64,000 nt of DNA from an uncultured Clostridia bacterium (GTDB lineage: Bacteria > Bacillota > Clostridia > TANB77 > CAG-508), in assembly GCA_934178475.1 (NCBI GenBank), contig CAKPQH010000003.1, positions 50,315 through 114,314 on the forward strand, in the 5' to 3' direction. The translations under genes and the position numbers were made by a program. The notes beneath the pieces are model-generated. The model did not search any database and was not told the DNA's origin. It saw nothing but the letters and a program-made list of their open reading frames with translations. Of this stretch, positions 1 through 64,000 are shown one piece after another. How positions within the stretch are numbered: the first letter of the stretch is position 1; the number at the start of each line of letters is the position of its first letter.

Positions 1-15
1 AATGATTTTTTAGAT

Positions 16-486
16 GTGTATTATGATACTATGGATAGAAATAGTGCAGAAAAAGAATATTATTTTTCAAAAAATTTTTTTAAAACGCTTTTTGAAATGA
101 GTGAAAATGTAGTAATATTTAATGTTCTTTATGAAGAAAATATTATATCTACAGAATTGGTTTTATATGATAAAAATAATTGTTATTCATTTTTAGGTGG
201 AACGTTAAAGGAATATTACAGTTTAAGACCAAATGAATTTTTGAAGTTTGAAATTATGAAATGGGCATATGAAAAAAATATTTCTAAATTTATATTAGGT
301 GGAGGCTATACAAACTCGTTAGATGATGGAATTTTAAGATATAAAAAAAGTTTTTCACCAAATGATGAATTGGTAAGCTTTTATATTGGAAAAAAAGTTT
401 TTAATAAAGATACTTATGAAAAATTAGTTGAGTTAAGAAAAGGAGAAAATTTAGATGAAAACTTTTTCCCGAGATACAGAGCATAG
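16..486 (+). CDS. FemAB/Acetyltransf_6-like (BioF2-like GNAT-fold) protein, C-terminal part; the gene probably starts upstream of the window
   Basis: The ORF is open to the window edge. It has the GNAT-like C-terminal pattern (FLGG, KFILGGGYT, YKKSF) typical of FemAB-family proteins found in cell-envelope glycan loci. The assignment is from memory of the family, not a search. Confidence 0.35.
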   Translation: MYYDTMDRNSAEKEYYFSKNFFKTLFEMSENVVIFNVLYEENIISTELVLYDKNNCYSFLGGTLKEYYSLRPNEFLKFEIMKWAYEKNISKFILGGGYTNSLDDGILRYKKSFSPNDELVSFYIGKKVFNKDTYEKLVELRKGENLDENFFPRYRA

Positions 487-1589
487 AAAAGTTTTAATTG
501 TTGCAACTGTTATTGAACATATAATTGGTTTTCATATTCCTTATATAAAATTTTTAAAATTAAAAGGTTACGAAGTACATATTGCTTGCAATGGAAATAA
601 ACTAGTAAAAGATGTTGAAGTACAATATAATTTACCATTTACAAGAAACCCTTTTACAATTAACAATATTAAATCATATATAAAATTAAAGAAGATTATA
701 AATAAAGAAAATTTTGATATTATACATTGCAATACTCCTGTTCGGGGGTGTTCTTACAAGAATTGCAGCAAGAAAAAGTAAACATTCAAAGGTAATTTAT
801 ACTGCACATGGATTTCATTTTTATAAAGGAGCACCAAAAAGAAATTGGATTTTATATTATCCAATTGAAAAAATTTTAGCTAGAAATACAGATGTTTTAA
901 TAACGATAAATAATGAAGATTATAATATTGCTAAAAGAAAATTTAAGACGAAAAAGATATATAAATTTGATGGTGTGGGAGTAGATGAAAGTAAATTTAA
1001 TACTAAGGAAAAAATAAATAGAGAAGAGTATTTAAAAGAAATTTCTTTAAAGAAAAAAGATTATGTGTTTTTAAGTATAGGAGAATTGAACGAAAATAAA
1101 AATCAAATAATGCAACTTAATGCTATGAAGATTGTTGTAAAAAAGTGTCCTAATGCTAGATTATTAATAGCTGGAGATGGATGTTTAAAAAGTTTTTACT
1201 ATAATTATATATATGAAAATGATTTAGAAAATTGTGTTAGACTGCTTGGATATAGAAAAGATATTTCGAAAATCTTAAAATGTGTTGATTGTGTGATATC
1301 AACGAGTAAAAGAGAAGGATTACCTGTTAATTTAATTGAAGCAATGTTCTGTAATAAACCAATTATTGCAAGTAATATTAGAGGAAATATTGACTTAATA
1401 GATGATGAATCAGTTTTTTCTCTTGATGATGTAGATGAACTTGCTAAGAAGATGACTAATAATATTGAAGAAAACAAAATTATGCAAAATTATGATATTG
1501 AAAAATATAAAATAGAAAATATATTAAGAAAATATGAATTTATATATAATGAGTTTGAAAAAGAATATGAAAAAGGTTGTGAAGATTAA
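455..1589 (+). pseudogene. GT4-family glycosyltransferase split into two overlapping ORFs (455-781 and 714-1589) by a +1 frameshift at a G5 run (744-748)
   Basis: The first ORF ends ...FDIIHCNTPV then reads out of frame (RGCSYKNCSKKK*). The second ORF continues in the other frame with GGVLTRIAARKSKHSKVIYTAHGFHFYKGAP. Together they give a contiguous GT4 N-terminal domain. The C-terminal GT4 domain is present (EGLPVNLIEAMFCNKPIIAS). The shift lies in the run ttcgggggtg. Confidence 0.6.
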
Positions 1590-2773
1590 TGAAAAAAATT
1601 AATATTATACATCTTTTAGTATATATATATTTACTCTTAAAACCATTTTATATATTTCCTTCTGGTAGAATACAAATATCTGATTTGTTTATAATTATGG
1701 CATATTTCATTTTGGTTCTTATAACTTTAAAAAAAGAAAATATAAAAAAATACATAAATTATAAAATATATTTACTTAGTGTATTTGTTTTTTCTATTGT
1801 TGGAATAAGCGTTATATATAGTGTAATGTATTTTAGGTATGATTTCTTATTATCAGCATCTTTTTATATATTTGATTTTATGGGTGTTTATGTTTTGTAT
1901 TATTGCATAAAGGAAAAGAGTTTTGTGAGAAATATACGAAATATTTGTAGAATAAATATATTGTTTCAAGTTATTTTTTATTTAGTAGGATTAGGAACTT
2001 GGTATGGTACGGTTAGATATATGGGAACATTTAATGATCCTAATCAATTTGCTTTTTTTATATTTTCTAGTTTAACTGTAGTATATGTAATTGAGGATAA
2101 TTTAAAATTAAAAAAATCTATAATTTCATATATGATATCAATTTTTTTGGTTGTAGAATCTGGTTCTACAGGAATGCTTTTGGGAACTATGGTATTTGTT
2201 TTAGGAGTTGTTACATATAGAATTATAAAAATAGATATGAAAAAGTATATAAAACCTATGCTTGCAACTGTAAGTTTGATATTTGTTGGTATAGCTATAA
2301 TAATACTTACATTTAATAATATTAGTGAATATATATATAATTTCACAAAAGATAACATTATTATTAATCGAGTAAGAGAAAAATTATCAAGAGCAAATAA
2401 TACATCAGGTAATTTATTACAAGAGAGAGGTTATGATAAAATTATTAAATATCCATATAAGATGATTTTGGGAGCTGGTCATGGATATAATGAGAGGTAC
2501 AAAACATATCATACAGGAGAAATACATGCAACATTTCCAAGTATATTGTTTTATTATGGAATAGTTCCATTTATAATTTTAATTTTATGGATATGGAAAA
2601 ATATAAAATACGTACCGAAAAATATTATGATTGTTTATTTTTCATTACTTGTTGAAAGTATGACACTTTTAAATCAGAGGCAAATTTTATTTTGGGTATT
2701 AATAATGTTGGGAAGTTTATATAAGACAGGAGAAAAGGAAAATGAGATTTTCTGTAGTGATACCAGTGTTTAA
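1589..2773 (+). CDS. Polytopic membrane protein, Wzy-like O-antigen/capsule polymerase or ligase family
   Basis: It has about 10 predicted TM helices, a large loop, and sits between glycosyltransferases and a Wzx flippase. Its start is translationally coupled to the upstream gene (ATGA overlap). Confidence 0.45.
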   Translation: MKKINIIHLLVYIYLLLKPFYIFPSGRIQISDLFIIMAYFILVLITLKKENIKKYINYKIYLLSVFVFSIVGISVIYSVMYFRYDFLLSASFYIFDFMGVYVLYYCIKEKSFVRNIRNICRINILFQVIFYLVGLGTWYGTVRYMGTFNDPNQFAFFIFSSLTVVYVIEDNLKLKKSIISYMISIFLVVESGSTGMLLGTMVFVLGVVTYRIIKIDMKKYIKPMLATVSLIFVGIAIIILTFNNISEYIYNFTKDNIIINRVREKLSRANNTSGNLLQERGYDKIIKYPYKMILGAGHGYNERYKTYHTGEIHATFPSILFYYGIVPFIILILWIWKNIKYVPKNIMIVYFSLLVESMTLLNQRQILFWVLIMLGSLYKTGEKENEIFCSDTSV

Positions 2774-3761
2774 TTCTGAAAAATATATAGATAGATGTCT
2801 TAATAGTATAATAAATCAAACATATAAAAATATAGAGATAATTATAATAGATGATGGGTCAAGTGATAGATCATATGGAATTTGTGAAAAAAAATCTAAG
2901 AAAGATAAAAGAATAAAGTTAATAAAACAAGCAAATAAAGGTGTATCTTTTGCTAGAAATTTAGGTATTGAAGAATCTAAAGGAGATTTTATTGTTTTTG
3001 TAGATAGTGATGATTATTTAGAAGATACAGCTATAGAAGTTTGTAATAATAATATAAAAGATAATGATTTGTTAATATGTGAAATAGCATATATTGTTAA
3101 TGAGAAAAAAATATATATTCCATGTAAATTAAATGGAGAATATACAACAAAGACATTGTTAGAATCTCTAAATAATAGAAAAAACATAAAATTAGCTGAA
3201 AGAATTAATTCAGTATGTGGTAAAGTTTATAGGGCAGATATTATAAAGTTAAATCAAATTAGATTTGATGAATGTATTTCTATTGGAGAAGATTTACTTT
3301 TTAATATTTATTATTTGGAAAAAATAAAAAAAATTAAATGGATTGATTATGCAATTTATAATTATTACAAGAATAATATATATTCTTGTACAAATGATTA
3401 TAAAAAGAATAAGTTTATGGAATTAAATGAAGTTAGTAATAGTTATGAGAGATTGTTAGATACATTAGGTGATAAGAAATTATTTGATATTGTAAAATAT
3501 ATAAGAGTTAAAAATATATATTCTTGTATATTAGACTTGTTTCATGAAAAATGTGATTTAAAATTTAAAGAAAAGTTGAAGTATATAAAAAATATTAAAA
3601 ATATAACTAAGAGAAAAGTGGTAATAGGTAAAGGATTTGGATTTTTTTGTGGATCTATAATATATAGTTTTTTACCGGAATTTTTGTTACTTCTTATATG
3701 TAAAATTATATTTTTTTATAGAAGTTTTAGGTTGAATATTAGAAAAGGAGACATAGGTTGA
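2742..3761 (+). CDS. GT2-family glycosyltransferase
   Basis: N-terminal motifs match GT-A/GT2 proteins: VVIPVFNSEKYIDRCLNSIINQTY, IIIIDDGSSD and VDSDD (DXD). Confidence 0.75.
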   Translation: MRFSVVIPVFNSEKYIDRCLNSIINQTYKNIEIIIIDDGSSDRSYGICEKKSKKDKRIKLIKQANKGVSFARNLGIEESKGDFIVFVDSDDYLEDTAIEVCNNNIKDNDLLICEIAYIVNEKKIYIPCKLNGEYTTKTLLESLNNRKNIKLAERINSVCGKVYRADIIKLNQIRFDECISIGEDLLFNIYYLEKIKKIKWIDYAIYNYYKNNIYSCTNDYKKNKFMELNEVSNSYERLLDTLGDKKLFDIVKYIRVKNIYSCILDLFHEKCDLKFKEKLKYIKNIKNITKRKVVIGKGFGFFCGSIIYSFLPEFLLLLICKIIFFYRSFRLNIRKGDIG

Positions 3762-5305
3762 AAAAGATAAAAGAAATAGATCAAATTAAGATGGGTGCTG
3801 TTTTATCATATGTGATAATTTTTCTAAATATTATTGTGAGTTTGTTTTATACACCAATACTTATAAGGTGTCTTGGACAATCAGAATATGGACTGTATTC
3901 ACTTGTTTCATCAATTATTTCATATTTAACTATTTTAGATTTAGGTTTTGGAAATGCTATAATTTTATATACAACTAAATATAGGGTTAATAAACAAGAA
4001 GAAGCTGAAAATAAGTTACATGGAATGTTTTTCTTGATTTATATTTTTATTGGTATTGTTGCAGCATTATTAAGTATGATTTTATATTTTAATATAAATA
4101 AATTATTTTCTAACACAATAACTTATGATGAATTATCTAAATCGAAAGTATTAATAATTATACTTACAGTTAATTTAGCATTATCTTTTCCTTTATCTAT
4201 ATTTAGCTCTATAATTACAGCTTATGAAAAGTTCGTATTTTCTAAATTGGTAAATATAATAAGAATAATTTTAACACCAATAATAATGATACCATTACTT
4301 TTAAATGGATATAAATCTATAGCATTAACAATTGTTGTAACAATTTTAAATATATCGTCTTTGCTTATTAATTTGATTTATTGCATATGTAAATTAAATA
4401 TAAAATTTAATTTTGGTGGATTCAATTTTAAGTTATTAAGAGAGATTTCAGCTTTTTCAATATGGATTTTTTTAAATATTATAATAGATAAAATAAATTG
4501 GAACATAGACCAATATATATTAGGTGCTATAAATGGGACTATAGCTGTTTCTGTATATTCTATCGGTTCACAAATAAATATGTTATATTTAACTTTTTCA
4601 ACAGCAATAAGTAGTGTTTTATTTCCAAAAACTATTAAAATGGAGGAAGAAAATGTATCTGCAAGTGAATTTACAAAAATTTTTATTTATGTAGGAAGGA
4701 TACAATTTATCATTTTAGGAATTATTTTAACTGGATTTATATTATTTGGAAAAGTGTTTATGAAAATATGGGCAGGAGAAGAATATATAAATTCTTATTA
4801 TGTTGCTTGTATATTGATGATTCCAATGACAATTCCTCTTATCCAATCATTAGGGTTAAATATTTTACAAGCAAAAAATAAAAATAAATTTAGAACTTTA
4901 GTATTTCTTGGGATTTCTATTTTGAATATTTTGATAAGTGTTCCACTTGCAAAAAAATATTCTGAAATAGGATGTAGTATTGGGACTTCAATTGCTGTTG
5001 TTTTAGGTCAGGTTATAGTTCTTAATTTTTATTATCATAAAGCGATACATATTAATATTATTTTATTTTGGAAGAGAATTTTGAAAACTTTTATTTCTAT
5101 ATTGTTATCTTTCTTAGTTGGAATAGTTTATGTCTGTATATTTAATATAAATAATATTTATATTTTAATTCTAGGGATATTTTTATATGCAGTTGTGTAT
5201 GTATGTTTTATATGGATATTTGAGATAGATAAAAATGAAAAAGAGAAACTTAAGCAAATTTTCAATAAGCTACATAATGAAGAAAAGATTGATGAAAGTT
5301 ATTGA
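3758..5305 (+). CDS. Wzx-type polysaccharide flippase (MOP/PST family)
   Basis: 515 aa with about 12-14 TM helices and PST-family organisation. It overlaps the GT2 gene by 4 nt. Confidence 0.7.
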   Translation: MKKIKEIDQIKMGAVLSYVIIFLNIIVSLFYTPILIRCLGQSEYGLYSLVSSIISYLTILDLGFGNAIILYTTKYRVNKQEEAENKLHGMFFLIYIFIGIVAALLSMILYFNINKLFSNTITYDELSKSKVLIIILTVNLALSFPLSIFSSIITAYEKFVFSKLVNIIRIILTPIIMIPLLLNGYKSIALTIVVTILNISSLLINLIYCICKLNIKFNFGGFNFKLLREISAFSIWIFLNIIIDKINWNIDQYILGAINGTIAVSVYSIGSQINMLYLTFSTAISSVLFPKTIKMEEENVSASEFTKIFIYVGRIQFIILGIILTGFILFGKVFMKIWAGEEYINSYYVACILMIPMTIPLIQSLGLNILQAKNKNKFRTLVFLGISILNILISVPLAKKYSEIGCSIGTSIAVVLGQVIVLNFYYHKAIHINIILFWKRILKTFISILLSFLVGIVYVCIFNINNIYILILGIFLYAVVYVCFIWIFEIDKNEKEKLKQIFNKLHNEEKIDESY

Positions 5306-6609
5306 AAGGAGAGCTTATGGAAGGATTAGATTTAAGAGAATTATTAGATGTTTTTATAACTAAAAAAAGACAAATTGCTGCTATATTGTTAATATTTATA
5401 TTGTGCGGCATTGTATATTCTTTTTTGATTTTAAAACCAAGATATAAATCAAAAGTATCTTTAGTATTAGGAAGGATACAGACAAGTGATGGTAGTTTAA
5501 TTACTGAAAAAGAGATAAGTATAAACCAAAGTTTGATTTCTACATATATTGAATTATTAAATAGTGATGCTATTTTAGATGAAGTGAAGAAAAATTTGAA
5601 TTTAGATCAAAAAACAGAAAAATTGAGAAAAAGTATAGAAATAAAAACAGAAGAAAATACAGAATTTATATCTATAGAAGTTTCAAATTATAGTCCTGTT
5701 TATGCTGGAATTATAGCAAATGAAATGGCTAAAGTTTTTATTGCAAAGGTTGAAAATATATATAATATTGATAATATATGTATTGTGGAGAATGCAAAGA
5801 TTTCTAATGAACCATATAACATTAAGCATTTAAGAGATATTAGTGTTTCTTTTCTGGTTGGTGTGGTTGTTATAGTAATGTATACTATTATTTTTGATTT
5901 ATTAGATAGTTCAGTAAGAAATTCGATTGATGTGGAAGAAAAATTAAAGTTAAAGCTTTTACAAATTATTCCAAGAAAGAATAAAAAAGATAAACAAAAT
6001 GATGAAATAAGGGATAGTTTGCATAATTTGAGAAATAAGATTAATTATTTTGAATCTTATTCTAATCAAAATAAAACAATTTTAATTACAGCTACTGAGA
6101 ATTTAAAATCTAAGACTTGGCTAACTTTAAATTTGGCTATAGTTTTCTCAGAAATTGGTGAAAGAGTTTTGATTATTGATGGTGATTTAAAAAGATCTAA
6201 TATGAGTAAAATTATGAAAAATGAAGAAAAAGGTTTAAAAGATATTTTAGAAACGAATTATTTCGAGAATATAGATGTGAATAAGTATATTTATCCTACA
6301 GAATACAGTAATGTATATTTGATGCCATGTGGAATAAGTTATGATGGTGAAATAGGATTAATTAATAATCTAAGGGAAGAATTTATTGAAAGACTAAAAG
6401 AAAACTATGATTTTGTTATATTCGATGGAGGGATATTAGGGAAAACAATGGATACAGCTATAATTTCAAGAGTGGTTGATGGCACAATTATATTAACTAA
6501 TTATGGAAAAACTAAAATAAAAAATTTAGGAAGTGTGAAAAATGATATTTTAAGTATGGGAGGAAATATTATGGGGGTTGTATTAGATGATGTTCCAAAT
6601 ATAAAGTAG
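5302..6609 (+). CDS. Wzz/CpsC-like chain-length determinant fused to a CpsD/BY-kinase-like domain with a degenerate Walker A motif
   Basis: An N-terminal TM helix and Wzz-like periplasmic segment are followed by a second TM helix. The C-terminal domain resembles BY-kinases (VLIIDGDLKR, DFVIFDGGIL). The P-loop position reads TATENLKSKTW instead of GxxGxGKS/T. There is no C-terminal Tyr cluster. Confidence 0.5.
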   Translation: MKGELMEGLDLRELLDVFITKKRQIAAILLIFILCGIVYSFLILKPRYKSKVSLVLGRIQTSDGSLITEKEISINQSLISTYIELLNSDAILDEVKKNLNLDQKTEKLRKSIEIKTEENTEFISIEVSNYSPVYAGIIANEMAKVFIAKVENIYNIDNICIVENAKISNEPYNIKHLRDISVSFLVGVVVIVMYTIIFDLLDSSVRNSIDVEEKLKLKLLQIIPRKNKKDKQNDEIRDSLHNLRNKINYFESYSNQNKTILITATENLKSKTWLTLNLAIVFSEIGERVLIIDGDLKRSNMSKIMKNEEKGLKDILETNYFENIDVNKYIYPTEYSNVYLMPCGISYDGEIGLINNLREEFIERLKENYDFVIFDGGILGKTMDTAIISRVVDGTIILTNYGKTKIKNLGSVKNDILSMGGNIMGVVLDDVPNIK

Positions 6610-6657
6610 CAATTATGCAAATATGAAAATATAATATATTGTAAAGGTGGTGAGTTT

Positions 6658-7104
6658 ATGACGTGTTGTAAACCTGAAAAGGAGTATAAAGGTGGATGCT
6701 TAATAGAAGTAATAATAAGCATTATAATTGGAGTTATATTTGGAATTTTATTTTCTAATGGTTTAATTCCAGTTGCACTAAATTTTATAAAAATTGCATT
6801 AGTAATGTCTGCTATTGGAATGGTAATACTTGGAGCAACTTTGTTTGCTGCAAATTTTATTAGAGGACGTAACGAATTTAGAAAATGTTTTTGCAGAATT
6901 AATATATGTTTATTGATATCAACTATAGGAACATTTTTAGCTGGAACTGCGGCTGCAACTATAGGATTAACTATAACTTCAACAATATCAGTTTTAGCTG
7001 TTGCTTTAACAATGTTTTTCTTTATATGGTTAGTTTTATTAGTAATATCATTATTTTTATGTTTAATTAGAGAAACTTGTACAAATAAACATGAGGAGTG
7101 TTAG
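6658..7104 (+). CDS. Small Cys-rich polytopic membrane protein, function unknown
   Basis: 148 aa with 4 predicted TM helices and Cys clusters at both termini (MTCCKPE..., ...CLIRETCTNKHEEC). It has an RBS-like aaggtggtgag upstream. Confidence 0.3.
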   Translation: MTCCKPEKEYKGGCLIEVIISIIIGVIFGILFSNGLIPVALNFIKIALVMSAIGMVILGATLFAANFIRGRNEFRKCFCRINICLLISTIGTFLAGTAAATIGLTITSTISVLAVALTMFFFIWLVLLVISLFLCLIRETCTNKHEEC

Positions 7105-7308
7105 TATAGGTTATTTAGGCTGGCTCTTTTGGGGCCAGTTTTTAGTTTTTTTATCTTGACAATTCTAATGAATAGTGTTACTATTTATTGCGTTATGTTT
7201 TTGTCAAAAAGATTATAAAAAGATTATAGTTTTGTTTCATGTCTAGGCGATTCGCCTAAAAAATCAACATATAGGAAAATTTGATTATAAATTAATTTAA
7301 GCATATTA

Positions 7309-8178
7309 TTGAGGAGGAAATTAAATATAGATAAGAATCACAAAAATTTAGAAATAACGAATGATTATGTATTCAAAAGGTTATTTGGATACAAAGGAAA
7401 TGAAGAAATAACAAAAGGATTAATAAATGAAATATTAGAGGAAAAAGTAGAAGAATTAGATTTAAAAGAAAGTCCAATATTAGAAAAAGATTTACATGAT
7501 GATAAAGTAGGAATATTAGATATAAGAGCAAGATTGGATAATAAGAGAATATGTAATATAGAGATGCAAGTAATAAAATATAATAATATAGAAGAAAGAA
7601 TACTGTATTATTGGAGTAAATTATATGCAGGAGAAATAAAAGAAGGAGAAGATTATAAAAAGTTAAATAAAACAATAATAATATTGATAGCAGATTTTAT
7701 ATTAGATAGAACAAAAGGTATACCAAAGGTTCATACTGAATGGAAAATAAGAGAAACAGAATATTCAAAAATAGTATTGACAAATATATTTGAAGTTCAT
7801 ATAATAGAATTACCTAAAGTAAAAAAGATAAATAAAAAAGGAGAAGAAAAAGACAAACTAACAGTGTGGTTACGATTCATAAAATCTCCAGAAAGTATAG
7901 GTAAAGAAGAAATGGAAAATAAAGAGATAAAAAAAGCGAAAGTAGAATATGATAAAATAAATCAAGATGAGAGAGAAAGAGAACTTGCAGAACTAAGATT
8001 AAAATATATTAGAGATCAAAATGCTATAAGAGATTATGGGTATGATAGAGGGAAAGAAGAAGGAATAAAAAATGAAAAAATAAATATTGCAAAAGCTATG
8101 TTAAAAGATAATATACCTTTAAAGCAAATAATAAAGTTTACAGGATTATCAAAAGAAGAAATTGAAAGTTTAAAATAA
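7309..8178 (+). mobile_element. Rpn/YhgA-like (Transposase_31, PD-(D/E)XK) recombination-promoting nuclease or putative transposase gene
   Basis: The N-terminus (DYVFKRLFG...NEILE...LDIRARL) and overall Lys/Glu-rich 289 aa architecture fit Rpn-family proteins, which are common in Clostridia. The gene is flanked by short GC hairpins at 7121-7145 and 8203-8232. The assignment is by recall. Confidence 0.55.
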
Positions 8179-8310
8179 GTTAATTAAATGTATTTATGAT
8201 TTTAAAAGCTAGCTTTTTAAGCTGGCTTTTAAATGTTTTAGTAGAAAGTTGATTTATGTATTAGTGATATGTTATAGTTGATTTTGAAGGGGAAAATATA
8301 AATAAAAAAG

Positions 8311-9237
8311 GTGATTTGTTTGAAAAATAATGAATTAAAAGGATTGATTGAAAAACTAAAAATGTGTGATAACAAAGAAGAAAAAGAAAATATTTTTGAA
8401 GAAATGTATTTAAATATAAAGAAAACTGTTTATAAAATAGCATATGGAATATTAAAAAATAATGAAGATTCAGAAGATGTTATGCAAAAGGTATTTATTA
8501 AAATTTATTCATTAGACAAAGAAAGATTGCCAAAAGATAATGAGTTTAGCTGGCTTTATACAGTAACTAAGAATGAGTCAATTGCATTTGCTAAGAAAAA
8601 GAATGAATATATTGATATAGATAAGATTTATGAAATAGAAGATAAAAATGATGGAATAAATGAGTTGATTGAAATAGAGCGTTTTAATAAAATAATATAT
8701 AAACTAAATGAGTTAGATAAGCAGATAGTATCTCTAAAGATTTTATCAGAATTTTCTTTTGAAGAGATTTCAAGATTGCTTAATAAACCTACATCTACTA
8801 TTAAATGGAGATATTATAAAGCTTTATATAATATTGAACTTATATTGAGTAATTTAAGTTTATTTATAATTACATTTGTTTTTGGAAGCAAGATGGCATT
8901 TAAGAAATATATTAAAGAAAAAACAACTGAAAATAAAAATGAGAATAAAGATGAAAATATTTCTAAAAATGAAATAGAAAATAATGACATAGATAGTTTA
9001 AATCAGGAAAAAAATGTTAAAGAAGAAACTAAAAAATTTGAAGAACTTTCAGATACTGATAGTGCTATAAATAATGAAAACAATCTAGATATAAAAGAAG
9101 AAATGCCTATTGAAAGTAATGTACAAAATGTAAATTATAACTTAGAAATAAGTTTTGTTGGGATTTCTATGATTTTTTTTATTATAGCAATAGTTTTTAT
9201 AAAAAAAGGTGGGGTAAAAAATAAAAAAATAAAATAA
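8311..9237 (+). CDS. ECF-type sigma-70 family sigma factor with a C-terminal extension containing two TM helices and a low-complexity Asn/Glu/Lys-rich extracytoplasmic segment
   Basis: Region 2 (VMQKVFIKIYS...FSWLYTVTKNESIAFAKKK) and region 4 (LDKQIVSLKILSEFSFEEISRLLNKPTSTIKWRYYKAL) are recognisable. Hydrophobic helices follow at LSLFIITFVFG and ISFVGISMIFFIIAIVFI. Confidence 0.6.
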   Translation: MICLKNNELKGLIEKLKMCDNKEEKENIFEEMYLNIKKTVYKIAYGILKNNEDSEDVMQKVFIKIYSLDKERLPKDNEFSWLYTVTKNESIAFAKKKNEYIDIDKIYEIEDKNDGINELIEIERFNKIIYKLNELDKQIVSLKILSEFSFEEISRLLNKPTSTIKWRYYKALYNIELILSNLSLFIITFVFGSKMAFKKYIKEKTTENKNENKDENISKNEIENNDIDSLNQEKNVKEETKKFEELSDTDSAINNENNLDIKEEMPIESNVQNVNYNLEISFVGISMIFFIIAIVFIKKGGVKNKKIK

Positions 9238-9305
9238 TTAAAAAAATACCAACTAAAATAGATAAAAAAATCATCTAAATATATAGAAGGGAAAAAGGTG
9301 ATAAT

Positions 9306-10280
9306 ATGAATAAAGTTTTGAAAGTTATAGTAATAATCATGGTTTTGGTATTTGTTGCAATTGGAGTGATGTTAGTCTATAGTAAGAATGATTTAAAAAG
9401 AACATTTGATAAAAACGATAATGTGGATGTTGTTCAAAATAATGAAATTCAAGAAAGCAGTGATGATGAGAATATAACAAAAATAGAGGAGTTGCCTGAA
9501 AAATATAGTTTTATACAAGCTATTAAAGATAAGTGTGTGGTTTCTGGGTATAAAAAGATGTATAACAAAGATGTTTTAGATAAATTTGTAGAGAATGTAA
9601 ATAACGGAAAAAAGGGATTTATGAGACTTATTAGTTATACAATAGAGGGTGATATGATTATAACAGATATTGATTTTGATGGAAAAATCTTTAAGGTCTG
9701 TTTCGACTGGACAAGAGATGAATATTCAAGTAAAGAAGATAGAATTTATAAATATTGTAAATATGAGAAATTTGAAGAAGAAAGAACAGAAACAGGAACT
9801 TACTATTATGTGGATTCACCATTAGATGGAGATCTAGGAAAAAGGGATATTGTTGGATGTGAGAATAATATAGAATTTATAAATGATTATAAATTTAATT
9901 ATATATTAAGTGTAAAATATGACCAGAATCAAGAAAAAAATTTAGAGAAAATAACTACAGATGAATTTAATAATAAATATAATTATGATGTGTTTTATTA
10001 TGGTATAGATAGTGCTGAAATTACAGTGGATAATGAAAAAATGAATTTAAATGAAGCTTTAAATCAGGAAAAGGTTTCGATGGGAAAAGTTATTGAGCAA
10101 GCAGAAAAAGATAGTGAATCTGGTATTATAGTGAGTGATACGTATAAAGAAGGTGGAAGTATGATTTACTTTTATGATACATATACAATTATAAAAAAAC
10201 ATTCTTTAGATGGAAACAGAGATGTATATATTGGTGATCCAGAGATGAGATTAGAATCAATAGGAAAGGAGAAGAATTAG
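9306..10280 (+). CDS. N-terminally membrane-anchored extracytoplasmic protein, possibly DUF4362-like
   Basis: There is a signal-anchor (VIVIIMVLVFVAIGVMLV). The motif FVENVNNGKKGFMRLISYTIEGDMIITDIDFDGKIFKV resembles what I recall of DUF4362. This is a memory-only assignment. Confidence 0.3.
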   Translation: MNKVLKVIVIIMVLVFVAIGVMLVYSKNDLKRTFDKNDNVDVVQNNEIQESSDDENITKIEELPEKYSFIQAIKDKCVVSGYKKMYNKDVLDKFVENVNNGKKGFMRLISYTIEGDMIITDIDFDGKIFKVCFDWTRDEYSSKEDRIYKYCKYEKFEEERTETGTYYYVDSPLDGDLGKRDIVGCENNIEFINDYKFNYILSVKYDQNQEKNLEKITTDEFNNKYNYDVFYYGIDSAEITVDNEKMNLNEALNQEKVSMGKVIEQAEKDSESGIIVSDTYKEGGSMIYFYDTYTIIKKHSLDGNRDVYIGDPEMRLESIGKEKN

Positions 10281-10283
10281 TAA

Positions 10284-11372
10284 ATGAAGAAAAAAATAAT
10301 ATTATGTGTGAGCTTAATTGTCTTAATAGTTATATTAGTATTTAGTGTAGTATTAATAAACAAAAATAAAAAAGATGTAGATAGTAGCAATAGTGCTAAT
10401 ATGAAAAATACAGAAGGAATAGAGACGGTCTTAACATTAGAAGATGAGATAAAAGATGATACAATATGGTGTGGTACATTTCAGCTTATATGGAATGACT
10501 TAAAAAATGATTTAGCAAAACAAGATATAGCGTTTATGCCTAAACAACTAAAAGTAGTTGAAAATTTAAACAAAGAAACGTTTAAAAAGGAATATTTAAC
10601 GGATAAATATTATTATAAAAAGATAGGTATACCATCTTTAGAATTGAAAAAAGAAATTGAAAATGCCATAAAAGATAAATTTAATGAAAAAAGTAATATT
10701 TTGGATAACTTTGAGTGGAATGGAAAAAGTGAAAATGATTATTTTTTGTATGTTATGTTAAAAAAAGAGTTTGAATTTGAAAAAGCTTTTGAAGACTTAG
10801 ATAAAGGAGCTTTTGGAAATTTTAATAATATTAGTTATTTTGGAATAAAAGATGAAGATAGCAATGAAGTTTTAAAGCAGGTTGAGGTGCTATATTATGA
10901 TTCTAAAGATGACTTCGCTATTAAATTAAAAACAAAACAAGAAGATGAAGTTATTTTATGCAAAAATCCTAAAGGGGAAACTTTTAATGAAATATATGAT
11001 AAAATAAATGAAAGAAGAGATGATTATAAAGGTGATGTATTTATACAAGAGGGAGAAAAGCTAAAAGTACCAAATATAAAAATAAATCAAAAAAAGGAAT
11101 TTAAGGAAATTGAAAATAATAGTTTTTATTTTTCAACAGGTAAAACTTGCCATATAGATAAAGCGATTCAAACAATAGAATTTGATTTGGATAGAAAAGG
11201 TGGAAGAATTAAAAGCGAAGCAGGAATGATGGCGCTACTACAGGATAGTATTTCAATGCGTACAGAAAGAACGTTTTATTTAGATGATACATTTGCTATT
11301 TTCTTAAAAGAAGAAGGAAAAGACAAACCTTATTTTGCAGGGAAAATAACAGATATAACTAAATTTCAATAA
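10284..11372 (+). CDS. N-terminally membrane-anchored or secreted protein of unknown function
   Basis: It has a signal-anchor and no recognisable catalytic motif. It is co-oriented with and tightly spaced after the sigma and DUF4362-like genes. Confidence 0.3.
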   Translation: MKKKIILCVSLIVLIVILVFSVVLINKNKKDVDSSNSANMKNTEGIETVLTLEDEIKDDTIWCGTFQLIWNDLKNDLAKQDIAFMPKQLKVVENLNKETFKKEYLTDKYYYKKIGIPSLELKKEIENAIKDKFNEKSNILDNFEWNGKSENDYFLYVMLKKEFEFEKAFEDLDKGAFGNFNNISYFGIKDEDSNEVLKQVEVLYYDSKDDFAIKLKTKQEDEVILCKNPKGETFNEIYDKINERRDDYKGDVFIQEGEKLKVPNIKINQKKEFKEIENNSFYFSTGKTCHIDKAIQTIEFDLDRKGGRIKSEAGMMALLQDSISMRTERTFYLDDTFAIFLKEEGKDKPYFAGKITDITKFQ

Positions 11373-11393
11373 AAAGGAGAAATATAAAGGAAA

Positions 11394-12068
11394 ATGAAGA
11401 AGGTACAAATATTGGATATAATAGCATATTTATTTGTGGGGTTAAATTTGGTTATAGATTTTATGCCTAATATTAGTTTAAGTGTAAAGGCAAAACTATT
11501 TGTATATATTTTAAGTATTCTACTTATATTTGTTAATATGAAAATACAAAATAAAAAACTTGAAAATGATGAGAAAGAAAAAAATATAAGAAAAGGATTA
11601 TTAAAGATTTTTATTGTATATTCTATATTAATAATGACATTATTATTTTTAGATGGAAATTTTAGAATGTATACTTGGAGAAAAAATGTTAATATATTTT
11701 CTAAAGAATATTTTCAAAATTTTTGTAATATAGTTCCGTTTTCTACAATTATTAATTTTTTTGATAAAAGTGCAAAAGGATATTTAAATACTAGAATTTT
11801 AATAACAAATATTTTAGGCAATATATTGATATTTGCACCATATGGTTTCTTTTTGCCTACGATATTTGAGGATAAGTTTAAAAGTTCGAAAAATTTTATT
11901 TTGGGAATGATTGTAATTGTTTTTGTTGTTGAGGTTGTTCAATTTTTAACAGGATTAGGTTCTTTTGATATTGATGATATAATTTTAAATACTTTAGGCG
12001 CAGTTATGGTATTTTTAATCTTTAAAGTAGAAAAGATTAATATATTTATTAAAGATATTTGTAAATAG
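11394..12068 (+). CDS. VanZ-like family membrane protein
   Basis: 4-5 TM helices with the VanZ-like motifs NIVPFSTI and NILGNILIFAPYGFFLP. Confidence 0.6.
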   Translation: MKKVQILDIIAYLFVGLNLVIDFMPNISLSVKAKLFVYILSILLIFVNMKIQNKKLENDEKEKNIRKGLLKIFIVYSILIMTLLFLDGNFRMYTWRKNVNIFSKEYFQNFCNIVPFSTIINFFDKSAKGYLNTRILITNILGNILIFAPYGFFLPTIFEDKFKSSKNFILGMIVIVFVVEVVQFLTGLGSFDIDDIILNTLGAVMVFLIFKVEKINIFIKDICK

Positions 12069-12074
12069 AAAGAA

Positions 12075-12110
12075 AGAGCAAGAAATTTTAATTTCAAGCT
12101 CTTTTTTTTT
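12075..12110. terminator. Bidirectional rho-independent terminator between convergent vanZ-like and xpt
   Basis: Hairpin agagc...gctct followed by T10. Confidence 0.5.
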
Positions 12111-12709
12111 TAATCTATGAATTCTATTTTTTCTTTAGACATGTGTTTTATTCTAGCAAGAGAGTAAACATCATATCCAAGCGAATCTAATTTTTGTCTT
12201 CCTGGTTGAAATGATTTTTCAATAACTATACCAATACCTGATACAGATGCATTTGCTTGATTTACTAAATTTATAGCTCCTAAGGATGCTTTTCCATTAG
12301 CTAGGAAATCATCTATTATTAATATATTGTCGTTTTCTGATATATATTTTTTAGAAAGTGTTAAATTGTATTCGGTGTTTTTAGTAAATGATTTTACTTT
12401 TGTTTGATAAAAGTCACTTTTTAATATTTGAGATGTTTGCTTTTTTAATATAACAAGAGGTACATTTAATTCTAAAGCTGTCATAAGAGCTGGCGCAATT
12501 CCAGAACTTTCAATTGTAAATACTTTTGTTATTTTTTTGCTTTTAAAGTATTTTGCAAATTCAAATCCTATTTCTTTCATCAAGAATGGGTCTACTTGGT
12601 GATTTAAAAAGCTATCTACTTTTAATATATTTTCACTTAGTATGATTCCATCTTTCTTTATTTTTTCTTTTAATAATTCCATGATAACCTCCATATAAAA
12701 TAATAACAT
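12110..12709 (-). CDS. xpt: Xanthine phosphoribosyltransferase
   Basis: PRTase motif [14 protein letters not shown] and a typical Xpt N-terminus ([15 protein letters not shown]...[11 protein letters not shown]). The true start is probably the internal Met (MELLKEK). Confidence 0.8.
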
Positions 12710-12798
12710 TATTATACAATAAAAGACAAAAATATCAATAAATATATTTGTAAAATTTGATTTTTTTTGATAAAATGATTTAGGAAAAGAGGAAGAAA

Positions 12799-13389
12799 AT
12801 GAAAAAAGAAATTATAATAGCTTCAAACAATGAAGGAAAAATAAAAGAAGTTCAGCAAATACTAGAAGAATACAATGTGATACCAATGAAAAGCTTAGGA
12901 ATAGAAGTAGAAGTGGACGAAGACCAAGAAACTTTTAGTGGTAATGCGATAAGAAAAGCAGAGACTATAGCGAATTTCTTAGAGGGAAAAGTATGTTTAG
13001 CAGACGATTCTGGAATAGAAATTGAGTTTTTAAATGGACTCCCTGGAGTACATACTAAAAGATGGTTTAAAGGAACAAATAGAGAAAGAAATTTGGCTAT
13101 TTTAGAGAAATTAAAAGGCGTAGAAAAGAAAAATCGAAAGGTAAGAGTTGTTACTGCTATTGCAATGTCAAATGGAAAAAATACAATTTGTGCAGAAGGA
13201 GTTATTAAAGGTTATGTTGCAGAAAGTCCAAAAGGAGAAAATGGATTTGGATTTGATGAAATCATTGAGTTAGAAAATGGAAAGACATTAGCTGAATTGT
13301 CAAAAAAAGAAAAAAATGAAATAAGTTCGAGAAAAAAGGCATTGATTCTTTTAAAAGAAAAATTGTTTGAAAACAATATTGAGTTTTAA
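12799..13389 (+). CDS. rdgB: Non-canonical purine NTP pyrophosphatase (RdgB/HAM1 family)
   Basis: [16 protein letters not shown] and GFGFDEI motifs. Confidence 0.8.
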
Positions 13390-13408
13390 ATAGACGGAGG
13401 AGATAGAA

Positions 13409-13987
13409 ATGAATTTTATATTAGCATCAAATTCACCAAGAAGAAAAGAATTATTAGGAATGATTGTACATAGTTTTGACGTTATACCTAGCGAAACTTC
13501 CGAAACATTAAGAGAAGGATTAAATGTTTATGAGCAAGCTACATATTTATCTTATATAAAAGCAAAAGATGTATATGATAGAACAACTGGTGATAGAATA
13601 GTTATAGGTTCTGATACAATGGTTGTAAAAAATAATAAAATATTTGGAAAACCTAAGAATGAAGAAGATGCAAAACATATGATAAAAGAGTTGTTAGAAG
13701 GCGATAAGACACATAGTATTATAACTGGACTTAGTATACTTATATCTGAAAATGGTGAATATAAAGAATATAAGACTTTCGACAAGGCTAAAGTTTTTTT
13801 GAAAGATATCTCAGATGAAGAAATTGATAAATGGATTAAAACCGGTAAAGCTATGGATAAAGCTGGAGCATATGGAATACAGAATGAATTTTGCGTTTTT
13901 GTAGAAAAAATAGAAGGAAATTATACAAGTATAGTTGGAATGCCTATTCATAAAGTCTATGATATTATAAAAAAATATATAGATTAA
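13409..13987 (+). CDS. maf: Maf-like nucleotide pyrophosphatase or septum formation protein
   Basis: ILASNSPRRKELL N-terminus and GSDTMV motif. Confidence 0.8.
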   Translation: MNFILASNSPRRKELLGMIVHSFDVIPSETSETLREGLNVYEQATYLSYIKAKDVYDRTTGDRIVIGSDTMVVKNNKIFGKPKNEEDAKHMIKELLEGDKTHSIITGLSILISENGEYKEYKTFDKAKVFLKDISDEEIDKWIKTGKAMDKAGAYGIQNEFCVFVEKIEGNYTSIVGMPIHKVYDIIKKYID

Positions 13988-14025
13988 TATAGTAAAAAAC
14001 AAGGTATATAATATTACCTTGTTTT

Positions 14026-14658
14026 TTAGCTATAGAGTAGAGTTATTTTATTACCTTTTTTTTGTATAATTCCATCATCTTTAAGATGTGAAAGTTCTCT
14101 CATCATTGCACTTCTATCAACACTTAAGTAATCAGCTAAATCTGTCATTGAACATGGCATAGTAAATGTTCTACGAACTTTCATGTTTGCTTGAGTGTCA
14201 AAGAAAGATAGTAATTTGTCTCTAATATTTTTTTTGGTTAGAAGTTCTATTCTTGTATTTAGATTAATAATTGTATCTAATAATAATAAAGGAAAATTCT
14301 TAGAAAGTTCTTTATGAAATTGACAATTTGATTTGCATTTTTTCATTATGTCATTATATCTAAAAAATAAAATTTCACAATCTTTTCTGGCTACAACAAA
14401 TAATTCATTATTTGTGTTTGTGGGATAAAGTGCTTCACCAAAAATTTCATTTTCGGAAAAATTACCAATTATTGTTTTGTTACCATTATAATCATATCTG
14501 ATTAAATCTGCTGCACCTTTAAGTACAATACATATTTGATTACGTTTTTCTATATATGTTGTAATAGTTTCTCCTTTTGAAAACTTTTTTAGATTACATT
14601 TATTACAACAAGAATTAAAAGATAGAAAAAAATTTGTTTTATCAAAATCACTATTCAT
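14026..14658 (-). CDS. Crp/Fnr-family transcriptional regulator. The probable start is the internal Met (MNSDFDK) at 14658; the ORF track extends to 14754
   Basis: N-terminal cNMP-binding-like beta-roll and a C-terminal HTH (RDKLLSFF...TMPCSMTDLADYLSVDRSAMMRELSHLKDDGII). An RBS GGAGG lies 8 nt before the 14658 ATG on the minus strand. A longer ORF would overlap the nrdD promoter. Confidence 0.7.
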   Translation of the reverse strand: MNSDFDKTNFFLSFNSCCNKCNLKKFSKGETITTYIEKRNQICIVLKGAADLIRYDYNGNKTIIGNFSENEIFGEALYPTNTNNELFVVARKDCEILFFRYNDIMKKCKSNCQFHKELSKNFPLLLLDTIINLNTRIELLTKKNIRDKLLSFFDTQANMKVRRTFTMPCSMTDLADYLSVDRSAMMRELSHLKDDGIIQKKGNKITLLYS

Positions 14659-14697
14659 AAGTTTTTCCTCCTTTGTGTAAAAATATATCATAAAAAA

Positions 14698-14711
14698 GTT
14701 GCAGATGCAAC
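14698..14711. promoter_or_regulatory. Perfect inverted repeat GTTGC-AGAT-GCAAC centred about 41 nt upstream of the predicted nrdD transcription start. It is a candidate Crp/Fnr-type operator
   Basis: The palindrome is read directly from the sequence. A TATAAT at 14733-14738 follows with class-II-like spacing. The element lies between the divergent Crp/Fnr gene and nrdD. Confidence 0.4.
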
Positions 14712-14767
14712 AGAATTTTGAGATTTTAATAATATAATGATAAAAAACGATCAATGGAGGTCGAAAA

Positions 14768-16894
14768 ATGAAGGTTATAAAAAGAGATGGAAGAATAGTA
14801 GATTATGATAAAAATAAAATTGAAGTTGCAATTGAAAAAGCAAATGGAGAAGTAAAAGGAAATGGTAAGGCAACTAAACAAGATATAAAAAAGGTAGTAA
14901 AGTACATAGAAGATTTAGATAAAAAAAGGATGCTTGTAGAAGATATACAAGATGTTATTGAAGAGAAATTGATGGAACTTGGAAAATATGAACTTGCAAA
15001 GAAATATATAGTTTATAGATATACAAGAGCTTTAGTTAGAAAAAGCAATACAACAGATGAATCAATTTTGGGATTGATAAGAAATGATAATAAAGAATTG
15101 GCAGAGGAAAATTCAAATAAAAATACTGTTTTAGCTTCAACTCAAAGGGATTATATAGCAGGAGAGGTTTCAAGAGATTTAACAAGAAGACTTCTTCTTC
15201 CTGAAAAACTATCTAAAGCAAATGATGAAGGAGTTCTTCATTTTCACGATGCGGATTATTTTGTTCAACCAATATTTAATTGCTGTTTAATTAATATAGG
15301 TGATATGTTAGACAATGGGACAGTTATGAATGGAAAAATGATAGAAAGTCCTAAAAGTTTTCAGGTTGCATGTATTGTTATGACTCAAATTATAGCGACA
15401 GTTGCAAGTAACCAATATGGAGGGCAGTCTGTAGATTTAAAACATTTAGGAAAATACTTAAGAAAAAGTAAAGAGAAATTTTATGATGAAATTAAGAATG
15501 AATGTGGGAAAGAATTAAAAGAAGAGACTATTAATAAACTTGTAAATGAAAGATTAAAAACAGAACTTAAATCAGGAGTACAAACTATACAGTATCAAAT
15601 AAATACATTAATGACAACAAATGGGCAAGCACCTTTTGTTACTCTATTTTTACATATAGACGAAGATGATGAATATGTGAAAGAAAACGCTATGATAATT
15701 GAAGAAGTTTTGAAACAAAGATATGAAGGAGTAAAGAATGAAGCAGGTATTTATACCACACCAGCTTTTCCAAAACTTGTTTATGTATTAGATGAATGTA
15801 ATTGTTTAAAAGGTGGAAAATATGATTATTTAACAAAATTAGCGGTTAAATGTTCTTCGAAGAGAATGTATCCTGATTATATTTCAGCTAAAAAGATGAG
15901 AGAAAATTATGAAGGTAATGTTTTTAGTCCAATGGGATGCAGAAGTTTTCTTTCTCCGTGGAAAGATGAAAATGGAAAATATAAATTTGAGGGAAGGTTT
16001 AATCAAGGTGTTGTAAGTATAAATTTACCTCAAATAGGTATAGTAGCAGATGGAGATGAAGAAGTTTTTTGGAAAGAATTAGATGAAAGATTAGAGCTTT
16101 GCAAAGAGGCTTTAATGTGTAGACATTATGCTTTACTTGGAACTTTAGCTGATATAAGTCCTATACATTGGGAATATGGTGCAATTGCTAGATTAAAACA
16201 AGGCGAAAAAATTGATAAATTGCTATATGGTGGATATTCAACAATATCACTTGGATATATTGGAATATATGAAGTAACTAAATTGATGACTGGCGAATCA
16301 CATACAACACAAAAGGGACATGATTTTGCAGTTAAATTAATGAAATATTTAAGAGATACTACTATAAGATGGAAAAAGGAAACAAACATTGGATTTGCAT
16401 TATATGGAACACCAGCAGAAAGTTTATGTTATAAATTTGCTCAAATAGATAAAGAGAGATTTGGAACAATTAAAGATGTGACTGATAAAGGATTTTATAC
16501 TAATTCATATCATGTTGACGTAAGAGAAAATATAAATGCTTTTGATAAATTAAAATTTGAAAGTGAATTTCAACAATTATCAACAGGAGGAGCAATTTCT
16601 TATGTTGAGATTCCAAATATGGAGAAAAATCTTTTAGCTTTAGAACAACTTGTTAAATATATTTATGATAATATTCAATATGCAGAGTTTAATACTAAAT
16701 CTGATTATTGCCATGAATGCGGTTTTAGTGGAGAGATAATAATTAATAATAATAATGAATGGGAATGTCCACAATGTGGAAATAAGGATAGAAATAAATT
16801 AACTGTAGTTCGTCGTACATGTGGATATCTAGGAGAAAATTTTTGGAATACTGGTAAAACAAAAGAAATTAAGGCTAGAGTATTACATTTATAA
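14768..16894 (+). CDS. nrdD: Anaerobic ribonucleoside-triphosphate reductase (class III)
   Basis: ATP-cone N-terminus (MKVIKRDGRIVDYD), a C-terminal Zn ribbon (CHECGFSGE...CPQCG) and the glycyl-radical motif RRTCGYLG. Confidence 0.9.
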   Translation: MKVIKRDGRIVDYDKNKIEVAIEKANGEVKGNGKATKQDIKKVVKYIEDLDKKRMLVEDIQDVIEEKLMELGKYELAKKYIVYRYTRALVRKSNTTDESILGLIRNDNKELAEENSNKNTVLASTQRDYIAGEVSRDLTRRLLLPEKLSKANDEGVLHFHDADYFVQPIFNCCLINIGDMLDNGTVMNGKMIESPKSFQVACIVMTQIIATVASNQYGGQSVDLKHLGKYLRKSKEKFYDEIKNECGKELKEETINKLVNERLKTELKSGVQTIQYQINTLMTTNGQAPFVTLFLHIDEDDEYVKENAMIIEEVLKQRYEGVKNEAGIYTTPAFPKLVYVLDECNCLKGGKYDYLTKLAVKCSSKRMYPDYISAKKMRENYEGNVFSPMGCRSFLSPWKDENGKYKFEGRFNQGVVSINLPQIGIVADGDEEVFWKELDERLELCKEALMCRHYALLGTLADISPIHWEYGAIARLKQGEKIDKLLYGGYSTISLGYIGIYEVTKLMTGESHTTQKGHDFAVKLMKYLRDTTIRWKKETNIGFALYGTPAESLCYKFAQIDKERFGTIKDVTDKGFYTNSYHVDVRENINAFDKLKFESEFQQLSTGGAISYVEIPNMEKNLLALEQLVKYIYDNIQYAEFNTKSDYCHECGFSGEIIINNNNEWECPQCGNKDRNKLTVVRRTCGYLGENFWNTGKTKEIKARVLHL

Positions 16895-16955
16895 TTATTA
16901 TGAGGGATTATTCTAAGTTAAAGAGTAATCCTTAATTTTATAGAGGAGAAGATAT

Positions 16956-17582
16956 ATGGAGTTTATAACTATTGAAAATAATACTGATGCAATTGTTACA
17001 GAGAAAAAGTCAAAGTTTATAGCTAATTTAATATATGTACAAAATAAAAAAGAGGCAGAGGAAAAAATAAAGGAAATAAAGAAAAAGTACTTTGATGCTA
17101 GACATAATTGTAGTGCATATAGAGTAATTGAAGATGGGGCAATTTATGAGAAATCTAGTGATGATGGTGAACCATCAGGAACAGCAGGAGCACCAATGTT
17201 AAGTATTTTACAAAAAAATAATTTGTGTAATGTATTAGTTGTTGTCACAAGATATTTTGGGGGAATTCTACTGGGAACAGGAGGATTGGTTAGATGCTAT
17301 TCTCAAAGTGCGATTGATGCTATTGATAAATCTGTAAAACTTAAAATGTGTGAAGGAACAGAATATGAAGTTAAGATAAAATATGAAGAAATAGAAAATT
17401 TTAAATATTTTTGTAATAAAAGAGATATTTCAATAATAAATATTGATTATGGTGAAAATATAATTTGTAATATTGAATTAGAAAATGAAAATAAAGAAAA
17501 TTTTATAGAGGATATACAAGAACAAAAAGTTAAAGTCTTAGAAAATAAAGAACTTTGCCAAAGATTAATAAAGAAAAAATAA
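16956..17582 (+). CDS. YigZ/IMPACT-family protein (UPF0029)
   Basis: The N-terminal domain with KKSKFIANLIYV...ARHNCSAYRV...GEPSGTAGAPML matches the YigZ family. Confidence 0.6.
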   Translation: MEFITIENNTDAIVTEKKSKFIANLIYVQNKKEAEEKIKEIKKKYFDARHNCSAYRVIEDGAIYEKSSDDGEPSGTAGAPMLSILQKNNLCNVLVVVTRYFGGILLGTGGLVRCYSQSAIDAIDKSVKLKMCEGTEYEVKIKYEEIENFKYFCNKRDISIINIDYGENIICNIELENENKENFIEDIQEQKVKVLENKELCQRLIKKK

Positions 17583-17709
17583 AAAAATGGAAAAAATTAC
17601 CAAAAAGTATTGCTTTTTAATTTTTCTTGTTTTATAATAAGAATTGTAAAAAATTTCCAGTTACATAAAATTGGATTTTACAAATATATATTTTTAGGAG
17701 GATAAAGCT

Positions 17710-18519
17710 GTGAAAGAAAAAATTACAGTATTAATTGCAGATGACAACCAAGAATTTGGTAAAACACTAGCGACATATTTAGGAAATCAAGAAGATATGG
17801 AGGTTGTAGCAATCGCAAAAGATGGTTTAGAAGCAATAGAAAAGGTAAAGGAAACATTGCCAGATGTAGCAATTTTAGATGTAATAATGCCTCATTTAGA
17901 TGGACTTGGAGTATTAGAAAGAATAAATAAAAGTAGTTTAGCTAAAAAACCAATTTGCATTATGTTATCAGCTGTTGGTCAAGACAAAATAACACAAAAA
18001 GCTATAAGTTTAGGAGCAGAATATTACATTATAAAACCTTTTGACATTGAACTATTAATTAAAAGAATTAAAGAGATTAAAAACTTTAAACCTAATCCAC
18101 CTAGTTCTCTTAATAAAAATACGAATCAAAGAACTTACATAGATGTATCATCTAAAAATGGTGATAATGATTTAGAAATATTAGTTACTAATATTATTCA
18201 TGAAGTTGGAGTGCCAGCACATATAAAAGGATATCAATATTTGAGAGAAGCTATTATGATGGTTGTAAATGATATTGATGTAATAAATCAAATTACAAAG
18301 AGTTTATATCCACAAATAGCAAGTAAATTTGGTACTACTTCAAGTAGAGTTGAGCGTGCTATAAGACATGCAATAGAAGTCGCATGGAGTAGAGGAGAAA
18401 CAACTGTTATGGAAAATATATTTGGATATACAGTTTCTGCTGCTAAAGGAAAACCTACTAACTCAGAATTTATTGCAATGATAGCTGATAAATTAAGGTT
18501 AGAGCTTAAGAGTGCATAA
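17710..18519 (+). CDS. spo0A: Sporulation master response regulator Spo0A (GTG start)
   Basis: Receiver domain ([26 protein letters not shown]) and the highly conserved Spo0A C-terminal DNA-binding domain ([16 protein letters not shown]...[18 protein letters not shown]). An AGGAGG RBS lies 8 nt before the GTG. Confidence 0.9.
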
Positions 18520-18833
18520 ATTTGTTATAATAAAAATAAAAGGTACACAACATTGAGTGTATCTTTTATTAAAATGAGAATAAATTTGTAAATTAAATAA
18601 TGTTTAAGGAGAATATAAGAATAGATATATTCTCTTATTTGTTGCTTAGAAAAATTAGATTTTAAAAAGTTAATATTAATGACAGAAATAAAAGAAAAAA
18701 TTTTGTAAAAAATGTAAAAATATTTATAAAAACTATTTACTTTTTTATTTAAGTTGTATAAAATATAAAAAGCGAATTTTGTAGAAAAATGAATATACAC
18801 ATAAGAAAATGTATTATTGAAGGGAGTAATAAG

Positions 18834-20126
18834 ATGAAAATCTTAATGTTAACATGGGAATATCCACCAAGAATAGTAGGAGGGATAGCAAGAGTTGTAA
18901 ATGATTTGTCTAAAAGATTAATTAAAGATGGACATGAAGTAACTGTAATTACATATAAGGAGGGAGATGCACCTTATTATGAATTAGATAAAGGAGTTAA
19001 AGTATATAGAGTAGATAACTTCATGATAAACCCAAATAATTTTATTGATTGGGTTATGCAAATGAATTTTAATATGATTTCTAAAGCAGCAGAAATAATT
19101 CAAAAAGAAGGTAAATTTGATGTTATACATGCACATGATTGGTTAGTAGGTTATGCTGCAAAAACATTAAAGCAATCTTTCGATATACCAATTGTTACAA
19201 CAATTCATGCTACAGAAGCAGGAAGAAATAGTGGTATCCATGATGAGCAACAAAGATATATAAATGATACTGAATGGATGCTTACATATGAATCTACAGA
19301 AGTAATAGTTAATAGTAATTATATGAAATGTGAACTTCAAAGATTATTTGGACTTCCATTTGAAAAAATAAATGTAGTGCACAATGGCGTAAATTTAACA
19401 AGCTATGCTGGAATAGAAAGAGACTATGAATTTAGAAGAAGATATGCAATGGATAATGAAAAAATCATTTTATTTATGGGTAGACTTGTTTATGAAAAAG
19501 GAGTTCAACATTTAATTGCTGCTATGCCTAAAATATTAGAAGGATATCATGATACTAAACTTGTAATTGCAGGAAGAGGTGGAATGATAGATGAACTAAG
19601 ACGTGAAGCAGATGCACTAGGATTAGGAAATAAGGTTTACTTTGCAGGATATATGAACAATAAAGATGTTGGAAAAATGTATAAAGCAGCTGATGTTGCA
19701 GTATTTCCAAGTACATATGAACCATTTGGAATAGTAGCATTAGAAGCTATGCTTGCTGAAATACCAGTAGTAGTTTCAGATATAGGAGGACTTAATGAAA
19801 TAGTTCAACATAGAGAAAATGGAATGAAAACATATGCTGGAAATGCAAATTCAATAGCAGATGCAATTTTAGAAGTTTTATTTGACAAACAATTATGTGC
19901 TAATATGACTAAAAAAGCAAAAGCTAAAGTTAGAGCAGAATATAATTGGAATAAAATAGCACAAGATACACATTTTATATATCAAAAAGCTATTTGTGAA
20001 ACAATGGCAGAAAAACAACGTAAAGAAATTGAACAAGAAAAAACATCTAAAGTTAAGAAAGCAGCAAAAGCAACAGGAGAAATTACAAGATTGCTTGACT
20101 TTAGAAAAAATCAAGCTTATGCTTAA
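18834..20126 (+). CDS. GT4-family glycosyltransferase (Glyco_trans_4-like N-terminus plus Glycos_transf_1). The start is placed at an internal ATG with a good RBS
   Basis: MKILMLTWEYPPRIVGGIARVV N-terminus and EPFGIVALEAMLAEIPVVVSDIGGL C-terminal motif. The RBS is gaagggag. Confidence 0.6.
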   Translation: MKILMLTWEYPPRIVGGIARVVNDLSKRLIKDGHEVTVITYKEGDAPYYELDKGVKVYRVDNFMINPNNFIDWVMQMNFNMISKAAEIIQKEGKFDVIHAHDWLVGYAAKTLKQSFDIPIVTTIHATEAGRNSGIHDEQQRYINDTEWMLTYESTEVIVNSNYMKCELQRLFGLPFEKINVVHNGVNLTSYAGIERDYEFRRRYAMDNEKIILFMGRLVYEKGVQHLIAAMPKILEGYHDTKLVIAGRGGMIDELRREADALGLGNKVYFAGYMNNKDVGKMYKAADVAVFPSTYEPFGIVALEAMLAEIPVVVSDIGGLNEIVQHRENGMKTYAGNANSIADAILEVLFDKQLCANMTKKAKAKVRAEYNWNKIAQDTHFIYQKAICETMAEKQRKEIEQEKTSKVKKAAKATGEITRLLDFRKNQAYA

Positions 20127-20140
20127 GTTGGAGGCTATTT

Positions 20141-20479
20141 ATGAACGTATATGATACAGTAAATAAACTGGCACAAGAGATAAAAGAATCAGAAGAATAT
20201 GTTAATTTTAAGATGGCTAAACAAGTAATAGGAATGAATATAGAATATAAAAACAAAATTACAGAATTTGAAAAAGCAAGATATGAAGAACAATTAATAG
20301 AAATGCAAACAGGAAAGCAAGACATAGAAAAATTAAATAATATACAACAAATGTATAAAGAGTTAATTGAAATTGAAGAGATTAGAAAATATTTTGATGC
20401 CGAACTTAAGTTTAACGTTTTGCTAGGAGATGTAAATAAAATTATAAGTGAAGCAGTAAAAGATATATTTGTAGACTAA
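20141..20479 (+). CDS. YlbF/YmcA-family regulatory protein (RicF/RicA-like)
   Basis: 112 aa helical protein that resembles YlbF-family members in size, composition and its N-terminus. Confidence 0.5.
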   Translation: MNVYDTVNKLAQEIKESEEYVNFKMAKQVIGMNIEYKNKITEFEKARYEEQLIEMQTGKQDIEKLNNIQQMYKELIEIEEIRKYFDAELKFNVLLGDVNKIISEAVKDIFVD

Positions 20480-20484
20480 AACTT

Positions 20485-20516
20485 ATGCGTACATTATAAA
20501 AATGTACGCATTTTTT
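20485..20516 (+). terminator. Rho-independent terminator
   Basis: Hairpin ATGCGTACAT-tataaaa-ATGTACGCAT followed by TTTTTT. Confidence 0.7.
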
Positions 20517-20542
20517 AAAGTGATATCAAAGGGGATTTCTAT

Positions 20543-21241
20543 ATGTACATTATATTATTTTTGTTTTTAATATTGATATTGTTTTGTTATATATATAAGA
20601 TAAATATAAAGACATTAAAGAAAATTAAAGACTTTGGTAGAGAGAATAAAGATTTAGATGAGATTGTAAAAAAATATCCATCTAATATTGAAATATGTAA
20701 ATTTATGCTTAAAAAATTAAAAAATGATAATGTGAAAATTGAAGAAAATAAAGAGTACCAAAGTTCTTTTTATATAGCAATATCTAATAAAATTATTATC
20801 GCAAATATAGAAAAAAGTTATACAAGAATTCAAACAATTGCTCATGAATGTTTACATTCAATACAGGATAGAAGAAAATTATTGTTTAATTATATATATT
20901 CTAACATATATATATTAACTTTTATAATAATTTTGATATTAGGAATAGCTAAACTTATACCAGAACATTTGAAAACAACAATAATATGTATATATGCTAT
21001 TATGGGATATATATATTATAGTGTGAGAAGTTTTTTAGAAAATGATGCTATGATTAAAGCAAAATTTTTGTCTAAAGAATATATTGATAATGTAAATATT
21101 TCAACAGAAGAAGAAAAGAAATTGATAATAAAAAAATATGAGGAATTGTATGAAATAGGGGTACCTTTTACCAATTTCAATTTGTTTTTTGGAACAATTT
21201 TGAAAACATTAATTATACAAATAGTGTTTTTAATAAGATAA
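20543..21241 (+). CDS. Membrane protein with an HExxH (HECLH) motif, a putative Zn-metallopeptidase-like protein
   Basis: It has an N-terminal TM helix, an IAHECLHSIQD motif and two central TM helices. There is no further family assignment. Confidence 0.3.
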   Translation: MYIILFLFLILILFCYIYKINIKTLKKIKDFGRENKDLDEIVKKYPSNIEICKFMLKKLKNDNVKIEENKEYQSSFYIAISNKIIIANIEKSYTRIQTIAHECLHSIQDRRKLLFNYIYSNIYILTFIIILILGIAKLIPEHLKTTIICIYAIMGYIYYSVRSFLENDAMIKAKFLSKEYIDNVNISTEEEKKLIIKKYEELYEIGVPFTNFNLFFGTILKTLIIQIVFLIR

Positions 21242-21259
21242 TAAAGATGGAGGAATAAT

Positions 21260-21757
21260 ATGTTAAAGCCAAATGCGTATTTTAGTAAAGTACAAGATAT
21301 TACAATTGGATTTTTGATAAAAAATGAAATAAAAGCTTTAATATTAGATGTTGATAATACTTTGATTGATTATAATAAGAATTTATCAGATGAAGTTATA
21401 AAATGGGCGCTTAATTTACAAGGACAAGGAATAAAAATATATATTTTATCAAATTCAAATAAACATGAAAAAGTAAAGAATGTTGCTGACAAAATAAATG
21501 CACCTTATATAAATTTTGCAAAAAAACCTTTTAAAAAGGGATTTTTAAAGGTAAGGGAGAATTTAAAAATAGAGGAGAAAAGAATAGCAGTTGTTGGAGA
21601 TCAAATATTTACAGATATAATTGGTGGAAATAGGTGCAATATGTTTACTATTTTGGTTGATCCTGTAAATGAAAAAGATTTTTGGTATACTGCTTGGAAA
21701 AGACCAATTGAAAATAAGTTGAAGAAGAAATTGATGAAAACAGAAGGAGAAGGATAA
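21260..21757 (+). CDS. yqeG: YqeG-family HAD phosphatase
   Basis: LILDVDNTL (DxD motif I) and VGDQIFTDIIGGN (motif IV). The size is typical of YqeG. Confidence 0.7.
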   Translation: MLKPNAYFSKVQDITIGFLIKNEIKALILDVDNTLIDYNKNLSDEVIKWALNLQGQGIKIYILSNSNKHEKVKNVADKINAPYINFAKKPFKKGFLKVRENLKIEEKRIAVVGDQIFTDIIGGNRCNMFTILVDPVNEKDFWYTAWKRPIENKLKKKLMKTEGEG

Positions 21758-21758
21758 A

Positions 21759-22517
21759 ATGTACTTTCATGGAGTTAATATTGGCTACTATCTTGTAGCT
21801 GCTATAGTTGGACTTTTTATGGGTGAGTTTGTATCTTGGATGAATAAAAGACTTCCTGAATATAAAAAAGTTTTTTCAAAAGATTTAATAAAAGAATATA
21901 AAGAAAATTTTACTCCAAATTATATATTAATGATAATAACAGCTGCCATATATGTTCTTTTAATTTATAAATTTGGAATAAAAAATACTTTTATAGAAAA
22001 TTTAGAATTAATAAAATTTTTGATTTTAACACCAATGTTATTATCAGTTGTAATAATAGATTATAAATTACAGATAATACCTAATAGATTAAATTTAACT
22101 ATGTTTGAGGTAGGTATTGTTATTGCATTTATATATGGTTTATCAAATATTGCTATAGGAATTAATATGTTACTTGGAATGTTTGCTGGTGGTGGAATAT
22201 TCTTAATGATAACATTATTAGGTGGTTTGGTTTATGGAAAAGAAGCTATGGGACTTGGTGATGTTAAACTTATGGGAGCTTTAGGACTTTATTTTGGTTT
22301 GGCAAATATTGTTGTAATAGCTTTGGTATCTTTTTTAATAGGTGCTGTTTTGAGTATTATTTTACTTGCTACTAAAATAAAAAAGATGGATGAATATATA
22401 CCTTTTGGACCATTTATAGTTTTAGCAACATTTATATCAATATTTATACCATATGATATATTAGTAACAGCTTTATACAATATTTTTACATTAGGACTTT
22501 ATAGTAAAAACCATTAA
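21759..22517 (+). CDS. Type IV prepilin peptidase (A24 family)
   Basis: Polytopic membrane protein with the conserved catalytic-Asp contexts IDYKL and GLGDVKLMGALGLYFG. Confidence 0.65.
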   Translation: MYFHGVNIGYYLVAAIVGLFMGEFVSWMNKRLPEYKKVFSKDLIKEYKENFTPNYILMIITAAIYVLLIYKFGIKNTFIENLELIKFLILTPMLLSVVIIDYKLQIIPNRLNLTMFEVGIVIAFIYGLSNIAIGINMLLGMFAGGGIFLMITLLGGLVYGKEAMGLGDVKLMGALGLYFGLANIVVIALVSFLIGAVLSIILLATKIKKMDEYIPFGPFIVLATFISIFIPYDILVTALYNIFTLGLYSKNH

Positions 22518-22535
22518 TATTTAGTAAATGAGGGA

Positions 22536-23600
22536 TTGTTTATGAATGAAAGATTAAGAGTTTTAAGAGCAAAGATGCAAGGAGCTAACATTCAGGGGAT
22601 GATTATTTCTAATCCTGTAAATATAAAGTATTTTACAGGTATAGATGCAGAAGGAATTTTGCTTATTACAAGAAAAGAGAATGTTTATATAACAGATGGA
22701 AGATATATAGAATATGTTTCAAGTATTCTTACTCCATTTGATGAAATTGTAATTGATAATGTTAAAGATGTTTCAATAGATGATTATGAAAATTTCTTTA
22801 TGTTTTGTGAGAATGTTGGATTTGAAGAAAAATATGTATCATATTATTTATATAAAGAATTTATGCATAGATATAAAATAAATAGTTTAGTTGAAGCAGA
22901 AGAATTAATAGAAGATTTAAGACTTGTAAAAGATGATGAAGAAATAAAAAATATAAAAACTGCATGTGAAATTACAGATAAATGTTTTGAAATGCTTAAA
23001 GAGTATATAAAACCTGGAATGAGTGAAAAACAAATAGCAAGAAGAATAGATAATTTCTATTATGCTCATGCAGAAGGATGTTCTTTTGATACAATTGTTG
23101 CTTCAGGAGAAAATAGTTCTAAACCTCATGCTGTACCTGGAGATAGAAAAATTGAACAAAGAGATATAATTTTAATTGATATGGGATGTAAGGTAAATGG
23201 ATATTGCTCTGATATGACTAGAATGTTATTTGTGGGAGAACCTACAGAAGAACAAAAGAAAATATATCAATTAGTTTTAAGAGAACAAGAAAGTGTGCTA
23301 GCACAGTTAAAAGAAGGAGCAAATATAAAGAATATTAGTAAAGATTTAAATATACATTTTGAATCTGAAGGCTATGAAATGATACATGCATTGGGACACG
23401 GTGTTGGTTTAGATATACATGAAAGACCAAATATTAGTACAAAAAATGATTCAAATTTGAAATCTAATATGGTAGTTACAGATGAACCTGGAATATATTT
23501 ACCTGGAAATTTTGGAATAAGAATTGAAGATACAGTTTTAATAACTAAACAAGGATGTATAGAACTTACAAAAACGAGTAAAGATATTACGAAAATTTAA
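22536..23600 (+). CDS. M24-family Xaa-Pro aminopeptidase or dipeptidase
   Basis: Creatinase/prolidase N-terminal domain plus M24 metal ligands (DMGCKVNGYCSDMTR, HALGHGVGLDIHE, EPGIY, IRIED). Confidence 0.75.
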   Translation: MFMNERLRVLRAKMQGANIQGMIISNPVNIKYFTGIDAEGILLITRKENVYITDGRYIEYVSSILTPFDEIVIDNVKDVSIDDYENFFMFCENVGFEEKYVSYYLYKEFMHRYKINSLVEAEELIEDLRLVKDDEEIKNIKTACEITDKCFEMLKEYIKPGMSEKQIARRIDNFYYAHAEGCSFDTIVASGENSSKPHAVPGDRKIEQRDIILIDMGCKVNGYCSDMTRMLFVGEPTEEQKKIYQLVLREQESVLAQLKEGANIKNISKDLNIHFESEGYEMIHALGHGVGLDIHERPNISTKNDSNLKSNMVVTDEPGIYLPGNFGIRIEDTVLITKQGCIELTKTSKDITKI

Positions 23601-23604
23601 AATT

Positions 23605-23650
23605 GGGGACAGTCCTTTTTTGAAAATATTTTCAAAAAAGGACTGTCCCC
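23605..23650. terminator. 46-nt perfect palindrome, a strong bidirectional terminator hairpin
   Basis: ggggacagtccttttttgaaaatattttcaaaaaaggactgtcccc is exactly self-complementary. It has a T-run on each arm. Confidence 0.7.
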
Positions 23651-23674
23651 AATTAAAAAAATTTATGAAAGGTA

Positions 23675-23703
23675 TTGCATTTTAAATAAAAAAAATGTAT
23701 AAT
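23675..23703 (+). promoter_or_regulatory. SigA-type promoter for pyrG (TTGCAT-17 nt-TATAAT)
   Basis: The -35 is TTGCAT at 23675-23680. The spacer is exactly 17 nt. The -10 is TATAAT at 23698-23703. Confidence 0.5.
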
Positions 23704-23803
23704 ATTTAAAGTAGATTAAAAAAAAACCGCAAAAGTGGTTCGAAATTTAATCTATTTTTTATTTTTAAAGTAAAATGTTTTGGACCAAGAAAGGAAGTAA
23801 AAG

Positions 23804-25408
23804 ATGAATACAAAATACATATTTGTAACAGGAGGAGTAGTATCAGGATTAGGAAAAGGTATTACAGCAGCATCATTAGGTAGATTATTAAAAAATAGAG
23901 GATATAAGGTAACGATTCAAAAATTTGACCCATATTTGAATGTGGATCCAGGAACAATGAGTCCATATGAGCATGGAGAAGTTTTTGTTACTGATGATGG
24001 CGCAGAAACAGATTTAGATTTAGGACATTATGAAAGATTTATAAATGAGAGTTTAACACAAAATTCTAGTGTTACAATGGGAAAGATTTATTCTTCTGTA
24101 ATAGAAAAGGAAAGAAATGGAGACTATTTAGGTAAAACAGTTCAAGTAATCCCACATGTAACTAATGAGATAAAAGAAAAAATTTATAGCTTTGAAAATA
24201 CAGATACTGATATTGTAATAACAGAGGTTGGAGGAACAGTTGGAGATATTGAAGGGCTATCTATACTAGAAGCAATGAGACAAGTTGGATTAGAAAAAAA
24301 TTCAGAAGATGTTGTTTATATTCATGTAACATTACTTCCATATATATTTGGTTCAAATGAGATAAAAAGTAAACCTACACAACATTCTGTAAAAGAGCTT
24401 CAAAGTTTAGGAATAAAACCTGATATATTAGTTTGTAGAACAGAAACTGAAATACCTGAAACAATAAGAGAAAAATTAGCATTATTTTGTAATGTAAGAA
24501 AAACAAGTGTTATACAAAATTTAACTGCAGATTGCTTATATGCTGTTCCATTAATGTTAGAAAAAGAAGGTTTAGCTAGAGAAGTTTGTAATCATTTAAA
24601 ATTAGATAATTATCTTCCAAATAATGAAAAATGGGAAGAGATGGTTGAACATATAAGAAGTATAAAAGATGATGATCAGGTTAAAATAGCAATTGTAGGA
24701 AAATATACTCAACTTGAAGATTCATATATATCAGTTGTAGAAAGTCTTCAACATGCTGGATTTGCAAATGATGTAAAGGTTAAAGTTGGATTTATTGATT
24801 CAGAGACTGTAAATGCAGAAAATGTCAAAGAAAAATTGAGTGATTATCAAGGAATAATTGTACCTGGAGGCTTTGGAAATAGAGGAATTGAAGGTATGAT
24901 TGAAACAATCCACTATGTAAGAGAAAATAATATACCATTTTTAGGAATATGTCTTGGTATGCAAATGACTGTTGTAGAATATGCTAGAAATGTTTTAGGA
25001 TTAAAAGATAGTAATTCAGCAGAGTTTAGTGATACTACAGAGAATCCAGTTATACATATTATGGAGGACCAAAAGATTATAAAGAAAAAAGGTGGAACAA
25101 TGAGACTTGGAAGTTATCCATGTGTTATAAAAGAGGGAACTTTGGCATATGAGATATATGGAAAAGATAAAATTGATGAAAGACATAGACATAGATTTGA
25201 ATATAATAATGAATATAAAGAAAGATTAGAAAATGCTGGACTAATTTGTTCAGGAACATCTCCAGATGGAAATTTAGTTGAAATTGTAGAACTTAAGAAA
25301 CATCCATATTTTATTGCAGGACAATTTCACCCTGAACTTAAATCTAGACCTAATAAACCTGCTCCATTATTTGTAGGTTTAGTAAAAGCTGCTAAAAATA
25401 TAAAATAG
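23804..25408 (+). CDS. pyrG: CTP synthase
   Basis: [21 protein letters not shown]-terminus and the glutamine amidotransferase domain (GICLGMQ). Confidence 0.92.
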
Positions 25409-25417
25409 GAGGATAAG

Positions 25418-26293
25418 ATGGAATTATCAATACAAATGTATTTTTTATTATTTATGATATATTCGATTTTGGGTTGGTGTTTGGAAGTTACATGTAAAGC
25501 TTTTGAATATAAAAAATTTATTGATAGAGGTTTTTTAATAGGACCTTATTGCCCTATATATGGTTGGGGAGCTGTTTTAATTACATTTCTATTATATAGA
25601 TATTCATATGATGCGTTGGTATTATTTATAATGACAACAATTGTATGTGGAATATTGGAATATTTGACTAGCTTTTTTATGGAAAAATTATTTAAAGCTA
25701 GATGGTGGGACTATAGCAAGAGGAAATTTAATATTAATGGTAGAGTTTGTTTAGGAACGTTAATACCATTTGGAATATTTGGCTTAATTCTTACTTATAT
25801 AGCAAATCCATTTTTTATAGGTTTACTTAATAAATTAAATACAAATACAATAAACATATTGGCAATTTCTCTTTTTACAATATTTACAATTGATAGTATA
25901 ATTTCATTTATTGTAATATTTGGATTTAGAAAAACAACTGTCATTGCAAGTAAAGAGAAAACATCTGATAATACGGAAGAAATGACAAAGAAAGTAAAAG
26001 AATTATTGATGCAAAAATCATTTTTGTATAGAAGAATTGTAAATGCATATCCTAAGTTTGTTGCTATAAAATCAAGAATAGCGGAAATAAAAGATGAAAT
26101 AGAAGATAATATAAATGAAGTTAAAGAAAATATAAATGAGAAAAAAACAGAAGTTATAACTTCCATAAATGAAAAGGCAAAAGAAGTAAATGAAAATATA
26201 AGTAATAAAAAGAATAAAGTTAAAATGAAAATAAAAGTACATAAAGATAATATAAAAAGACATTTTATAGGAGAAAAAGAAGAGAGGAAATAA
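25418..26293 (+). CDS. Membrane protein (DUF1113-like, 'putative ABC transporter type IV' family) with a C-terminal coiled-coil repeat tail
   Basis: The N-terminal 4-5 TM region has YSILGWCLEV and GPYCPIYGWG. The C-terminus carries repeated NINEVKENINEKK-like units. Confidence 0.35.
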   Translation: MELSIQMYFLLFMIYSILGWCLEVTCKAFEYKKFIDRGFLIGPYCPIYGWGAVLITFLLYRYSYDALVLFIMTTIVCGILEYLTSFFMEKLFKARWWDYSKRKFNINGRVCLGTLIPFGIFGLILTYIANPFFIGLLNKLNTNTINILAISLFTIFTIDSIISFIVIFGFRKTTVIASKEKTSDNTEEMTKKVKELLMQKSFLYRRIVNAYPKFVAIKSRIAEIKDEIEDNINEVKENINEKKTEVITSINEKAKEVNENISNKKNKVKMKIKVHKDNIKRHFIGEKEERK

Positions 26294-26296
26294 AGT

Positions 26297-27067
26297 ATGA
26301 AAGTATTGGCAGTAGGAGACATTGTTGGAAATATTGGAATAAATAAATTGAAGACTGAGTTGCCTAAGATAAAAAAAGAAAATGATATAGATTTTTGTAT
26401 AGTAAATGGAGAAAATGCAGCTGAAGGAATGGGGATTACTGAAAAAAATTTTAATGATATAATTTCGGCAGGTGCAGATTCTATTACTATGGGAAATCAT
26501 ACATGGGGGAAAAAAGAAATTTTTAAATTTATAAATGATCCAAAAATATTAAGACCTGCAAATTATCCGGAAGGTGTTTGTGGAAAAGGATATAGAATAT
26601 ATGATTGCAAAGATAAAAAAATAGCAGTTATAAATGCATTAGGAAGAGCTGAGATTAATATACAAACTGAAAATCCATTTTTGATAATAGATAAAATAAT
26701 TAAAAAGATATTTGACTCAGTTGATTTGATTTTTGTTGATTTTCATGCTGAAGCTTCTGCAGAGAAAAAAGCTATGGGATATTTTTTAGATGGAAGAGTA
26801 ACTGCTGTTTTTGGAACTCATACACATATACAAACAGCGGATGAACAGATTTTACCTGATGGAACAGCATATATAACTGATATTGGAATGACAGGACCAA
26901 AAGATTCAATAATTGGTATGGATAAAGATACAGCCCTTAAAAGATTCTTAACAGCACTTCCAGAAAAATATAAAATAGCAACAGGTGAAGCTATGTTTAA
27001 CGCAGTATTGTTTGATATAAATGATGAAACTAATAAAGTTCAAGCTATAAAAAGAATAGAAATTTAA
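26297..27067 (+). CDS. ymdB: YmdB-like metallophosphoesterase (TIGR00282 family)
   Basis: MKVLAVGDIVGNIG and GNH motifs. The size and overall pattern match YmdB. Confidence 0.75.
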   Translation: MKVLAVGDIVGNIGINKLKTELPKIKKENDIDFCIVNGENAAEGMGITEKNFNDIISAGADSITMGNHTWGKKEIFKFINDPKILRPANYPEGVCGKGYRIYDCKDKKIAVINALGRAEINIQTENPFLIIDKIIKKIFDSVDLIFVDFHAEASAEKKAMGYFLDGRVTAVFGTHTHIQTADEQILPDGTAYITDIGMTGPKDSIIGMDKDTALKRFLTALPEKYKIATGEAMFNAVLFDINDETNKVQAIKRIEI

Positions 27068-27164
27068 AATCAAAAAGTAAAAATATTATATTTTTATTGA
27101 CATTTTCTATATATTAATGTAAAATATAGAAAGTAAAATAAAAACGATGAAAAAGAGGAGTATA

Positions 27165-27390
27165 TTTATTAAGGTTTTTAGAGAATAGAAGTCAGTGGCT
27201 GAAAGCTTCTTAAATTAAGATAAATAGAAGGTAGCTTTGGAGTTGATATGGTGAATTTAATAGTAGCTATATTCGTTTAAGCAACGTTAAATGCTAAATG
27301 AGATGTTATTAATAGTTTTTAATTAATAATAATTAAGGTGGTACCGTGATTAGTCGCCCTTATGTTTTTTAAACATAGGGGCGTTTTTGA
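27165..27390 (+). ncRNA. T-box riboswitch leader (tRNA-Val-responsive) upstream of valS
   Basis: Stem I AGAGA motif near 27180. A candidate GUC specifier is at about 27191-27193. The conserved T-box sequence AATTAAGGTGGTACCGTG is at 27331-27348. A terminator hairpin (cgccct...aggggcg plus TTTTT) is at 27355-27389. Confidence 0.75.
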
Positions 27391-27416
27391 TTTCTAATTT
27401 AAAAGGAGAAAGTTTT

Positions 27417-30074
27417 ATGGGAAAAAGTTTAGAAGGAAAATTTAATCCAAAAGAATTTGAAGAAGAATTGTATAAAAAGTGGGAGGATAATGGTTATTTT
27501 AAACCTAGTATGGATAAAAGTAAAAAACCATATTGTATAATGATGCCACCACCAAATGTAACTGGCAAACTACATATGGGACATGCATTAGATGATACAA
27601 TTCAAGATATTTTAATTAGGTATAAAAGAATGCAAGGCTTTGATTGTTTATGGCTTCCAGGAAGCGATCATGCTGCTATATCTACAGAAATGAAAGTAGT
27701 TCAAAAATTAAAAAAAGAAGGAAAAGAAAAGAAAGATTTAGGAAGAGAAGGATTTTTGAAAGAATGTTGGGATTGGACTTATGAATATGGTGGAATAATT
27801 CAAAAACAACAACGTAAACTGGGATGCTCATGTGATTGGGATAGAACAAGATTTACTTTAGATGATGGAATGTCAGATGCAGTTTTAGAACAATTTGTAA
27901 AACTTTATGAAAAAGGTTTAATATATAAGGGGACAAGAATGGTAAATTATTGCCCTAGTTGTAAGACTTCAATATCAGATGCTGAGGTAGAATATAAAGA
28001 AGAACCATCTCACTTATGGCATATTAGATATAAAATTGTTGGAGATGAAGAAAAATATGTAGAAGTTGCAACAACAAGACCAGAAACAATGCTTGGAGAT
28101 ACTGCTGTCGCTGTTCATCCTGAAGATGAAAGGTATAAAGATATAGTGGGTAAAAAATGTATTCTTCCAATAATGAATAAGGAAATTCCAATTATAGCTG
28201 ATGATTTTGTTGAAAAAGATTTTGGAACAGGATGTGTTAAAATCACGCCTGCACATGATATGAATGATTATCAAGCGGGATTAAGACATAATTTAGAAAT
28301 TATTGAGGTTTTTGATGAAAACTACAAAATGGGAGACTTAGTTCCAGAATACAAAGGTATGGATTTGATAGAAGCAAGAAAGAAAATTGTTGAAAAGTTA
28401 GAAAAAATAGGTGCTTTAGTAAAGACTGAGGATTATACACATAATGTTGCGAAATGTGAAAGATGTAAATCTACTATTGAACCTAAGATATCAATGCAAT
28501 GGTTTGTAAATATGAAAGATTTAGCTAAAAAGGCAGCAGACAGTGTAAGAGAAGATAAAACTAGGTTTATACCAAAAAGATATGAAAAACAATACTTTAA
28601 TTGGTTAGACAATATTCAAGATTGGTGTATATCTAGACAATTATGGTGGGGACATAGAATACCTGCATATTATTGTGAAGATTGTGGTAATATAAATGTA
28701 TCAAAAACTGCTCCTGAAAAATGTGAAAAATGTGGAAGTACACATTTACATCAAGACGAAGATACTTTAGATACATGGTTTAGCTCTGCTTTATGGCCAT
28801 TTTCTACACTTGGTTGGCCAAATACAGAAAGTGAAGATTTTAAACGTTTTTATCCTACAAATGTTTTAGTCACAGGATTTGATATTATTACTTTCTGGGT
28901 TTCAAGAATGATGACTCAAGGTTTAGAATTTACAGGAATAGAACCTTTTAAGGACGTTTTAATACATGGAATTATTCGTGATAGCCAAGGAAGAAAGATG
29001 TCTAAAACACTTGGAAATGGTGTGGATCCATTAGAGGTTATTGATAAATATGGAGCTGATAGTTTAAGATTTTCAGTAATTTCAGGAACAACAATGGGAA
29101 ATGATATTAAATATATGCCTGAAAAATTAGAACAAGCATCAAATTTTGCAAACAAAATATGGAATGCAGCTAAGTTTATAATAAACTCAAATGTTGATAA
29201 AAATGATATAATAGAATTTTGTAACAATGTATATGACTATGAAAAATATACTTATAATGAAGAATTATTATCTATAGAAGATAAATGGATTTTAAATAAA
29301 TTAGATAAATTAATTGTAGATGTAACCAAAAATATTGAAAACTATGATTTAGGTATAGCTCTTGATAATATATATGGGTTTATAAGAGATGAATTTTGTG
29401 ATTGGTATATTGAAATGGTAAAACCAAGATTATATAGTGATGATTATGAAACAAAAGTTGCAGTATGTGGCATTTTAAATTATGTATTTGGTGCATCATT
29501 AAAATTATTACATCCATTTATGCCATTTGTAACAACAGAAATATATAGTGATTTGGTAACTTATAGTGATAAAGATTTAATGGTATCAAAATGGCCTAGA
29601 ATAAAAACAGAATTCATTTTTGATAAAGAAGAGAATTTGGCAGAAACATTAAAAGAAATAATAGTAGAAGTACGTAATATTAGAGCAAAGATGAATGTAC
29701 ATCCTTCTAAAAAAGTTAGACTAATTTTTGTAACTAATAAATATAAAGATGAAATAAATATGTCTAAAGAATTTATTATGAAATTAGGATTTGGAAATGA
29801 AGTTGTTGTTCAAGCTAACAAAAATGGTATTGGAGATAATGCTATTAGTATTATAAAAGATGGAATTGAACTTTATATGCCGCTTGAAGGTTTGGTTGAT
29901 TTAGAGGAAGAAGCTAAACGTAAAGAAGAAGAAAAAAAGAAAATAGAGTTTGAAATTCAAAGAGCAGAAAAAATGCTTTCGAATCCAGGGTTTGTTAATA
30001 AAGCACCACAAGCAAAAATTGATGAAGAAAAAGCTAAACTTGAAAAATACAAGGAAATGCTTAAAAACTTTTAA
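27417..30074 (+). CDS. valS: Valine--tRNA ligase
   Basis: HMGH (class I HIGH), KMSKT (KMSKS), and the C-terminal coiled coil. The start is placed at the ATG after the aaaggagaaag RBS. The ORF track begins at an upstream TTG inside the T-box terminator. Confidence 0.92.
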   Translation: MGKSLEGKFNPKEFEEELYKKWEDNGYFKPSMDKSKKPYCIMMPPPNVTGKLHMGHALDDTIQDILIRYKRMQGFDCLWLPGSDHAAISTEMKVVQKLKKEGKEKKDLGREGFLKECWDWTYEYGGIIQKQQRKLGCSCDWDRTRFTLDDGMSDAVLEQFVKLYEKGLIYKGTRMVNYCPSCKTSISDAEVEYKEEPSHLWHIRYKIVGDEEKYVEVATTRPETMLGDTAVAVHPEDERYKDIVGKKCILPIMNKEIPIIADDFVEKDFGTGCVKITPAHDMNDYQAGLRHNLEIIEVFDENYKMGDLVPEYKGMDLIEARKKIVEKLEKIGALVKTEDYTHNVAKCERCKSTIEPKISMQWFVNMKDLAKKAADSVREDKTRFIPKRYEKQYFNWLDNIQDWCISRQLWWGHRIPAYYCEDCGNINVSKTAPEKCEKCGSTHLHQDEDTLDTWFSSALWPFSTLGWPNTESEDFKRFYPTNVLVTGFDIITFWVSRMMTQGLEFTGIEPFKDVLIHGIIRDSQGRKMSKTLGNGVDPLEVIDKYGADSLRFSVISGTTMGNDIKYMPEKLEQASNFANKIWNAAKFIINSNVDKNDIIEFCNNVYDYEKYTYNEELLSIEDKWILNKLDKLIVDVTKNIENYDLGIALDNIYGFIRDEFCDWYIEMVKPRLYSDDYETKVAVCGILNYVFGASLKLLHPFMPFVTTEIYSDLVTYSDKDLMVSKWPRIKTEFIFDKEENLAETLKEIIVEVRNIRAKMNVHPSKKVRLIFVTNKYKDEINMSKEFIMKLGFGNEVVVQANKNGIGDNAISIIKDGIELYMPLEGLVDLEEEAKRKEEEKKKIEFEIQRAEKMLSNPGFVNKAPQAKIDEEKAKLEKYKEMLKNF

Positions 30075-30080
30075 TGGGCT

Positions 30081-30108
30081 TTACATAATACATGAAATGT
30101 GATATAAT
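30081..30108 (+). promoter_or_regulatory. Promoter TTACAT-16-TATAAT for small gene A. It is duplicated at 30585-30612 for small gene B
   Basis: Both copies are followed by a near-identical 5' UTR (atatgctctaaaaaaatttt(t)atgcatgaggaggtctaaatc) carrying the RBS GAGGAGG. Confidence 0.45.
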
Positions 30109-30151
30109 AGATATGCTCTAAAAAAATTTTATGCATGAGGAGGTCTAAATC

Positions 30152-30478
30152 ATGAAAAGAGCTAAAGCTATAGATTTTAACTATGTTGAAGCTGAAAGTA
30201 TTACTACACAGGGGAAAAGACGTGATGTTAAAAAAAGATATCCAGACTATCGGATTAAAGAGGAAAGAAACGGATTTTTTGTACTAACAAAAAGCGCTAA
30301 ATGTTATGTTACTCTTTCATGGGATGGAAGAGTAGAAACATTTGAGATGAAAGACGGTATACTTGAATGTTACGATAGGACACGGATTTCAAAGACTCTT
30401 TTCGAAAAATTCCAAAAAGATATTGAAAGTGGAAAACATGAGATTTTGATCAACGAATATGGCTATTCAATTGAATAA
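30152..30478 (+). CDS. Small protein A (108 aa), a tandem paralog of 30657-30992. Function unknown
   Basis: About 50% identical to its neighbour (shared KKRYPDY-IKE---GFFVLT, TLSW/TVSW, LFEKF). It has a strong RBS. Confidence 0.5.
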   Translation: MKRAKAIDFNYVEAESITTQGKRRDVKKRYPDYRIKEERNGFFVLTKSAKCYVTLSWDGRVETFEMKDGILECYDRTRISKTLFEKFQKDIESGKHEILINEYGYSIE

Positions 30479-30584
30479 GCTAAAGGAAAAAGGCATTACA
30501 GGAATGTGATGTCTTTTTTCTTTTATTATAATACAAATTTTATGTATAAATTTTTATGTGGGCATGTGAATAAAATTAACGACT

Positions 30585-30612
30585 TTACATAATCTTAAAA
30601 ATATGTTATAAT
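30585..30612 (+). promoter_or_regulatory. Duplicated promoter TTACAT-16-TATAAT for small gene B
   Basis: See 30081-30108. Confidence 0.45.
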
Positions 30613-30656
30613 AAATATGCTCTAAAAAAATTTTTATGCATGAGGAGGTCTAAATC

Positions 30657-30992
30657 ATGGAAAGAGCTAAAATAGAAGATTTTGATTATGTTGTACCCGA
30701 CAGTTTTGTGACATTAGGCACAAAGCGGAGCTTAAAGAAAAAATATCCTGATTATCAGATAAAAGAAATGAAGGATGGATTTTTTGTTTTGACAAGAGGA
30801 ATACTGTGTAATGTTACTGTTTCATGGAACGAAGGAATGAAAACCTTTAATGTGAAAGAGGAAATATTGGAGTTGTATAATAGGAAACGTATGACAGAAG
30901 CTCTTTTTGAAAAATTCAGAGAGGATTTAAACGAAGACGAATATCAGATTTGGATCGATGGAAATGGTCAGTGTGTTATTAAACTGACTTAA
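30657..30992 (+). CDS. Small protein B (111 aa), a tandem paralog of 30152-30478. Function unknown
   Basis: Paralogy is read directly from the two translations. A terminator follows at 31000-31033. Confidence 0.5.
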   Translation: MERAKIEDFDYVVPDSFVTLGTKRSLKKKYPDYQIKEMKDGFFVLTRGILCNVTVSWNEGMKTFNVKEEILELYNRKRMTEALFEKFREDLNEDEYQIWIDGNGQCVIKLT

Positions 30993-30999
30993 AAGAAAA

Positions 31000-31033
31000 A
31001 GGATGTTGTTTTTAAAGACAGCATCCTTTTTTT
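31000..31033 (+). terminator. Rho-independent terminator
   Basis: aggatgttgt...acagcatcct plus T7. Confidence 0.6.
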
Positions 31034-31164
31034 GGATATATAATTATTTTAGAAAAAAATAGTTGTATATTTTTATATTTAATGGTAATATATAGTTTGA
31101 AAAAATAGAATTAAAATTTATAATACTATAATTATTAAAAGTGTTAAGATAGAGAGGTTTATTT

Positions 31165-31839
31165 ATGATAATAGTTATGTTAGGAGCACCTGGTACAGGT
31201 AAAGGAACAGTTGGAAATTTACTTTCAAGAGAGTTTAATATACCACATATTTCAAGTGGAGAAATATTCAGAAGTTATATAAAAAAAGATGAAAAGTTAG
31301 GAAAAAAGATTGAGGAATATGTATCAGTAGGAGCATTGGTTCCAGATGAGCTTACAATTGAAATATTAAAAGCTAGATTTGAAGAAGATGACACAGTAAA
31401 TGGATTTGTTTTGGATGGATTTCCAAGAACAATAAAACAAGCTGAATATTTAGATGAATTATTAAAAAAAGAGGATAAGAGAATTAATGTAGTAGTGGAT
31501 TTAAGTTTATCGGATGATGAAATAGTAGATAGAATAACAAAAAGAAGAACATGCCCTAATCCAGACTGTAGGGAAATTTATAACCTTGACTTTAAAAGAC
31601 CTGAAGTTGATGGTATTTGTGATAGATGTGGAAGCAAGCTTATTATAAGAGAAGACGATAATGAAGAAACTATAAGAAAAAGATTATTAAATTATCATAA
31701 TATATCAGAGGGACTTATTAATTATTATAAAGAAAAAGATATTTTATATACTGTTAAACTTAATAATGAATCTAATAGAGTTTCAAGCGATGTTGCAATT
31801 GAAATAAAAGATTATTTAAATAAATTAAAGAATGTATAA
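31165..31839 (+). CDS. adk: Adenylate kinase (long form with a Zn-ribbon LID)
   Basis: GAPGTGKGT P-loop and Cys-x-x-Cys...Cys-x-x-Cys in the LID (CPNPDC...CDRCG). Confidence 0.9.
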   Translation: MIIVMLGAPGTGKGTVGNLLSREFNIPHISSGEIFRSYIKKDEKLGKKIEEYVSVGALVPDELTIEILKARFEEDDTVNGFVLDGFPRTIKQAEYLDELLKKEDKRINVVVDLSLSDDEIVDRITKRRTCPNPDCREIYNLDFKRPEVDGICDRCGSKLIIREDDNEETIRKRLLNYHNISEGLINYYKEKDILYTVKLNNESNRVSSDVAIEIKDYLNKLKNV

Positions 31840-31863
31840 GGAAAGTAATGGTGTTTATTTTAA

Positions 31864-33006
31864 ATGAAAAAGTATATATGTATTACAATAGGGAGCATCT
31901 TTTTATTAATTGTTGTAGCTATATGTGTGTTTGATTTTAAATCAATAAACAAAGAAGTTCAAGTTGGAGAAATATATGAACCTCCAAAAATAAAGTTTTT
32001 ATGGATTGATATATCTGATAATTTAAAAAAAAATGAAAAAAGTTTTATAGATATAAATAAAATTGGAGAATATACAATAAAATATAAACTAAATGGATGT
32101 GTGTTTATTTATAAAAATGTAAAAGTTAAAGTTGTGGATAAAATAGCACCTGAAATAACATTGAAAGGTACCGAAAATTATACTCTTTTAGGAGAACTAA
32201 ATGAATATGAAGAACTGGGATATACAGCAATAGATAATTATGATGGAGATATAGCGGATAAAGTGCAAAGAAAAGCAGTTAAATTAGGAAATAATAAATA
32301 TGAAATAACATATAAAGTTTCTGATTCATCGGGAAATGAGACAGAAGCTAAAAGAAAGGTTGAAGTATCTAAGGGAATTGTGTATTTGACTTTTGATGAT
32401 GGACCATCAATTGAAAATACAACTCAGATATTGGATATTTTAAAAGAAAAAAATGCCAAAGCAACATTCTTTGTTATTAATTATTCAGAGGATAAAGAAG
32501 ATATTATAAGAAGAGAATATGATGAGGGACATACAATAGGACTTCATGGTTATTCGCATGATTATAATCAAATATATACTTCGATAGATAGTATAATGAA
32601 TAATTTTTATTCTATAAGAGAAAAAGTTAGTAAAACACTTAATGGATATAATTCTAAATATATAAGGTTTCCTGGAGGTGGTTCTAATACAATAAGTAGA
32701 AATTATTGCCCAGGAATTATGAGTGAGGCAACACAAAGAGTTTTAAATGAAGGATTTTATTACTACGATTGGAATGTTGATGTAGACGATGCTGGAAGAG
32801 CAAGAACGAGTGAAGAAATATATCAGAATTTTGTAAATGGAGTAAAGCCTAAAAGAGAAAATATAGTTCTTTTGCACGATTCTGCTGGACATAAAGCGAC
32901 AGCAGATGCGGTAGGAGCTATTGTGGATTATGGATTACAAATGGGATTTGAATTTAGAAATATAACAGATGATACTAAGAGAATTATGCATAAAGTAAAT
33001 AATTAA
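31864..33006 (+). CDS. Polysaccharide deacetylase (CE4 NodB domain) with an N-terminal signal-anchor and an Ig-like domain
   Basis: NodB motifs TFDDGP and HGYSH...LHD. An N-terminal TM helix is present. Confidence 0.75.
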   Translation: MKKYICITIGSIFLLIVVAICVFDFKSINKEVQVGEIYEPPKIKFLWIDISDNLKKNEKSFIDINKIGEYTIKYKLNGCVFIYKNVKVKVVDKIAPEITLKGTENYTLLGELNEYEELGYTAIDNYDGDIADKVQRKAVKLGNNKYEITYKVSDSSGNETEAKRKVEVSKGIVYLTFDDGPSIENTTQILDILKEKNAKATFFVINYSEDKEDIIRREYDEGHTIGLHGYSHDYNQIYTSIDSIMNNFYSIREKVSKTLNGYNSKYIRFPGGGSNTISRNYCPGIMSEATQRVLNEGFYYYDWNVDVDDAGRARTSEEIYQNFVNGVKPKRENIVLLHDSAGHKATADAVGAIVDYGLQMGFEFRNITDDTKRIMHKVNN

Positions 33007-33146
33007 AATCAATATGAAAAAAATTAAGGAATTTCTTAAAAATACTTGAATTTAGTTAGAGAATGTTATAGAATAATTTTGCCAATGACTGGCAATAATA
33101 TATTAAAAAGCATGCAATATAATGTGTGCAAAAGGAGGAATTTTAA

Positions 33147-34163
33147 ATGGCAGTTAAAGTAGCTATTAATGGTTTTGGAAGAATAGGACGTTTGGCTTTT
33201 AGACAAATGTTTGGAGCAGAAGGATATGAAATCGTTGCAATAAATGATTTAACAAGTCCAAAAATGTTAGCTCATTTATTAAAATATGATTCAGCTCAAG
33301 GAAGATATGAAAAAGCAGATACAGTTTCAGCAGGAGAAGATTCTATAACAGTAGATGGAAAAACAATAAAAATATATGCTAAAGCTGATGCAAATGAACT
33401 TCCATGGGGAGAAATTGGAGTAGATGTTGTACTTGAATGTACAGGATTCTATACAAGTAAAGAAAAGGCAACTGCACATATAAACGCAGGAGCTAAAAAA
33501 GTAGTTATTTCTGCACCAGCTGGAAATGATTTACCAACAATAGTTTATGGAGTTAATGAAAAAATATTGAGTGCTGATGACAAAATTATTTCTGCAGCTT
33601 CTTGTACAACCAACTGTTTAGCACCTATGGCAAAAGCATTAAATGATTATGCTGAAATACAATCAGGTATAATGACAACAGTTCATGCTTATACAGGTGA
33701 TCAAATGTTATTAGATGGACCTCATAGAAAAGGAGATTTAAGAAGAGCAAGAGCAGCAGCTTCAAATATTGTACCTAACTCTACAGGTGCTGCCAAAGCT
33801 ATAGGATTAGTTATACCAGAACTTAATGGAAAATTAATCGGTTCAGCTCAAAGAGTTCCAGTAGTAACGGGTTCAACAACAATATTAACAGCAGTTGTTA
33901 AAGGAACAGATATAACAGTAGACTCTATAAATGCTGCTATGAAAAAAGAAGAAAGCGAATCTTTCGGATATACTGAAGAATTATTAGTTTCTTCAGATGT
34001 TATTGGAATGAGATATGGATCTTTATTTGATGCAACTCAAACAATGGTTACTAAAATAGAAGATGGATTATATCAAGTTCAAGTAGTATCTTGGTATGAC
34101 AACGAAAATTCTTATACTAGCCAAATGGTTAGAACAATTAAGTATTTCGCTGAATTAGGATAG
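33147..34163 (+). CDS. gap: Glyceraldehyde-3-phosphate dehydrogenase
   Basis: [12 protein letters not shown] motif and [10 protein letters not shown] active site. Confidence 0.92.
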
Positions 34164-34176
34164 GATTTTTAAAGTA

Positions 34177-34210
34177 GGGTCTAGGAAACTAAATTTACTA
34201 GACCCTTTTG
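34177..34210 (+). terminator. Hairpin gggtctag...ctagaccc plus TTTTG between gap and pgk. A terminator or attenuator
   Basis: The inverted repeat is read from the sequence. Differential gap versus pgk expression is commonly achieved this way. Confidence 0.45.
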
Positions 34211-34235
34211 AACGTGAAAGGAAGATGAGTTTTAA

Positions 34236-35417
34236 ATGAGTAAAAAAACAATAAGGGATATTGATTTAAAAGGTAAAAAAGTATTGGTAAGATGTGACTT
34301 TAATGTGCCAATGGACGAAAATCAAAATATTACAGACAATAGAAGAATTGTTGCAGCTTTACCAACAATAAAATATTTGTTAGAACAAAATTGTAAAATA
34401 ATATTAGCGTCACATTTAGGAAGACCAAAGGGAGAATTTAAACCAGAATTTTCTTTAGCACCAATTGCCAAAGAATTATCAAAATTATTAGGTAAAGAAG
34501 TAATTATGGCAAAAGATGTTATTGGAGAAGATGCTACATCAAAAGCAAATAACTTAAAAGAAGGAGAAATCTTACTCCTTGAAAATGTAAGATTCCATAG
34601 AGAAGAAACAGATAATGATACAGAATTTGCTAAAAAACTTGCATCTATGGCAGAAATATTTGTAAATGATGCATTTGGAACAGCTCATAGAGCACATGCT
34701 TCTACAGAAGGCGTAGCACATTTCTTGCCAGCTGTATCAGGATTTTTAATTGAAAAAGAGTTAAAATTTTTGGGAGATGCTTTAAATAATCCTGTAAGAC
34801 CTTTTGTTGCTATTTTAGGAGGAGCTAAGGTTTCTGATAAAATAGGAGTAATTGATAGCTTATTAGATAAAGTTGATGTTTTAATGATTGGTGGAGGAAT
34901 GGCATATACATTCTTTAAAGCACAAGGATATGAAGTAGGTAATTCTTTATGTGAGCCAGATAAATGCGATTTAGCTAATGAGTTAATGGAAAAAGCTAAA
35001 AATAAAGGTGTTAAATTAATTTTACCAGTTGATACTGTTGTGGGAAAAGAATTTAAACCAGATACTGAAAGTAAAACTGTTGCATGGACAGACATCCCAG
35101 AAGGATGGGAAGGATTTGATATAGGAGCTAAAACTATAGATATATTTAAAGATGAACTTAAAAAAGCTAAAACAGTAATTTGGAATGGACCTTTAGGATT
35201 ATTCGAATTTGACCAATTTGCTGTTGGAACAAATTCTATAGCAAAAGCTTTAGCTGAAATTGATGCCACAACTATAATAGGTGGAGGAGATTCAGCAGCA
35301 GCAGTAGAAAAAGCAGGATTAGCTGATAAAATGACACACATTTCTACAGGAGGAGGAGCTTCATTAGAATTCCTAGAAGGAAAGAAACTTCCTGGAATAG
35401 AAGCTTTAATGGATTAA
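34236..35417 (+). CDS. pgk: Phosphoglycerate kinase
   Basis: Typical N-terminus ([12 protein letters not shown]) and full-length match. Confidence 0.92.
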
Positions 35418-35449
35418 GATAAAAATATTTTGTAAAGGAGAGAAATATT

Positions 35450-35653
35450 ATGGGAACGAAAGAAACAAAAACAAGTAATAAAAAGAATGCTAATAGTAAT
35501 GAAAATTCATCAATGAAGGTTTTAATAGCTATGATTATATTATTTGTAATCGTTTTAGGAGTAGTTTTATTTTACTATTATCCTAAAAACAAAGCTTTAA
35601 AAGATAATACGAGTAATAAAACTGTTACAATAAATACTGTTAATAGTAAGTAG
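35450..35653 (+). CDS. Small single-TM protein (67 aa) between pgk and tpiA. Hypothetical
   Basis: It has an RBS aaaggagag and one hydrophobic helix. There is no homology I can name. Confidence 0.3.
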   Translation: MGTKETKTSNKKNANSNENSSMKVLIAMIILFVIVLGVVLFYYYPKNKALKDNTSNKTVTINTVNSK

Positions 35654-35678
35654 TATTTATCTATAAGGGGGAATTGAT

Positions 35679-36431
35679 TTGAGAAGAAAAGTAATTGCAG
35701 GAAATTGGAAAATGAATATGCTTCCAAATGAAGCTATATCTATGATAACAAATTTAGCACCTTTAGTTAAAGATTCAGAAAATGAAGTTGTTTTGTGTAT
35801 GCCATATGTAGATTTATTTTATGGATTACTTACAGTTCAAGATACAAATATAAAAGTTGGTGCACAAAATATGCATTTTGAAGAAAAAGGTGCATATACA
35901 GGAGAAGTTTCAGGAAAAATGCTAAATTCAATTGGAGTTGAATATGTTATAATAGGACATTCTGAAAGAAGACAATATTTTAATGAAACTGATGAAACTG
36001 TAAATAAAAAAATAAAAGCCGCTTTTGCAAATAATTTAAAACCAATAGTCTGTGTTGGTGAGACATTAGAACAAAGAGAATCTGGAGTTGCTTTTGATAT
36101 TATAACTGCTCAAGTTGAAAAAGCATTTGAAGGACTTGATGAAAAGAAAGCAGAAAAAACAATAATAGCATATGAGCCAATTTGGGCGATAGGAACAGGC
36201 AAGACGGCAACTAAAGAAGATGCAAATGAAGCTTGTCACAAAATACGTGAGAAGATTGCTGAATTATATGGAAAAGATGTAGCAGAAAAAATAATAATAC
36301 AATATGGTGGTAGTATGAAACCATCAAATGCAAAAGAACTTTTAGAAATGCCTGATATAGATGGAGGACTAATAGGAGGAGCAAGTCTAAAACCGGAAGA
36401 TTTTTCTAAAATAGTTAATTATAATAAATAA
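35679..36431 (+). CDS. tpiA: Triosephosphate isomerase
   Basis: AGNWKMN and [11 protein letters not shown] motifs. Confidence 0.92.
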
Positions 36432-36465
36432 ATGTAGCAAAGAAAGATTTAGGAGGAATTTAACA

Positions 36466-38004
36466 ATGGAAAACAATGTAACAATGCTAATGATATTAGA
36501 TGGGTTTGGTAATAATTCGAATAAAGAAGGAAATGCAGTTAAACTTGCTAATACACCTAATATTGATAAACTAATGAAAAAATATCCAACAACACAAATT
36601 GCAGCAAGTGGCTTGGCGGTTGGATTACCAGAGGGACAAATGGGTAATTCAGAAGTTGGTCATACAAATATCGGAGCTGGTAGAATTATATATCAAGAAT
36701 TAACAAAAATAACAAAGTCAATAGAAGATGGAGATTTTTTTACAAATCAAGAGTTTATAAATGCGATTGAAAATTGTAAAAAGAATAATTCAAAATTACA
36801 CATTTTAGGATTAGTATCTGATGGAGGTGTTCATAGTCATAATAGACATTTATACGGTCTTTTAGAAATGGCAAAAAGAAGAGATTTTGAAAATGTGTAT
36901 GTACATTGTTTCTTAGATGGAAGAGATACTCCTCCAGCATCAGCAGAAAATTATATAGTTGAATTAGAAGAAAAAATGAAAGAAAAAGGAATTGGAAAAA
37001 TTGCGACATTATCAGGAAGATTTTATAGTATGGATAGAGATAAACGTTGGCAAAGAGTTCAAAAGGCATATGATGCAATGGTCAATGGAGAAGGTATAAA
37101 ATCAGGAAATCCTATAAATGCAATTGAAAGTTCTTATCAAAAAGAAGTTTTTGATGAGTTTGTTGAACCTACAGTTATAACTAATAGTGAAGGAAAGCCT
37201 CTTGCTACTATAGAGGATGGAGATTCTGTAATATTCTTTAACTTTAGACCTGATAGAGCAAGAGAAATAACAAGAGCTATTGTAGATCCTAACTTTGATG
37301 GTTTTGAAACTAAAAAAATTAATACTTATTTTGTATGTTTTACAAGTTATGATGAAACTATGCCTAATGTGCATATTGCTTTTGAAAAAGAAGCAATAAA
37401 AAATACTCTTGGAGAAATAGTAAGTAAGCATAATTTGAAACAACTTAGAATTGCTGAAACTGAAAAATATGCTCATGTAACATTTTTCTTTAATGGTGGA
37501 GAAGAAAAATGTTATGAGGGAGAAGATAGAATATTAGTTCCATCTCCAAAAGTTGAAACTTATGATATGAAACCTGAAATGAGTGCATATGAAGTAACTG
37601 ACAAGGTTGTAGAGGCTATAAAATCTGGAAAATATAATTGTATAATATTAAATTATGCAAACCCAGACATGGTTGGACATACAGGAAATTTAAATGCTGC
37701 AATAAAAGCTATTGAAGCAATTGATGAATGTGTAGAAAGAGTTTATGAAGCAATAGAAGAAAAACATGGTAATTTAATGATAACTGCTGATCATGGAAAC
37801 GCAGAACAAATGATTGATTATAAAACAGGAGAACCTCAAACAGCTCATACAACAAACTTAGTGCCATTGGTGCTTATAACTGAAAATGAAAATATAAAAT
37901 TACATGAAGGTAAACTTGCTGATTTAGCACCTACAATATTAGAATTAATGAATATTGAAAAACCTGTTGAAATGACAGGAGAAAGTTTAATAGAGAAGGA
38001 ATAG
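36466..38004 (+). CDS. gpmI: 2,3-bisphosphoglycerate-independent phosphoglycerate mutase
   Basis: MILDGFG...NSEVGH and ADHGN motifs. 512 aa. Confidence 0.92.
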   Translation: MENNVTMLMILDGFGNNSNKEGNAVKLANTPNIDKLMKKYPTTQIAASGLAVGLPEGQMGNSEVGHTNIGAGRIIYQELTKITKSIEDGDFFTNQEFINAIENCKKNNSKLHILGLVSDGGVHSHNRHLYGLLEMAKRRDFENVYVHCFLDGRDTPPASAENYIVELEEKMKEKGIGKIATLSGRFYSMDRDKRWQRVQKAYDAMVNGEGIKSGNPINAIESSYQKEVFDEFVEPTVITNSEGKPLATIEDGDSVIFFNFRPDRAREITRAIVDPNFDGFETKKINTYFVCFTSYDETMPNVHIAFEKEAIKNTLGEIVSKHNLKQLRIAETEKYAHVTFFFNGGEEKCYEGEDRILVPSPKVETYDMKPEMSAYEVTDKVVEAIKSGKYNCIILNYANPDMVGHTGNLNAAIKAIEAIDECVERVYEAIEEKHGNLMITADHGNAEQMIDYKTGEPQTAHTTNLVPLVLITENENIKLHEGKLADLAPTILELMNIEKPVEMTGESLIEKE

Positions 38005-38006
38005 GA

Positions 38007-38681
38007 ATGCTTAGAACTACGAAATCTATGAAAGAAAAATATGAACAGATACAAAGCTGTTTATTTGATATAATACCTGAAAAATGGGAAGAAATATATT
38101 TATATACATCTGTAATCGAAATTAATAAAAGATTATCTGGAGAATTATATTTTTATTATCTTCCCAAAGGGTTTATAAGAAAAAAATTAATTAATGTCTA
38201 TGAAGTACCATCTAGATTTAATATTGATGAAGAACAATATATGAAATTAGTAAAAAAATTATTTGATGCTATAAAAAGTTTGAGGCAAGATTTTGTTGAT
38301 ACTGAACAGAAAATATGGACTAATTTAACTATTGTTGTTGCTAATTGTAGGTTTAAAGTAGAATATGGTTATGAACCAATAAAACTTACAGAAGAAGATA
38401 CAAATAGAAGACATATAATATGGAAATATAAGTATCTAGGGTTAGGTGGAGAAATAAAAGAAGAAAGAAAAATATTAGATAGGTATTTTTCAAAGGAAAT
38501 GATAACGGAACCCAAGAAAGAAGTTTATGAGGCAGGTTTATATTTAAAAAAAGTAAATAATATAATAGATTTTGATAGAGAACAAAAAGAGGAATTTGTT
38601 CGCGATGACGGCATTGAAAAAACAGAAAACAATAAAGAAGAAAATGTAAAAAGGAAAAGAAATCAAATTCTAAATGATTGA
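38007..38681 (+). CDS. YezG/EsaG (DUF600)-like immunity-protein-family member with a C-terminal extension
   Basis: The N-terminal pattern IPEKWEEIYLYTSV...GELYFYY closely resembles the IPxEWEKVY...GEVFFxY signature I recall for DUF600/YezG. It starts 3 nt after gpmI. Confidence 0.4.
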   Translation: MLRTTKSMKEKYEQIQSCLFDIIPEKWEEIYLYTSVIEINKRLSGELYFYYLPKGFIRKKLINVYEVPSRFNIDEEQYMKLVKKLFDAIKSLRQDFVDTEQKIWTNLTIVVANCRFKVEYGYEPIKLTEEDTNRRHIIWKYKYLGLGGEIKEERKILDRYFSKEMITEPKKEVYEAGLYLKKVNNIIDFDREQKEEFVRDDGIEKTENNKEENVKRKRNQILND

Positions 38682-38744
38682 TATTTAAATAAGAGAAAGA
38701 CTTATTTTTATATAAAATACGTAAAACTGAAAGGAGCAATTAAA

Positions 38745-39437
38745 ATGATTTATTCAAAGGAATTAGAAGGAATGTGTTGTGTAGCAAAAGGAGTTGACCA
38801 TGGACCAGCACCAATTCCAGAAGAAGGAAAATGGGTAAAAGCTAAAGAAATAAAAGATATTTCTGGATTAACACATGGTATAGGATGGTGTGCACCACAA
38901 CAAGGTGGATGTAAACTAACATTAAATGTAAAGGAAGGAATTATACAAGAAGCTTTAATTGAGACTGTAGGATGTTCAGGTATGACACATTCAGCAGCTA
39001 TGGCAGGAGAAATTTTAACAGGAAAAACTATATTAGAAGCTTTAAATACAGATTTAGTTTGTGATGCTATAAATACTGCTATGAGAGAATTATTCTTACA
39101 AATAGTATATGGTAGAACTCAAACAGCTTTCTCAGAAGGAGGTCTTCCAGTAGGTGCTGGACTTGAAGATTTAGGAAAAGGACATACAAGTCAAGTTGGT
39201 ACTATTTATTCAAGTACTTTAAAAGGACCAAGATATTTAAATCTTGCTGAAGGATACATAGTAGAATTAGGATTAGACAAGGATGATCAAATAATTGGAT
39301 ATAAATATGTTCATATTGGAAAAATGATGGATAGTATCAAAAAAGGAATTGATCCAATGGAAGCTATAGAAAAAGCTTCTGGAACATATGGAAGATTTGA
39401 CGAAGCAGTTAAGAAAATAGATCCAAGAAAAGAATAG
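38745..39437 (+). CDS. IscU/NifU-N-like-domain protein, partner of the GGGtGRT protein
   Basis: GCKLTLNV...ALIETVGCSGMTHSAAMAGEILTGKTILEA resembles the IscU scaffold core. Confidence 0.4.
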   Translation: MIYSKELEGMCCVAKGVDHGPAPIPEEGKWVKAKEIKDISGLTHGIGWCAPQQGGCKLTLNVKEGIIQEALIETVGCSGMTHSAAMAGEILTGKTILEALNTDLVCDAINTAMRELFLQIVYGRTQTAFSEGGLPVGAGLEDLGKGHTSQVGTIYSSTLKGPRYLNLAEGYIVELGLDKDDQIIGYKYVHIGKMMDSIKKGIDPMEAIEKASGTYGRFDEAVKKIDPRKE

Positions 39438-39496
39438 AATTAATAATTTAGATATCACATGGTTAGTACACCATACAAATTTAAGGAGGAATAAAA

Positions 39497-40498
39497 ATGG
39501 CAGTAACATTTGAAAGTTATGAAAGAAGAATAGACCAAATAAAACCAGTTATGGAAAAGTATGGAATTAAAGATTTTGAAGAAGCATTAAAAATATGTAC
39601 AGATAAAGGTTTTAATCCATATGAAATAGTAAAAGGAATACAACCAATATGTTTTGAAAATGCATGTTGGGCATATACATTAGGAGCAGCTATTGCTATA
39701 AAGAAAGGTTGCACAAAAGCTCATGAAGCAGCAAAAGCTTTAGGAGAAGGATTACAAGCATTCTGTATACCAGGTTCTGTTGCAGATGACAGAAAAGTTG
39801 GATTAGGACATGGAAATTTAGCATCAATGCTTTTATCAGAAGATACAAAATGTTTTGCATTTTTAGCAGGACATGAAAGTTTTGCAGCAGCAGAAGGAGC
39901 AATTGGTATAGCTAAATCTGCTAATAAAGTAAGAAAAACACCTTTAAGAGTTATCTTAAACGGATTAGGAAAAGATGCAGCACAAGTAATTTCAAGAATA
40001 AATGGATTTACATATGTAAAAACTGATTTTGATTTCTATACAGGAAAAGTAAATGTAGTAGAGGAAATACCATATTCAGATGGTGAAAGATCAAAAGTTA
40101 GATGTTATGGTGCAAATGATGTTAGAGAAGGAGTAGCTATAATGTGGCTAGAAGATGTAGATGTATCTATTACAGGTAACTCTACAAACCCAACAAGATT
40201 CCAACATCCAGTTGCAGGTACATATAAGAAAGAAAGAATTGAAGCAGGAAAGAAATATTTCTCAGTTGCCTCAGGTGGAGGAACAGGAAGAACTTTACAT
40301 CCTGATAATATGGCAGCTGGACCAGCTTCTTATGGTATGACAGATACTATGGGTAGAATGCATTCAGATGCTCAATTTGCAGGAAGTTCATCAGTTCCAG
40401 CACACGTTGAAATGATGGGATTAATAGGAATGGGTAATAACCCAATGGTAGGCGCTTCAGTTGCAGTTGCTGTTGCAGTAGAAGAAGCTATGAAATAA
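39497..40498 (+). CDS. GGGtGRT-family protein, conserved and of unknown function
   Basis: It contains the literal signature SVASGGGTGRTLHPDN. Confidence 0.6.
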   Translation: MAVTFESYERRIDQIKPVMEKYGIKDFEEALKICTDKGFNPYEIVKGIQPICFENACWAYTLGAAIAIKKGCTKAHEAAKALGEGLQAFCIPGSVADDRKVGLGHGNLASMLLSEDTKCFAFLAGHESFAAAEGAIGIAKSANKVRKTPLRVILNGLGKDAAQVISRINGFTYVKTDFDFYTGKVNVVEEIPYSDGERSKVRCYGANDVREGVAIMWLEDVDVSITGNSTNPTRFQHPVAGTYKKERIEAGKKYFSVASGGGTGRTLHPDNMAAGPASYGMTDTMGRMHSDAQFAGSSSVPAHVEMMGLIGMGNNPMVGASVAVAVAVEEAMK

Positions 40499-40510
40499 TT
40501 TTATGATAAA

Positions 40511-40546
40511 GAACACTTTGCTATTAGGCGAAAGTGTTCTTTTTTA
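40511..40546 (+). terminator. Rho-independent terminator
   Basis: gaacactttcg...cgaaagtgttc plus T6. Confidence 0.65.
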
Positions 40547-40595
40547 TATTCTTTAAAATGTATACTTTTTTTTGTAAGGTGAATAATATAATTAA

Positions 40596-41906
<1,311 letters not shown>

Positions 41907-41988
41907 TATAAAAAATAACTAATTTTAAGTATAAATTTCCTCTAATTGTAAATAATACAATTAAAAGTTGATAGGAGGAATTTATATT

Positions 41989-42789
41989 ATGAGAAGAGAT
42001 ATAAGAAGACAAAAAAGAATGGATAATACAGTTATTTTGAGTATTGTGTGTGCAATATTAATTTTAGTTGGAATAGTAACATATGTTATTAAAAATTATT
42101 TAGAAAAAGAAAATAATTCAAGCTTGAATTTGCAAGAGGATCTTGCAATATTAGAAAATGCTGATATAAAAGATACAAGTACTGAATATGGTAAAACTGT
42201 TGAAGAATCTAAAGAAGAGATTATAGATGGTGAAACTTTAAAAGAAGAAAAAGATTCTACTAATACTAGTAAAGCAGAAAATACAACTTCTACTAGTAAG
42301 AAAGCAGAAACTAAAAAAGAAGAAAATAGTACAAATGTTGTAACTACTAAACCTGTTCAAGAAGAAAAGAAAAAAGAATTAACATTCAAAGCTCCAGTAA
42401 AAGGTGAGATTTTAAGAGAATATGCAGTTGAGAATTTAGTATATTCTGAAACTTTAAAAGAATGGATAACACATAATGGTATTGATATAAAGGCAGATAA
42501 GACAACTGTTGTAACAGCAGCAGCACCTGGTAAAGTATATGCAATAAAAAATGACCCTAGATATGGCCTAACTGTTATTATTGAACATGATGATGGATTT
42601 AAAACAGTATATTCAAATCTTTTAACAGCTGAATTTGTGGTTGAAGGTGAGAATGTAGAAGAAGGTCAAACAATCGGTACAGTTGGTAGCTCAGGTGCTT
42701 TTGAAATAAGTGATGATTACCATTTACATTTTGAGATGTTAAAAGATGATGCATATGTAAATCCAACAACATATATTAATTTTGATTAG
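41989..42789 (+). CDS. M23/LytM-family metallopeptidase-domain membrane protein (N-terminal TM, Lys/Glu/Thr-rich linker). Possibly SpoIIQ-like
   Basis: C-terminal LytM domain (HNGIDI, GKVYAI, HLHFEM). The SpoIIQ idea is a guess based on architecture only. Confidence 0.6.
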   Translation: MRRDIRRQKRMDNTVILSIVCAILILVGIVTYVIKNYLEKENNSSLNLQEDLAILENADIKDTSTEYGKTVEESKEEIIDGETLKEEKDSTNTSKAENTTSTSKKAETKKEENSTNVVTTKPVQEEKKKELTFKAPVKGEILREYAVENLVYSETLKEWITHNGIDIKADKTTVVTAAAPGKVYAIKNDPRYGLTVIIEHDDGFKTVYSNLLTAEFVVEGENVEEGQTIGTVGSSGAFEISDDYHLHFEMLKDDAYVNPTTYINFD

Positions 42790-43048
42790 TATTATTGAAA
42801 TGTAATGAAATTGTAAAATAAATGTAAAAGTAATGTTGTTGACAAAAGGTAAAAGAATATGTAAAAATAGATGTAGAAAGAAAAAAAGTAAAAAATGCAA
42901 AAAGTAGAAAATACGTATCTCCTGACGCTCTAAGAGAAAAAACAATAATTTATTAAATGAAGCAAATAGAACAAATATAAGAAATAAGGCTAGCTTATTG
43001 TTAAAATGGCAATAAGTTTTTAGTCTTATTAAGGAGGATAAGATAGAA

Positions 43049-44327
43049 ATGAAAAAAGTATTAAAAAATGTAAAAGGTATAACATTAATTGCTTTAGTAA
43101 TTACTATAATCGTGTTATTAATATTAGCAGGTATATCAATAAGTATGATATCAAGTCAAGATGGAATATTAACGAAGGCAAAAGATGCAAAGTCTCTAAT
43201 GAAAATAAAAACAGAAGAAGAATTGGTACAATTAGCAGTACATAATGCTTATATAGAAGAAGAAGGAGATTTTGAAAAAGAAACAGCAGAAGAAGAAATA
43301 AAAAAGAGTTTGGTCGAAAACGGTTTAAGTATTACAGGAGATAATTTTAAAAAAGTAAATGAAAAATGGTATTATGTAAGCAGTTTAGGAAAAAACTATG
43401 AAATTAATAAAGATGCAAATGTAAGTATAGTAGAAGAATTACCTAAAATTGATGGTTTTATTGATGGAATATTATATTATAACGGAGAACCTTTTTCTGG
43501 TGACTGGTGGTATAGTCCGGAAGACAAAATTCAAAATCCGCCAAGTATATTCCTTATAAATGGAAAATATGCAAAATATCAAGAAGGTAAGATAGATGAG
43601 GGGTGGAGCATTGATAATTCATATTATATGTTTGGAGAACTTTACACTGGTATTGTAAGACCTACTGGAGGTTGGTACTATGGAAGATTAGTTAATGGCG
43701 AAATGGAAGTTCCAGCTCGGACCTAACGGAGGAGCTTATGATGCTAATTCTTTGATTGTAAATAATGGTAAGAGATTTGATGGAATTGCATATATGGCTG
43801 GTTATAGAAGTTCTATGTATTCTGAAGTAATAGATGGATTATTGCAAAAAACATTATATTCTTGTTTGCTTCCAACAACAGAAATAGAAGTTATAGAAGA
43901 AGATGAAAAAGGAAGAAAGAAACGTAGAAAGAAAAAAATAAAGGACATAAAAGAGGGAGACAAGGTATTATCAGTAAATCCAGAAACGGGAAAACTTGAA
44001 GAAGATGTAGTAATATATGCAGACGGAGATGAAAATAAAAAATATAATAAATTTGAAATATGGACATTTAATGATGGAACAGAAGTAAAAACACTTCATA
44101 AACATAGATTTTATAATATAGAAAGACAAGATTTTGTGTATATACAAGAATGGAATATAGGAGAACATGGATATAAAGAGAATGGAGAAATTATAGAATT
44201 AATAAGACATAAAGTGGTAAATGAGGAAGTTCAACATTGCACGATATTTACAGAAAAATGGAATAATTATTTTGCTAATGGAGTATTGACAGGAAATAGA
44301 AATTCTATAAAAATGAAAATTTTATAA
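43049..44327 (+). pseudogene. Cassette copy 1: pilin-like-leader protein with WYY cell-wall-binding-like repeats and a C-terminal Hint-like domain. It is interrupted by a +1 frameshift near 43695-43726
   Basis: Two overlapping ORFs lie in different frames (43049-43726 and 43695-44327). The N-terminal 35 aa are near-identical to 45117-46907. The second ORF carries a Hint block A (CLLPTTEIEV). The intein F/G-like end is degenerate (NGVLTGN instead of VHN). Confidence 0.5.
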
Positions 44328-44343
44328 TATATGAAAGTATAAA

Positions 44344-44387
44344 AAAGAACTCTAATTGGATAAAGCATCTAATAAGAGTTCTTTTTT
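44344..44387 (+). terminator. Rho-independent terminator after cassette copy 1
   Basis: aagaactct...agagttctt plus T6. Confidence 0.6.
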
Positions 44388-44395
44388 AGGATTTT

Positions 44396-44519
44396 ATGCA
44401 GATTTGTTTTCACTTTTATTTAGTTTTTCATATTCTTTACATTTAATTTTATAATCCATTTGCATACATAAATATTTGTAATAACTATATGCTTGCTCAT
44501 ATCTGTTATTATTAAACAT
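44396..44519 (-). pseudogene. Truncated copy (C-terminal 41 aa) of the small convergent ORF found intact at 46992-47210
   Basis: The reverse-complement translation MFNNNRYEQAYSYYKYLCMQMDYKIKCKEYEKLNKSENKSA is about 90% identical to the C-terminus of the 72-aa protein. Confidence 0.45.
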
Positions 44520-44720
44520 GATGATGAATTTAAAACAGTATATTCAAATCTTTTAACAGCTGAATTTGTGATTGAAGGTGAGAATATAGAAGAAGGTCAA
44601 ACAATTGGTACAGTTGGTAGTTCAGGTGCTTTTAAGATAAGTGATGATTATCATTTACATTTTGAGATGTTAAAGGATGATGCATATGTAAATCCAACAA
44701 CATATATTAATTTTGATTAG
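44493..44720 (+). pseudogene. Duplicated 3' fragment (last about 66 codons) of the M23 peptidase gene
   Basis: About 94% aa identity to residues 200-273 of the 41989-42789 product. There is no plausible start and the track 'start' is a TTG. Confidence 0.75.
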
Positions 44721-44876
44721 TATTATTGAAATGTAATGAAATTGTAATATAAATGTAATATAAAAATAAAATAGAATATTATTGACAAAACGTATAAGAG
44801 TATGTAGAATTATATGTGATAAGAAAAGAGGTAAAAAATGCAAAAGATAGAAAAACATGTATCTCTTGACGCTCTA

Positions 44877-44904
44877 AGAGAGAGAGAGAGAGAGAGAGAG
44901 AGAG
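44877..44904. repeat. (AG)14 dinucleotide microsatellite in the 5' leader of cassette copy 2
   Basis: Read directly. The homologous position in copy 1 (about 42928-42940) reads agagaaaaaacaa. Confidence 0.95.
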
Positions 44905-45116
44905 CAACAATTTAATAAATAAAATAAATAGAATAAAGATAAATATAAGGAATAAGACTAGCTTATTGTCAAAATGGCAATAGGTTTATAGTTTTATTTT
45001 TGCGTTTTTTTGCCAAGAATGGAAGGGAGGAAAAATATATAGAATGGAAGAATAATAATCATAGTAGAATGAATAATAAAAATAATAAAGTAAAGGAATA
45101 AAAAGCTAAGGAGGAT

Positions 45117-46907
45117 ATGATGAAAATGAAGACGGGATTAAAAAATGTAAAAGGTATAACATTAATTGCATTAGTAATTACAATAATTGTGTTATTAATA
45201 TTAGCAGGTGTATCAATAAGTATGATATCAAGTCAGGATGGAATATTAAAACAAGCAGCAAAGGCAAAACTTATGCAAGAGATAGCTCAAGTAGAGGAGC
45301 TACTCAACTTAAAAGTATTAGAAATATATTCAGCAAATTCGGACAATTTAGACAATGTAACAAATGGAACAATAAAAACAGCAGTAATGACAGAGATAGG
45401 TAAAATGGGATATGAGACAGAAGAGAAAACTACAACACAAGCAACAGTAAAAGGACTATTAATTCAAGATTCAACAGGAGCAAATATTGAAAATGTAAAT
45501 TTAATACAAAATGGAGAGCAGATTATAACAATCAAATTAGATACAGAAGGAAATACAAATTCAAAAACATATGTAATAATACAAAGTAAGAAATTTGAAA
45601 TTACGATAAATGACGGAACAGTAAAAATATCTAGAGAAGAGTACATAGATCAATCAGAAGACCAAGAAGCATATCAAATAAAATTAACACCACCAACAAC
45701 GGGTACTAAAATATATGTTGAGAATAATGAAATAACAGAGGAGACTAATATAGCAGATAATACAAATATAAAAGTCAAGGCAGGAGACAGCACAGGAACA
45801 TTTAATTTTAACGTACAAGAGTCCAAAAGTGGAACTTCAAGAGAGGTAAGTGTTAATGTAGAAGCTAATCAAGCATATGCTACGAAACTAACTATAGGAG
45901 TAAAAGATAATGCAGAAGCGACAATTACACCAGAAGGGACATTACAATTACAGGCAACGATAGAGCCACTAAGTTCGACAGACACAGTAACTTGGAAAGT
46001 TGAATCAGGAGATGGAACAATAAGTGATACAGGATTGTTAACAGCAAATAGTACTGCTACAGCAGGAAGTAAGATAAAAGTTATAGCAAAATGTGTAAGA
46101 GCAGATAATACAACATCAAATGTTCAAGGAACAATAGAAATAATGGTACAAGAAGAACTAATAGATATGAGTTCTTTTTATATTCAGCAGTCTAGTGAAA
46201 CTGCCCCATTATCTTATACAATTTCAGGTGACAGCCATGGATATGATATATATTATGCTCGAATGGGTATTCCGGTTGGTAGTTTAGATGAACTTATTGA
46301 ACATGAGAAAATTTATATGCCAGGAACTCAATTTACTGGGGGAAATAGTCATGAATGGTTATATGTATGGCTTTCGAAAGATGGTACAAATGTAAAATCT
46401 CAAATAAAAGTATTTGCAACTACGGTGTGGATGTGCTTTACAGAAGATACGTTGATAGAAACATTAAATGGTAGCCAAAAGATAAAAGATATTAAAATAG
46501 GTGAATTGGTATATAGCTACAATGAAAAAAGTAATAAAGTTGAGTTGAAAAAAGTTACAAATACATATATTCATAGAATAGAAGCTAATCTTTGTAGAAT
46601 AAAGGTGGGAAATGACGTTATAGATAGTACAACAAATCATCCATATTTTGTTAAAGATAAGGGATGGGTACTAGCTAGTAAATTAGAGAAAGGCGATAAT
46701 CTTATGGATGTAGGAGGTCAATCACTAATTGTTCAAGAAAATTCAATTATTAATAATGCTATAGTAGATGTATATAACTTTGAAGTTGAAGGGAATCATA
46801 ATTATTTTGTTGGCAAATCTTGTGTATTAGTGCATAATGCACCAGATGTTATTAACTGTTCATATGTAGGAACGAAAGAATTTGGAGATATTGTAACATT
46901 TGATTAA
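45117..46907 (+). CDS. Cassette copy 2: pilin-like N-terminal leader/anchor, central Ig-like (Big_2-type) domain region, and a C-terminal Hint/intein-like (BIL-like) autoprocessing domain
   Basis: The N-terminus is MKTGLKNVKGITLIALVITIIVLLILAGVSI. A Big_2-like segment reads TITPEGTLQLQATIEPLSSTDTVTWKVESGDGTISDTGLLTANSTATAGSKIKVIAKC. Intein blocks are A CFTEDTLIETLNG, B TTNHPYF, and F/G VYNFEVEGNHNYFVGKSCVLVHNA. A 22-aa tail follows. Confidence 0.65.
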   Translation: MMKMKTGLKNVKGITLIALVITIIVLLILAGVSISMISSQDGILKQAAKAKLMQEIAQVEELLNLKVLEIYSANSDNLDNVTNGTIKTAVMTEIGKMGYETEEKTTTQATVKGLLIQDSTGANIENVNLIQNGEQIITIKLDTEGNTNSKTYVIIQSKKFEITINDGTVKISREEYIDQSEDQEAYQIKLTPPTTGTKIYVENNEITEETNIADNTNIKVKAGDSTGTFNFNVQESKSGTSREVSVNVEANQAYATKLTIGVKDNAEATITPEGTLQLQATIEPLSSTDTVTWKVESGDGTISDTGLLTANSTATAGSKIKVIAKCVRADNTTSNVQGTIEIMVQEELIDMSSFYIQQSSETAPLSYTISGDSHGYDIYYARMGIPVGSLDELIEHEKIYMPGTQFTGGNSHEWLYVWLSKDGTNVKSQIKVFATTVWMCFTEDTLIETLNGSQKIKDIKIGELVYSYNEKSNKVELKKVTNTYIHRIEANLCRIKVGNDVIDSTTNHPYFVKDKGWVLASKLEKGDNLMDVGGQSLIVQENSIINNAIVDVYNFEVEGNHNYFVGKSCVLVHNAPDVINCSYVGTKEFGDIVTFD

Positions 46908-46991
46908 AACTGGTAACCAATGTATTGACAAGAAGAGAAAAATTCTAAACTAGATAAGATAGCTTAGAAATTTTTTCTCTTTTTTTATTAT

Positions 46992-47210
46992 TTATGCAGA
47001 CTTATTTTCATTTTTATTCAATTTTTCATATTCTTTACATTTAATTTTATAATCCATTTGCATACATAAATATTTGTAATAACTATATGCTTGCTCATAT
47101 TGCATTATTGGGTTAAACATAGGGTCTTTATATATATCGTTCATATCAAAATTATTTGGTATATTACCATAAGGTGAATATCCTTGAAATTCATTAAAAT
47201 CTTTTTCCAT
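46992..47210 (-). CDS. Small Tyr/Met/Asn-rich protein (72 aa) convergent with cassette copy 2. Function unknown
   Basis: It has an RBS aaggattgattt upstream on the minus strand. A truncated paralog sits after cassette copy 1. Confidence 0.4.
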   Translation of the reverse strand: MEKDFNEFQGYSPYGNIPNNFDMNDIYKDPMFNPIMQYEQAYSYYKYLCMQMDYKIKCKEYEKLNKNENKSA

Positions 47211-47262
47211 AAAATCAATCCTTTCTTTTATTAAATAATATTAAAAAACAAATAAATTAGAA

Positions 47263-48309
47263 CTATAAATTTAAATTAAATATTGGAAAAATGCTAATAA
47301 AAATAAATGTATAAAGAGCTGCTATTATACCATGAAGAGTTTTACCTATTATATATGGTTTTATGGATAAATCTGTTTTAGAGATTACGCTTAAAACTTG
47401 AAGCAAAACAGATATTCCACCTAAACCTAAAAGAAAAGCGGTTATGATAATATTTATTGATATTGCTTTTATTTGTATATTTGCTACTTGTGAAATACCA
47501 TTTGTTACTTCTATAATACCAGTTATAATTGGAATTATAAATTTTGTTGGTATATGTAATATATTAAATATAGGAGAAAGCAAAGCTGAAAAGAAAATTA
47601 AAATTTTGCTTTTATTTAATATGGAAACTATAACAGAAAATAAAACTATGAATCCTCCTATCATAAGTATAGTAGATATTGAATTATATATACATTCTCC
47701 TAATACTCTACCTAGATTTGATAAAGATATTGAAGAAGAGTTGTATATATTTTTTTTGTTAGGACTTTGTTTGGGATAAGATTTTTTCCAGAATCTAAAT
47801 AAGATTCCGACAGTAAAACTTGCGAGTATATGAGTTAATAAAAGTAAAAATCCTATTTGTGTACTTCCAAATAAACTTATTCCACAAGTACCAACTATAA
47901 ATAAAGGCCCTGAATTATTAGAAAAACTTAATATTCTTTCGCACTCTTCTTTAGAGAGAATATTTTGCTTTCTGAAATTAGTTGCTATTTTTGCGCCTAT
48001 AGGATATCCACTAATCCAACCCATTATAATTGCAAAGCTACCTACACCTTTTATATTAAATAGAGGTTTCATAAATCTATTGAAAATTCTGCCTAAAATA
48101 TAAGGTATGTTAGTTTTTGAAAGAAGTTCAGTTGCAATAAAGAAGGGGAATAATGATGGAATTACAGAATTTGCCCACAGTTTTAATCCATTTTTTGCAG
48201 CAAGCATATTGCTTGATGAAAATATAAGCAAAGATAATGTAAATAGTAAGAATAGTAATGGTAATATATAGCTTTTTAATTTGAATATGAATATATGTGT
48301 TTTTTTCAT
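47263..48309 (-). CDS. ylbJ: Sporulation integral membrane protein YlbJ-like (nucleoside-recognition/Gate domain). The start is at the internal Met (MKKTHIF)
   Basis: About 10 TM helices with the duplicated Gate-domain pattern. An RBS AGAGG precedes the internal ATG. The assignment is by family resemblance. Confidence 0.5.
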   Translation of the reverse strand: MKKTHIFIFKLKSYILPLLFLLFTLSLLIFSSSNMLAAKNGLKLWANSVIPSLFPFFIATELLSKTNIPYILGRIFNRFMKPLFNIKGVGSFAIIMGWISGYPIGAKIATNFRKQNILSKEECERILSFSNNSGPLFIVGTCGISLFGSTQIGFLLLLTHILASFTVGILFRFWKKSYPKQSPNKKNIYNSSSISLSNLGRVLGECIYNSISTILMIGGFIVLFSVIVSILNKSKILIFFSALLSPIFNILHIPTKFIIPIITGIIEVTNGISQVANIQIKAISINIIITAFLLGLGGISVLLQVLSVISKTDLSIKPYIIGKTLHGIIAALYTFIFISIFPIFNLNL

Positions 48310-48359
48310 AAAAAAATACCTCTTAAGACAAGTGTATGTTTTAAGAGATATTTTTATGA

Positions 48360-50477
48360 TTAATGTTGCAAGCATCCATCAGGAAGAGTTCCTGTTAAAA
48401 AGTATTCTGAATATGTATGTTTACATTTTGAATTAGCTATTTTACCACTATCTGAACATATATTTACTTTAGTTACACCCTTTGGAATAGTAAATGTTGC
48501 ATTTGATAATCCTTTATGGATTTTACTCATTGTTCCTGACCATATAAGACCAGCCGGATTTTTTCCACCAAACTCAATGCTTTCATTTAAATCAAATCCA
48601 TACCAAGTTGCTGCTGTATAATATGGGGTAAAACCACAAAGCCATCTATCAAAATTATCATTTGTTGTTCCTGTTTTTGCTGCAACGTCTATTCCTGAAA
48701 TTGAACAGTAAGTAGCAGTTCCTCTTGAACCTTTAACAGGTTGGGTTAAAAGCTCTTGCAGAATATATGCTACAGATTCAGAAAAAACTCGTCTTGATTT
48801 TTGTTTCGAACGCATATATGTTTTTCCAGAAGATGTTACAACACTTTTATAGAATGTTGGTTCTATATAAGTACCATTGTTTGCTATTGTGGCATATGCT
48901 GCTGAAACTTCTAAAGGTGACATACCTTTGTCTAATCCGCCAAGTGCTAAAGCAAGTGAATTATCGTTTTTTGTTAAAGTTGTTATTCCCATTTTTTTCA
49001 AATATTTAATGGAAGTTTTAGGTGTTACTTTTTCCATAATTGTAACAAATGGAATGTTTTGTGATGTTTCAACTGCTTGCCTTAGTGTTATAGAACCTCT
49101 GTAGTCATCATAATCTATAGGAGAATATCCTTCTTCTGAACCATCATCGAAGGTGGTGGCAACATCCTCAAACACAGTTGAATTTGTTACAAGTTTTTCT
49201 GAAATGGCTGGTACTAAAACAGCAATTGGTTTTACTGATGATCCTGTTTGTCTTGTCATTTGAGTTGCTCTATTAAATGAGCGAGATTCTGTTTTGGTAC
49301 CAATTCCACCAACTGATCCTACAACATATCCAGTAGAGTGGTCAATGATTACCATTGCTGTTTGAGCAGTTGCATGAGAATCTTTTTTTGAATAGATAAT
49401 ATATTTTTTGTTTTTTACTTCATTTTCTATTGCTTTTTGAATATCTGTATTTTGCGTGCTGTGTATTGTTAAACCTGCCATGTACAAATAATTTTCTGCA
49501 AAGGAAGTTGAAATATGTTTTTGACTAGAAATATCATTAATAAGTTCATTTAATAAAGCGTCTGCATGGTATGAATATATATTTGAACCAGATGAAGACA
49601 AATTCCCTTTTTTGAATTTTAGACCGGTATCAAGGTTTGAAATAGAGGTATTGTATTCATCATTAGAGATATAATTCAATTCAAGCATTTTATTTAAAAC
49701 TGTTTTTGTTCTTTTTAGTATTTTTTCTGAATTATCCTTTTCTGAAAATGGGGAATAGGAATTAGGAGATGTATTTATTCCTGCTATAAAAGCACATTCT
49801 TCTAAATTAAGTTCAGAAACCGATTTATTAAAATAATATTTTGCAGCATTTTCTATACCATATAAATTAGGACCAACATAAATGTGGTTTAGGTAGGAAA
49901 CTAAAATATCATCTTTATTCATTGTAGATTCAAGAGATAAGGCTAATGCCCATTCTTTAACTTTTCTTGATATATTTTTTGAATTATCACCTGTTAAATT
50001 TTTTACTAATTGTTGTGTTATTGTACTTCCACCAAAAGAAGATTTGCCAAAGCCTTTTACATAGTTCCAAATAGCACCAGAAGTTCTTTTTATATCAACT
50101 CCATGGTGAGAGTAAAACCTTTGATCTTCAATTGCAATATAAGCATTTTTAAGATTGTCTGGTATTGATGCAGATTCGATATAAGACGTAATTCTTCCGC
50201 TTCCCAAATTTGCTATATTATTACCATCAGTATCCAAAACAGAGGAAGAAGAGTGGTTAGAAATCATTTCTTTTGTCATTACATTAAAATTATGAATGTA
50301 TATTGCTAAATAAATACCATAGTAAATTATAGCCATTACAATAACAATAATAAAAAAAATAATAATTTTTGCTTTTAATGACATAGAAGTAGATTCTTCT
50401 AGTACTTCATCCGTGTTTTTTAGATTTTTATTTTTTTGATTTTGTTTAATATTATCATCTATTTTTTTTCTACTCAT
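48360..50477 (-). CDS. Class A penicillin-binding protein (GT51 transglycosylase plus transpeptidase)
   Basis: GT51 motif IEDQRFYSHHGVD. Transpeptidase motifs include SXXK (TGSSVKP), SXN and KTGT (AAKTGTT). Confidence 0.85.
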   Translation of the reverse strand: MSRKKIDDNIKQNQKNKNLKNTDEVLEESTSMSLKAKIIIFFIIVIVMAIIYYGIYLAIYIHNFNVMTKEMISNHSSSSVLDTDGNNIANLGSGRITSYIESASIPDNLKNAYIAIEDQRFYSHHGVDIKRTSGAIWNYVKGFGKSSFGGSTITQQLVKNLTGDNSKNISRKVKEWALALSLESTMNKDDILVSYLNHIYVGPNLYGIENAAKYYFNKSVSELNLEECAFIAGINTSPNSYSPFSEKDNSEKILKRTKTVLNKMLELNYISNDEYNTSISNLDTGLKFKKGNLSSSGSNIYSYHADALLNELINDISSQKHISTSFAENYLYMAGLTIHSTQNTDIQKAIENEVKNKKYIIYSKKDSHATAQTAMVIIDHSTGYVVGSVGGIGTKTESRSFNRATQMTRQTGSSVKPIAVLVPAISEKLVTNSTVFEDVATTFDDGSEEGYSPIDYDDYRGSITLRQAVETSQNIPFVTIMEKVTPKTSIKYLKKMGITTLTKNDNSLALALGGLDKGMSPLEVSAAYATIANNGTYIEPTFYKSVVTSSGKTYMRSKQKSRRVFSESVAYILQELLTQPVKGSRGTATYCSISGIDVAAKTGTTNDNFDRWLCGFTPYYTAATWYGFDLNESIEFGGKNPAGLIWSGTMSKIHKGLSNATFTIPKGVTKVNICSDSGKIANSKCKHTYSEYFLTGTLPDGCLQH

Positions 50478-50609
50478 AATAAAATTTCCTTTTTATTTTT
50501 TTCTTATTATATCAGATTTGTTTGACAAAATCTACTGTATTAAATTGTTTAAGATGCGAAAAAAATCCCTATAAGATTAAATTCTTATAGGGAATAGAAA
50601 AAAGAAAAA

Positions 50610-51857
50610 TTATTTATTTTCTGTTTTTGTTTCTGATTCTTTTTGGCTTTTATTTTTACTCTCTTTTTTTGGTAATATAAGAGCAAGCATAATTCCAAGT
50701 CCGAAGAATCCCATAGCAAAATGTAAAATAAATCCGATTAATGGTATTAATTTTAATAGTTTATATGCAAGTACTAAACCACATATAATTAAGACTTGTT
50801 TTAAAGTATCATTGCATTTCCAATTAGTTAGTTTTTCTTTAATAATTTGAGATATTCCTATTATTGTGAATTTTGTACATAACATTAATAGTAAAACATA
50901 TAAAATCATTGTTATAAATGATAGTGATGTAGCGATTTTAGTAAATAATAATGTTATAGCAGCTATTGGTGTAAGGAATAGTACTAAAGCACTACTTGAA
51001 GCTATAAGACCAACATCGTTTTTTAATAAAGCTCCTGTATTATTAATAGATTTTGGTGCTAACCATTTTAATAAGAAGAATATAGCTAGAACTACAACTA
51101 TATATTTTATAGTTGATAAAATGAAGTCTAGTATTAGATCTTTTGCAGTATAAACATATACATTTTCATCTGTTTCTTCTTGCATAGTAAAGTTGTTTTT
51201 TCCTTCAATGCGAGCTCCTTCTGAGATAGTAGCTCTTTCTTTCGAGGTATAATTGAAGTCACCTTTTATGTATGTATTGTCTGAAAGAGAAACGGTACCA
51301 GCAGAGATATTTGCATTTCTTTCTATAGTACCATTTATTTTTGCTGTTTCAGCAGTAAGAAAGATATCTCTCCAAATTGTACTTGTATTACTTTGATTAA
51401 ATTCTTTACAAACTGAATAGATTGTTGTATCAACAGATCCATCTATTGTAGCTGATTCTGATATAGAGTAAAGTGAATTTACATATCCAGTTTCAGAAAT
51501 AATAAGTTCTTTTGCTAAAACAAATACATTACCATATATAGTTGATGATATAGTAACTTTCCCGTTACACATGATATAAACATCTCCTGATACATTATAA
51601 TCAATAATGGTATCTTCATTATTCATAATGTATTGATTGTCTTGAACTAATGAAACATTTTCGTTAATAACGTTTTTCTCTGAATTTGTAAAAGCATTAT
51701 CAAGTGAAGTGGTAACAGCAAATGAATCATCAACTTCAGACAAATCTGGTTGTAGGTCTGGTACAATTATGTTGGTAGCATTTACAAAAGTAGATAAACC
51801 AAGAATTAATTGTAGTAAAATTAGAATAATACTAATTTTCTTTAAAGTGTTTTTCAT
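50610..51857 (-). CDS. Signal-peptide protein with a repetitive beta-strand-rich extracytoplasmic domain followed by 4-5 C-terminal TM helices. Function unknown
   Basis: Architecture only. The ectodomain has short repeats (YVNSLYSISESATIDGSV, GTIERNANISAGTVSLSDNTYIKGDF). Confidence 0.3.
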   Translation of the reverse strand: MKNTLKKISIILILLQLILGLSTFVNATNIIVPDLQPDLSEVDDSFAVTTSLDNAFTNSEKNVINENVSLVQDNQYIMNNEDTIIDYNVSGDVYIMCNGKVTISSTIYGNVFVLAKELIISETGYVNSLYSISESATIDGSVDTTIYSVCKEFNQSNTSTIWRDIFLTAETAKINGTIERNANISAGTVSLSDNTYIKGDFNYTSKERATISEGARIEGKNNFTMQEETDENVYVYTAKDLILDFILSTIKYIVVVLAIFFLLKWLAPKSINNTGALLKNDVGLIASSSALVLFLTPIAAITLLFTKIATSLSFITMILYVLLLMLCTKFTIIGISQIIKEKLTNWKCNDTLKQVLIICGLVLAYKLLKLIPLIGFILHFAMGFFGLGIMLALILPKKESKNKSQKESETKTENK

Positions 51858-51969
51858 AATAAAATCCTCCTAAAATTTAATTTAATTATAGTTCAAATAT
51901 ATATTTTTTATTGATATTTGTCAATAATTTTGATAAAATATATGTTATTGAAAGGGAAAATATGTAATT

Positions 51970-52995
51970 ATGAAAAATATAAAAGATTATAATTTAGATG
52001 ATTTAAAGAAAGAATTTATAGATTTGGGAGAAAAACCTTTTAGGGCAGAACAAGTATTTAAATGGATATATGAATCTAATGTAATTAGTTTTGATGATAT
52101 GACAAATCTGTCTTTAGAATTAAGAGAAAAATTGAAGGAAAAATATACATTAGGAGTGTTTAATATATTAAAAAAGCAGATAGCTTCTGATGGCACAATT
52201 AAATATTTATTTGATGTATTAGATGGAAATGCTATTGAAACTGTTCTTATGAAATATCATCATGGATATAGTTTATGTGTTTCTTCTCAAATAGGATGTA
52301 AGATGGGGTGCAAATTCTGTGCATCAACAGGAATTGCTTTTATAAGAAATTTAACTTCTGGTGAGATAGTAGAACAACTTTTAGCTGTAGAAAGAGATCA
52401 GAATATTAAAATATCAAACGTTGTATTTATGGGAATTGGCGAACCTATGGATAATTATGATAATGTAGTAAGTGCTATAAGAATTATAAATAATCCAAAA
52501 GGCATAAATATTGGTGCAAGACATATAAGTATATCAACTAGTGGAGTAGTACCAGGAATATATAAATTAGCAGAAGAAAATATACAGTGTACACTTTCTA
52601 TTTCACTTCATGCAACTACAGATGAGCAGAGAAGTAAAATGATGCCAGTAAATAATTTATATAGCATTGAAGAGCTTTTAAATGCTTGTAAAGATTATAT
52701 AAAAATGACTAACAGGAGAATTTCTTTTGAATATGCTTTAGCAAAAGATAATAATGATAATTTGGAAGATGCTAAAAGATTGGTGAAGTTATTAAAAGGT
52801 ATGATTTGCCATGTTAATTTAATACCTATAAACAAAATTGAAAATGGAAGTTTTGATAAAAGCTCAAATGAAAATATAATGAAATTTAGGGATTATTTAA
52901 ATGATCATGGGATAGTTGCTACAATAAGAAGAGAACTTGGATCAGATATAGATGCAGCATGTGGACAATTAAGAAGAAAGAACTTAAAAGAATAG
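51970..52995 (+). CDS. rlmN: 23S rRNA m2A2503 / tRNA methyltransferase (radical SAM)
   Basis: CKMGCKFCAS radical-SAM cluster motif and the overall RlmN pattern. Confidence 0.85.
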   Translation: MKNIKDYNLDDLKKEFIDLGEKPFRAEQVFKWIYESNVISFDDMTNLSLELREKLKEKYTLGVFNILKKQIASDGTIKYLFDVLDGNAIETVLMKYHHGYSLCVSSQIGCKMGCKFCASTGIAFIRNLTSGEIVEQLLAVERDQNIKISNVVFMGIGEPMDNYDNVVSAIRIINNPKGINIGARHISISTSGVVPGIYKLAEENIQCTLSISLHATTDEQRSKMMPVNNLYSIEELLNACKDYIKMTNRRISFEYALAKDNNDNLEDAKRLVKLLKGMICHVNLIPINKIENGSFDKSSNENIMKFRDYLNDHGIVATIRRELGSDIDAACGQLRRKNLKE

Positions 52996-53035
52996 ATGTA
53001 AATAAAAAATGAATTGCTAAAAGTAAGATAGCAGT

Positions 53036-53287
53036 TCATTTCTTGTTTTTTATAAATGATTTCAAAGAAGTATATAAAATATAATTAGATAAATCGTATG
53101 TTTTTAGATTTTTACATGCAGTTCTTATTGCATTTATTTCAGCGTGTGCAGTTGGATCATTTAAACTAAGCACTTGATTATGTCCATCAGCTATTATGTT
53201 ACTGTTTTTATCAACTATGACTGCTCCGAATGGACCACCTTCATTTGCACGAATTCCATTTTCTGCATTTTCTTTAGCTCTTGCCAT
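53036..53287 (-). pseudogene. Truncated CDA-fold (TadA/dCMP-deaminase-like) gene. Only the N-terminal about 80 codons, including the HAE zinc motif, are present
   Basis: GPFGAVIV...DPTAHAEINAI is present. The PCxxC motif is missing: where TadA has LYVTFEPC the ORF reads LYTSLKSFIKNKK* and runs into the rlmN 3' end. Confidence 0.5.
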
Positions 53288-53383
53288 AAACTTGTTCTTA
53301 TTTTATCAATCCCTTTGTATAAGATAAAAACAATATAACATATTAAGATAAATAATTCAATTAAAAGCTTTATAGTTTTTTGG

Positions 53384-54739
53384 TTATTGGTTTGGAAAAT
53401 TCTTTTCTATTTTTAGTAGTACAGTTAAACTTAAAATGAAGTTTAAAATTTCACTTAAGAAAATAGATACAATATAACCTTTGATACCAAGAAAAGGTAC
53501 ACAAAAATATATAAAAGATGTGGTAACAACAAGATCTATAATATTAATAAACATTGATTTTGTTTGAGCATCTATACCTTTTAAAATGTTATCAATAATA
53601 ATATCGATATAAATGAAAGGTATAATCAAAGAAAAAATTTTTATAAAGTTTCCAATGTAGATATTTTTATAAATAATAATACCAATTTTAGTGCCAAAAT
53701 TCCAAAAGGAAATATTTATAATACATGAAAAAATAAATGTTAATATAATTAATTTGTGAGTGTATTTTTTTATTTTAGAGTAATCCTTTTTGGCATAGTA
53801 TGTAGAAAATTCAGGGATAAACAGATTGGCAAATATACCTAAAAATATTGCGGGGAACATAATAATAGGAAGGGCCATTCCAGATATTATTCCATAGTCG
53901 CTAAAAGATTTCGCACAATCTAATCCGCTTCTTTCCAAACTATATGGAATGAGTGATTGTTTTATTGTTGAGATTCCTGAACGTAAATATGATGTTAGAG
54001 CAATAGGAATAAGTATTCTATATATTTTTTTGTTAACATTAAAAGAGAATGTAGACTTTTTTATTAATTTATATTTTTTATTAAAACTTATTTTTAAATT
54101 AAAAAAGTATGCAAAAAATAAATATATAAAAGAAATGATTTCAGAAAATACATCCCCTAATATTAATGCATAACATATATCGTTTATACTGTTTAAGTTT
54201 GTATATCTTAAGTATATATATGTAAATATAATTTTAGATAATTGTTCTATGAAGCTTCCAATTACATTAGTTTTAACTTTTTTTATTGCCATGAAATAAC
54301 CATTTATTGAAGATGACATTGCGATAAGTGGAAGAGCAATACTAATTAGATATATAATATTATTTTGTATTTTATTATGTATGCAATAAAATGATATAAA
54401 TTTTGAATTTATACAAAAAAATATCCCAGTAACTATTCCAGAGATAAGACCTATTACTGTACATTTTATGGATGTCTTTTTAGCAGAATCGATTTTTCCA
54501 AGAGCAATTTCTTCTGCAACAATTTTCATGCAAGTTATATTTAAACCAGCAGAAGCTAAAGTTATACCAAACATATATGTTGTCATAATAAGTCCAAAAA
54601 CACCAAGTGCTTCAGATGATATTTTATTAGAAATATATATATTAAATATCATTTTTATAAGTTGTAAAACAAAAGAACTACTTAGTACGATTGTGAAATT
54701 AATAAAAAATGTTTTTAATTTATTCAAAGATATCACCAT
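53384..54739 (-). CDS. SpoVB-like MOP/PST-family polysaccharide or muropeptide transporter
   Basis: The N-terminus strongly resembles SpoVB (LVLQLIKMIFNIYISNKISSEALGVFGLIMTTYMFGITLASAGLNIT). 451 aa polytopic protein. Confidence 0.55.
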   Translation of the reverse strand: MVISLNKLKTFFINFTIVLSSSFVLQLIKMIFNIYISNKISSEALGVFGLIMTTYMFGITLASAGLNITCMKIVAEEIALGKIDSAKKTSIKCTVIGLISGIVTGIFFCINSKFISFYCIHNKIQNNIIYLISIALPLIAMSSSINGYFMAIKKVKTNVIGSFIEQLSKIIFTYIYLRYTNLNSINDICYALILGDVFSEIISFIYLFFAYFFNLKISFNKKYKLIKKSTFSFNVNKKIYRILIPIALTSYLRSGISTIKQSLIPYSLERSGLDCAKSFSDYGIISGMALPIIMFPAIFLGIFANLFIPEFSTYYAKKDYSKIKKYTHKLIILTFIFSCIINISFWNFGTKIGIIIYKNIYIGNFIKIFSLIIPFIYIDIIIDNILKGIDAQTKSMFINIIDLVVTTSFIYFCVPFLGIKGYIVSIFLSEILNFILSLTVLLKIEKNFPNQ

Positions 54740-54793
54740 TTAAAGTATATTAGAAAAAGATATAAAAAGAACTTTGAATCTCTGCCTGAGAAA

Positions 54794-55633
54794 TCAAAGC
54801 TCTTTTCTTAAATTTTTGTTTTTATATAAATTACATATCGAACAATTTTCACAAAGTTCAATTCTGTTTTCAAATATAAGTATTAATGTAGTTATAAATT
54901 CATCTATTTTATTATTAATTAAATGAATATGAATTTTTTTAGGTATTAATGAAAGTAAAGTATTTAATACATAGTCATTTGAAGAAAAACTTATATCAGA
55001 TAAAAATTTTGCATTAAACATATCTGTATTAATTGGGATAGAGTTATTGCTTTGGTCTAATAATATTGATTTTGTTGGAGAATATATTAAGTGTACAAGT
55101 TCTGTCTGACTTTTTTCGGAATTTATATATAATTTAAGTAAAGATATAAACTCTGTATACTCTTTTTCGATTAAAAAATCATTTACTTTTTTATCTATTT
55201 TATTTGATAATAAACTAATATAGTCTTTTAATCTAAATGTTATGAATCCATCAAGTACAATACTTTTGTTTGACATTATATAGTTATAAAAACCATCAGA
55301 AACAATATTTTTTTTATCTTTATATGTTGTATATTTATTAATTGTGTTTAAAATTAAATTTAATTCTTCAAAGTTGAAATAAAAATAATCATGGTAAAGG
55401 ATTCTTTTTATTATATTTTTTTCGTAAACATCTATTACTAGATTTGAAAGTATATCAGAAATATTATAAAAAAACAACGGTGGACAATTTCCGGTATAAT
55501 GAATAATTATATTTGTGTATATTTTGAATTTTAAACAAGAAAATTTTATATTATTTATTTCTATGTTATTTAGTTTATCTAGTAGATATTCTATTGCATC
55601 ATTATTGTTTGTTTTTATACATATTGACTTCAT
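54794..55633 (-). CDS. YtxC-like putative sporulation protein
   Basis: The size and N-terminal pattern resemble the YtxC family, by recall. Confidence 0.4.
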   Translation of the reverse strand: MKSICIKTNNNDAIEYLLDKLNNIEINNIKFSCLKFKIYTNIIIHYTGNCPPLFFYNISDILSNLVIDVYEKNIIKRILYHDYFYFNFEELNLILNTINKYTTYKDKKNIVSDGFYNYIMSNKSIVLDGFITFRLKDYISLLSNKIDKKVNDFLIEKEYTEFISLLKLYINSEKSQTELVHLIYSPTKSILLDQSNNSIPINTDMFNAKFLSDISFSSNDYVLNTLLSLIPKKIHIHLINNKIDEFITTLILIFENRIELCENCSICNLYKNKNLRKEL

Positions 55634-55807
55634 TTCGAATAAAAATCCTCCTTTTATCTTGAATTAGTATCTACTAAATTAATCAAACTATACATTATCT
55701 TATGCGGAGTTTATTTTTGTGTGAAAGGTTACTGAGGTTTGAAATTAATTTTGTTTTTTATTAAAAAGAAAAGATGATGAATAAATAATAATTGTAAGAT
55801 AAATAAT

Positions 55808-56830
55808 AAAAAATACTTATCAGAAGCTGAAGGAGATGAAAATGCAAAAGTTATAAAGTATAATGGAAGAAATTACCTAGTATCAGATGATGGAACATTA
55901 AAACAAGTAACATGGTATGTAACAATAAATTCTGAAGGAAGATATGTGGTGACAAATGGGAAAAAGGAAACGGAAAAAGTAGAAATTCCATTAGGAACAA
56001 CAATAAATTATGATCCATATACAGGTGTAGAAAGTTCAAAACTTACAGCGACAACAGAAACTGAAAAAACAGGAAAAGATACTCAAACGTATACAATATC
56101 AAATAATGAAGCGCAAAAATTAATATGGCAAGTGTTTGGAACAGATGATGATGGAAATATTTTAATAATGCCAACAACAAATGCAAAAGATCCTACAGGG
56201 GCAACACAGTATATGGCAATGGGAAACACAGATCCAACAATAGCAAGAAATGCAGGGCAATATGCAGCAGAGGAAGTAAATAGAATATGCTCAATATATG
56301 GATATGGAAAGGGAGCAAAATCAGCAAGAAGTATGCAGATTCAAGATATAGATAAATTAACAGAATTTGATAAGACAACATATCAACCAAAACTGGTAAA
56401 TGGCTATGGACATAATGTAACATATAGTATAAATGAAACAGATGGAAATGTGTATTGTAGTTGGTCAGGAACAACGGGGCCTCAAAAAACAAGTTATAAA
56501 AAATTAGCATATTTAAAAGGAAATGAATGGATATCTTTAGAAAAAGGACAATCTGTAACAATAACGGGTAATTTTTATGGTTATAGAGGGAGTAAATGAT
56601 TTGATTACTAAAAATACTCTAAATCAATCTTATCGGCTTACTTCCTCTTATGTTATGACACTTTCAGGATGTCTTTTTTATGGAATACCTGTTGTAAGTA
56701 ATTTTAGTGTAAGTGGATGTAGCTTTTTTTTATTCATATGGTTTTGAAAATGACAGTATTTCTGGAATTCGTCCTGCTGTTTCTCTTAAGCCTGATGTTA
56801 ATCTTAGTGATTCAGGAGACGGTACTTTGA
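55808..56830 (+). pseudogene. Decayed gene region. A long ORF has no plausible start (the track uses a GTG at 55946) and is followed by at least two frameshifted fragments. One shift is at a T9 run at 56724-56732
   Basis: The open frame runs from 55808 without an ATG. After 56599 the reading continues in other frames, ending ...GIRPAVSLKPDVNLSDSGDGTLNIN*. Confidence 0.35.
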
Positions 56831-57017
56831 ATATAAATTAAACAATATGTAATATCAATTTTCATAATGAGCAAAGGTAGTATTAATACTGCTTTTGTTT
56901 TTTTGGTAGAAATAAGTTACCAAAATAGCATGGAAAAATTGGCAAAAAACATTTCTAAATATGTATTATATGATAAGATATCAAATATAAAAATAAAATA
57001 AGGAAAGAGGGAATGTG

Positions 57018-58391
57018 ATGAGGAAAACAAAAATATTATCAACGTTTATAATTTGCTTATTAGCATGTTTGCTGTTTTCGATGCAAGTAAGTAATGTTTA
57101 TGCAAAAACTAAAAATGAGGTAATATTAAATTTTAAGGGAGGAATCATTCATGATGGTTATGTAGAATATAGCAAGAAAGCAAAATTACAATTATTCAAA
57201 GGCGAGGATTTAGTTACTAATATTTCAAATAACATGGTAATTGATTTAAACGAAGCAGAGTACAAGTTTGTAATTGAAGAAATTGAAGATTCAAGTATTC
57301 TTGGTGCTAATACATCTATAAAATTAAAAATTAATAATTGGTATTATCCTATTATAGCAATAAATGAAACTAAATCTACATTCAAATTAGATTCAAGTAA
57401 ATTTAATGATAAATTAGATATTGAATTCGAAAGAAAAAATATTGCTTTTAACCAAACAATTAAAAATATTTATAATGATATATCATCAAAAGGTGTAATT
57501 GATTTAACTAATGGGAAAGAATATGTAATAGATTTTTCTAAAACTGATGAGTTAACAGAAGGATTAAAATCATTTGCAGATTTAGATAAAACACTATATT
57601 ACCAAATATTCAATGAAAGTTTATTAGTAACAGACAATGAAAGTGTAGCTGTTATAAAGATAGTTGGAAATAGGTCAGAAAATAAAGCAATACTAACTGC
57701 GGTAAATGTTGGAACTAAAAAAAGCGAAGTTTTTAAAGGATTTCATATGCAATATACAGGTTCTGCATTGGATTTTGATGACCCTGATGGTGGAATTTTA
57801 CTTGAAACAAGATATGATTATTATACTAGATGTACGTATGAATTCACATTTCAATATGTAAAAGAAGATACTGAATCAAAAGAGTATGAATTTATCGAAG
57901 GTGCTAATCAAATATATACAGTTGATGAATCAAAAGATGCAACATTTAGAGTTGATGCAGACTATAGTTTATTTGCAAATAAAGTGTATATAGATGATAA
58001 TTTAGTAGATAATGAAAATTATGATTCAAAGTCAGGAAGTACAATAGTTACTTTAAAAGATAGCTATTTAAAAACATTATCTGTTGGAAGACATACTTTA
58101 AAAGTTGCTTTTTCAAATGGAAAAAATGCTATAACTTATTTTGAGATAAAAGCGAAACAACAAGATAAAAATATAGAAGATAATAAAAATACAGAAAATA
58201 CTAAAAATGAAGAAAAACAAGAAAATAACAATTTAACCAACAATGATATTCAAAAAGATAATACAAATGCAAATCCAAAAACAGGTGATAATGTTATAGT
58301 ATATGCTATATTGTTTGCAATTGCACTAATAGGAACAATTACATTAATAATAGTTAATAATACAAAAAGAAAAAAATTAAGAAAATATTAA
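57018..58391 (+). CDS. Cell-surface protein with a signal peptide and a C-terminal NPKTG sorting signal (motif, TM helix, Lys/Arg tail)
   Basis: The signal peptide is MRKTKILSTFIICLLACLLFSMQVSNVYA. The C-terminus is NANPKTGDNVIVYAILFAIALIGTITLIIVNNTKRKKLRKY. Confidence 0.5.
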   Translation: MRKTKILSTFIICLLACLLFSMQVSNVYAKTKNEVILNFKGGIIHDGYVEYSKKAKLQLFKGEDLVTNISNNMVIDLNEAEYKFVIEEIEDSSILGANTSIKLKINNWYYPIIAINETKSTFKLDSSKFNDKLDIEFERKNIAFNQTIKNIYNDISSKGVIDLTNGKEYVIDFSKTDELTEGLKSFADLDKTLYYQIFNESLLVTDNESVAVIKIVGNRSENKAILTAVNVGTKKSEVFKGFHMQYTGSALDFDDPDGGILLETRYDYYTRCTYEFTFQYVKEDTESKEYEFIEGANQIYTVDESKDATFRVDADYSLFANKVYIDDNLVDNENYDSKSGSTIVTLKDSYLKTLSVGRHTLKVAFSNGKNAITYFEIKAKQQDKNIEDNKNTENTKNEEKQENNNLTNNDIQKDNTNANPKTGDNVIVYAILFAIALIGTITLIIVNNTKRKKLRKY

Positions 58392-58404
58392 GGAGGAAAA
58401 GAAA

Positions 58405-59925
58405 ATGAAATTTAAAAAAAGTTTAATATTTTTAACAATTATTTTAGCTGTTATATGTTTGTTTGTTTTTTCAAACAGAGTAAATGCAGCTACAATTAGT
58501 GATGATGGAAAATATTCATTATTCCTAACAGCTAATGAAGATGAAAGTTGTTTTGATGGTGAATATTCTAAACTTGTAAGATTTAATATTGCAGAAGGAG
58601 AAACAACTGTTAAATTATCTGAATTAACAAAAGGAATTATTCCTTTCAATGGTAAAACTGAATTTTCACATTGGGAAATGGCAGAGAATACAAAAGCTAG
58701 TGAAGAATTAGAAATAGCAAACTTTACAGGTAGTGGTTACTTTTATAAGTCAACAGGCGAAGAAGTTAAATATACTAATGGATTAAAGCTTAATGCTAAA
58801 TTTTCAGATAAAGAATTAAAAGATAGTGGTAAATACTATGTAAGTATTGATGCTTTTGGTGGTACAATAAATGGTAAAGCAAAATTAACATTGGAAAGTA
58901 AAGCAGAAGAATTTAAAACAATTGATTTAACAAAATATACACCAGTAAGAAAAGGATATACTTTTAAGGGCTGGGATTTAGATGGAAAAATTGTTACTTC
59001 TATTAATTCAAGTGCTTTCGCAAAGGATGCTGTAATTACTTTAACTGCTACATATACTAAAGATACTTTTGATGGAACAGATAGAGTATTAATATTAAAT
59101 GCAAACGGTGGAACTATTGAAGGTAAAGCATCTAACAAATATGATTATTTAGGTGGCGGAAACTCAGGAACAGCTATGTCACTTTTACCATACACACCTG
59201 TAAGAGAAGGATATACTTTTAATGGTTGGAACTCTAAAAAAGATGAAAGTGGAAAAAACTTCATGTATATATATTGGAGAAGATGGGATAAAGATGATAA
59301 AGATGATCTTAACAGAGACACTATTATAAAAAATGCAAACGGTGCTGAATATTATCAAAATGTAACTTTATATGCTTCTTGGACTAAAATTTCAGGAGAA
59401 CCAGAACAACCTGCTAAAGAAACAGTAAAAGAAATTGAAAGCACAGGAGAAACAAAAGCAAAAATTGAATTTGTAAAAGAAGTTAACAAAGACTACAAAT
59501 TAGATATTAAACCTGTAGAAGTAAAAAAAGATTTAACAAATAAAAATGTTAAATATGTAGTAGATATAAATGTTTTAGAAAATGATCAAATAGTTAAAAT
59601 TAGTGATACTAAAATGAAAATAAGAATTGCATTACCAGAAGACTTAAACGGATTTAACAAATATGAAGTAGTATATATTTCAAATGATGAGATAAAAGAA
59701 ACAATACCAGCAACAGTAGAAGATGGATACATAGTATTTGAAACATCACATTTAAGTCAATATGGAATTGTGGCAACAAATGTTGAAGAAAAAACAGAAC
59801 AAACAAAGAATGAAACAAGCAATCCAAAAACGGGAGATAATGTTATATTCTATATTGGAATAGTAAGTGTTTCAGTAGTAGGATTAGGAGCAGCAATTGT
59901 TGTGAAAAATAAAAAAATGAATTAA
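58405..59925 (+). CDS. Cell-surface protein with Listeria-Bacteroides-type repeats and a C-terminal NPKTG sorting signal
   Basis: Repeats YTPVRKGYTFKGWDLDGK and YTPVREGYTFNGWNSKKDESG (Flg_new-like). The C-terminus is SNPKTGDNVIFYIGIVSVSVVGLGAAIVVKNKKMN. Confidence 0.55.
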   Translation: MKFKKSLIFLTIILAVICLFVFSNRVNAATISDDGKYSLFLTANEDESCFDGEYSKLVRFNIAEGETTVKLSELTKGIIPFNGKTEFSHWEMAENTKASEELEIANFTGSGYFYKSTGEEVKYTNGLKLNAKFSDKELKDSGKYYVSIDAFGGTINGKAKLTLESKAEEFKTIDLTKYTPVRKGYTFKGWDLDGKIVTSINSSAFAKDAVITLTATYTKDTFDGTDRVLILNANGGTIEGKASNKYDYLGGGNSGTAMSLLPYTPVREGYTFNGWNSKKDESGKNFMYIYWRRWDKDDKDDLNRDTIIKNANGAEYYQNVTLYASWTKISGEPEQPAKETVKEIESTGETKAKIEFVKEVNKDYKLDIKPVEVKKDLTNKNVKYVVDINVLENDQIVKISDTKMKIRIALPEDLNGFNKYEVVYISNDEIKETIPATVEDGYIVFETSHLSQYGIVATNVEEKTEQTKNETSNPKTGDNVIFYIGIVSVSVVGLGAAIVVKNKKMN

Positions 59926-60091
59926 TTTTATAAAAAATATAAGAGAAGGTATCTAGGCTGATATTCTTCTCTTTTTTTGAAACAAGGTTGAGAATCTAAA
60001 TTTATTTTAGAATTGCTCAATTTTTTTATTGATATTTTTTACTAAGTATAGTAGAATAACAAGTATATATGAAAAGATAAGGAGCAAGTGA

Positions 60092-61786
60092 ATGAACCCA
60101 AAATGGCAGTATACAATAAATAATAGTGGAGAAGCGGAAAAGCTAAAAGAAAAATATAAATTAAATGATTTGTTAGCGTTAATACTAGCTAATAGAAATA
60201 TAAATGTAGATAATGCAGAAGTTTTTTTGAATCCTACAAGAAAAGATTTTCATAATCCTTTTGATATGCCGGATATGGAAAAAGCTGTAGAAAGAATTAT
60301 TAGTGCGATAGATAAAAAAGAAAAGATTACTATATATGGTGATTATGATGTTGACGGAATTACAAGTATAACAACTTTAAAGAGTTTTTTAGAAGAAAGA
60401 GGATTAGAAGTTGAATATTATATTCCGCACAGATTAAACGAAGGCTATGGTTTGAATAAAGAAGCGGTAAAGAAAATTGCAGATAATAAAACAATTCTTA
60501 TGATAACTGTTGATTGTGGTATAACTGGAATAAAAGAAATTGAGTATGCTAAAAGTTTAGGTTTGGATGTTATTGTAACAGACCATCATGAACCGGGTGA
60601 AAATATACCTGATGCAATAGCTGTAATAGATTGCAAAAGAAAAGATAATAAATATCCTTTTAGAGAACTTGCTGGAGTTGGAGTTGTGTTTAAATTAATT
60701 CAAGCAATTTCAATAAAATTAGGGTTAGAAGAAAAAGAATATCTGAAATATTTAGATATAGTAAGCATAGGCACTATTTCAGACATAGTACCATTAAAAG
60801 ATGAAAATAGAGTAATAACTAAATTAGGATTAAAATTAGTTGAATGTACACGTAATTTTGGCTTAAAAGCTATTTTGAATAACATAGGATATAATAAAAT
60901 AGACTCTAATAGTATTTCATTTGGAGTTGCACCAAGAATAAATGCATGTGGACGAATGGGATATGCAGATGTTGCATTAGATTTATTATTATCAAAGAAT
61001 ATGAAAGAAGCGGAAAAATATGTAATTACTTTAAATACATTTAATAATGAAAGACAATCAAAAGAAAAGAATATATTAAATGAAGCAATATCTAAAGTGG
61101 AAAAAGAAAATTTAGAAGATGAAAACAGCATAATATTAGCTGGTAAAGGATGGCATAGTGGGGTAATTGGTATTGTTGCATCTAAAATAACAGATATGTA
61201 TTTTAAACCATGTATATTATTTTGTTTTGATAATGACTCTAATATAGGAAAGGGGTCAGGAAGAAGTATACCAGGTTTTGATATACATAGAGCACTTTTA
61301 AAATGTCAAGCTGATTTAGTAGCGTTTGGCGGACACAGTATGGCAGTTGGAGTTGCAATAGAACAAGATAAAATAGAGAAATTCAAAAAGGATTTTTCTG
61401 ATATAGTAGAAAAGGCAGATATATCAAATATTGTACCAATACTAAATATTGATGCTATTTTAAATATTGATAATATCACTAAAGAAATGGTAGCTTCTTT
61501 AAGCAAATTAGAACCATTTGGCGAAGCAAATAAAATGCCAATTTTCGTATTTAAGAATTTAAAAATTGATTCTATAAGAACTTTAACTGAAGGTAAACAT
61601 TTAAAACTTACATTAAGGAGTAATAATAATACATATGTAAATGCAATTGGATTTAATATAGGACATTTGGCAGAAAATTTTGTTATAGGTGATAGAGTTG
61701 ATATTGCTGGGTGTTTAGAGGTAAATTCATTTAATGGTGTAGATAGTATTCAAATTAACCTTAAGGATATAATTAAATCGATATAA
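60092..61786 (+). CDS. recJ: Single-stranded-DNA-specific exonuclease RecJ (short form)
   Basis: DHH motifs (GDYDVDGITS, VIVTDHHEPG) and a DHHA1 domain. Confidence 0.85.
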   Translation: MNPKWQYTINNSGEAEKLKEKYKLNDLLALILANRNINVDNAEVFLNPTRKDFHNPFDMPDMEKAVERIISAIDKKEKITIYGDYDVDGITSITTLKSFLEERGLEVEYYIPHRLNEGYGLNKEAVKKIADNKTILMITVDCGITGIKEIEYAKSLGLDVIVTDHHEPGENIPDAIAVIDCKRKDNKYPFRELAGVGVVFKLIQAISIKLGLEEKEYLKYLDIVSIGTISDIVPLKDENRVITKLGLKLVECTRNFGLKAILNNIGYNKIDSNSISFGVAPRINACGRMGYADVALDLLLSKNMKEAEKYVITLNTFNNERQSKEKNILNEAISKVEKENLEDENSIILAGKGWHSGVIGIVASKITDMYFKPCILFCFDNDSNIGKGSGRSIPGFDIHRALLKCQADLVAFGGHSMAVGVAIEQDKIEKFKKDFSDIVEKADISNIVPILNIDAILNIDNITKEMVASLSKLEPFGEANKMPIFVFKNLKIDSIRTLTEGKHLKLTLRSNNNTYVNAIGFNIGHLAENFVIGDRVDIAGCLEVNSFNGVDSIQINLKDIIKSI

Positions 61787-61809
61787 TAAGAGATAGGGGA
61801 GTGGGATGC

Positions 61810-64000
61810 ATGACAGAAACAAAGGAAGTAACAATACAGGATGTTATTGCTAAGAAAAAATCAATTAGTAGAAAAGTTGATGCTAAATTTATAATGAAAG
61901 CTTATGAATATGCTGTAGAGAAACATGGAGATCAAAAAAGAATGTCAGGAGAGCCATATATTATTCATCCTCTTCATGTTGCATATACATTGGCAGAAAT
62001 GGGACTGGATGAGAGTACAATATGTGCAGCTATTCTTCATGATGTTGTTGAAGATACAGATGCAACAGATGCAGATTTAAGAAAACTTTTTGGAAATGAA
62101 GTTGCAGATATGGTATATGGGGTAACTAAGCTTAGTACAATACAATTTGCATCTTTAGAGGAGACACAAGCTGAAAATTATAGAAGAATGTTTTTAGCTA
62201 TGGGAAAAGATATTAGGGTAATTTTGATTAAACTTGCAGATAGACTTCATAATATGAGAACTTTAAAGGCATTAAGAAGAGATAGACAAATTGCTAATGC
62301 AAAAGAAACATTAGAATTATATGCTCCTCTTGCTAATAGACTTGGTTTATATGAAATTAAAGCAGAACTTGAAGACTTAGGATTTAAATATTTATATCCA
62401 GAAGAATATCATGATTTAGTAGAAGGAATTAATAGAAAAAAAGATGAAAGATTATCTTTTATTGAAAAGATAATGGAAGATATAAGAAAAGAACTTAAAA
62501 AGAATAGAATTGAAGCTACAGTTACAGGAAGAGCTAAACATTTATATAGTATATATAAAAAGATGCAAAGAGATAATATAAGTTTAGATCAAATATATGA
62601 TTTGTTTGCTATGCGTATAATAGTAAATTCTGTAAAGGATTGTTATGCAGCTTTAGGTATAGTTCATGAAATGTATAATCCTATGCCGGGTAGATTTAAA
62701 GATTATATTGCTGTTCCTAAACCAAATATGTACCAATCTATACATACTACTCTTTTAGGAAATAAAGGTGTTCCTTTCGAAGTTCAAATTCGTACATGGG
62801 ACATGCATAAAGTAGCAGAATTTGGTATTGCTGCACACTGGGCATATAAAGAAGCTAACTTTTTAGGTAGAGGCAAACAAAATGTCGTAGTATCTGAAGA
62901 TAGACTTGCATGGCTTAGAGAAAGTATAGAGTGGCAACAAGAAATGCAAGATCCTCAAGAATTTTTAAATACTTTAAAGACAGAACTATTTGAAGATGAG
63001 GTTTATGTTTTTACTCCTAAGGGAAAGATACTAGCATTACCTAAAGGAGCTACACCGATTGATTTTGCTTATAATGTACATGCTGAAGTAGGAAATAGAA
63101 TGACAGGATGTAAAATAAATAGCAAAATGATGCCGATTATTACAAGACTAAAAACTGGTGATATAGTTGAAATTATTACTTCAGATAATTCGAGAGGTCC
63201 AAGCTTAGATTGGCTTAAATTTGTTAAAAGTTCAAGAGCAAGAAATAAAATAAATGCATGGTTTAAAAAAGAAAAGAAATCTGAAAATATTGAAAAAGGT
63301 AAAGATTTGATTGCTAAAGAGCTTAAGAGAATTGGTTTACAACATTCTGATATATTTAAACAAGAGTTTATAGATCCTATGCTTGATAGATATAAATACA
63401 AAAATTTAGATGAAATGTATGCTGCTGTTGGATTTGGAGCAAATTCTGCAACTAAAGTAATTGCACGTATGCTTATTGAATATAGAAAAGAACATACTGA
63501 GGAAAATATTGAAGAAAAAATAAAAGAACTTTCTCAACCTAAGATAGAAAAAATACCAAAATCATCAGGAAATGGAATTGTTGTTAAAGGAATTGATAAT
63601 TGTTTAGTTCATTTATCTAAATGTTGTACTCCACTTCCGGGTGATGAAATAATAGGCTATATAACTAAAGGAAGAGGAGTAACAGTTCATAGAAAAGACT
63701 GTGTAAATGTTAAGGATTTATTAAAAGAAGAAAATAGAATTATTGACGTTTCATGGCTTGAAGAAGAAAAAGCTTCTTATAATGTTGATATTGAGATTGA
63801 TGCTAATGATAGAGGGGGACTTTTAGCAGATGTTTTAAAAGTTGTTCAAGATAGTAAAACAACATTAATTGGTGTTAATGCAAGATCTGGAAAAGATAGA
63901 ATTGCTATTATGGATATTACTGTAGAAACGAAAAAGCTTGAGGACTTAAATAATTTATTAAAAGCATTACGTAAAATAGATAGTGTTTATGAAGTTAAGA
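61810..64000 (+). CDS. relA: Bifunctional (p)ppGpp synthetase/hydrolase RelA/SpoT. The 3' end lies beyond the window
   Basis: HD domain (SGEPYIIHPLHVA, HDVVEDT), a synthetase domain, TGS (YVFTPKG) and ACT regions. It is still open at 64000. Confidence 0.88.
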   Translation, partial: MTETKEVTIQDVIAKKKSISRKVDAKFIMKAYEYAVEKHGDQKRMSGEPYIIHPLHVAYTLAEMGLDESTICAAILHDVVEDTDATDADLRKLFGNEVADMVYGVTKLSTIQFASLEETQAENYRRMFLAMGKDIRVILIKLADRLHNMRTLKALRRDRQIANAKETLELYAPLANRLGLYEIKAELEDLGFKYLYPEEYHDLVEGINRKKDERLSFIEKIMEDIRKELKKNRIEATVTGRAKHLYSIYKKMQRDNISLDQIYDLFAMRIIVNSVKDCYAALGIVHEMYNPMPGRFKDYIAVPKPNMYQSIHTTLLGNKGVPFEVQIRTWDMHKVAEFGIAAHWAYKEANFLGRGKQNVVVSEDRLAWLRESIEWQQEMQDPQEFLNTLKTELFEDEVYVFTPKGKILALPKGATPIDFAYNVHAEVGNRMTGCKINSKMMPIITRLKTGDIVEIITSDNSRGPSLDWLKFVKSSRARNKINAWFKKEKKSENIEKGKDLIAKELKRIGLQHSDIFKQEFIDPMLDRYKYKNLDEMYAAVGFGANSATKVIARMLIEYRKEHTEENIEEKIKELSQPKIEKIPKSSGNGIVVKGIDNCLVHLSKCCTPLPGDEIIGYITKGRGVTVHRKDCVNVKDLLKEENRIIDVSWLEEEKASYNVDIEIDANDRGGLLADVLKVVQDSKTTLIGVNARSGKDRIAIMDITVETKKLEDLNNLLKALRKIDSVYEVK

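What the first reader, a model, noticed from the sequence alone, without database searches (positions are those of the whole stretch)
8311..12068. Membrane-tethered ECF sigma factor in a cluster with two anchored extracytoplasmic proteins and VanZ
The 308-aa product of 8311-9237 has sigma-70 regions 2 and 4. These are followed by a TM helix, a roughly 90-aa Asn/Glu/Lys-rich low-complexity segment and a second C-terminal TM helix. This makes it a sigma factor that would be physically membrane-anchored, with no separate anti-sigma gene evident.

Three co-directional genes follow: a DUF4362-like signal-anchored protein, a second signal-anchored protein, and VanZ.

This looks like an envelope-stress or glycopeptide/lysozyme-type response module with an unusual single-polypeptide sigma-plus-anchor design. 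Activation would presumably require release from the membrane, for example by regulated proteolysis.
Basis: partly seen in the sequence, partly recalled or inferred. Interest (0 to 1): 0.55.

Follow-up and report, generated by a model that had tools for sequence, protein, structure and literature searches.

The report
Membrane-hairpin sigma factor driving serpin-like operon
A gut Clostridia gene encodes a transcription (sigma) factor joined to a two-helix membrane hairpin with no separate inhibitor gene, and its only recognisable target is a conserved promoter at its own 3' end that drives surface-anchored proteins, one with a protease-inhibitor (serpin) fold, so it may be a self-contained surface sensor released by proteolysis.

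Summary
Window 8320-9237 encodes a 305-aa ECF sigma factor. The start is TTG 8320, not GTG 8311. Its last sigma-4 helix runs straight into a transmembrane helix, then an acidic, repetitive 80-aa loop, a second helix and a short basic tail. There is no anti-sigma domain or gene.

All 120 closest homologs keep the hairpin. So do 119 of the 150 best cluster representatives found with the sigma domain alone. All source genomes are uncultured gut Clostridia.

Three things are new. First, an ECF-type promoter (CCAACTAAAA-N13-NRTCTAAAT) lies inside the last 11 codons of the sigma gene in most relatives. In the window it lies just after the stop (9249-9280). Codon usage shows selection on the DNA, not the peptide. 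Second, this promoter drives signal-anchored proteins. The "second anchored protein" (10284-11372) has a divergent serpin fold, not DUF4179. Third, VanZ is an occasional passenger (6 of 89 loci).

Best model: the sigma is held inactive at the membrane, as SREBP is. A cut in the loop followed by intramembrane cleavage would release it to switch on the adjacent operon. This is inferred, not shown. The signal may be extracellular protease activity.

It is a new variant of ECF sigma factors with regulatory extensions. It may fall in the catalogued but unstudied group ECF262.

The parts
8201..8233 (+). Terminator-like hairpin ending the upstream Rpn/PDDEXK_2 gene. It marks the left boundary of the module.
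   Evidence: One search finds a 15-pair stem followed by a T-run. Many relatives also have a hairpin with a T-tract just upstream of the sigma gene.
8249..8278 (+). Candidate housekeeping (sigma-A type) promoter for the sigma gene: TTGATT-18-TATAGT with a TG extension.
   Evidence: Relatives show a recurring TnTGnTATAA extended -10 at the same place. This is a consensus match only. No ECF-type motif lies upstream of the window's sigma gene.
8320..9237 (+). ECF sigma factor gene with a C-terminal membrane hairpin (305 aa from TTG 8320).
   Evidence: Pfam Sigma70_r2 and r4_2 and TIGR02937. Start codon. Family-wide architecture.
8419..8826 (+). Cytoplasmic sigma-2 (about 8419-8601) and sigma-4 (about 8689-8826) domains.
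   Evidence: The invariant sigma-4 recognition helix TIKWRYYK is seen.
8839..8901 (+). Transmembrane helix 1 (LILSNLSLFIITFVFGSKMAF). It begins about 6 residues after the KWRYYK motif, so there is no linker and no anti-sigma domain. The predicted orientation is N-terminus inside, C-terminus outside.
   Evidence: Asn, Thr and Gly positions inside the helix are conserved across the family.
8902..9141 (+). Predicted extracytoplasmic acidic, compositionally biased loop of 80 aa.
   Evidence: In the family the loop is 70-122 aa (median 80), has a net charge of -3 to -24 (median -11), and is 19% Glu, 14% Asn, 10% Ile and 9% Lys. It cannot be aligned between relatives.
9142..9234 (+). Transmembrane helix 2 (LEISFVGISMIFFIIAIVFI) and a basic cytoplasmic tail (KKGGVKNKKIK).
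   Evidence: The tail is shortened here by a stop codon at 9235-9237. The in-frame continuation still reads L-K-K-Y-Q-L-K, which is the family's tail.
9249..9280 (+). ECF-type promoter: -35 CCAAC (9249-9253), spacer, -10 CATCTAAAT (9272-9280). It is followed by a conserved leader and the ribosome-binding site of the next gene.
   Evidence: It is the only match in the 64-kb window, with none other at up to 1 mismatch. There are 71 distinct instances in related loci, all inside the module. In 62 of them it is embedded in the last codons of the sigma gene. Codon usage shows a DNA-level constraint.
9306..10280 (+). p2: a signal-anchored extracytoplasmic protein. It has DUF4362 (aa 78-166), a middle beta domain and a conserved C-terminal domain of about 100 aa (here called p2C).
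   Evidence: Pfam hit. AF2 model with pLDDT 86. No solved structure resembles it. A protein similar to p2 (most often over p2C) is encoded beside the sigma gene, nearly always as the next gene, in 62 of 89 loci.
10284..11372 (+). p3: a signal-anchored protein with a divergent serpin fold. It has an invariant hinge-like segment (aa 306-316) and a hypervariable loop (aa 317-328).
   Evidence: The PDB profile search hits a serpin across the hinge. The top 50 Foldseek hits are all serpins, E 1e-8 to 5e-7. Pfam Serpin matches 20 of 31 family members. Starting from p3 homologs leads back to a sigma gene of about 300 aa.
11394..12068 (+). VanZ-family membrane protein, the last gene of the likely operon. 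It is an accessory, lineage-specific member.
   Evidence: Pfam VanZ E 8e-22. It starts 21 nt after p3, with no terminator found in between. It lies near the sigma gene in only 6 of 89 loci.

Best explanation
Shown:
- The gene encodes an ECF sigma factor whose sigma-4 domain continues directly into a two-helix membrane hairpin. The order is helix 1, an acidic and probably disordered outside loop, helix 2, then a short basic tail.
- There is no anti-sigma domain and no anti-sigma gene.
- The family carries one strongly conserved ECF-type promoter, CCAACTAAAA-N13-NRTCTAAAT. It sits at or just after the 3' end of the sigma gene.
- This promoter precedes genes for signal-anchored extracytoplasmic proteins. 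In the window these are a DUF4362 protein, a serpin-fold protein and VanZ.

Inferred:
- The sigma gene is made constitutively from a housekeeping-type promoter.
- The protein inserts into the membrane with the sigma domains inside the cell. There it is inactive, because sigma-4 is pressed against the membrane and cannot engage RNA polymerase and the -35 element.
- Activation follows the SREBP pattern. A protease cuts the exposed loop, which separates the two helices. Helix 1 is then a short N-in/C-out stub, the standard substrate of a site-2 protease (RasP/RseP type).
- Intramembrane cleavage frees the sigma factor. It then switches on the single adjacent promoter.

Most speculative:
- The cutting agent is extracellular (gut or host) protease activity.
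- The induced surface-anchored serpin-like protein feeds back by inhibiting that protease.
For: Architecture and conservation:
- Two hydrophobic segments are present in all 120 closest homologs and in 119 of the 150 best representatives.
- Helix 1 starts about 6 residues after the sigma-4 KWRYYK motif (the most hydrophobic 19-residue window starts 4 residues after it). It contains conserved Asn, Thr and Gly.
- The loop is acidic and the tail carries +6. This fits the N-in, loop-out, C-in topology.

No anti-sigma factor:
- The next gene starts 13-26 nt after the stop codon in most loci. Its hydrophobic anchor begins at residue 5-12, which leaves no cytoplasmic domain.

Promoter:
- There are 71 distinct instances. 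All lie within the module, at a fixed 30-nt geometry.
- Non-coding instances also exist: the window itself, upstream of the sigma gene in L037, L053, L060 and L061, and upstream of a p2-like gene in L021.
- It occurs once in the 64-kb window.
- Codon -12 is NAC in 66 of 66 genes although the amino acid varies. CTA is used in 60 of 66 (15% of Leu codons elsewhere in these genes). TCT is used in 66 of 66 (21% of Ser codons elsewhere).
- AAC/CGTC-type motifs are the norm for ECF promoters (Casas-Pastor supplement).

Outputs:
- p2-like proteins occur in 62 of 89 loci and p3-like proteins in 25. The two are fused in L026 and L031.

Precedents:
- The sigma/anti-sigma fusion IutY is released by Prc and RseP (PMC8999054).
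- Serpin expression is protease-inducible in the gut bacterium Bifidobacterium breve (PMC8012564).
- SREBP/S1P/S2P and pro-sigma-K/SpoIVFB are from general knowledge.
Against: - No cleavage, release or activity has been observed. Every mechanistic step after membrane insertion is inference.
- No protease gene is consistently linked to the module. An Rce1-like CPBP protease appears two genes upstream in a few loci only.
- The p3 hinge (G-G-K-I-K-S-E-A) departs from the small-residue consensus of inhibitory serpins. Protease inhibition is therefore not assured.
- Most loci carry p2-type partners of unknown fold rather than the serpin-like protein.
- Topology comes from hydropathy and charge only.
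- The spacing between AAC and CGT is 18 nt. This is at the long end for ECF promoters.
Confidence: 0.45

Rival explanations
1. The sigma factor works while still anchored, like the membrane-bound one-component regulators ToxR, CadC and VtrA. RNA polymerase would be recruited to the membrane. The target promoter would be close by, because the locus is held at the membrane by coupled transcription, translation and insertion of the sigma factor's own hairpin and of the anchored products.
For: - The only recognisable target promoter lies in or next to the DNA that encodes the sigma factor's last membrane helix and tail.
- All products of the operon are membrane proteins.
- No dedicated protease is linked to the module.
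Against: - There is no flexible linker. Helix 1 begins where sigma-4's last helix ends, whereas ToxR and CadC have long linkers (general knowledge). Binding of the polymerase flap and the -35 DNA against the membrane looks sterically difficult.
- This reading gives no role to the conserved acidic loop.
Confidence: 0.15
2. The module is an envelope-stress or antimicrobial sensor for glycopeptides, lysozyme, cationic peptides or bile. The hairpin or acidic loop senses membrane or cell-wall perturbation, or binds cationic compounds, and the operon protects the envelope.
For: - VanZ is the last gene of the operon here, and it is also present in L005, L006 and L050.
- The loop is strongly acidic, as are known cationic-peptide sensors (general knowledge).
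- The subfamily of about 340 aa sits beside a two-component system plus an ABC transporter, which is typical of peptide-antibiotic modules.
- PadR and FtsW/RodA genes are inserted in L005 and L006.
Against: - VanZ is present in only 6 of 89 loci.
- The conserved partners are serpin-fold proteins and p2-type proteins, not known resistance functions.
- The VanZ here scores far below the NCBIfam cut-offs for glycopeptide-resistance VanZ types: 34 bits against 375 and 20 against 250.
- The loop has no folded ligand-binding domain.
Confidence: 0.2
3. This is an artefact or a decayed gene. The hydrophobic segments would not be real membrane helices, or the ORF would be a sigma gene accidentally fused to a small membrane protein, with no regulatory meaning.
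For: - The window's copy has lost the family's usual tail through nonsense codons.
- The loop is compositionally biased, as is common in AT-rich genomes.
Against: - The same architecture appears in all 120 closest homologs and in 119 of the 150 best cluster representatives.
- Helix residues are conserved.
- Gene order and the promoter are conserved across about 80 loci.
- A 98%-identical relative has an intact, identical arrangement.
Confidence: 0.03

Closest known systems
ECF group ECF262 (Casas-Pastor et al. 2021 classification; representative SFB89493.1 from Ruminococcus albus)
   Same: It comprises Clostridiales ECF sigma factors with C-terminal extensions that contain transmembrane helices in some members. 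No anti-sigma factor is found, and the authors propose regulation by the extension. The group is uncharacterised.
   Different: ECF262 is described with 0-1 transmembrane helix, "various" domain hits, no conserved promoter, and sometimes two ECF genes in tandem. The family here has a uniform two-helix hairpin, a strongly conserved promoter and conserved partner genes. Membership could not be tested, because no ECF262 sequences or models are available here.
Sigma/anti-sigma fusion proteins: IutY of Pseudomonas putida (ECF243), and ECF48/52/53 such as SCO4117
   Same: These are single polypeptides with an ECF sigma domain at the N-terminus and a membrane-spanning C-terminal extension. IutY is activated by regulated proteolysis (Prc, then RseP) (PMC8999054).
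   Different: Those proteins carry a recognisable anti-sigma domain (FecR-like or zinc-finger) between sigma-4 and the membrane, plus a folded outside sensor domain. Here there is no residue budget for an anti-sigma domain, because about 6 residues separate the KWRYYK motif from helix 1. The outside part is a disordered loop that returns through a second helix.
SREBP (and the S1P/S2P pathway) in animals
   Same: The topology is the same: an N-terminal transcription domain in the cytosol, two membrane helices joined by a short outside loop, and the C-terminus back inside. A loop cut followed by cleavage of helix 1 by a site-2 metalloprotease releases the factor (general knowledge).
   Different: SREBP is eukaryotic and unrelated in sequence. 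It has a large C-terminal regulatory domain and is controlled by trafficking. Here the tail is only about 13 residues, and cleavage has not been shown.
Pro-sigma-K/SpoIVFB and pro-sigma-E/SpoIIGA in Bacillus sporulation
   Same: Sigma factors of Firmicutes are made as inactive, membrane-associated precursors and are activated by membrane-embedded proteases. SpoIVFB is a site-2-type protease (general knowledge).
   Different: Those are group-3 sigma factors with a short N-terminal pro-sequence. They have no C-terminal two-helix hairpin and are not ECF factors.
ToxR, CadC and VtrA membrane-bound transcription regulators
   Same: A DNA-binding module is joined to the membrane in one polypeptide. 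Signal sensing occurs outside the cell. The target genes are often adjacent to the regulator gene.
   Different: These are winged-helix activators that act while anchored, through long linkers. The protein here is a sigma subunit with no linker.
Gut bacterial serpins (Bifidobacterium serpin, siropins, miropin) and the protease-inducible serpin two-component system of B. breve
   Same: Gut commensals make serpins that are thought to protect them from host proteases. In B. breve, expression is induced by proteases (PMC8201313; PMC8012564).
   Different: p3 is far more divergent. It falls below the Pfam threshold (18.4 against 27 bits). It has an N-terminal membrane anchor and an atypical hinge. 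It is controlled by a tethered sigma factor rather than a two-component system. Its inhibitory activity is unknown.

Membership tests
ECF (group 4) sigma-70 factors | Only sigma-2 and sigma-4 domains, with a match to the ECF superfamily model | tested here: met
   Sigma70_r2 E 8e-9. Sigma70_r4_2 scores 25.8 bits against 25.7. TIGR02937 scores 59.8 bits against 42.9. No region 1.1 or region 3 hit was found.
ECF (group 4) sigma-70 factors | A cognate anti-sigma factor encoded next to the sigma gene (typical, not obligatory) | tested here: not met
   In most of the loci examined the next gene starts its hydrophobic anchor at residue 5-12, so it has no cytoplasmic anti-sigma domain. p2 and p3 give no zf-HC2, RskA or DUF4179 hit.
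ECF (group 4) sigma-70 factors | A target promoter with an AAC-type -35 and a CGT-type -10, usually upstream of the factor's own gene (autoregulation) | tested here: inconclusive
   The motif CCAAC-N18-(C/T)(G/A)TCTAAAT is conserved. In the window and in most relatives it lies downstream of the sigma gene and drives the next gene. It lies upstream of the sigma gene only in L037, L053, L060 and L061. Recognition by this sigma factor has not been shown.
Sigma/anti-sigma fusion ECFs (IutY-type ECF243; ECF48/52/53) | An anti-sigma domain (FecR-like or zinc-finger) between sigma-4 and the membrane helix | tested here: not met
   About 6 residues lie between the KWRYYK motif and helix 1 (4-8 to the most hydrophobic 19-residue window). 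No anti-sigma Pfam or NCBIfam hit was found.
Sigma/anti-sigma fusion ECFs (IutY-type ECF243; ECF48/52/53) | Activation by site-1 and site-2 proteolysis | not testable with these tools
   This needs a western blot of tagged protein in wild type and in a site-2 protease mutant.
ECF262 (ECF Hub classification) | Assignment by the group's HMM. Clostridiales origin, a C-terminal extension and no anti-sigma factor. | not testable with these tools
   The descriptive traits fit. No ECF262 sequences or models are held, and accession CDE84633.1 of a relative was not found in the stored supplement.
SREBP-type hairpin substrates of regulated intramembrane proteolysis | N-in transcription domain, two helices, a short outside loop, and the C-terminus inside | tested here: inconclusive
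   Hydropathy and the positive-inside charge pattern fit across the family. No topology predictor or experiment was available.
SREBP-type hairpin substrates of regulated intramembrane proteolysis | Sequential cleavage of the loop and then of helix 1 | not testable with these tools
   Not tested. Conserved Asn and Gly in helix 1 are compatible with it but prove nothing.
Serpin superfamily (for p3, 10284-11372) | Serpin fold | tested here: met
   The top 50 Foldseek PDB hits are all serpins, with probability 1.00, E 1e-8 to 5e-7 and TM 0.36-0.51. The model is of moderate quality: mean pLDDT 63, with most 10-residue blocks of the core (aa 110-320) between 68 and 93.
Serpin superfamily (for p3, 10284-11372) | Pfam PF00079 at the gathering threshold | tested here: not met
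   The window protein scores 18.4 bits against 27, over the C-terminal 74 aa only. In total 20 of 31 family members hit the model, best E 1e-6. The PDB profile hit to serpin 4p0f has E 0.025.
Serpin superfamily (for p3, 10284-11372) | Inhibitory hinge consensus (P14 Thr/Ser, P12-P9 Ala/Gly/Ser) with a variable reactive-centre loop | tested here: inconclusive
   The hinge-equivalent GGKIKSEAGMM is invariant but atypical, with Ile, Lys and Glu at P12, P11 and P9. It is followed by a 12-residue hypervariable stretch, as in true reactive loops.
DUF4362 (for p2, 9306-10280) | Pfam PF14275 at the gathering threshold | tested here: met
   39.3 bits against 25, over aa 78-166. The model hits 28 of 33 family members.
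VanZ family / glycopeptide-resistance VanZ | Pfam VanZ; NCBIfam resistance subtypes vanZ-A, vanZ-F and vanZ-Pt | tested here: inconclusive
   Pfam VanZ is met, at 78.7 bits against 30.1. The resistance subtypes are far below their cut-offs: 34 against 375, 32 against 260 and 20 against 250. It is a VanZ-family protein, not a recognised resistance determinant.

The most novel reading that the evidence does not exclude
The module would be a bacterial counterpart of SREBP that senses protease activity directly. The disordered acidic loop of the tethered sigma factor would be a bait that gut or host proteases cut. That single cut would license intramembrane release of the sigma factor. The sigma factor would then turn on a surface-anchored serpin-like inhibitor (and p2-type partners) from the promoter built into its own gene. 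The result would be a compact, horizontally mobile sense-and-inhibit circuit. Each sensor molecule would be consumed once, and the inhibitor would close the loop.
Probability: 0.22. Interest if true: 0.85.

Novelty: new variant of a known kind. Interest (0 to 1): 0.62.

Why it matters
ECF sigma factors are a major route by which bacteria carry signals across the membrane. Nearly all characterised cases use a separate or fused anti-sigma domain.

A large family in which the membrane itself replaces the anti-sigma factor would add a distinct design principle. Here the sigma factor is anchored by a hairpin and its single target promoter is written into its own coding sequence.

The family offers a very small, portable sensor-output cassette. 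It also links an unstudied group of gut Clostridia to a new, highly conserved family of surface-anchored serpin-fold proteins (1,864 homologs found). This matters for how commensals cope with the protease-rich gut.

The module is compact enough to test directly in a heterologous Firmicute.

Tried and rejected
- DUF4179 or an anti-sigma identity for the third gene: no hit. One homolog reaches only E 0.081.
- Autoregulatory ECF promoter upstream of the window's sigma gene: absent. The motif occurs once in 64 kb.
- Paralogs of the sigma gene, p2 or p3 elsewhere in the window: none.
- PepSY-like identity of the p2 C-terminal domain: only faint hits (4 of 33 members, best E 0.019; 2 of 20, best E 0.0045). 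PDB profile searches found nothing. This is left as an unproven hint.
- Anti-phage defence or phage origin: no PADLOC hit, only a generic phage sigma family in PHROGs, and 1 relative among 2.9 million viral contigs.
- A structured RNA in the region: one sub-threshold chance hit only.
- Placing the protein in ECF262: sequences are not held, and a relative's accession is not in the stored tables.
- Literature on DUF4362, or on membrane-tethered sigma factors of this type: nothing relevant was found.
- A protease gene consistently linked to the module: none was found by clustering the neighbouring genes.

Full report
**Check of the observation**

The first ORF matches Pfam Sigma70_r2 (aa 37-97, E 8e-9) and Sigma70_r4_2 (aa 127-172, just at threshold). 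It also matches the ECF superfamily model TIGR02937, at 59.8 bits against a 42.9 cut-off.

Hydropathy scanning finds two hydrophobic segments after sigma-4. An 80-aa Glu/Asn/Lys-rich stretch separates them and a basic tail follows.

The likely start is TTG 8320 (305 aa), not GTG 8311. It lies behind the ribosome-binding site AAAGGTGA. The 98%-identical relatives and the gene call on contig L090 use this start.

DUF4362 (E 7e-10) and VanZ (E 8e-22) are confirmed.

**The architecture is a family trait**

All 120 best homologs (286-342 aa, mostly 41-49% identical) have both hydrophobic segments at the same positions.

A search of 1.84 billion cluster representatives with the sigma domain alone (aa 1-175) found 99 representatives at E<=1e-30. 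Of the best 150, 119 have two hydrophobic segments. Most of the others are short, probably truncated sequences. I found no close relative that lacks the extension and pairs with a separate anti-sigma factor.

In the species-representative genome set, 194 stretches encode relatives. All of the 80 listed come from uncultured gut Clostridia recovered from human, mouse, rabbit and chicken samples. Examples are Clostridium sp. CAG:273, CAG:793 and Candidatus Scatovivens.

**Anatomy of the extension**

The alignment shows that the invariant sigma-4 helix (TIKWRYYK) runs with no linker into helix 1 (consensus LLSNLGMFIITFVIG). Helix 1 contains conserved Asn, Thr and Gly.

The loop cannot be aligned between relatives:
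- It is 70-122 aa long, median 80.
- Its net charge is -3 to -24, median -11.
- It is rich in Glu, Asn, Ile, Lys, Thr and Gln.

Helix 2 is conserved. The tail has a median of 13 residues and a charge of +6.

This fits a topology with the sigma domains inside, the loop outside and the tail inside. There is no room for an anti-sigma domain. Topology rests on hydropathy and charge only.

**A promoter written into the gene**

I compared the DNA around the sigma genes of about 90 loci. This revealed CCAACTAAAA-N13-(C/T)(G/A)TCTAAAT, followed by a conserved leader (ATAGAAAGG...AAAGGTGGT) and the start of the next gene.

There are 71 distinct instances in about 1 Mb of locus DNA, and all are inside the module. 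In 62 of them the motif ends exactly 4 nt before the end of the sigma ORF. It therefore encodes the family's tail, K-Y-Q-L-K-x-K-K-K-x-S-K.

Codon usage shows that the DNA is under selection, not the peptide:
- Codon -12 is NAC in 66 of 66 genes (Tyr, His, Asn or Cys), although TAC makes up only 11% of Tyr codons elsewhere in these genes.
- Codon -10 is CTA in 60 of 66, against 15% of Leu codons elsewhere.
- Codon -3 is TCT in 66 of 66, against 21% of Ser codons elsewhere.

The same element occurs in non-coding DNA. It lies upstream of the sigma gene in L037, L053, L060 and L061, and upstream of a p2-like gene in L021. In the window it lies in the intergenic space at 9249-9280.

In the window, two nonsense codons (TAA 9235, TAG 9259) have cut off the ancestral tail while the DNA motif is intact. 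It is the only match in the 64-kb window, even when one mismatch is allowed.

Its two boxes resemble the AAC / CGTC pattern listed for many ECF groups (Casas-Pastor supplement).

Upstream of the sigma gene, most loci show a hairpin followed by an extended -10 of the housekeeping type (TnTGnTATAA). In the window the terminator is at 8201-8233 and the candidate promoter at 8249-8278. In most members the sigma gene thus appears to be made constitutively, and its own promoter boosts only the downstream genes. These are sequence inferences. No transcript data were available.

**The partners**

The gene after the sigma gene starts 13-26 nt after the stop codon in most loci. It begins with a strong hydrophobic anchor at residue 5-12, so it has no cytoplasmic domain.

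Among the 89 loci:
- 62 carry a protein similar to p2. Most often the similarity is to its C-terminal domain of about 100 aa.
- 25 carry a protein similar to p3.
- In L026 and L031 the two are fused.
- VanZ is within reach in only 6 loci.

Starting instead from p3 homologs leads back to a sigma gene of about 300 aa directly upstream.

**p3 has a serpin fold**

- A profile of the family hits a Drosophila serpin across the hinge and C-terminal strands, at E 0.025.
- The AlphaFold model is of moderate quality (mean pLDDT 63; most 10-residue blocks of the core, aa 110-320, lie between 68 and 93). Its top 50 Foldseek hits in the PDB are all serpins, at E 1e-8 to 5e-7.
- The Pfam Serpin model hits 20 of 31 family members, best E 1e-6. 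The window protein stays below threshold.
- The hinge-equivalent segment GGKIKSEAGMM is invariant. The next 12 residues are hypervariable. The C-terminal DDTFAIFL...KxPYFAGKI resembles the serpin signature.
- The hinge is atypical for inhibitory serpins, so inhibition is possible but unproven.

p2 gives a confident model (pLDDT 86). It has no significant structural neighbour among solved structures. PepSY hits are only faint.

**Mechanism**

Shown:
- A sigma factor joined to a membrane hairpin.
- No anti-sigma factor.
- One conserved promoter at its 3' end.
- Anchored extracytoplasmic products.

Inferred: tethering keeps sigma-4 against the membrane and inactive. A cut in the exposed loop separates the helices. 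Helix 1 then becomes an N-in/C-out stub, which is the substrate class of site-2 proteases. Intramembrane cleavage frees the sigma factor.

This is the SREBP pattern. It also echoes pro-sigma-K/SpoIVFB (both general knowledge) and the sigma/anti-sigma fusion IutY, which is released by Prc and RseP (PMC8999054).

I consider extracellular protease activity the most attractive signal, for four reasons:
- The loop has no folded domain.
- These organisms live in the gut.
- One conserved output has a serpin fold.
- A gut bacterium, Bifidobacterium breve, is known to induce its serpin in response to proteases through a two-component system (PMC8012564; gut serpins are reviewed in PMC8201313).

This last step is speculative.

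**Rivals**

1. The sigma factor acts while anchored, helped by the promoter lying next to the DNA that encodes its own membrane segments. The missing linker argues against this.
2. In its favour are VanZ, the acidic loop, and the two-component system plus ABC transporter next to the 340-aa subfamily. Against it are the rarity of VanZ in the family and the nature of the conserved partners. The VanZ here also scores far below the resistance-subtype cut-offs.
3. An artefact. The conservation excludes this.

**Comparison with what is known**

ECF factors with C-terminal regulatory extensions are well known. Extensions containing membrane helices are catalogued: ECF263, ECF48/52/53, IutY and the Clostridiales group ECF262.

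ECF262 is the likely home of this family, but it is described only in outline. It is listed with 0-1 helix, no conserved promoter and no studied member. I could not test membership.

I found nothing in the searchable literature on any of these points:
- the uniform two-helix hairpin without an anti-sigma domain;
- the promoter embedded in the coding sequence;
- the link to serpin-fold and DUF4362 proteins.

I therefore rate this a new variant of a known kind. Interest is moderate to high. The main weakness is that every step after membrane insertion is inferred.

**Context**

The module lies between a polysaccharide-synthesis locus with an Rpn-family gene on the left and housekeeping genes on the right: xpt-like, Ham1, Maf, Crp-family and NrdD.

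In relatives it often sits beside integrase, excisionase or resolvase genes, which suggests mobility. It is not a phage trait and not a recognised defence system.

Noticed in passing
window 45117-46907 (+), also 43049-43726 (+) and 21759-22517 (+): A 596-aa protein has a type-IV-pilin-like N-terminal leader (…KGITLIALVITIIVLLILAG) and a C-terminal pretoxin-HINT domain (PF07591, E 7e-22). This combines a pilin-like protein with a polymorphic-toxin module. A neighbouring 225-aa ORF has the same leader and no family hit. A prepilin peptidase (Peptidase_A24) lies at 21759-22517.
   Followed up: partly
window 9235-9261: The window's sigma gene has lost the family's usual C-terminal tail through two in-frame nonsense codons (TAA 9235, TAG 9259). 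The DNA beyond them still reads K-Y-Q-L-K … S-S-K and keeps the promoter motif. This is a natural experiment showing that the DNA element matters, not the peptide.
   Followed up: yes
window 7309-8178 (+): An Rpn / PD-(D/E)XK "transposase" family gene (PF12784 E 8e-50; TIGR01784) lies directly upstream of the module. The close relative contig L090 breaks off about 310 nt upstream of the sigma gene, which may indicate a repeat.
   Followed up: partly
L004, L091, L092 (integrase + HTH_17); L001-L003 (resolvases, recombinase, sortase and SpaA pilin); L093/L094 (DnaB_C, AAA): In relatives the sigma module often lies inside or beside what look like integrative mobile elements. Some genomes carry two modules on different contigs (SVGD01: L018 and L027; CANSWM01: L066 and L078). 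All share the same promoter motif, so cross-talk between paralogs is possible.
   Followed up: partly
L026 6938-8509 and L031 6910-8481: The p2-type (DUF4362) and p3-type (serpin-fold) proteins are fused into one 523-aa signal-anchored protein. This suggests that they act together.
   Followed up: no
L007, L008, L009, L030, L036, L056 and others (the sigma subfamily of about 340 aa): This subfamily sits directly downstream of a response regulator, an ABC ATPase, an ABC-2 permease and a histidine kinase. The kinase gene ends about 57 nt before the sigma gene, in 17 loci. This hints at a second layer of control or a link to peptide antibiotics.
   Followed up: no
window 714-6609 (+) and 6658-7104 (+): A polysaccharide-synthesis locus contains a GT2 glycosyltransferase, a Polysacc_synt flippase and a Wzz domain fused to a P-loop kinase-like domain. 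It is followed by a 148-aa Cys-rich multi-helix membrane protein with no family match.
   Followed up: partly
L001-L003 5900-6997: In the P0069 subfamily the two genes just upstream of the sigma gene are an Rce1-like CPBP intramembrane protease and a 131-aa multi-helix membrane protein. The latter recurs at position -1 in 6 loci. These are a possible processing partner, but they are not conserved across the family.
   Followed up: no

Follow-up and report, generated by a model that had tools for sequence, protein, structure and literature searches.

In a 64,000-nucleotide stretch of DNA from an uncultured Clostridia bacterium (hereafter, the window), two neighbouring genes encode proteins that begin with almost the same sequence, and this sequence resembles a type IV prepilin leader in which Glu at position 5 has been lost. 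The question is whether such an N-terminus is a true pilin leader, a cleaved membrane anchor or an ordinary signal sequence of similar appearance. Both proteins read LKNVKG-ITLIALVITIIVLLILAG[I/V]SISMISSQDGIL near the start, with a run of 24 uncharged residues behind Lys-Gly (ITLIALVITIIVLLILAG[IV]SISMI). The two N-termini were identical at 36 of 37 positions, the sole mismatch being Ile/Val and the longest exact runs covering 24 and 12 residues; this count replaces the 35 of 35 given in the initial annotation. BLASTP aligned the first 68 residues with 48 identities, and past residue 68 nothing convincing was found between the two proteins except a PT-HINT domain in each. Judged by these alignments, the N-terminal similarity is far beyond chance. 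The coordinates of the features are collected in Table 1.

Table 1. Features of the two genes, their duplicated flanks and the prepilin peptidase (positions are those of the window).
Feature	Position	Strand	Details
Stand-alone A24 prepilin peptidase	21759-22517	+	252 aa; PF01478 E 3.9e-16
Upstream copy of duplicated 5' flank	42569-43191	+	Repeat families D1, D2, D4, D5, D6
Gene 1, 5' ORF	43049-43726	+	225 aa; pilin-type N-terminus, then GW/WYY-rich passenger region
Gene 1 leader peptide MKKVLKNVKG	43049-43078	+	Short, basic, Lys-Gly end; predicted prepilin-peptidase cut after Gly10
Gene 1 codons	Gly-1 43076-43078; Ile+1 43079-43081; Ala+5 43091-43093	+	Ala+5 is GCT
Gene 1 hydrophobic alpha1N segment ITLIALVITIIVLLILAGISISMI	43079-43150	+	24 aa; residues are the family consensus
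Overlapping ORF, other frame	43695-44327	+	210 aa; PT-HINT at residues 80-197 (43932-44285), PF07591 E 7.4e-07; 13-aa tail
Duplicated 3' flank, copy of 46978-47100	44380-44502		Repeat family D3, 92%
Downstream copy of duplicated 5' flank	44500-45268	+	Truncated M23 gene copy at 44493-44720
Gene 2	45117-46907	+	596 aa from ATG 45117; modular pilin-like protein
Gene 2 leader peptide MKTGLKNVKG	45126-45155	+	Counted from the start aligned with gene 1
Gene 2 predicted pilin-like module	45150-45644	+	Helix 12-73, two short helices, four strands (100-176)
Gene 2 codons	Gly-1 45153-45155; Ile+1 45156-45158; Ala+5 45168-45170	+	Ala+5 is GCA
Gene 2 hydrophobic alpha1N segment ITLIALVITIIVLLILAGVSISMI	45156-45227	+	
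Gene 2 PT-HINT	46452-46841	+	Residues 446-575; starts at the Cys of VWMC-FTED, ends VHN; PF07591 E 6.8e-22

Part of the identity stems from a local segmental duplication, in which 42569-42827 matches 44500-44758 (95%), 43030-43191 matches 45107-45268 (88%) and 44380-44502 matches 46978-47100 (92%). Besides the SD sequence and the leader, the upstream copy of the 5' flank contains the 3' end of an M23 peptidase gene and an intergenic region; there, the promoter and hairpin scan found a hairpin and a TTGACA promoter-like site. The copy of the 3' flank holds a truncated version of the minus-strand small ORF 46992-47210. An (AG)14 run is located at 44877-44904, inside the downstream flank copy.

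It might then be that a recent tandem duplication or a gene conversion alone made the N-termini match, without any functional meaning. Indeed, duplicated DNA, 88-95% identical between the copies, extends over the 5' flank, the SD sequence, the leader and the 3' flank, and the copies of the M23 gene and of the downstream ORF in it are truncated. However, four of the five nucleotide differences across the 33 leader codons of the pair are synonymous, the remaining one being the Ile/Val change, and the same peptide is found, with different codons, in thousands of unrelated loci and organisms. As a full explanation, duplication is already contradicted, and we give it practically no chance. The similarity of the pair, as read from sequence, comes from both the local duplication and purifying selection across the whole family.

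The DNA repeat also helps in placing the translation start of gene 2, which is probably ATG 45126 rather than 45117: this codon has an 11-nt spacing from AGGAGG, the same as in gene 1, and the repeat offset of 2077 nt sets it opposite 43049. With this start, both leader peptides are 10 residues long and conform to MK[K/T][V/G]LKNVKG. Gene 1 seems to be interrupted, and the ORF overlapping it in another frame is most likely its 3' part, lying past a frameshift within 43692-43726; this could mark a pseudogene or an assembly error. Gene 2 is arranged in the order of leader, alpha1 helix, beta-rich module, passenger, PT-HINT and a tail of 21 residues, APDVINCSYVGTKEFGDIVTFD. Its pilin-like module lies within residues 1-176, and the PT-HINT domain (446-575) is unrelated to pilus biology. 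The best reading of the pair is a modular pilin layout, consisting of a putative pilin module, a passenger and a C-terminal PT-HINT.

The initial annotation had set the N-terminus in register with the pilin motif G/FTLIE, with Ile in place of Phe+1 and Ala in place of Glu+5. The register was borne out by Pfam N_methyl and by alignment with the MshA and geopilin leaders, gene 1 falling in line with all three, and the codons of both ORFs confirmed the two replacements. Pfam N_methyl (PF07963, InterPro IPR012902) matched residues 6-30 with 14.8 bits in gene 1 and 17.0 bits in the gene 2 leader. Both scores are below the gathering threshold of 21.2 bits, as is that of a small pilin encoded in the pilus operons of relatives (20.8 bits). 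A single in silico substitution in the leader was enough to pass the threshold, either A5E (24.0 bits) or I1F (22.8 bits), and the two together gave 29.7 bits. The NCBIfam pilin models matched the leader weakly.

Both window proteins have a short basic leader with Gly at -1, followed past the cut site by about 20 uninterrupted hydrophobic residues that open a long helix, as is expected of class III leaders; the Glu (rarely Asp) of such leaders at +5 is absent, and Ala stands there in both. The profile of small paralogues matched only type IV pilins in the PDB, with Gly-1 on Gly-1 (MshA, E 0.064; geopilin, E 0.18 and 0.92). The model of the small paralogue P0086 (pLDDT 84) showed helices at 5-69 and 81-90 and a four-stranded sheet, and that of gene 2 residues 1-210 (pLDDT 80) a helix at 12-73 and then four strands.

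The same N-terminus could also be read as an ordinary Sec signal peptide or an uncleaved signal-anchor that resembles a pilin leader, with signal peptidase I cutting after VSIA or SIS, or not at all. It lacks Phe+1 and Glu+5 and stays under the Pfam cut-off, and small residues at -3/-1 (S-I-A or S-I-S) behind an 18-residue hydrophobic core give a formal type I fit at VSIA/M or SIS/M, as read from the sequence. Against this, one substitution restores the Pfam pilin motif, and in the models the helix runs on unbroken across the supposed type I site. The 24-residue hydrophobic run and the residue-level conservation in the family are likewise not those of a type I signal peptide.

This conservation extends over a large family. 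Clustered at 50% identity, the proteins with the leader module, in which Gly-1, Ile+1 and Ala+5 are almost invariant, form at least 17,530 clusters, and the module occurs many times per genome in uncultured gut Clostridia, with at least 11 such genes in one MAG, far above the usual number of minor subunits for a pilus. The 118 leaders from related genomes had Gly-1 in 117, Ile+1 in 116, Ala+5 in all and Lys/Arg at -2 in 97 cases; the corresponding counts for 216 metagenome proteins were 214 for Gly-1, 215 for Ile+1 and 215 for Ala+5. The deviation is therefore not special to the two window proteins, as had been supposed. Since Ala+5 and Ile+1 are fixed, most members of the family fall below the N_methyl signature. 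The leader peptide has a median length of 10 residues, and in the metagenome set Lys/Arg-Gly ahead of the cut site is kept in spite of lengths ranging from 3 to 47. About 30 or more N-terminal positions are near-invariant while synonymous codons change freely; each invariant residue is encoded by 3-6 synonymous codons, which indicates selection on the peptide and not on the DNA. Conservation at the level of single residues is not a trait of Sec signal peptides, and an N-terminus in which about 30 positions stay invariant over thousands of otherwise unrelated proteins, with Gly-1 fixed behind Lys/Arg whatever the leader length, does not behave like one.

Behind the leader, the passengers reach about 1,150 aa and carry domains of surface or adhesin types, among them BspA LRR (LRR_5, 13 proteins), GLUG (6), dockerin (5) and FGE-sulfatase-like domains (5); fn3, Big_3 and DUF285 domains were also seen in relatives. 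Most of these genes are scattered among housekeeping genes, outside the pilus operon.

The pilus operon itself was found in relatives. At 13 related loci, small proteins of 127-168 aa with exactly this N-terminus are encoded inside complete type IV pilus operons, in the order pilM/N-like, pilins, PilD-like, two minor pilin-like genes, PilB, PilT and PilC, with one to three tandem small pilin genes between the PilM/N-like set and the PilD-like gene. Pfam matches along the operon were PilN (weak), A24_N_bact (8.7e-30), T2SSE with MshEN (1.9e-93), T2SSE (4.1e-45) and T2SSF (3.5e-27). P0168, looked up independently, led to loci L081 and L082, whose operon is the same but has one such pilin. Neither these operon loci nor the window yielded a canonical G-F-T-L-I-E pilin in a motif scan. 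Meanwhile, one small minor-pilin-like protein of the operon keeps Asp/Glu at +5 (KGFTGID/E) in 11 of 11 loci. The usual Glu5 pattern is thus, by these alignments, reversed: an acidic +5 appears only in one minor subunit. The operon and large leader proteins occur together in the same MAG in CALXAV (L025 with L001, L011, L019, L023 and L033), CAUWEX (L028 with L007 and L047) and CALXEW (L041 with L002, L038 and L056). The operon-bearing relatives share about 65-94% amino-acid identity with the window organism in common housekeeping genes.

This operon context bears on two further claims. The initial annotation took the loss of Glu5 as a sign that the proteins are not incorporated into pili. The absence of Glu5 is real, but the small proteins that occupy the place of the major pilin gene also have Ala+5, so the loss is no evidence of staying outside pili. 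It had also been proposed that the sequence is a plain signal-anchor mimicking a pilin leader. Proteins that open with the same sequence are the only plausible candidates for the major subunit in complete pilus operons, and a cut at VSIA would leave those operons without a hydrophobic pilin helix; given this context and the invariance of the family, we consider a Sec signal peptide or signal-anchor very unlikely. PilFind requires an acidic residue at +5, and the PilFind test proposed earlier would therefore be uninformative for these leaders. What does stand is the claim that the common N-terminus implies a shared export or anchoring route. Our sequence comparisons indicate that a whole clade of uncultured gut Clostridia uses this N-terminus as its standard type IV pilin leader and anchor helix; there, Ala takes the place of Glu at position 5 both in what are likely the main pilus subunits and in large surface proteins by the thousand.

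The prepilin peptidase noted earlier in the window proved to be a real A24 enzyme, with both catalytic Asp residues present (IID101Y and GLGD168VKL) and without a zinc-finger methylase domain. Alignment to PilD by hhalign gave 98.2% probability with both Asp aligned, and an orthologue in the related locus L045 has the same HAD-A24-PepP context. It is the only gene of pilus-type machinery recognised in the window, where no PilB-type ATPase or PilC-type platform gene was found, with Pfam annotation covering part of the length, and where there is no small pilin gene. We regard the enzyme as the best candidate in the window for processing the two proteins. In this lineage, PilD appears to exist as two separate proteins, one of methylase type encoded in the operon and one, encoded elsewhere, that is a peptidase only.

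If the leader is cleaved as in pilins, the proteins could still remain outside the filament, the cleaved helix anchoring a large ectodomain, possibly with the help of the pilus machine; this corresponds to the option that the initial annotation named first. The very many paralogues per genome and the number of distinct clusters speak for this, as do the size of the passengers with their adhesin, dockerin or LRR domains and the position of most genes outside the pilus operon; a protein that never becomes part of a filament core would also be less affected by the loss of Glu5. Sugar-binding proteins with class III leaders in the Sulfolobus bindosome (PMC3047682) are an archaeal precedent. In the bindosome and among archaeal pilins and archaellins, many large extracellular proteins likewise have a class III leader without Glu5, and they are reported to depend on a PilD-like peptidase together with a PilB/PilC-like system. 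However, the archaeal systems have a different leader consensus and a PibD/FlaK-type peptidase, whereas we are dealing with a bacterium having a PilB/PilT/PilC operon, and the homology shown goes no further than the general pilin N-terminus. Against anchoring alone, the helix matches that of the small pilins of the operon residue for residue, well past the part that an anchor needs, and at least 30 residues that barely vary, in spite of free synonymous change, point to specific contacts of the helix with other helices or with the machine. Pilins of modular type and similar size are also known to be displayed on pili (PMC8179133). Anchoring without polymerisation is, in our view, unlikely.

We consider it likely, instead, that the N-terminus represents a true class III (type IV prepilin) leader with an alpha1N assembly helix in a clade-wide form, and that the window proteins are modular pilins. 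The surface and adhesin types of passenger in the family agree with the modular-pilin concept of Raynaud et al. (2021, PMC8179133). There, modular pilins such as PilB and PilC of Streptococcus sanguinis combine, like the window proteins, a pilin module with bulky modules; those of this type, from monoderm bacteria, have a class III leader, a long alpha1 and a small beta-sheet together with an adhesin or lectin, and display at the pilus tip has been proposed. The published proteins were gathered via IPR012902/N_methyl and have Glu5, whereas Ala+5 and Ile+1 are fixed here. The expansion in the present clade, with its 11 or more genes per MAG, is much larger than that described there, and PT-HINT is not among the added modules in the architectures quoted from that paper.

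Pilins naturally lacking Glu5 are known as the tip-capping minor pilins GspK/PilK/PilX, in many cases the largest subunits, whose place is the filament tip (PMC10191384). In those systems, exactly one subunit is without Glu5 and the major pilin keeps it. Here, in contrast, Ala+5 is found in all modular pilins as well as in the putative major ones.

The C-terminal half of gene 2 resembles polymorphic toxins with PT-HINT (PF07591), as it contains a full-length domain with Cys1 and the terminal His-Asn, and many relatives of this half have Ntox or Tox domains past HINT. Unlike in those toxins, only 21 residues in gene 2 and 13 in gene 1 follow HINT; Pfam identified no toxin domain C-terminal to HINT in gene 2 or in the 3' ORF of gene 1, and there is no co-oriented immunity-like gene downstream, the next ORFs being truncated duplicates or located on the opposite strand. 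P0220 and P0221, the closest relatives of gene 2, have a pilin leader, HINT and a tail of 23-27 aa, so the short tail looks like design and not truncation. The self-cleaving domain of such pilin-HINT fusions could release or re-attach the displayed passenger.

A Tad-like cluster with 'pilin-like' single-TM proteins and a conserved pilus locus has been described in the order TANB77 (Kim et al. 2024, PMC11680825). Its hosts are uncultured gut Clostridia with low GC and reduced genomes, and they may belong to the same broad group as the leader-bearing clade. However, that cluster is of the CpaB/TadZ/CpaE/TadA/TadBC type, while the operon found here consists of PilM/N, PilB, PilT and PilC, and the GITLIAL leader is not described in PMC11680825.

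By analogy with known prepilins, the protein would enter the membrane with its 10-residue basic leader in the cytoplasm. The A24 aspartic prepilin peptidase would then cut after Gly10, making Ile residue 1, and the methylase-type PilD-like protein of the operon in relatives may methylate the new N-terminus. The invariant helix (ITLIALVITIIVLLILAGVS...) would keep the protein in the membrane and would also serve as a handle for a PilB/PilC/PilM-N type machine, such as that encoded by the operons of relatives, able to lift it into a filament. The filament would consist of the small 127-168 aa subunits carrying the same helix, and bulky members like the window pair would be found at the pilus tip or along the pilus, or else as helix-anchored surface proteins. 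In the systems studied so far, Glu5 is considered necessary for assembly and only the tip-capping subunit is without it (PMC10191384). As the Ala+5 substitution is lineage-wide, assembly here cannot depend on a salt bridge from Glu5 to the N-terminus.

We tentatively propose, as a possibility that goes further than the leader assignment itself, that this lineage of gut Clostridia has a major type IV pilus subunit without Glu5 and that the invariant alpha1N helix may be a general address tag for the pilus machine. If this is true, that machine would receive large adhesin-type proteins, a dozen or more in each genome, and the type IV pilus would be a general surface-display pathway in a monoderm bacterium, the bacterial counterpart of the archaeal bindosome.

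Reading of the ORFs confirmed that genes 1 and 2 encode a common N-terminus, ...LKNVKG-ITLIALVITIIVLLILAG[I/V]SISMISSQDGIL. The near-identity of the two N-termini noted in the initial annotation held, although the count is 36 of 37 residues and not 35 of 35. In a BLASTP comparison, the two proteins were identical at 48 of their first 68 residues, with no real similarity beyond residue 68. The 596-aa protein of gene 2 was absent from the records queried by exact sequence. The start of gene 2 homologous to that of gene 1 is probably the ATG at 45126, which occupies the same position in the repeat and has the same 11-nt AGGAGG spacing; with this start, both genes have leader peptides of 10 residues. 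Residues are numbered here relative to the predicted prepilin-peptidase cut after Gly10 (Gly-1).

Both genes lie within a tandem segmental duplication (see the table), so their identity is partly historical. The 33 leader codons differ at five nucleotides, four of them synonymous and one causing the Ile/Val exchange. Truncated copies of the 3' end of the M23 peptidase gene and of a minus-strand small ORF are remnants of the tandem duplication that made both leader genes. The PT-HINT domain of gene 1 is encoded in another frame, with a stop codon at 43689-43691. The simplest reading is therefore that gene 1 is a single gene broken by a frameshift within 43692-43726, where no homopolymer run stands out; the frameshift could reflect a pseudogene or an assembly error.

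Features of the window and of the pilus operon of relatives (L-prefixed coordinates refer to related loci)
Feature	Coordinates	Strand	Details
Gene 1 ORF	43049-43726	+	225 aa, N-terminal leader
Second gene 1 ORF	43695-44327		other frame, overlaps 43049-43726; PT-HINT near C-terminus, E 7.4e-07
Gene 2 ORF	45117-46907	+	596 aa, N-terminal leader; PT-HINT at residues 446-575, E 6.8e-22
M23 peptidase gene 3' end and intergenic repeat	42569-42827 / 44500-44758		95% identity
SD sequence and leader repeat	43030-43191 / 45107-45268		88% identity
3' flank repeat with start of minus-strand small ORF	44380-44502 / 46978-47100		92% identity
Truncated M23 gene 3' end	44493-44720		parent gene 41968-42789
Truncated small ORF	44394-44519		parent ORF 46992-47210 (minus strand)
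(AG)14 microsatellite	44877-44904		perfect; ~220 nt 5' of gene 2 start codon
TTGACA site and hairpin, both copies	42839-42868 / 44782-44810; 42992-43018 / 44960-44986
Leaderless homologue	55946-56841		30% identity, 212 aa
A24 protein	21759-22517		Peptidase_A24 3.9e-16
T-box leader	27138-27364		108 bits, gathering score 93
ORF downstream of T-box	27387-30074		895 aa
Polysaccharide biosynthesis cluster	16-6609
PD-(D/E)XK transposase-like gene	7309-8178		after polysaccharide cluster; recurs in 9 related loci
Operon, gene 1			540-aa protein, weak PilN match
Operon, genes 2			two small membrane proteins
Operon, genes 3			leader-type pilins
Operon, gene 4	L012:10967-11779; L081:10517-11332		271-aa PilD-like protein, A24_N_bact 8.7e-30
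Operon, genes 5	L012:11795-12220; L012:12226-12639		two minor-pilin-like ORFs, orthologues in 10 other loci
Operon, gene 6			PilB, T2SSE 1.9e-93 and MshEN
Operon, gene 7			PilT, T2SSE 4.1e-45
Operon, gene 8			PilC, T2SSF 3.5e-27

Several further features of the region were observed. The AG microsatellite lies in the duplicated region and could act as a slipped-strand switch; upstream of gene 1, the corresponding copy holds no more than 2-3 AG units. The two copies also have in common a TTGACA promoter-like site and, in their long 5' untranslated region, a conserved hairpin (AGCTTATTG.CAAAATGGCAATA.G). The region has about as many promoter-like sites in total as expected by chance, so the duplicated TTGACA site is only a lead. 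In L044, a locus from a rabbit-gut MAG, synteny with window 34236-40495 was found (about 45-94% amino-acid identity), and two different leader genes (L044:8218-11983) stand at the position corresponding to window 40617-46907, which seems to be a hot spot of leader gene exchange or replacement. A fragmented stretch without a leader is homologous to the passenger domain of a leader protein from the related locus L074. It is followed, in another frame, by a ...GIRPAVSLKPD... fragment and probably represents a decayed family member. Elsewhere in the window, the ORF downstream of the T-box leader looks like an aminoacyl-tRNA synthetase and is 71% identical to ORFs in the related loci L001 and L002.

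The initial annotation had proposed that the N-terminus in these two genes is either a prepilin-like leader processed without pilus incorporation or a signal-anchor mimicking one. This was partly supported. The feature is not an oddity of two genes; it is a lineage-wide variant of the class III leader of type IV pilins. When 1.84 billion representatives were searched exhaustively with a profile, 30,103 matched at E<=1e-3 and 17,530 also at E<=1e-10, which places the module in no fewer than 17,530 protein clusters at 50% identity. A 77-aa query yielded 3,019 clusters at 90% identity among short proteins and a 210-aa query 7,106 matches among 8,000 scored candidates; none of the matches listed from these two queries had been given a name in its source database. 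Among species-representative genomes, a scan turned up at least 402 loci with the leader. The 80 loci retained came nearly all from MAGs of uncultured gut Clostridia or 'Clostridium sp.', with human (Hadza, Nepal), rabbit, chicken and mouse samples among the sources. There were several leader loci per MAG, and at least 11 distinct leader genes in CAKPMJ. The window itself encodes Spo0A and has a low GC content (about 22-31% in 2-kb windows), which marks it as DNA of a sporulating Firmicute.

The residues around the predicted cut were nearly invariant. Among 118 leader ORFs, 117 have Gly-1, 116 have Ile+1 and all have Ala+5, with Lys or Arg before the glycine in 97; the corresponding counts for Gly-1, Ile+1 and Ala+5 in 216 metagenome proteins were 214, 215 and 215, Glu+5 occurring only in the protein P0004. 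Across the family, 3-6 different codons are in use for each invariant residue, indicating purifying selection on the peptide. One 706-aa metagenome protein, P0318, contains two leader modules (residues about 8-45 and 391-444); it probably arose when an error in gene calling or sequencing joined two neighbouring genes, or else is a real tandem fusion. A phage origin was considered and not adopted: no match to the leader was obtained by tblastn among 50,697 phage records, which is weak evidence as the low-complexity filter may mask the helix. The leader motif (ITLIALV) was not found in the literature searched by text, and no curated Pfam or NCBIfam model for the leader was found, the NCBIfam matches being weak ones to GspG and PpdD.

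Glu5 is treated as a near-universal hallmark of type IV pilins. The Pfam N_methyl model aligned with the leader in register and below its 21.2-bit cut-off, at 14.8-17.0 bits for the window proteins and 20.8 bits for an operon pilin. Changing Ala+5 to Glu in silico raised the score to 24.0 bits, Ile+1 to Phe to 22.8 bits, and both together to 29.7 bits; the leader departs from the canonical pilin motif essentially at +1 and +5. Only 4 of the 79 large leader proteins matched N_methyl at E<=0.001. In the PDB, a profile of the small leader proteins matched type IV pilins alone, Gly-1 on Gly-1, at marginal E values (0.064-0.92). AlphaFold2 predicted helices at residues 5-69 and 81-90 and four strands for the protein P0086 (pLDDT 84), and a helix at 12-73 followed by four strands for residues 1-210 of a window protein (pLDDT 80). 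Both models have a lollipop topology.

All-against-all clustering of the ORFs neighbouring leader genes, followed by Pfam annotation, revealed one conserved pilus locus around small leader genes in 13 loci. When the abundant small protein P0168 was looked up independently, the same operon came back, with a single pilin gene and identical precomputed domains. A regex screen for a PilB-type Walker A near leader genes had given no match, a false negative in view of the PilB found by clustering and Pfam. The operon and the large leader proteins co-occur in the same MAGs. No canonical G-F-T-L-I-E pilin was found by motif scan in the pilus-operon loci or the window. GITLIAL thus heads the only plausible major type IV pilus subunits of the clade. 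One minor-pilin-like protein (KGFTGID/E...), which has a weak ComGE match, carries Asp or Glu at +5 in 11/11 loci, and its neighbour (KG[IV]TLI[ST]L...) carries Ser or Thr there; in the putative major pilins the residue is Ala. In known pili, Glu5 forms a salt bridge to the N-terminus of the neighbouring subunit and only the tip-capping subunit is without it (PMC10191384). Here the pattern is reversed, as only one small operon protein keeps Asp/Glu+5. A Tad-like pilus cluster described in the uncultured order TANB77 (PMC11680825) is a different machine from this operon. The first 12 kb of the window, considered as a site for such a cluster, hold instead the polysaccharide cluster, with GT4 and GT2 glycosyltransferases, a Wzx-like flippase and a Wzz/tyrosine-kinase-like protein.

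A candidate peptidase for the leader is encoded in the window. Aligned to a PilD reference sequence not taken from a database, the window A24 protein keeps both catalytic Asp residues (IID101Y, GLGD168VKL) and is without the four-Cys methylase segment. Its 72%-identical orthologue in the related locus L045 has the same HAD-A24-PepP context, with efp next, and lies ~2 kb from two leader genes. Meanwhile, the PilD-like proteins of the operon (those of L012 and L081 and the ten other members of alignment A3) have the zinc-finger methylase domain and the first Asp, with G-I-L at the GxGD position. No Peptidase_A24 match was present in them, precomputed data included, and a profile search of the PDB gave zinc-finger matches only; hhalign of the window A24 protein directly against the PilD-like protein gave an uninformative 0.4% probability. 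The complementary make-up of the two proteins suggests that the PilD functions are split between an operon-encoded methylase and a peptidase encoded elsewhere in the genome, a lead at the present stage since the reference is not a database sequence; the invariant Asp176 near the G-I-L site could still be catalytic. Tad-system peptidases without a methylase domain are known (PMC10191384).

The leader proteins fall into two size classes. Those of 127-168 aa are encoded in 1-3 tandem copies, and the larger ones (220-1,154 aa) bear domains of surface or adhesin type, namely BspA-type LRR (13), GLUG (6), dockerin (5) and FGE-sulfatase-like (5) domains as well as DUF285, RCC1, fn3 and Big_3. The relatives of the C-terminal half of gene 2 are PT-HINT proteins, many of which have toxin domains beyond HINT. 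The two closest, P0220 and P0221, combine an N-terminal pilin-type leader with a C-terminal HINT followed by a tail of 23-27 residues; the motif AP....C.Y.G after the terminal His-Asn is common to gene 2 (46842-46904) and P0220. A pilin leader with PT-HINT and a short tail (21-27 aa) thus looks like a recurring design. The residue after the HINT Asn in gene 2 is Ala, which makes classical splicing unlikely; HINT cleavage is possible. As neither a toxin domain nor an immunity-like neighbour was found for the window leader genes, the reading as functional polymorphic-toxin cassettes in the usual sense was rejected.

We propose that the leader protein would insert in the membrane, that an A24 peptidase would most likely cut it after Gly10, and that the invariant alpha1N helix would be the handle for the PilB/PilC/PilM-N machine. 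While the sequence features, the family, its place in operons of relatives and the peptidase gene are shown here, we infer that the new N-terminus would be methylated and that the proteins would enter filaments, where those of genes 1 and 2 would be displayed as modular pilins, at the tip or along the pilus. The main alternative is that the leader is processed without polymerisation and serves a bindosome-like anchored display, a reading favoured by how many paralogues there are and by their size. A plain Sec signal or signal-anchor is very unlikely: the residue-level invariance is too strict for it, and a Sec cut at the formal SIA/SIS site would strip complete pilus operons of the hydrophobic pilin helix.

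The modular pilins of PMC8179133 were gathered through the N_methyl/IPR012902 signature. Most leader members tested here fall below this curated threshold, so signature-based annotation probably misses them, and the surface proteome of these gut bacteria goes unrecognised. The invariant 30-residue helix offers a simple marker for it in these abundant uncultured bacteria. For pilus biology, the leader variant is of interest as it lacks a residue considered indispensable. Why assembly needs Glu5 and N-terminal methylation is a long-standing question, for which, if the reading is true, a natural, very large family whose presumed major pilin and modular pilins all have Ala+5, with an apparently split peptidase and methylase, would be a test case.

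Follow-up and report, generated by a model that had tools for sequence, protein, structure and literature searches.

A blunt junction between two gene relics in a tandem repeat at a strain-variable locus of an uncultured gut Clostridia bacterium

The locus and its two head-to-tail copies

We analysed a stretch of 64,000 nucleotides (the window) from an uncultured gut Clostridia lineage, in which a locus of the core chromosome lies between enolase, which stands with glycolysis genes, and two minus-strand genes, ylbJ and a class A PBP. Its features, in window coordinates, are the following.

40626-41906: enolase, upstream of the duplicated locus, with glycolysis genes
41989..42789, plus strand: full-length M23 peptidase gene, 266 aa (Pfam Peptidase_M23, 89.9 bits), parent of the M23 relic
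42572..44502, plus strand: repeat copy 1, 1,931 nt (M23 3' end, short leader, split gene, likely terminator, small-ORF 3' part)
42790..43048, plus strand: leader 1, short form, 259 nt (alignment with copy 2, L008, L010 and L011)
43049..43726, plus strand: ORF225, N-terminal half of a frameshift-split gene (membrane anchor and ectodomain)
43695..44327, plus strand: ORF210, C-terminal half of the split gene in the +1 frame, PT-HINT domain
44331..44397: 31-nt inverted repeat between converging genes, 81% complementary, 5-nt loop
44394..44502, minus strand: small-ORF relic, last 36 codons and stop (tblastn to residues 37-72, 94%; nucleotide repeat, 92%)
44502..44503: junction J1, blunt, small-ORF position 47100 to M23 position 42572 (three-way base comparison)
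44503..47100, plus strand: repeat copy 2, 2,598 nt
44503..44720, plus strand: M23 relic, last 71 codons and stop
44721..45125, plus strand: leader 2, long form, 405 nt
44782..44810, plus strand: sigma-70-like promoter match, the best in the region (TTGACA-17-TAGAAT, 11/12), a consensus match only
44878..44903, plus strand: (GA)13 microsatellite in leader 2
44948..45001, plus strand: terminator-like hairpin, then a T-run, inside leader 2 (fold -22.5 kcal/mol, z -4.3; terminator scan)
45126..46907, plus strand: intact 593-aa gene (N-terminal anchor, variable ectodomain, C-terminal PT-HINT domain ending in VLVHN, 22-aa tail)
46992..47210, minus strand: full-length small ORF, 72 aa, parent of the small-ORF relic

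The exact 266-aa M23 protein occurs on 22 metagenome contigs; this ATG-start form is the recorded one, and an exact protein look-up of the 273-aa form starting at TTG gave no match. The 593-aa gene, for which an alternative start at 45117 would give 596 aa, encodes a protein (P0001) present on 17 contigs. The 72-aa small ORF has no Pfam or NCBIfam family match. Together with ylbJ, a sporulation gene, it forms a pair that recurs, with 58-80% identity, in many Clostridia of the gut and rumen, and in relatives that lack the cassette it usually faces enolase directly. It is a neighbour and not a part of the cassette, and it is probably functional. The inverted repeat at 44331..44397 is a likely bidirectional terminator.

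The row of glycolytic genes upstream carries features of its own. Between the phosphoglycerate mutase gene and enolase, an insertion of three genes (38007-40498) encodes a YezG-like protein of an immunity-protein family, a 230-aa protein without assignment and a GGGtGRT-family protein. PADLOC returned no defence-system match for these three genes, the cassette proteins or the small ORF. Within enolase (41147-41372), 12 SNPs in 226 nt separate strain groups that are otherwise about 99.9% identical, a cluster that is likely an imported recombination tract.

Repeat search and self-BLAST of the region recover the three repeated blocks named in the first-pass annotation, and the repeats are real, far beyond chance. 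Positions 42569-42827 match 44500-44758 at 95% without gaps, and with gaps the match extends through the leader and the start of the coding region (42569-43315 against 44500-45288, self-BLAST); the 3' part of the small ORF at 44380-44502 matches 46978-47100 at 92%. Both copies carry, in the same order, the M23 3' end, the leader, the start of the anchor-coding sequence and the small-ORF 3' part. They are adjacent, head to tail, with no spacer, and the new join links the distal end of the unit (the equivalent of 47100) to its proximal start (the equivalent of 42572). The order of the repeats and this join bear out the proposal of a tandem duplication whose unit runs from inside M23 to inside the small ORF.

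The extents of the repeated pieces differ in part from those first given. The M23 3' end is indeed repeated, as 71 codons and the stop from 44503 and not as about 66 codons from 44493 to 44720; M23 homology proper (42572-42789 against 44503-44720) has 10 mismatches in 218 nt and five amino-acid changes. Likewise, the small-ORF 3' part is repeated with 10 of 123 sites differing in the window, and it ends at 44502, whereas a block of 44396-44519 had been described. The correspondence of a downstream leader at 44721-45116 with 42790-43048 holds, with four indels between the two leaders (12 nt, the (GA)n run, 6 nt and about 108 nt). At the anchor-coding start 18 of 144 sites differ between the copies. 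A 75-aa ORF reads across the junction, its first codons (44493-44502) being antisense small-ORF sequence, and the duplication explains two spurious metagenome gene calls, this 75-aa 'Peptidase_M23' and a 41-aa ORF. The M23 relic keeps HxH without the upstream HxxxD motif and thus cannot be an active peptidase. We regard both relics at J1, the last 36 codons of the small ORF and the last 71 of M23, which lie back to back, as non-functional.

A blunt and reproducible junction

J1 was compared base by base with both parents in a three-way comparison of the junction, the small ORF and M23. Up to 44502 every base is that of the small-ORF parent (up to 47100), and from 44503 every base but one is that of M23 (from 42572). 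Because base 44502 matches the small-ORF parent only and base 44503 matches M23 only, the join is blunt, with no base common to both parents at the break, and an in-register run of two or more bases common to both parents is absent from J1. The two fragments had been said to meet at 44500-44520 in a shared motif, ttaaacat versus ttgaacat; the switch in fact falls between 44502 and 44503, with the motif out of register. A duplication mediated by microhomology at this motif, through replication slippage or MMEJ-type joining, would fit the presence of the 8-mer near the break in both parents, one mismatch apart, as well as the occurrence of the small-ORF version in the junction, where it is created by A at 44514. 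However, the distance from the break to ttaaacat is 20 nt in the small-ORF parent but 17 nt in the junction, where the 11 intervening nt agree with M23 throughout and not with the small ORF, and A at 44514 belongs to a set of seven G<->A transitions specific to the relic. Furthermore, the best local alignment between the parental 50-nt windows around the break scores 7, which sits at the mean of the null (7.3 +/- 1.8); when window pairs are drawn at random from these two genes, 63% score at least as high. Given that the bases on either side of the switch match one parent each and that a second junction (J2, below) is likewise blunt, mediation by microhomology, as first proposed, is very unlikely.

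A question arises, could the duplication be a product of assembly? Among the loci fetched, 18 contain the exact J1 40-mer; they come from 12 independent gut metagenome samples assembled with MEGAHIT (k141) and SPAdes-type pipelines, and over 7.8 kb the strains that bear it match the window at 99.1-100% identity. The exact M23, small-ORF, 593-aa and ORF210 proteins are on many human-gut metagenome contigs, including Hadza samples and a Nepal sample. A single locus falsely expanded, or a chimeric contig, might be suspected given that all data are short-read metagenome contigs and that some contigs at the locus are unreliable (L046 with Ns, L047 with a foreign end, L055 with 1.9x coverage). Yet false expansion is expected to yield identical copies, whereas the copies here are 5-12% apart and hold different genes; the 40-mer recurs in contigs from at least two assemblers, and MEGAHIT contigs at k=141 require spanning reads. 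Because the exact junction is present in 12 independent samples and the copies have diverged, an assembly artefact is excluded for J1, the chance of false expansion or chimerism being negligible.

Short-read assemblies nonetheless break or collapse at this locus. The short contigs L050-L053 end at repeat edges, so that assemblers evidently struggle here. A candidate single-copy strain (L046), with full-length M23 directly before the 593-aa gene, was rejected: it is a scaffold with Ns, the switch between copies falls inside a 72-nt identical stretch (42745-42816), and the 'missing' loop is present as a separate contig of the same sample (L053). The pair may equally be an assembly-graph collapse through 42745-42816, and the scaffold jump is no evidence against the two-unit structure. 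Another arrangement, a 593-like gene behind rnhB with a paralogous leader (L055, 1-440), was set aside at 1.9x coverage with its switch inside the conserved anchor-coding repeat; it is possibly a real rearrangement through that repeat, or a misassembly or chimera. After position 3184, L047 runs into unrelated GC-rich DNA, and this end is chimeric. None of the strains among the related metagenome loci could be shown to hold just one copy of either gene, so that we infer the ancestral state. A contig scan of genomes with M23 returned only relatives at 45-70% with other synteny (greA, M23, ftsEX) and neither a species-level genome nor a single-copy reference.

The locus holds a second type of junction, observed directly in two samples. 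J2 fuses position 47256, 46 nt upstream of the small-ORF start, to M23 position 42532; it is blunt and is identical in L054 (MEGAHIT, sample ERZ27287000; 1-847) and L136 (a scaffold, sample ERZ28615947; 1-2247). Decay at J2 took its own course: the M23 relic there shows Y>D and D>V, and in L054 a nonsense codon interrupts the small-ORF copy. The M23-side breaks of J1 and J2 lie only 40 nt apart. The unit may have been duplicated at least twice, at J1 and at J2, or J1 may have arisen from a J2-type join. A descent of J1 from an older J2-type junction (47256 to 42532) through a 196-nt deletion across the join would explain the proximity of the M23 breaks. Both J1 breakpoints do fall inside the J2 relics (47100 < 47256 and 42572 > 42532), and two changes, 42596 G>A and 42720 C>T, are common to the J1 and J2 relics. 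But 42720T is also found in L011 and 42596A in some full-length M23 genes (P0125, P0129), and because both occur outside the relics they are not diagnostic; the remaining relic changes are each private to one junction type. We consider this descent improbable. Changes specific to the M23 relic are 42583A, 42640A, 42655A, 42703A, 42705G and 42744G.

How old is the duplication? It had been called recent on the strength of about 90% identity between the flanks, a reading we do not retain. The junction is found in strains from several cohorts, the relics carry many substitutions, and identity between copies varies from strain to strain through gene conversion or allele exchange. SNPs between J1-bearing strains cluster in leader 1 (42817-42898) and in the small ORF (47001-47085), where the sequence of one strain group is that of the other copy. 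Of 123 sites in the small-ORF repeats, 3 therefore differ in L001-type strains and 10 in the window. Conversion to the functional-gene type is nearly complete in the M23 relic of L043 (2 versus 8 mismatches), where the functional M23 carries one relic variant. We read inter-copy identity as reflecting conversion and allele exchange, not time; given the clustered SNPs and the conversion in L043, it is unusable as a clock at this locus.

The duplicated unit and its products

The duplicated unit reads as a complete expression unit, comprising a promoter, a leader with a terminator hairpin, an anchor and a variable ectodomain. Each copy has its own strong promoter-like site (in copy 1 at 42839-42868, from a promoter scan), leader hairpin (in copy 1 at 42980-43030), ribosome-binding site and anchor. 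Three pieces are missing from leader 1: the (GA)n run, a block of 12 nt and, between the hairpin and the ribosome-binding site, a stretch of about 108 nt. The long leader form of copy 2 is shared by the alleles L008, L010 and L011. In leader 2 the (GA)n run lies between the promoter-like site and the terminator-like hairpin. Its unit number is 9, 10, 11 or 13 among strains with 99-100% identity over the rest of the sequence (0-10 bases apart), and 10 in L011; its length may tune or switch expression. As at simple-sequence contingency loci, the length of a dinucleotide repeat varies (9-13 units) among near-identical strains; unlike at those loci, the repeat here is in an untranslated leader, between a promoter-like site and a hairpin. 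L010 and L011 have compensatory changes on both arms of the hairpin, which may be an attenuator specific to this gene family. An Rfam scan of 41000-48500 (E<=1) gave no relevant match, only a chance snoRNA match in enolase. No leader boxes were found upstream of anchor genes in more distant species, and the leader is therefore known only within this species group.

The two central genes had been described as unrelated, which is so for their middle parts only. Identity between their products is 71% over the first 68 residues and 85% over the first 48, and both products end in PT-HINT (78.6 bits for the 596-aa protein and 29.9 bits for ORF210; Pfam cutoff 27.7). The N-terminus in both genes reads KG followed by ITLIALVITIIVLLILAG, with Gly at -1, then a hydrophobic stretch of about 20 aa. 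The anchor consensus is MKxVLKNxKGITLIALVITIIVLLILAG..SSQDGIL (43049-43192 and 45126-45269, also in L011, L008, L017 and L136), with Ala and not Glu at position +5. Pfam N_methyl has no match among the window proteins, and in the relatives L011 and L017 its score of 16.7 bits stays below the cutoff (21.2); the TIGR-type prepilin model (TIGR02532) gave no match above threshold, and PRK10574 scored 17.8 bits versus 138. We describe this N-terminus as a prepilin-like anchor and not as a pilin. The same anchor heads proteins with unrelated ectodomains (GLUG repeats, HINT-ended proteins, unassigned domains), and thousands of unnamed metagenome proteins combine it with unrelated ectodomains.

In copy 1 the gene is split: ORF210 lies in the +1 frame relative to ORF225, with a 32-nt overlap (43695-43726). 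The conceptual fusion of the two is covered at 98-100% by intact homologues of 424-448 aa (P0164, P0165, P0167 and P0168), which align across the frameshift site; given these intact single proteins, ORF225 and ORF210 represent one split gene. The split is present in every strain seen. It may be a pseudogene or a programmed +1 frameshift, and the copy 1 gene is probably inactive.

PT-HINT (Pfam PF07591) resembles BIL domains in that the HINT fold ends non-conserved extracellular proteins; BIL domains sit in hypervariable regions of non-conserved bacterial proteins (review PMC7765530). The copy 2 HINT has the form C...VLVHN and, like A-type BIL domains, ends in His-Asn; copy 1 and the intact homologues have C...GN. 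Unlike PT-HINT polymorphic toxins, these proteins have no toxin domain after HINT, only 22 and 9 residues following it without a Pfam or NCBIfam match, and an N-terminus that is prepilin-like; they also have no immunity-like gene downstream, where the next gene is the convergent 72-aa ORF. Our literature search on PT-HINT together with pilin found nothing relevant. The 22-aa tail that follows VLVHN in the 593-aa protein (46839-46907) is APDVINCSYVGTKEFGDIVTFD, and P0027, P0029 and P0030 have a similar tail (CSYxGT..YG..F). This tail could be a released peptide.

In the population, the interval from M23 to the small ORF is occupied by other genes in strains whose flanks are 93-97% identical. 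In L011 a 657-aa GLUG-repeat protein stands in tandem with a 418-aa protein, and no relics separate the two; L008 holds a further GLUG protein and L017 a 420-aa protein. All of these have the same anchor, and M23 in the strains that carry such genes is at least 97% identical. The exchange of central genes that the first-pass annotation proposed is thus real in the population, L008 and L011 having other genes between near-identical flanks.

Origin of the repeat and its meaning

Two readings of the origin deserve weight, and of these we cautiously favour duplication in place by an illegitimate, blunt end-join followed by exchange. A segment of about 2 kb, holding the promoter, the 5' leader, the anchor, a variable ectodomain and the terminator together with the M23 3' end and the small-ORF 3' part, would have been duplicated head to tail, and the join of 47100 to 42572 would have left the two non-functional relics back to back. 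The units would then have diverged through homologous exchange with other alleles and gene conversion between copies, for which the conserved leader with the N-terminal module, the M23 relic and the small-ORF repeat could have served as three exchange anchors. Copy 1 would afterwards have lost function by frameshift and leader deletion. We infer that duplication came first and replacement later; as to the enzymology, joining of a Ku/LigD type or another RecA-independent break-join between sister chromosomes is possible.

The less probable of the two, though one to be taken seriously, is the capture of a foreign allele in a single step, with no prior duplication, by homology-facilitated illegitimate recombination, a mechanism already known (de Vries and Wackernagel 2002; Prudhomme et al. 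2002). DNA of a diverged strain (M23 3' end, long leader, 593-aa gene, small ORF and ylbJ) would have recombined by homology on its right side, in the small ORF and ylbJ, while its left end in M23 was joined illegitimately into the small ORF of the recipient. In natural transformation, a homologous anchor with an illegitimate end would yield this very product from two diverged alleles, and one event would account for both the different genes and the different leader forms. Leader 2 does resemble the L011-lineage leader more than leader 1, with the 12-nt block, the (GA)n and the 108-nt segment of L011, L008 and L010 that copy 1 lacks; three of the ten M23-relic differences are common to L011, and the 5-8% divergence of the repeats is similar to that between lineages (window versus L011, 93%). 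Against this, the M23 relic has 14 mismatches to L011 but only 10 to the resident M23, its differences are mostly G<->A transitions of its own, the pattern that decay in place would give, and the few small-ORF differences in L001-type strains (3/123) suggest copies that were originally near-identical. The donor lineage was not found among the loci compared. Illegitimate ends in this kind of recombination usually have a few bases of microhomology, unlike J1. Taking both sides together, we favour duplication in place over capture.

The event belongs to a known class, tandem segmental duplication by illegitimate joining, of which it is a new example. Spontaneous tandem segmental duplications that form by RecA-independent illegitimate joining are familiar from the classical work in Salmonella and E. 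coli (reviews, Reams and Roth). As there, we find a head-to-tail repeat, a new join of distal to proximal ends, truncated relics of the flanking genes, and repeats that become substrates for homologous recombination and conversion. Unlike in those cases, the duplication here is common to strains of several cohorts, its units hold different genes and the join has no microhomology. In the lpl cluster of Staphylococcus aureus, tandem lipoprotein-like paralogues have a highly conserved segment that acts as a recombination site and shuffles the variable parts between strains (Tsuru and Kobayashi 2008, PMC2568036). Both loci hold tandem surface-protein paralogues recombining at a conserved module, but whereas in lpl the module is the central coding region, here it is the 5' leader and the N-terminal anchor, and the array has been extended by illegitimate joins that carry unrelated pieces of flanking genes.

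As a scar, the junction is of a textbook type and leaves general views as they were. What it adds is local: in an uncultured human-gut Clostridia lineage it points to a surface-protein locus that is prone to recombination and variable between strains, and whose arrays grow by blunt illegitimate joins (J1, J2) and are then remodelled via allele exchange and gene conversion. The anchor-plus-HINT family and its leader, which are uncharacterised, are more intriguing than the junction and could repay study. A more speculative reading, which we hold to be doubtful, is that the junction is a by-product of a dedicated diversification locus. Its portable expression units would serve a large, unnamed surface-protein family of gut Clostridia, with a prepilin-like anchor, a swappable ectodomain and in many cases a HINT end that cleaves itself and bears a short conserved tail, under a family-specific leader (promoter, hypermutable (GA)n, terminator hairpin). 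Repeated rounds of duplication, capture and exchange of these units would serve to vary the cell surface or a released peptide. If this reading were true, the leader would be a new regulatory element.

Follow-up and report, generated by a model that had tools for sequence, protein, structure and literature searches.

A hypervariable AG repeat in a short leader reading frame as the probable switch of phase-variable attenuation upstream of a surface-protein gene in an uncultured gut Firmicute

In Escherichia coli, the leader ORF of pyrBI runs through an intrinsic terminator, and a closely following ribosome blocks the terminator hairpin and causes read-through, the regulatory input being UTP-dependent pausing of the polymerase. 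In Helicobacter pylori, oipA and other outer-membrane protein genes carry CT/AG repeats in the signal-peptide region and are turned ON and OFF by slipped-strand mispairing, which shifts the reading frame. Clostridioides difficile cwpV provides a further example of surface-protein phase variation, in which an intrinsic terminator in the leader is controlled through site-specific DNA inversion by a recombinase. The system most similar to the one described here is that of the pil1 and pil3 loci of Streptococcus gallolyticus, for which it has been proven experimentally that a (GCAGA)n repeat located inside a leader-peptide ORF, followed by a stem-loop terminator, governs expression (PMC3894217). 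Short leader peptides, ending 39 nt before the terminator, result in low expression, and frameshifted long peptides, ending in or after the terminator, result in high expression, as the ribosome prevents the hairpin from forming (PMC3894217). In the literature that we searched, phase variation by a repeat in a leader peptide combined with a terminator has been worked out in only this one organism.

Here, we analyzed a 64,000-nt stretch of DNA (the window), a low-GC (~27%) segment of a Firmicute chromosome in which the genes are arranged in the order tpi, pgm, eno, an M23 peptidase gene, two "cassette" genes, ylbJ, and a PBP gene. Upstream of the second cassette gene lies an (AG)14 simple sequence repeat (44877-44904, plus strand), which is the sole long dinucleotide run in the window, the runners-up being (TA)5 and (AT)5. 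This tract probably acts as the switch in a phase-variable attenuator of transcription of the downstream surface-protein gene, a model that fits the full set of observations better than each of four rival explanations.

The elements of the locus follow one another in the order promoter, Shine-Dalgarno (SD) sequence, ATG, tract, hairpin, U-rich tail, and SD and ATG of the main gene. The promoter-like site (44782-44810, plus strand; 11 of 12 matches) consists of TTGACA (44782-44787) and TAGAAT (44805-44810), separated by 17 nt, and is followed, ~20 nt past the predicted transcription start, by the SD sequence AAGAGGT (44826-44832) and the ATG (44838-44840) of the leader ORF (together 44826-44840, plus strand). 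The peptide specified by this ORF begins MQKIEKHVSLDAL(RE)n; the AG tract, whose unit length is not divisible by 3, starts at codon 14, 67 nt after the -10 element, encodes (Arg-Glu)n, and ends 222 nt before the ATG of the main gene at 45126. Further downstream, folding and a terminator scanner point to an intrinsic-terminator-like element (44951-45012, plus strand) made up of a 48-nt bulged hairpin (44951-44998) with the outer stem AATAAGACTAG/(C)TAGTYTTATT and a U-rich tail, TTATTTTTGCGTTTTTTTG (44994-45012); it was the inner stem that the scanner, a simple one, flagged as terminator-like. The spacer to the main gene (45013-45125, plus strand) contains an additional SD-like GGGAGG (45025-45030) and the main-gene SD sequence AAGGAGG (45108-45114). 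Several of these elements had already been pointed out in the first-pass annotation, and they hold up well: the coordinates of the repeat were exact and its length is indeed unusual for the window; the block shared by the leaders of the two cassettes, TATCTCYTGACGCTCTAAGAGA, occurs twice in the window (at 42916 and 44860) and in 0 of 100 shuffles; promoter-like sites are present in both copies, reading TTGACA-17-TAGAAT in copy 2 and TTGACA-18-AAAAAT in copy 1; and the hairpin described as cttattg-N9-caataag exists, with caatagg (one G-U pair) as its 3' arm in copy 2, but forms only the inner part of the 48-nt hairpin.

The number of repeats determines where the leader ORF ends relative to the hairpin. 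In the window, with n = 14 (n mod 3 = 2), the ORF reads MQKIEKHVSLDALRERERERERATI followed by a stop (25 aa; 44838-44915, plus strand), the stop codon at 44913-44915 falling 35 nt short of the hairpin, and this frame is predicted to be OFF. Only with n mod 3 = 1 does the ORF continue through SNNLINKINRIKINIRNKTSLLSKWQ (44903-44983, plus strand; family members P0143 and P0144 of the small ORF) to a TAG at 44981-44983, in the 3' arm of the hairpin. Accordingly, the allele with n = 10, found on three metagenome contigs, specifies a 45-aa product that ends in SNNLINKINRIKINIRNKTSLLSKWQ and stops inside the hairpin. This geometry is common to all eight examined instances of the module described below: n mod 3 = 1 gives leader ORFs of 42-50 codons, or 36 codons in L039, and places the stop 5-42 nt inside the hairpin (8 of 8 module instances). 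In the two other frames (n mod 3 = 0 or 2), the stop is located 17-35 nt, mostly 28-35 nt, upstream of the hairpin (8 of 8).

The proposed mechanism comprises four steps: (i) a constitutive sigma-A-type promoter would give rise to a transcript of the short leader ORF (ATG at 44838) containing (AG)n; (ii) slipped-strand mispairing would frequently change n and, with it, the reading frame; (iii) with n mod 3 = 1, ribosomes would terminate inside the hairpin and block its folding, allowing RNA polymerase to read through (ON); and (iv) with n mod 3 = 0 or 2, translation would stop 17-35 nt before the hairpin, and the terminator would form, leaving leak-through only (OFF or low). The window allele, having n = 14, would be in the OFF frame. 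What the sequences show are the anatomy of the leader, its frame geometry, the multi-copy family, and the hypervariability of the tract; what we infer is where transcription starts, that the leader is translated, that transcription terminates at the hairpin, and that read-through depends on the ribosome. We propose n mod 3 = 1 as ON, and the other frames as OFF or low, because the anatomy of the leader matches that of S. gallolyticus pil1/pil3.

At the level of sequence, every feature by which a pil1/pil3-type attenuator would be recognized is found in the AG module. Both have a promoter, an RBS with ATG, a leader ORF with a repeat whose unit is not a multiple of 3 nt, a stem-loop terminator, and a gene for a surface structure; in both, translation in a short frame ends ~28-39 nt ahead of the hairpin and in a long frame within or past it, strains differ in their number of repeats, the genome has the device at more than one locus, and the host is a gut Firmicute. 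The stem-loop energies are -18.7 and -28.2 kcal/mol in pil1/pil3 versus -18 to -23 kcal/mol here. In contrast, there is no sequence homology between the two, the repeat (AG, 2 nt, versus GCAGA, 5 nt) and the peptide are different, and long frames represent one-third of the possible frames here and two-thirds in pil1/pil3. Unlike pil1/pil3, moreover, the AG leader is a conserved module present at at least six loci, it precedes genes for proteins with a prepilin-like N terminus and not sortase pili, and its in-frame ORF overlaps the hairpin itself. The two leaders are analogous, not homologous. A point against the model is that transcription and translation are weakly coupled in Bacillus subtilis; the S. 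gallolyticus case, which serves us as the analogy, works in a Firmicute despite this.

The other systems share single aspects with the AG module. As in pyrBI, a leader ORF runs into a terminator and the ribosome would block the hairpin, the input here being a heritable change of frame instead of polymerase pausing. In oipA-type genes the tract is inside the structural gene, whereas in the AG module it occupies a separate ORF ending upstream of the structural start and is proposed to act on a terminator; with respect to classical contingency loci, the AG tract is located neither in the structural ORF nor in the -35/-10 spacer. The likeness to cwpV consists in a leader terminator that is either formed or not, in a Clostridium relative, but cwpV possesses neither a repeat tract nor a leader peptide.

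The variability of the tract was assessed on contigs retrieved by exact-protein look-ups in ENA, which returned the locus from independent human-gut metagenome assemblies produced with several assemblers; the comparative data come only from these look-ups, because motif scans gave unrelated matches. On 15 gut-metagenome contigs, 99.8-100% identical to the window over 8-10 kb, n was 10, 11, 12, 13, or 14, and the tract was the only gap opening in full-length alignments of L001, L002, L004, L005, L007, and L009 with the window. Across 2,410 flanking nt, there were 0 mismatches among the window, L001, L002, L003, L007, and L009, with n = 14, 12, 10, 14, 10, and 12, respectively; the flanks of L005 and L008 were likewise identical, with n = 11 and 14, and L024, L025, L026, and L028 (n = 11, 11, 14, and 10) had 0-2 differing sites. 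Since near-identical flanks carry different values of n, changes in the tract outpace the accumulation of point substitutions by far, and they have occurred repeatedly. The (AG)14 run is thus a real, fast-mutating repeat, and the slipped-strand hotspot that the first-pass annotation had suspected is borne out by lengths that differ between strain contigs, with n = 10-14 on otherwise identical flanks from different metagenomes. The tract of copy 1 stayed constant at (AG)2 across the contigs, while that of copy 2 varied.

The leader is not confined to this locus. A small-ORF profile search yielded 26 clusters with products of 31-50 aa, which fit MQKIExxVSLDALRE(RE)0-5SNNL[VI]NK..NKTSLL with varying numbers of RE repeats. 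The module occurs at chromosomal sites that are unrelated to one another, among them those following recD2, dtd, a GH25 gene, and dpaA, on contigs that share their samples of origin with the window locus and match it in coverage, and it precedes at least five genes besides cassette 2, with tracts of (AG)10-18. The likeness of the two leaders in the window reflects this multi-copy module and is not independent conservation. Every downstream gene opens with ..G[IV]TLIALVITIIVL..SMISSQDG[IM]L and then continues into a different body; no mention of this constant N-terminal peptide turned up in a search of the literature. Because the same module precedes at least six different genes with a pilin-like N terminus, each locus would switch independently. 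Most paralogous modules were found by small-ORF protein search, which can return in-frame alleles only, the unbiased module instances being W2, the L040 type, and L027. The recD2-locus contigs are not biased toward in-frame leaders either, because they were found through the large protein: with an identical 483-aa product, n was 11, 18, 18, and at least 17, a related allele had n = 10, and the frame after the tract was still open.

The regulatory elements are retained along with the tract. The promoter-SD-ATG layout is repeated in six paralogous modules, with a TTGACA -35 and a TAnAAT-like -10 element at the same position in L029, L032, L036, L037, and L039, and GAGGT or GGGGT precedes the leader ATG by 5-8 nt in all intact modules. 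The hairpin is kept in every intact module, with folding energies of -17.8 to -23 kcal/mol across all modules, and 2 of its 21 predicted pairs show compensatory changes, covariation being thin because the paralogues are so similar. The terminator scanner made no call on L029 and L036, whose stems have bulges and whose U-tract contains an interrupting GCG. Hairpin and gene are only 25-45 nt apart in L029, L032, and L036; in L037 and L039 the spacer is long. Contigs L006 and L010, which come from different samples and assemblers, both start exactly at window position 45050, inside the spacer specific to copy 2; breakage of the assemblies at a paralogous repeat is likely, because L037 and L039 have similar sequence (ATGAATAATAATCA...) in their long spacers. 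On the single low-coverage contig L027 (1-470), a cassette-2-like gene, 98% identical from window position 45050 on, lies 3' of an RNase HII-like gene; its leader is only ~69% identical and has a 50-aa ORF of the same family with only (AG)3, and its hairpin is kept through compensatory changes. L027 may represent a non-switching version of the module.

The controlled gene of cassette 2 (45126-46907, plus strand) encodes a protein of 593 aa in which a prepilin-like hydrophobic segment at the N terminus is followed by a variable middle part and a PT-HINT domain (78.6 bits; cut-off, 27.7). Its ATG at 45126 is the one chosen by gene callers and fits the exact product on 16 contigs. The resemblance to prepilins stays below threshold: the N_methyl model PF07963 scored 17.2 bits against the cassette 2 protein, below its cut-off of 21.2 (E = 0.004), GspG and PpdD-type models remained far below their cut-offs on the controlled proteins, and the motif KG-ITLIA has Ala in place of the expected Glu+5. 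The N-terminal region is common to more than 4,000 database proteins. The architecture of the protein is unusual, with only ~21 residues past the C-terminal HN motif, and no toxin domain is recognizable after HINT.

The first cassette offers a view of the same module in decay. The copy 1 leader (42839-43048, plus strand) has kept a promoter-like site (TTGACA-18-AAAAAT, preceded by TG; 42839-42868) and the counterpart of the hairpin (42983-43030), but its SD sequence is mutated to AAAAGT, a 1-nt deletion follows the ATG (42895), (AG)2A6 stands in place of the tract, and the U-tail is deleted. The gene behind it (43049-44327) is split by a +1 frame change into ORFs of 225 and 210 aa overlapping at 43695-43726, at a site that contains no homopolymer. 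Both the split and the decayed leader are common to all strains examined, and cassette 1 looks like a pseudogene on account of them. In this sole dead copy, then, SD, frame, tract, and U-tail have been lost together, and the gene is frameshifted.

A neutral microsatellite, hypermutable but devoid of regulatory effect and simply carried along in a duplicated 5' module, is an unlikely explanation of these findings, even though any run of (AG)10 or longer slips and the 15 contigs, with 5 alleles in frame and 10 out of frame, show just the 1:2 ratio expected under neutrality. That ratio, about one-third of alleles in frame, is the expectation for phase variation as well. Against neutrality, at least six paralogous modules have kept, at the same codon, tracts of 10-18 units that are perfect and uninterrupted; the tract has collapsed in the dead copy as well as in a few members of the family (e.g., P0161 and P0167); the frame geometry with respect to the terminator is identical in all modules; and no comparable repeat exists elsewhere in the window.

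It could also be argued that the small ORF encodes a functional, diffusible protein of 40-50 aa that is itself phase varied by the tract, with the hairpin merely ending its transcript and the downstream gene being expressed independently of frame. The ORF has a good SD sequence and ATG, its 26 clusters preserve the MQKIE..VSLDALRE..SNNL..NKTSLL pattern, and an open frame as long as the n mod 3 = 1 continuation is improbable by chance, arising in ~2-4% of shuffles (P about 0.02-0.04). We nevertheless regard this explanation as improbable. A scan found no promoter-like site between the hairpin and the SD and ATG of the main gene, and the gap there is 25-45 nt in several modules; the differences among paralogous leaders are almost all non-synonymous, with no sign of selection on the peptide; the conserved nucleotides encoding NKTSLL are out of frame in L039; neither Pfam nor NCBIfam contains a match to the small ORF; and at least six near-identical copies, each with a different surface-protein gene, suit a cis-acting element better. 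Lack of family matches and mostly non-synonymous substitutions were also the grounds on which the small ORF was ruled out as a conserved protein and treated as a leader peptide. Among the leaders, it is the open frame and the conserved nucleotide blocks that persist, the peptide sequence itself being probably unimportant.

The first-pass annotation had proposed a leader RNA, here taken as untranslated, in which tract length alters structure, exerting graded control or acting as a riboregulator; such an effect might come from pairing of UCUCUU/CUCU with the repeat or from an RNA-binding protein, e.g., Hfq. CU-rich blocks just 5' of the tract can indeed pair with AG repeats in many registers, and the whole leader folds better than shuffled sequence (z = -4.4), but this z-score is carried by the terminator hairpin, and the tract lies 37 nt inside an ORF with a canonical SD sequence and ATG ~20 nt after the -10 element. 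No match to the leader was obtained with Rfam, either on the whole window at gathering thresholds or on 42700-45200 at E<=10. Scans for the leader motif TCTCYTGACGCTCTAAGAG gave 3 matches in 185,579 species genomes and 10 in JGI metagenomes, all in unrelated coding sequence of 36-69% GC, and 0 in viral contigs; the motif being absent but for such chance matches, the leader is not a widespread RNA family. A leader of this kind is therefore, in our estimation, highly improbable. What had been read as blocks of a free-standing riboregulator forms the body of a small ORF that has an SD sequence and ATG of its own and leads into a terminator hairpin, and for this reason it is the frame (n mod 3) that matters, and not the length of the leader or a gradation of its structure: of the switching proposed earlier for the cassette gene, the ON/OFF form remains plausible and the graded form is given up. 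The minimum-free-energy fold also pairs the SD/ATG region at 44828-44843 (GGUAAAAAAUGCAA) with the tail behind the hairpin at 44999-45014 (UUGCGUUUUUUUGCC), and a G/A difference at the GCC/ACC position in paralogues is compatible with this pairing, which may be trivial, the one side being A-rich and the other U-rich.

Finally, an internal promoter, with TTGACG directly 5' of the tract (44866-44871) as -35 element and the tract as a spacer whose n tunes the -35/-10 distance, is scarcely credible even though CTGACG-16-AATAAT in copy 1 scores 9 of 12, and it was ruled out on spacing, as the spacer would be ~28-45 nt with n = 10-18, a length at which no promoter functions, n would have to be ~4-5 for a spacing of 16-18 nt, and the scanner finds no such site in copy 2, where a much better promoter lies upstream.

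If the tract acts as the switch of an attenuator, the implications extend beyond the locus. Taking promoter, (AG)n leader ORF, terminator, and constant pilin-like signal sequence together as a portable cassette, we tentatively suggest that this uncultured, low-GC, spore-forming gut Firmicute may carry at least six such switches genome-wide, each gating a different surface or secreted protein independently, and that the result could be a combinatorial, heritable, and reversible surface repertoire driven entirely by repeat-gated attenuation, to which the abundant terminated leader RNAs or the (Arg-Glu)n peptides might add cross-talk between loci. That the same logic as in pil1/pil3 is reached from unrelated sequence suggests a recurrent design in gut Firmicutes, not a curiosity; particular to the present case are the dinucleotide unit, the proposed one-third of ON frames, and the spread of a single conserved cassette across at least six loci. 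In this uncultured commensal of the human gut, copies of the device are present at many loci and differ from host to host, and metagenomic reads could reveal, through n mod 3, which members of a whole surface-protein family are ON or OFF. Standard screens for repeats in annotated genes or promoters would miss such tracts, because they lie in regions annotated as intergenic.

The two cassettes of the window arose as a tandem duplication of ~1.9-2.6 kb, in which the whole cassette unit was doubled (42569-44502 and 44500-47100). The duplication also took the last 259 nt of the M23 gene with its 3' flank (95% identity to 42569-42827), leaving as a relic a 75-aa M23 peptidase 3' end at 44493-44720, and 123 nt of the downstream flank were copied as well, 44380-44502 matching 46978-47100. 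In the more divergent strain represented by L008, a full M23 gene is joined straight to leader 2 and cassette 1 is absent; this arrangement is either the ancestral state or the product of a deletion between the repeats. A 72-aa ORF with no family match (46992-47210, minus strand), located between cassette 2 and ylbJ, is kept in all strain contigs, its 5' part falling within the duplicated flank. Elsewhere in the window, a T-box leader (RF00230; 27138-27364, plus strand) scored 108 bits, above the gathering score, and is the sole Rfam match in the window.
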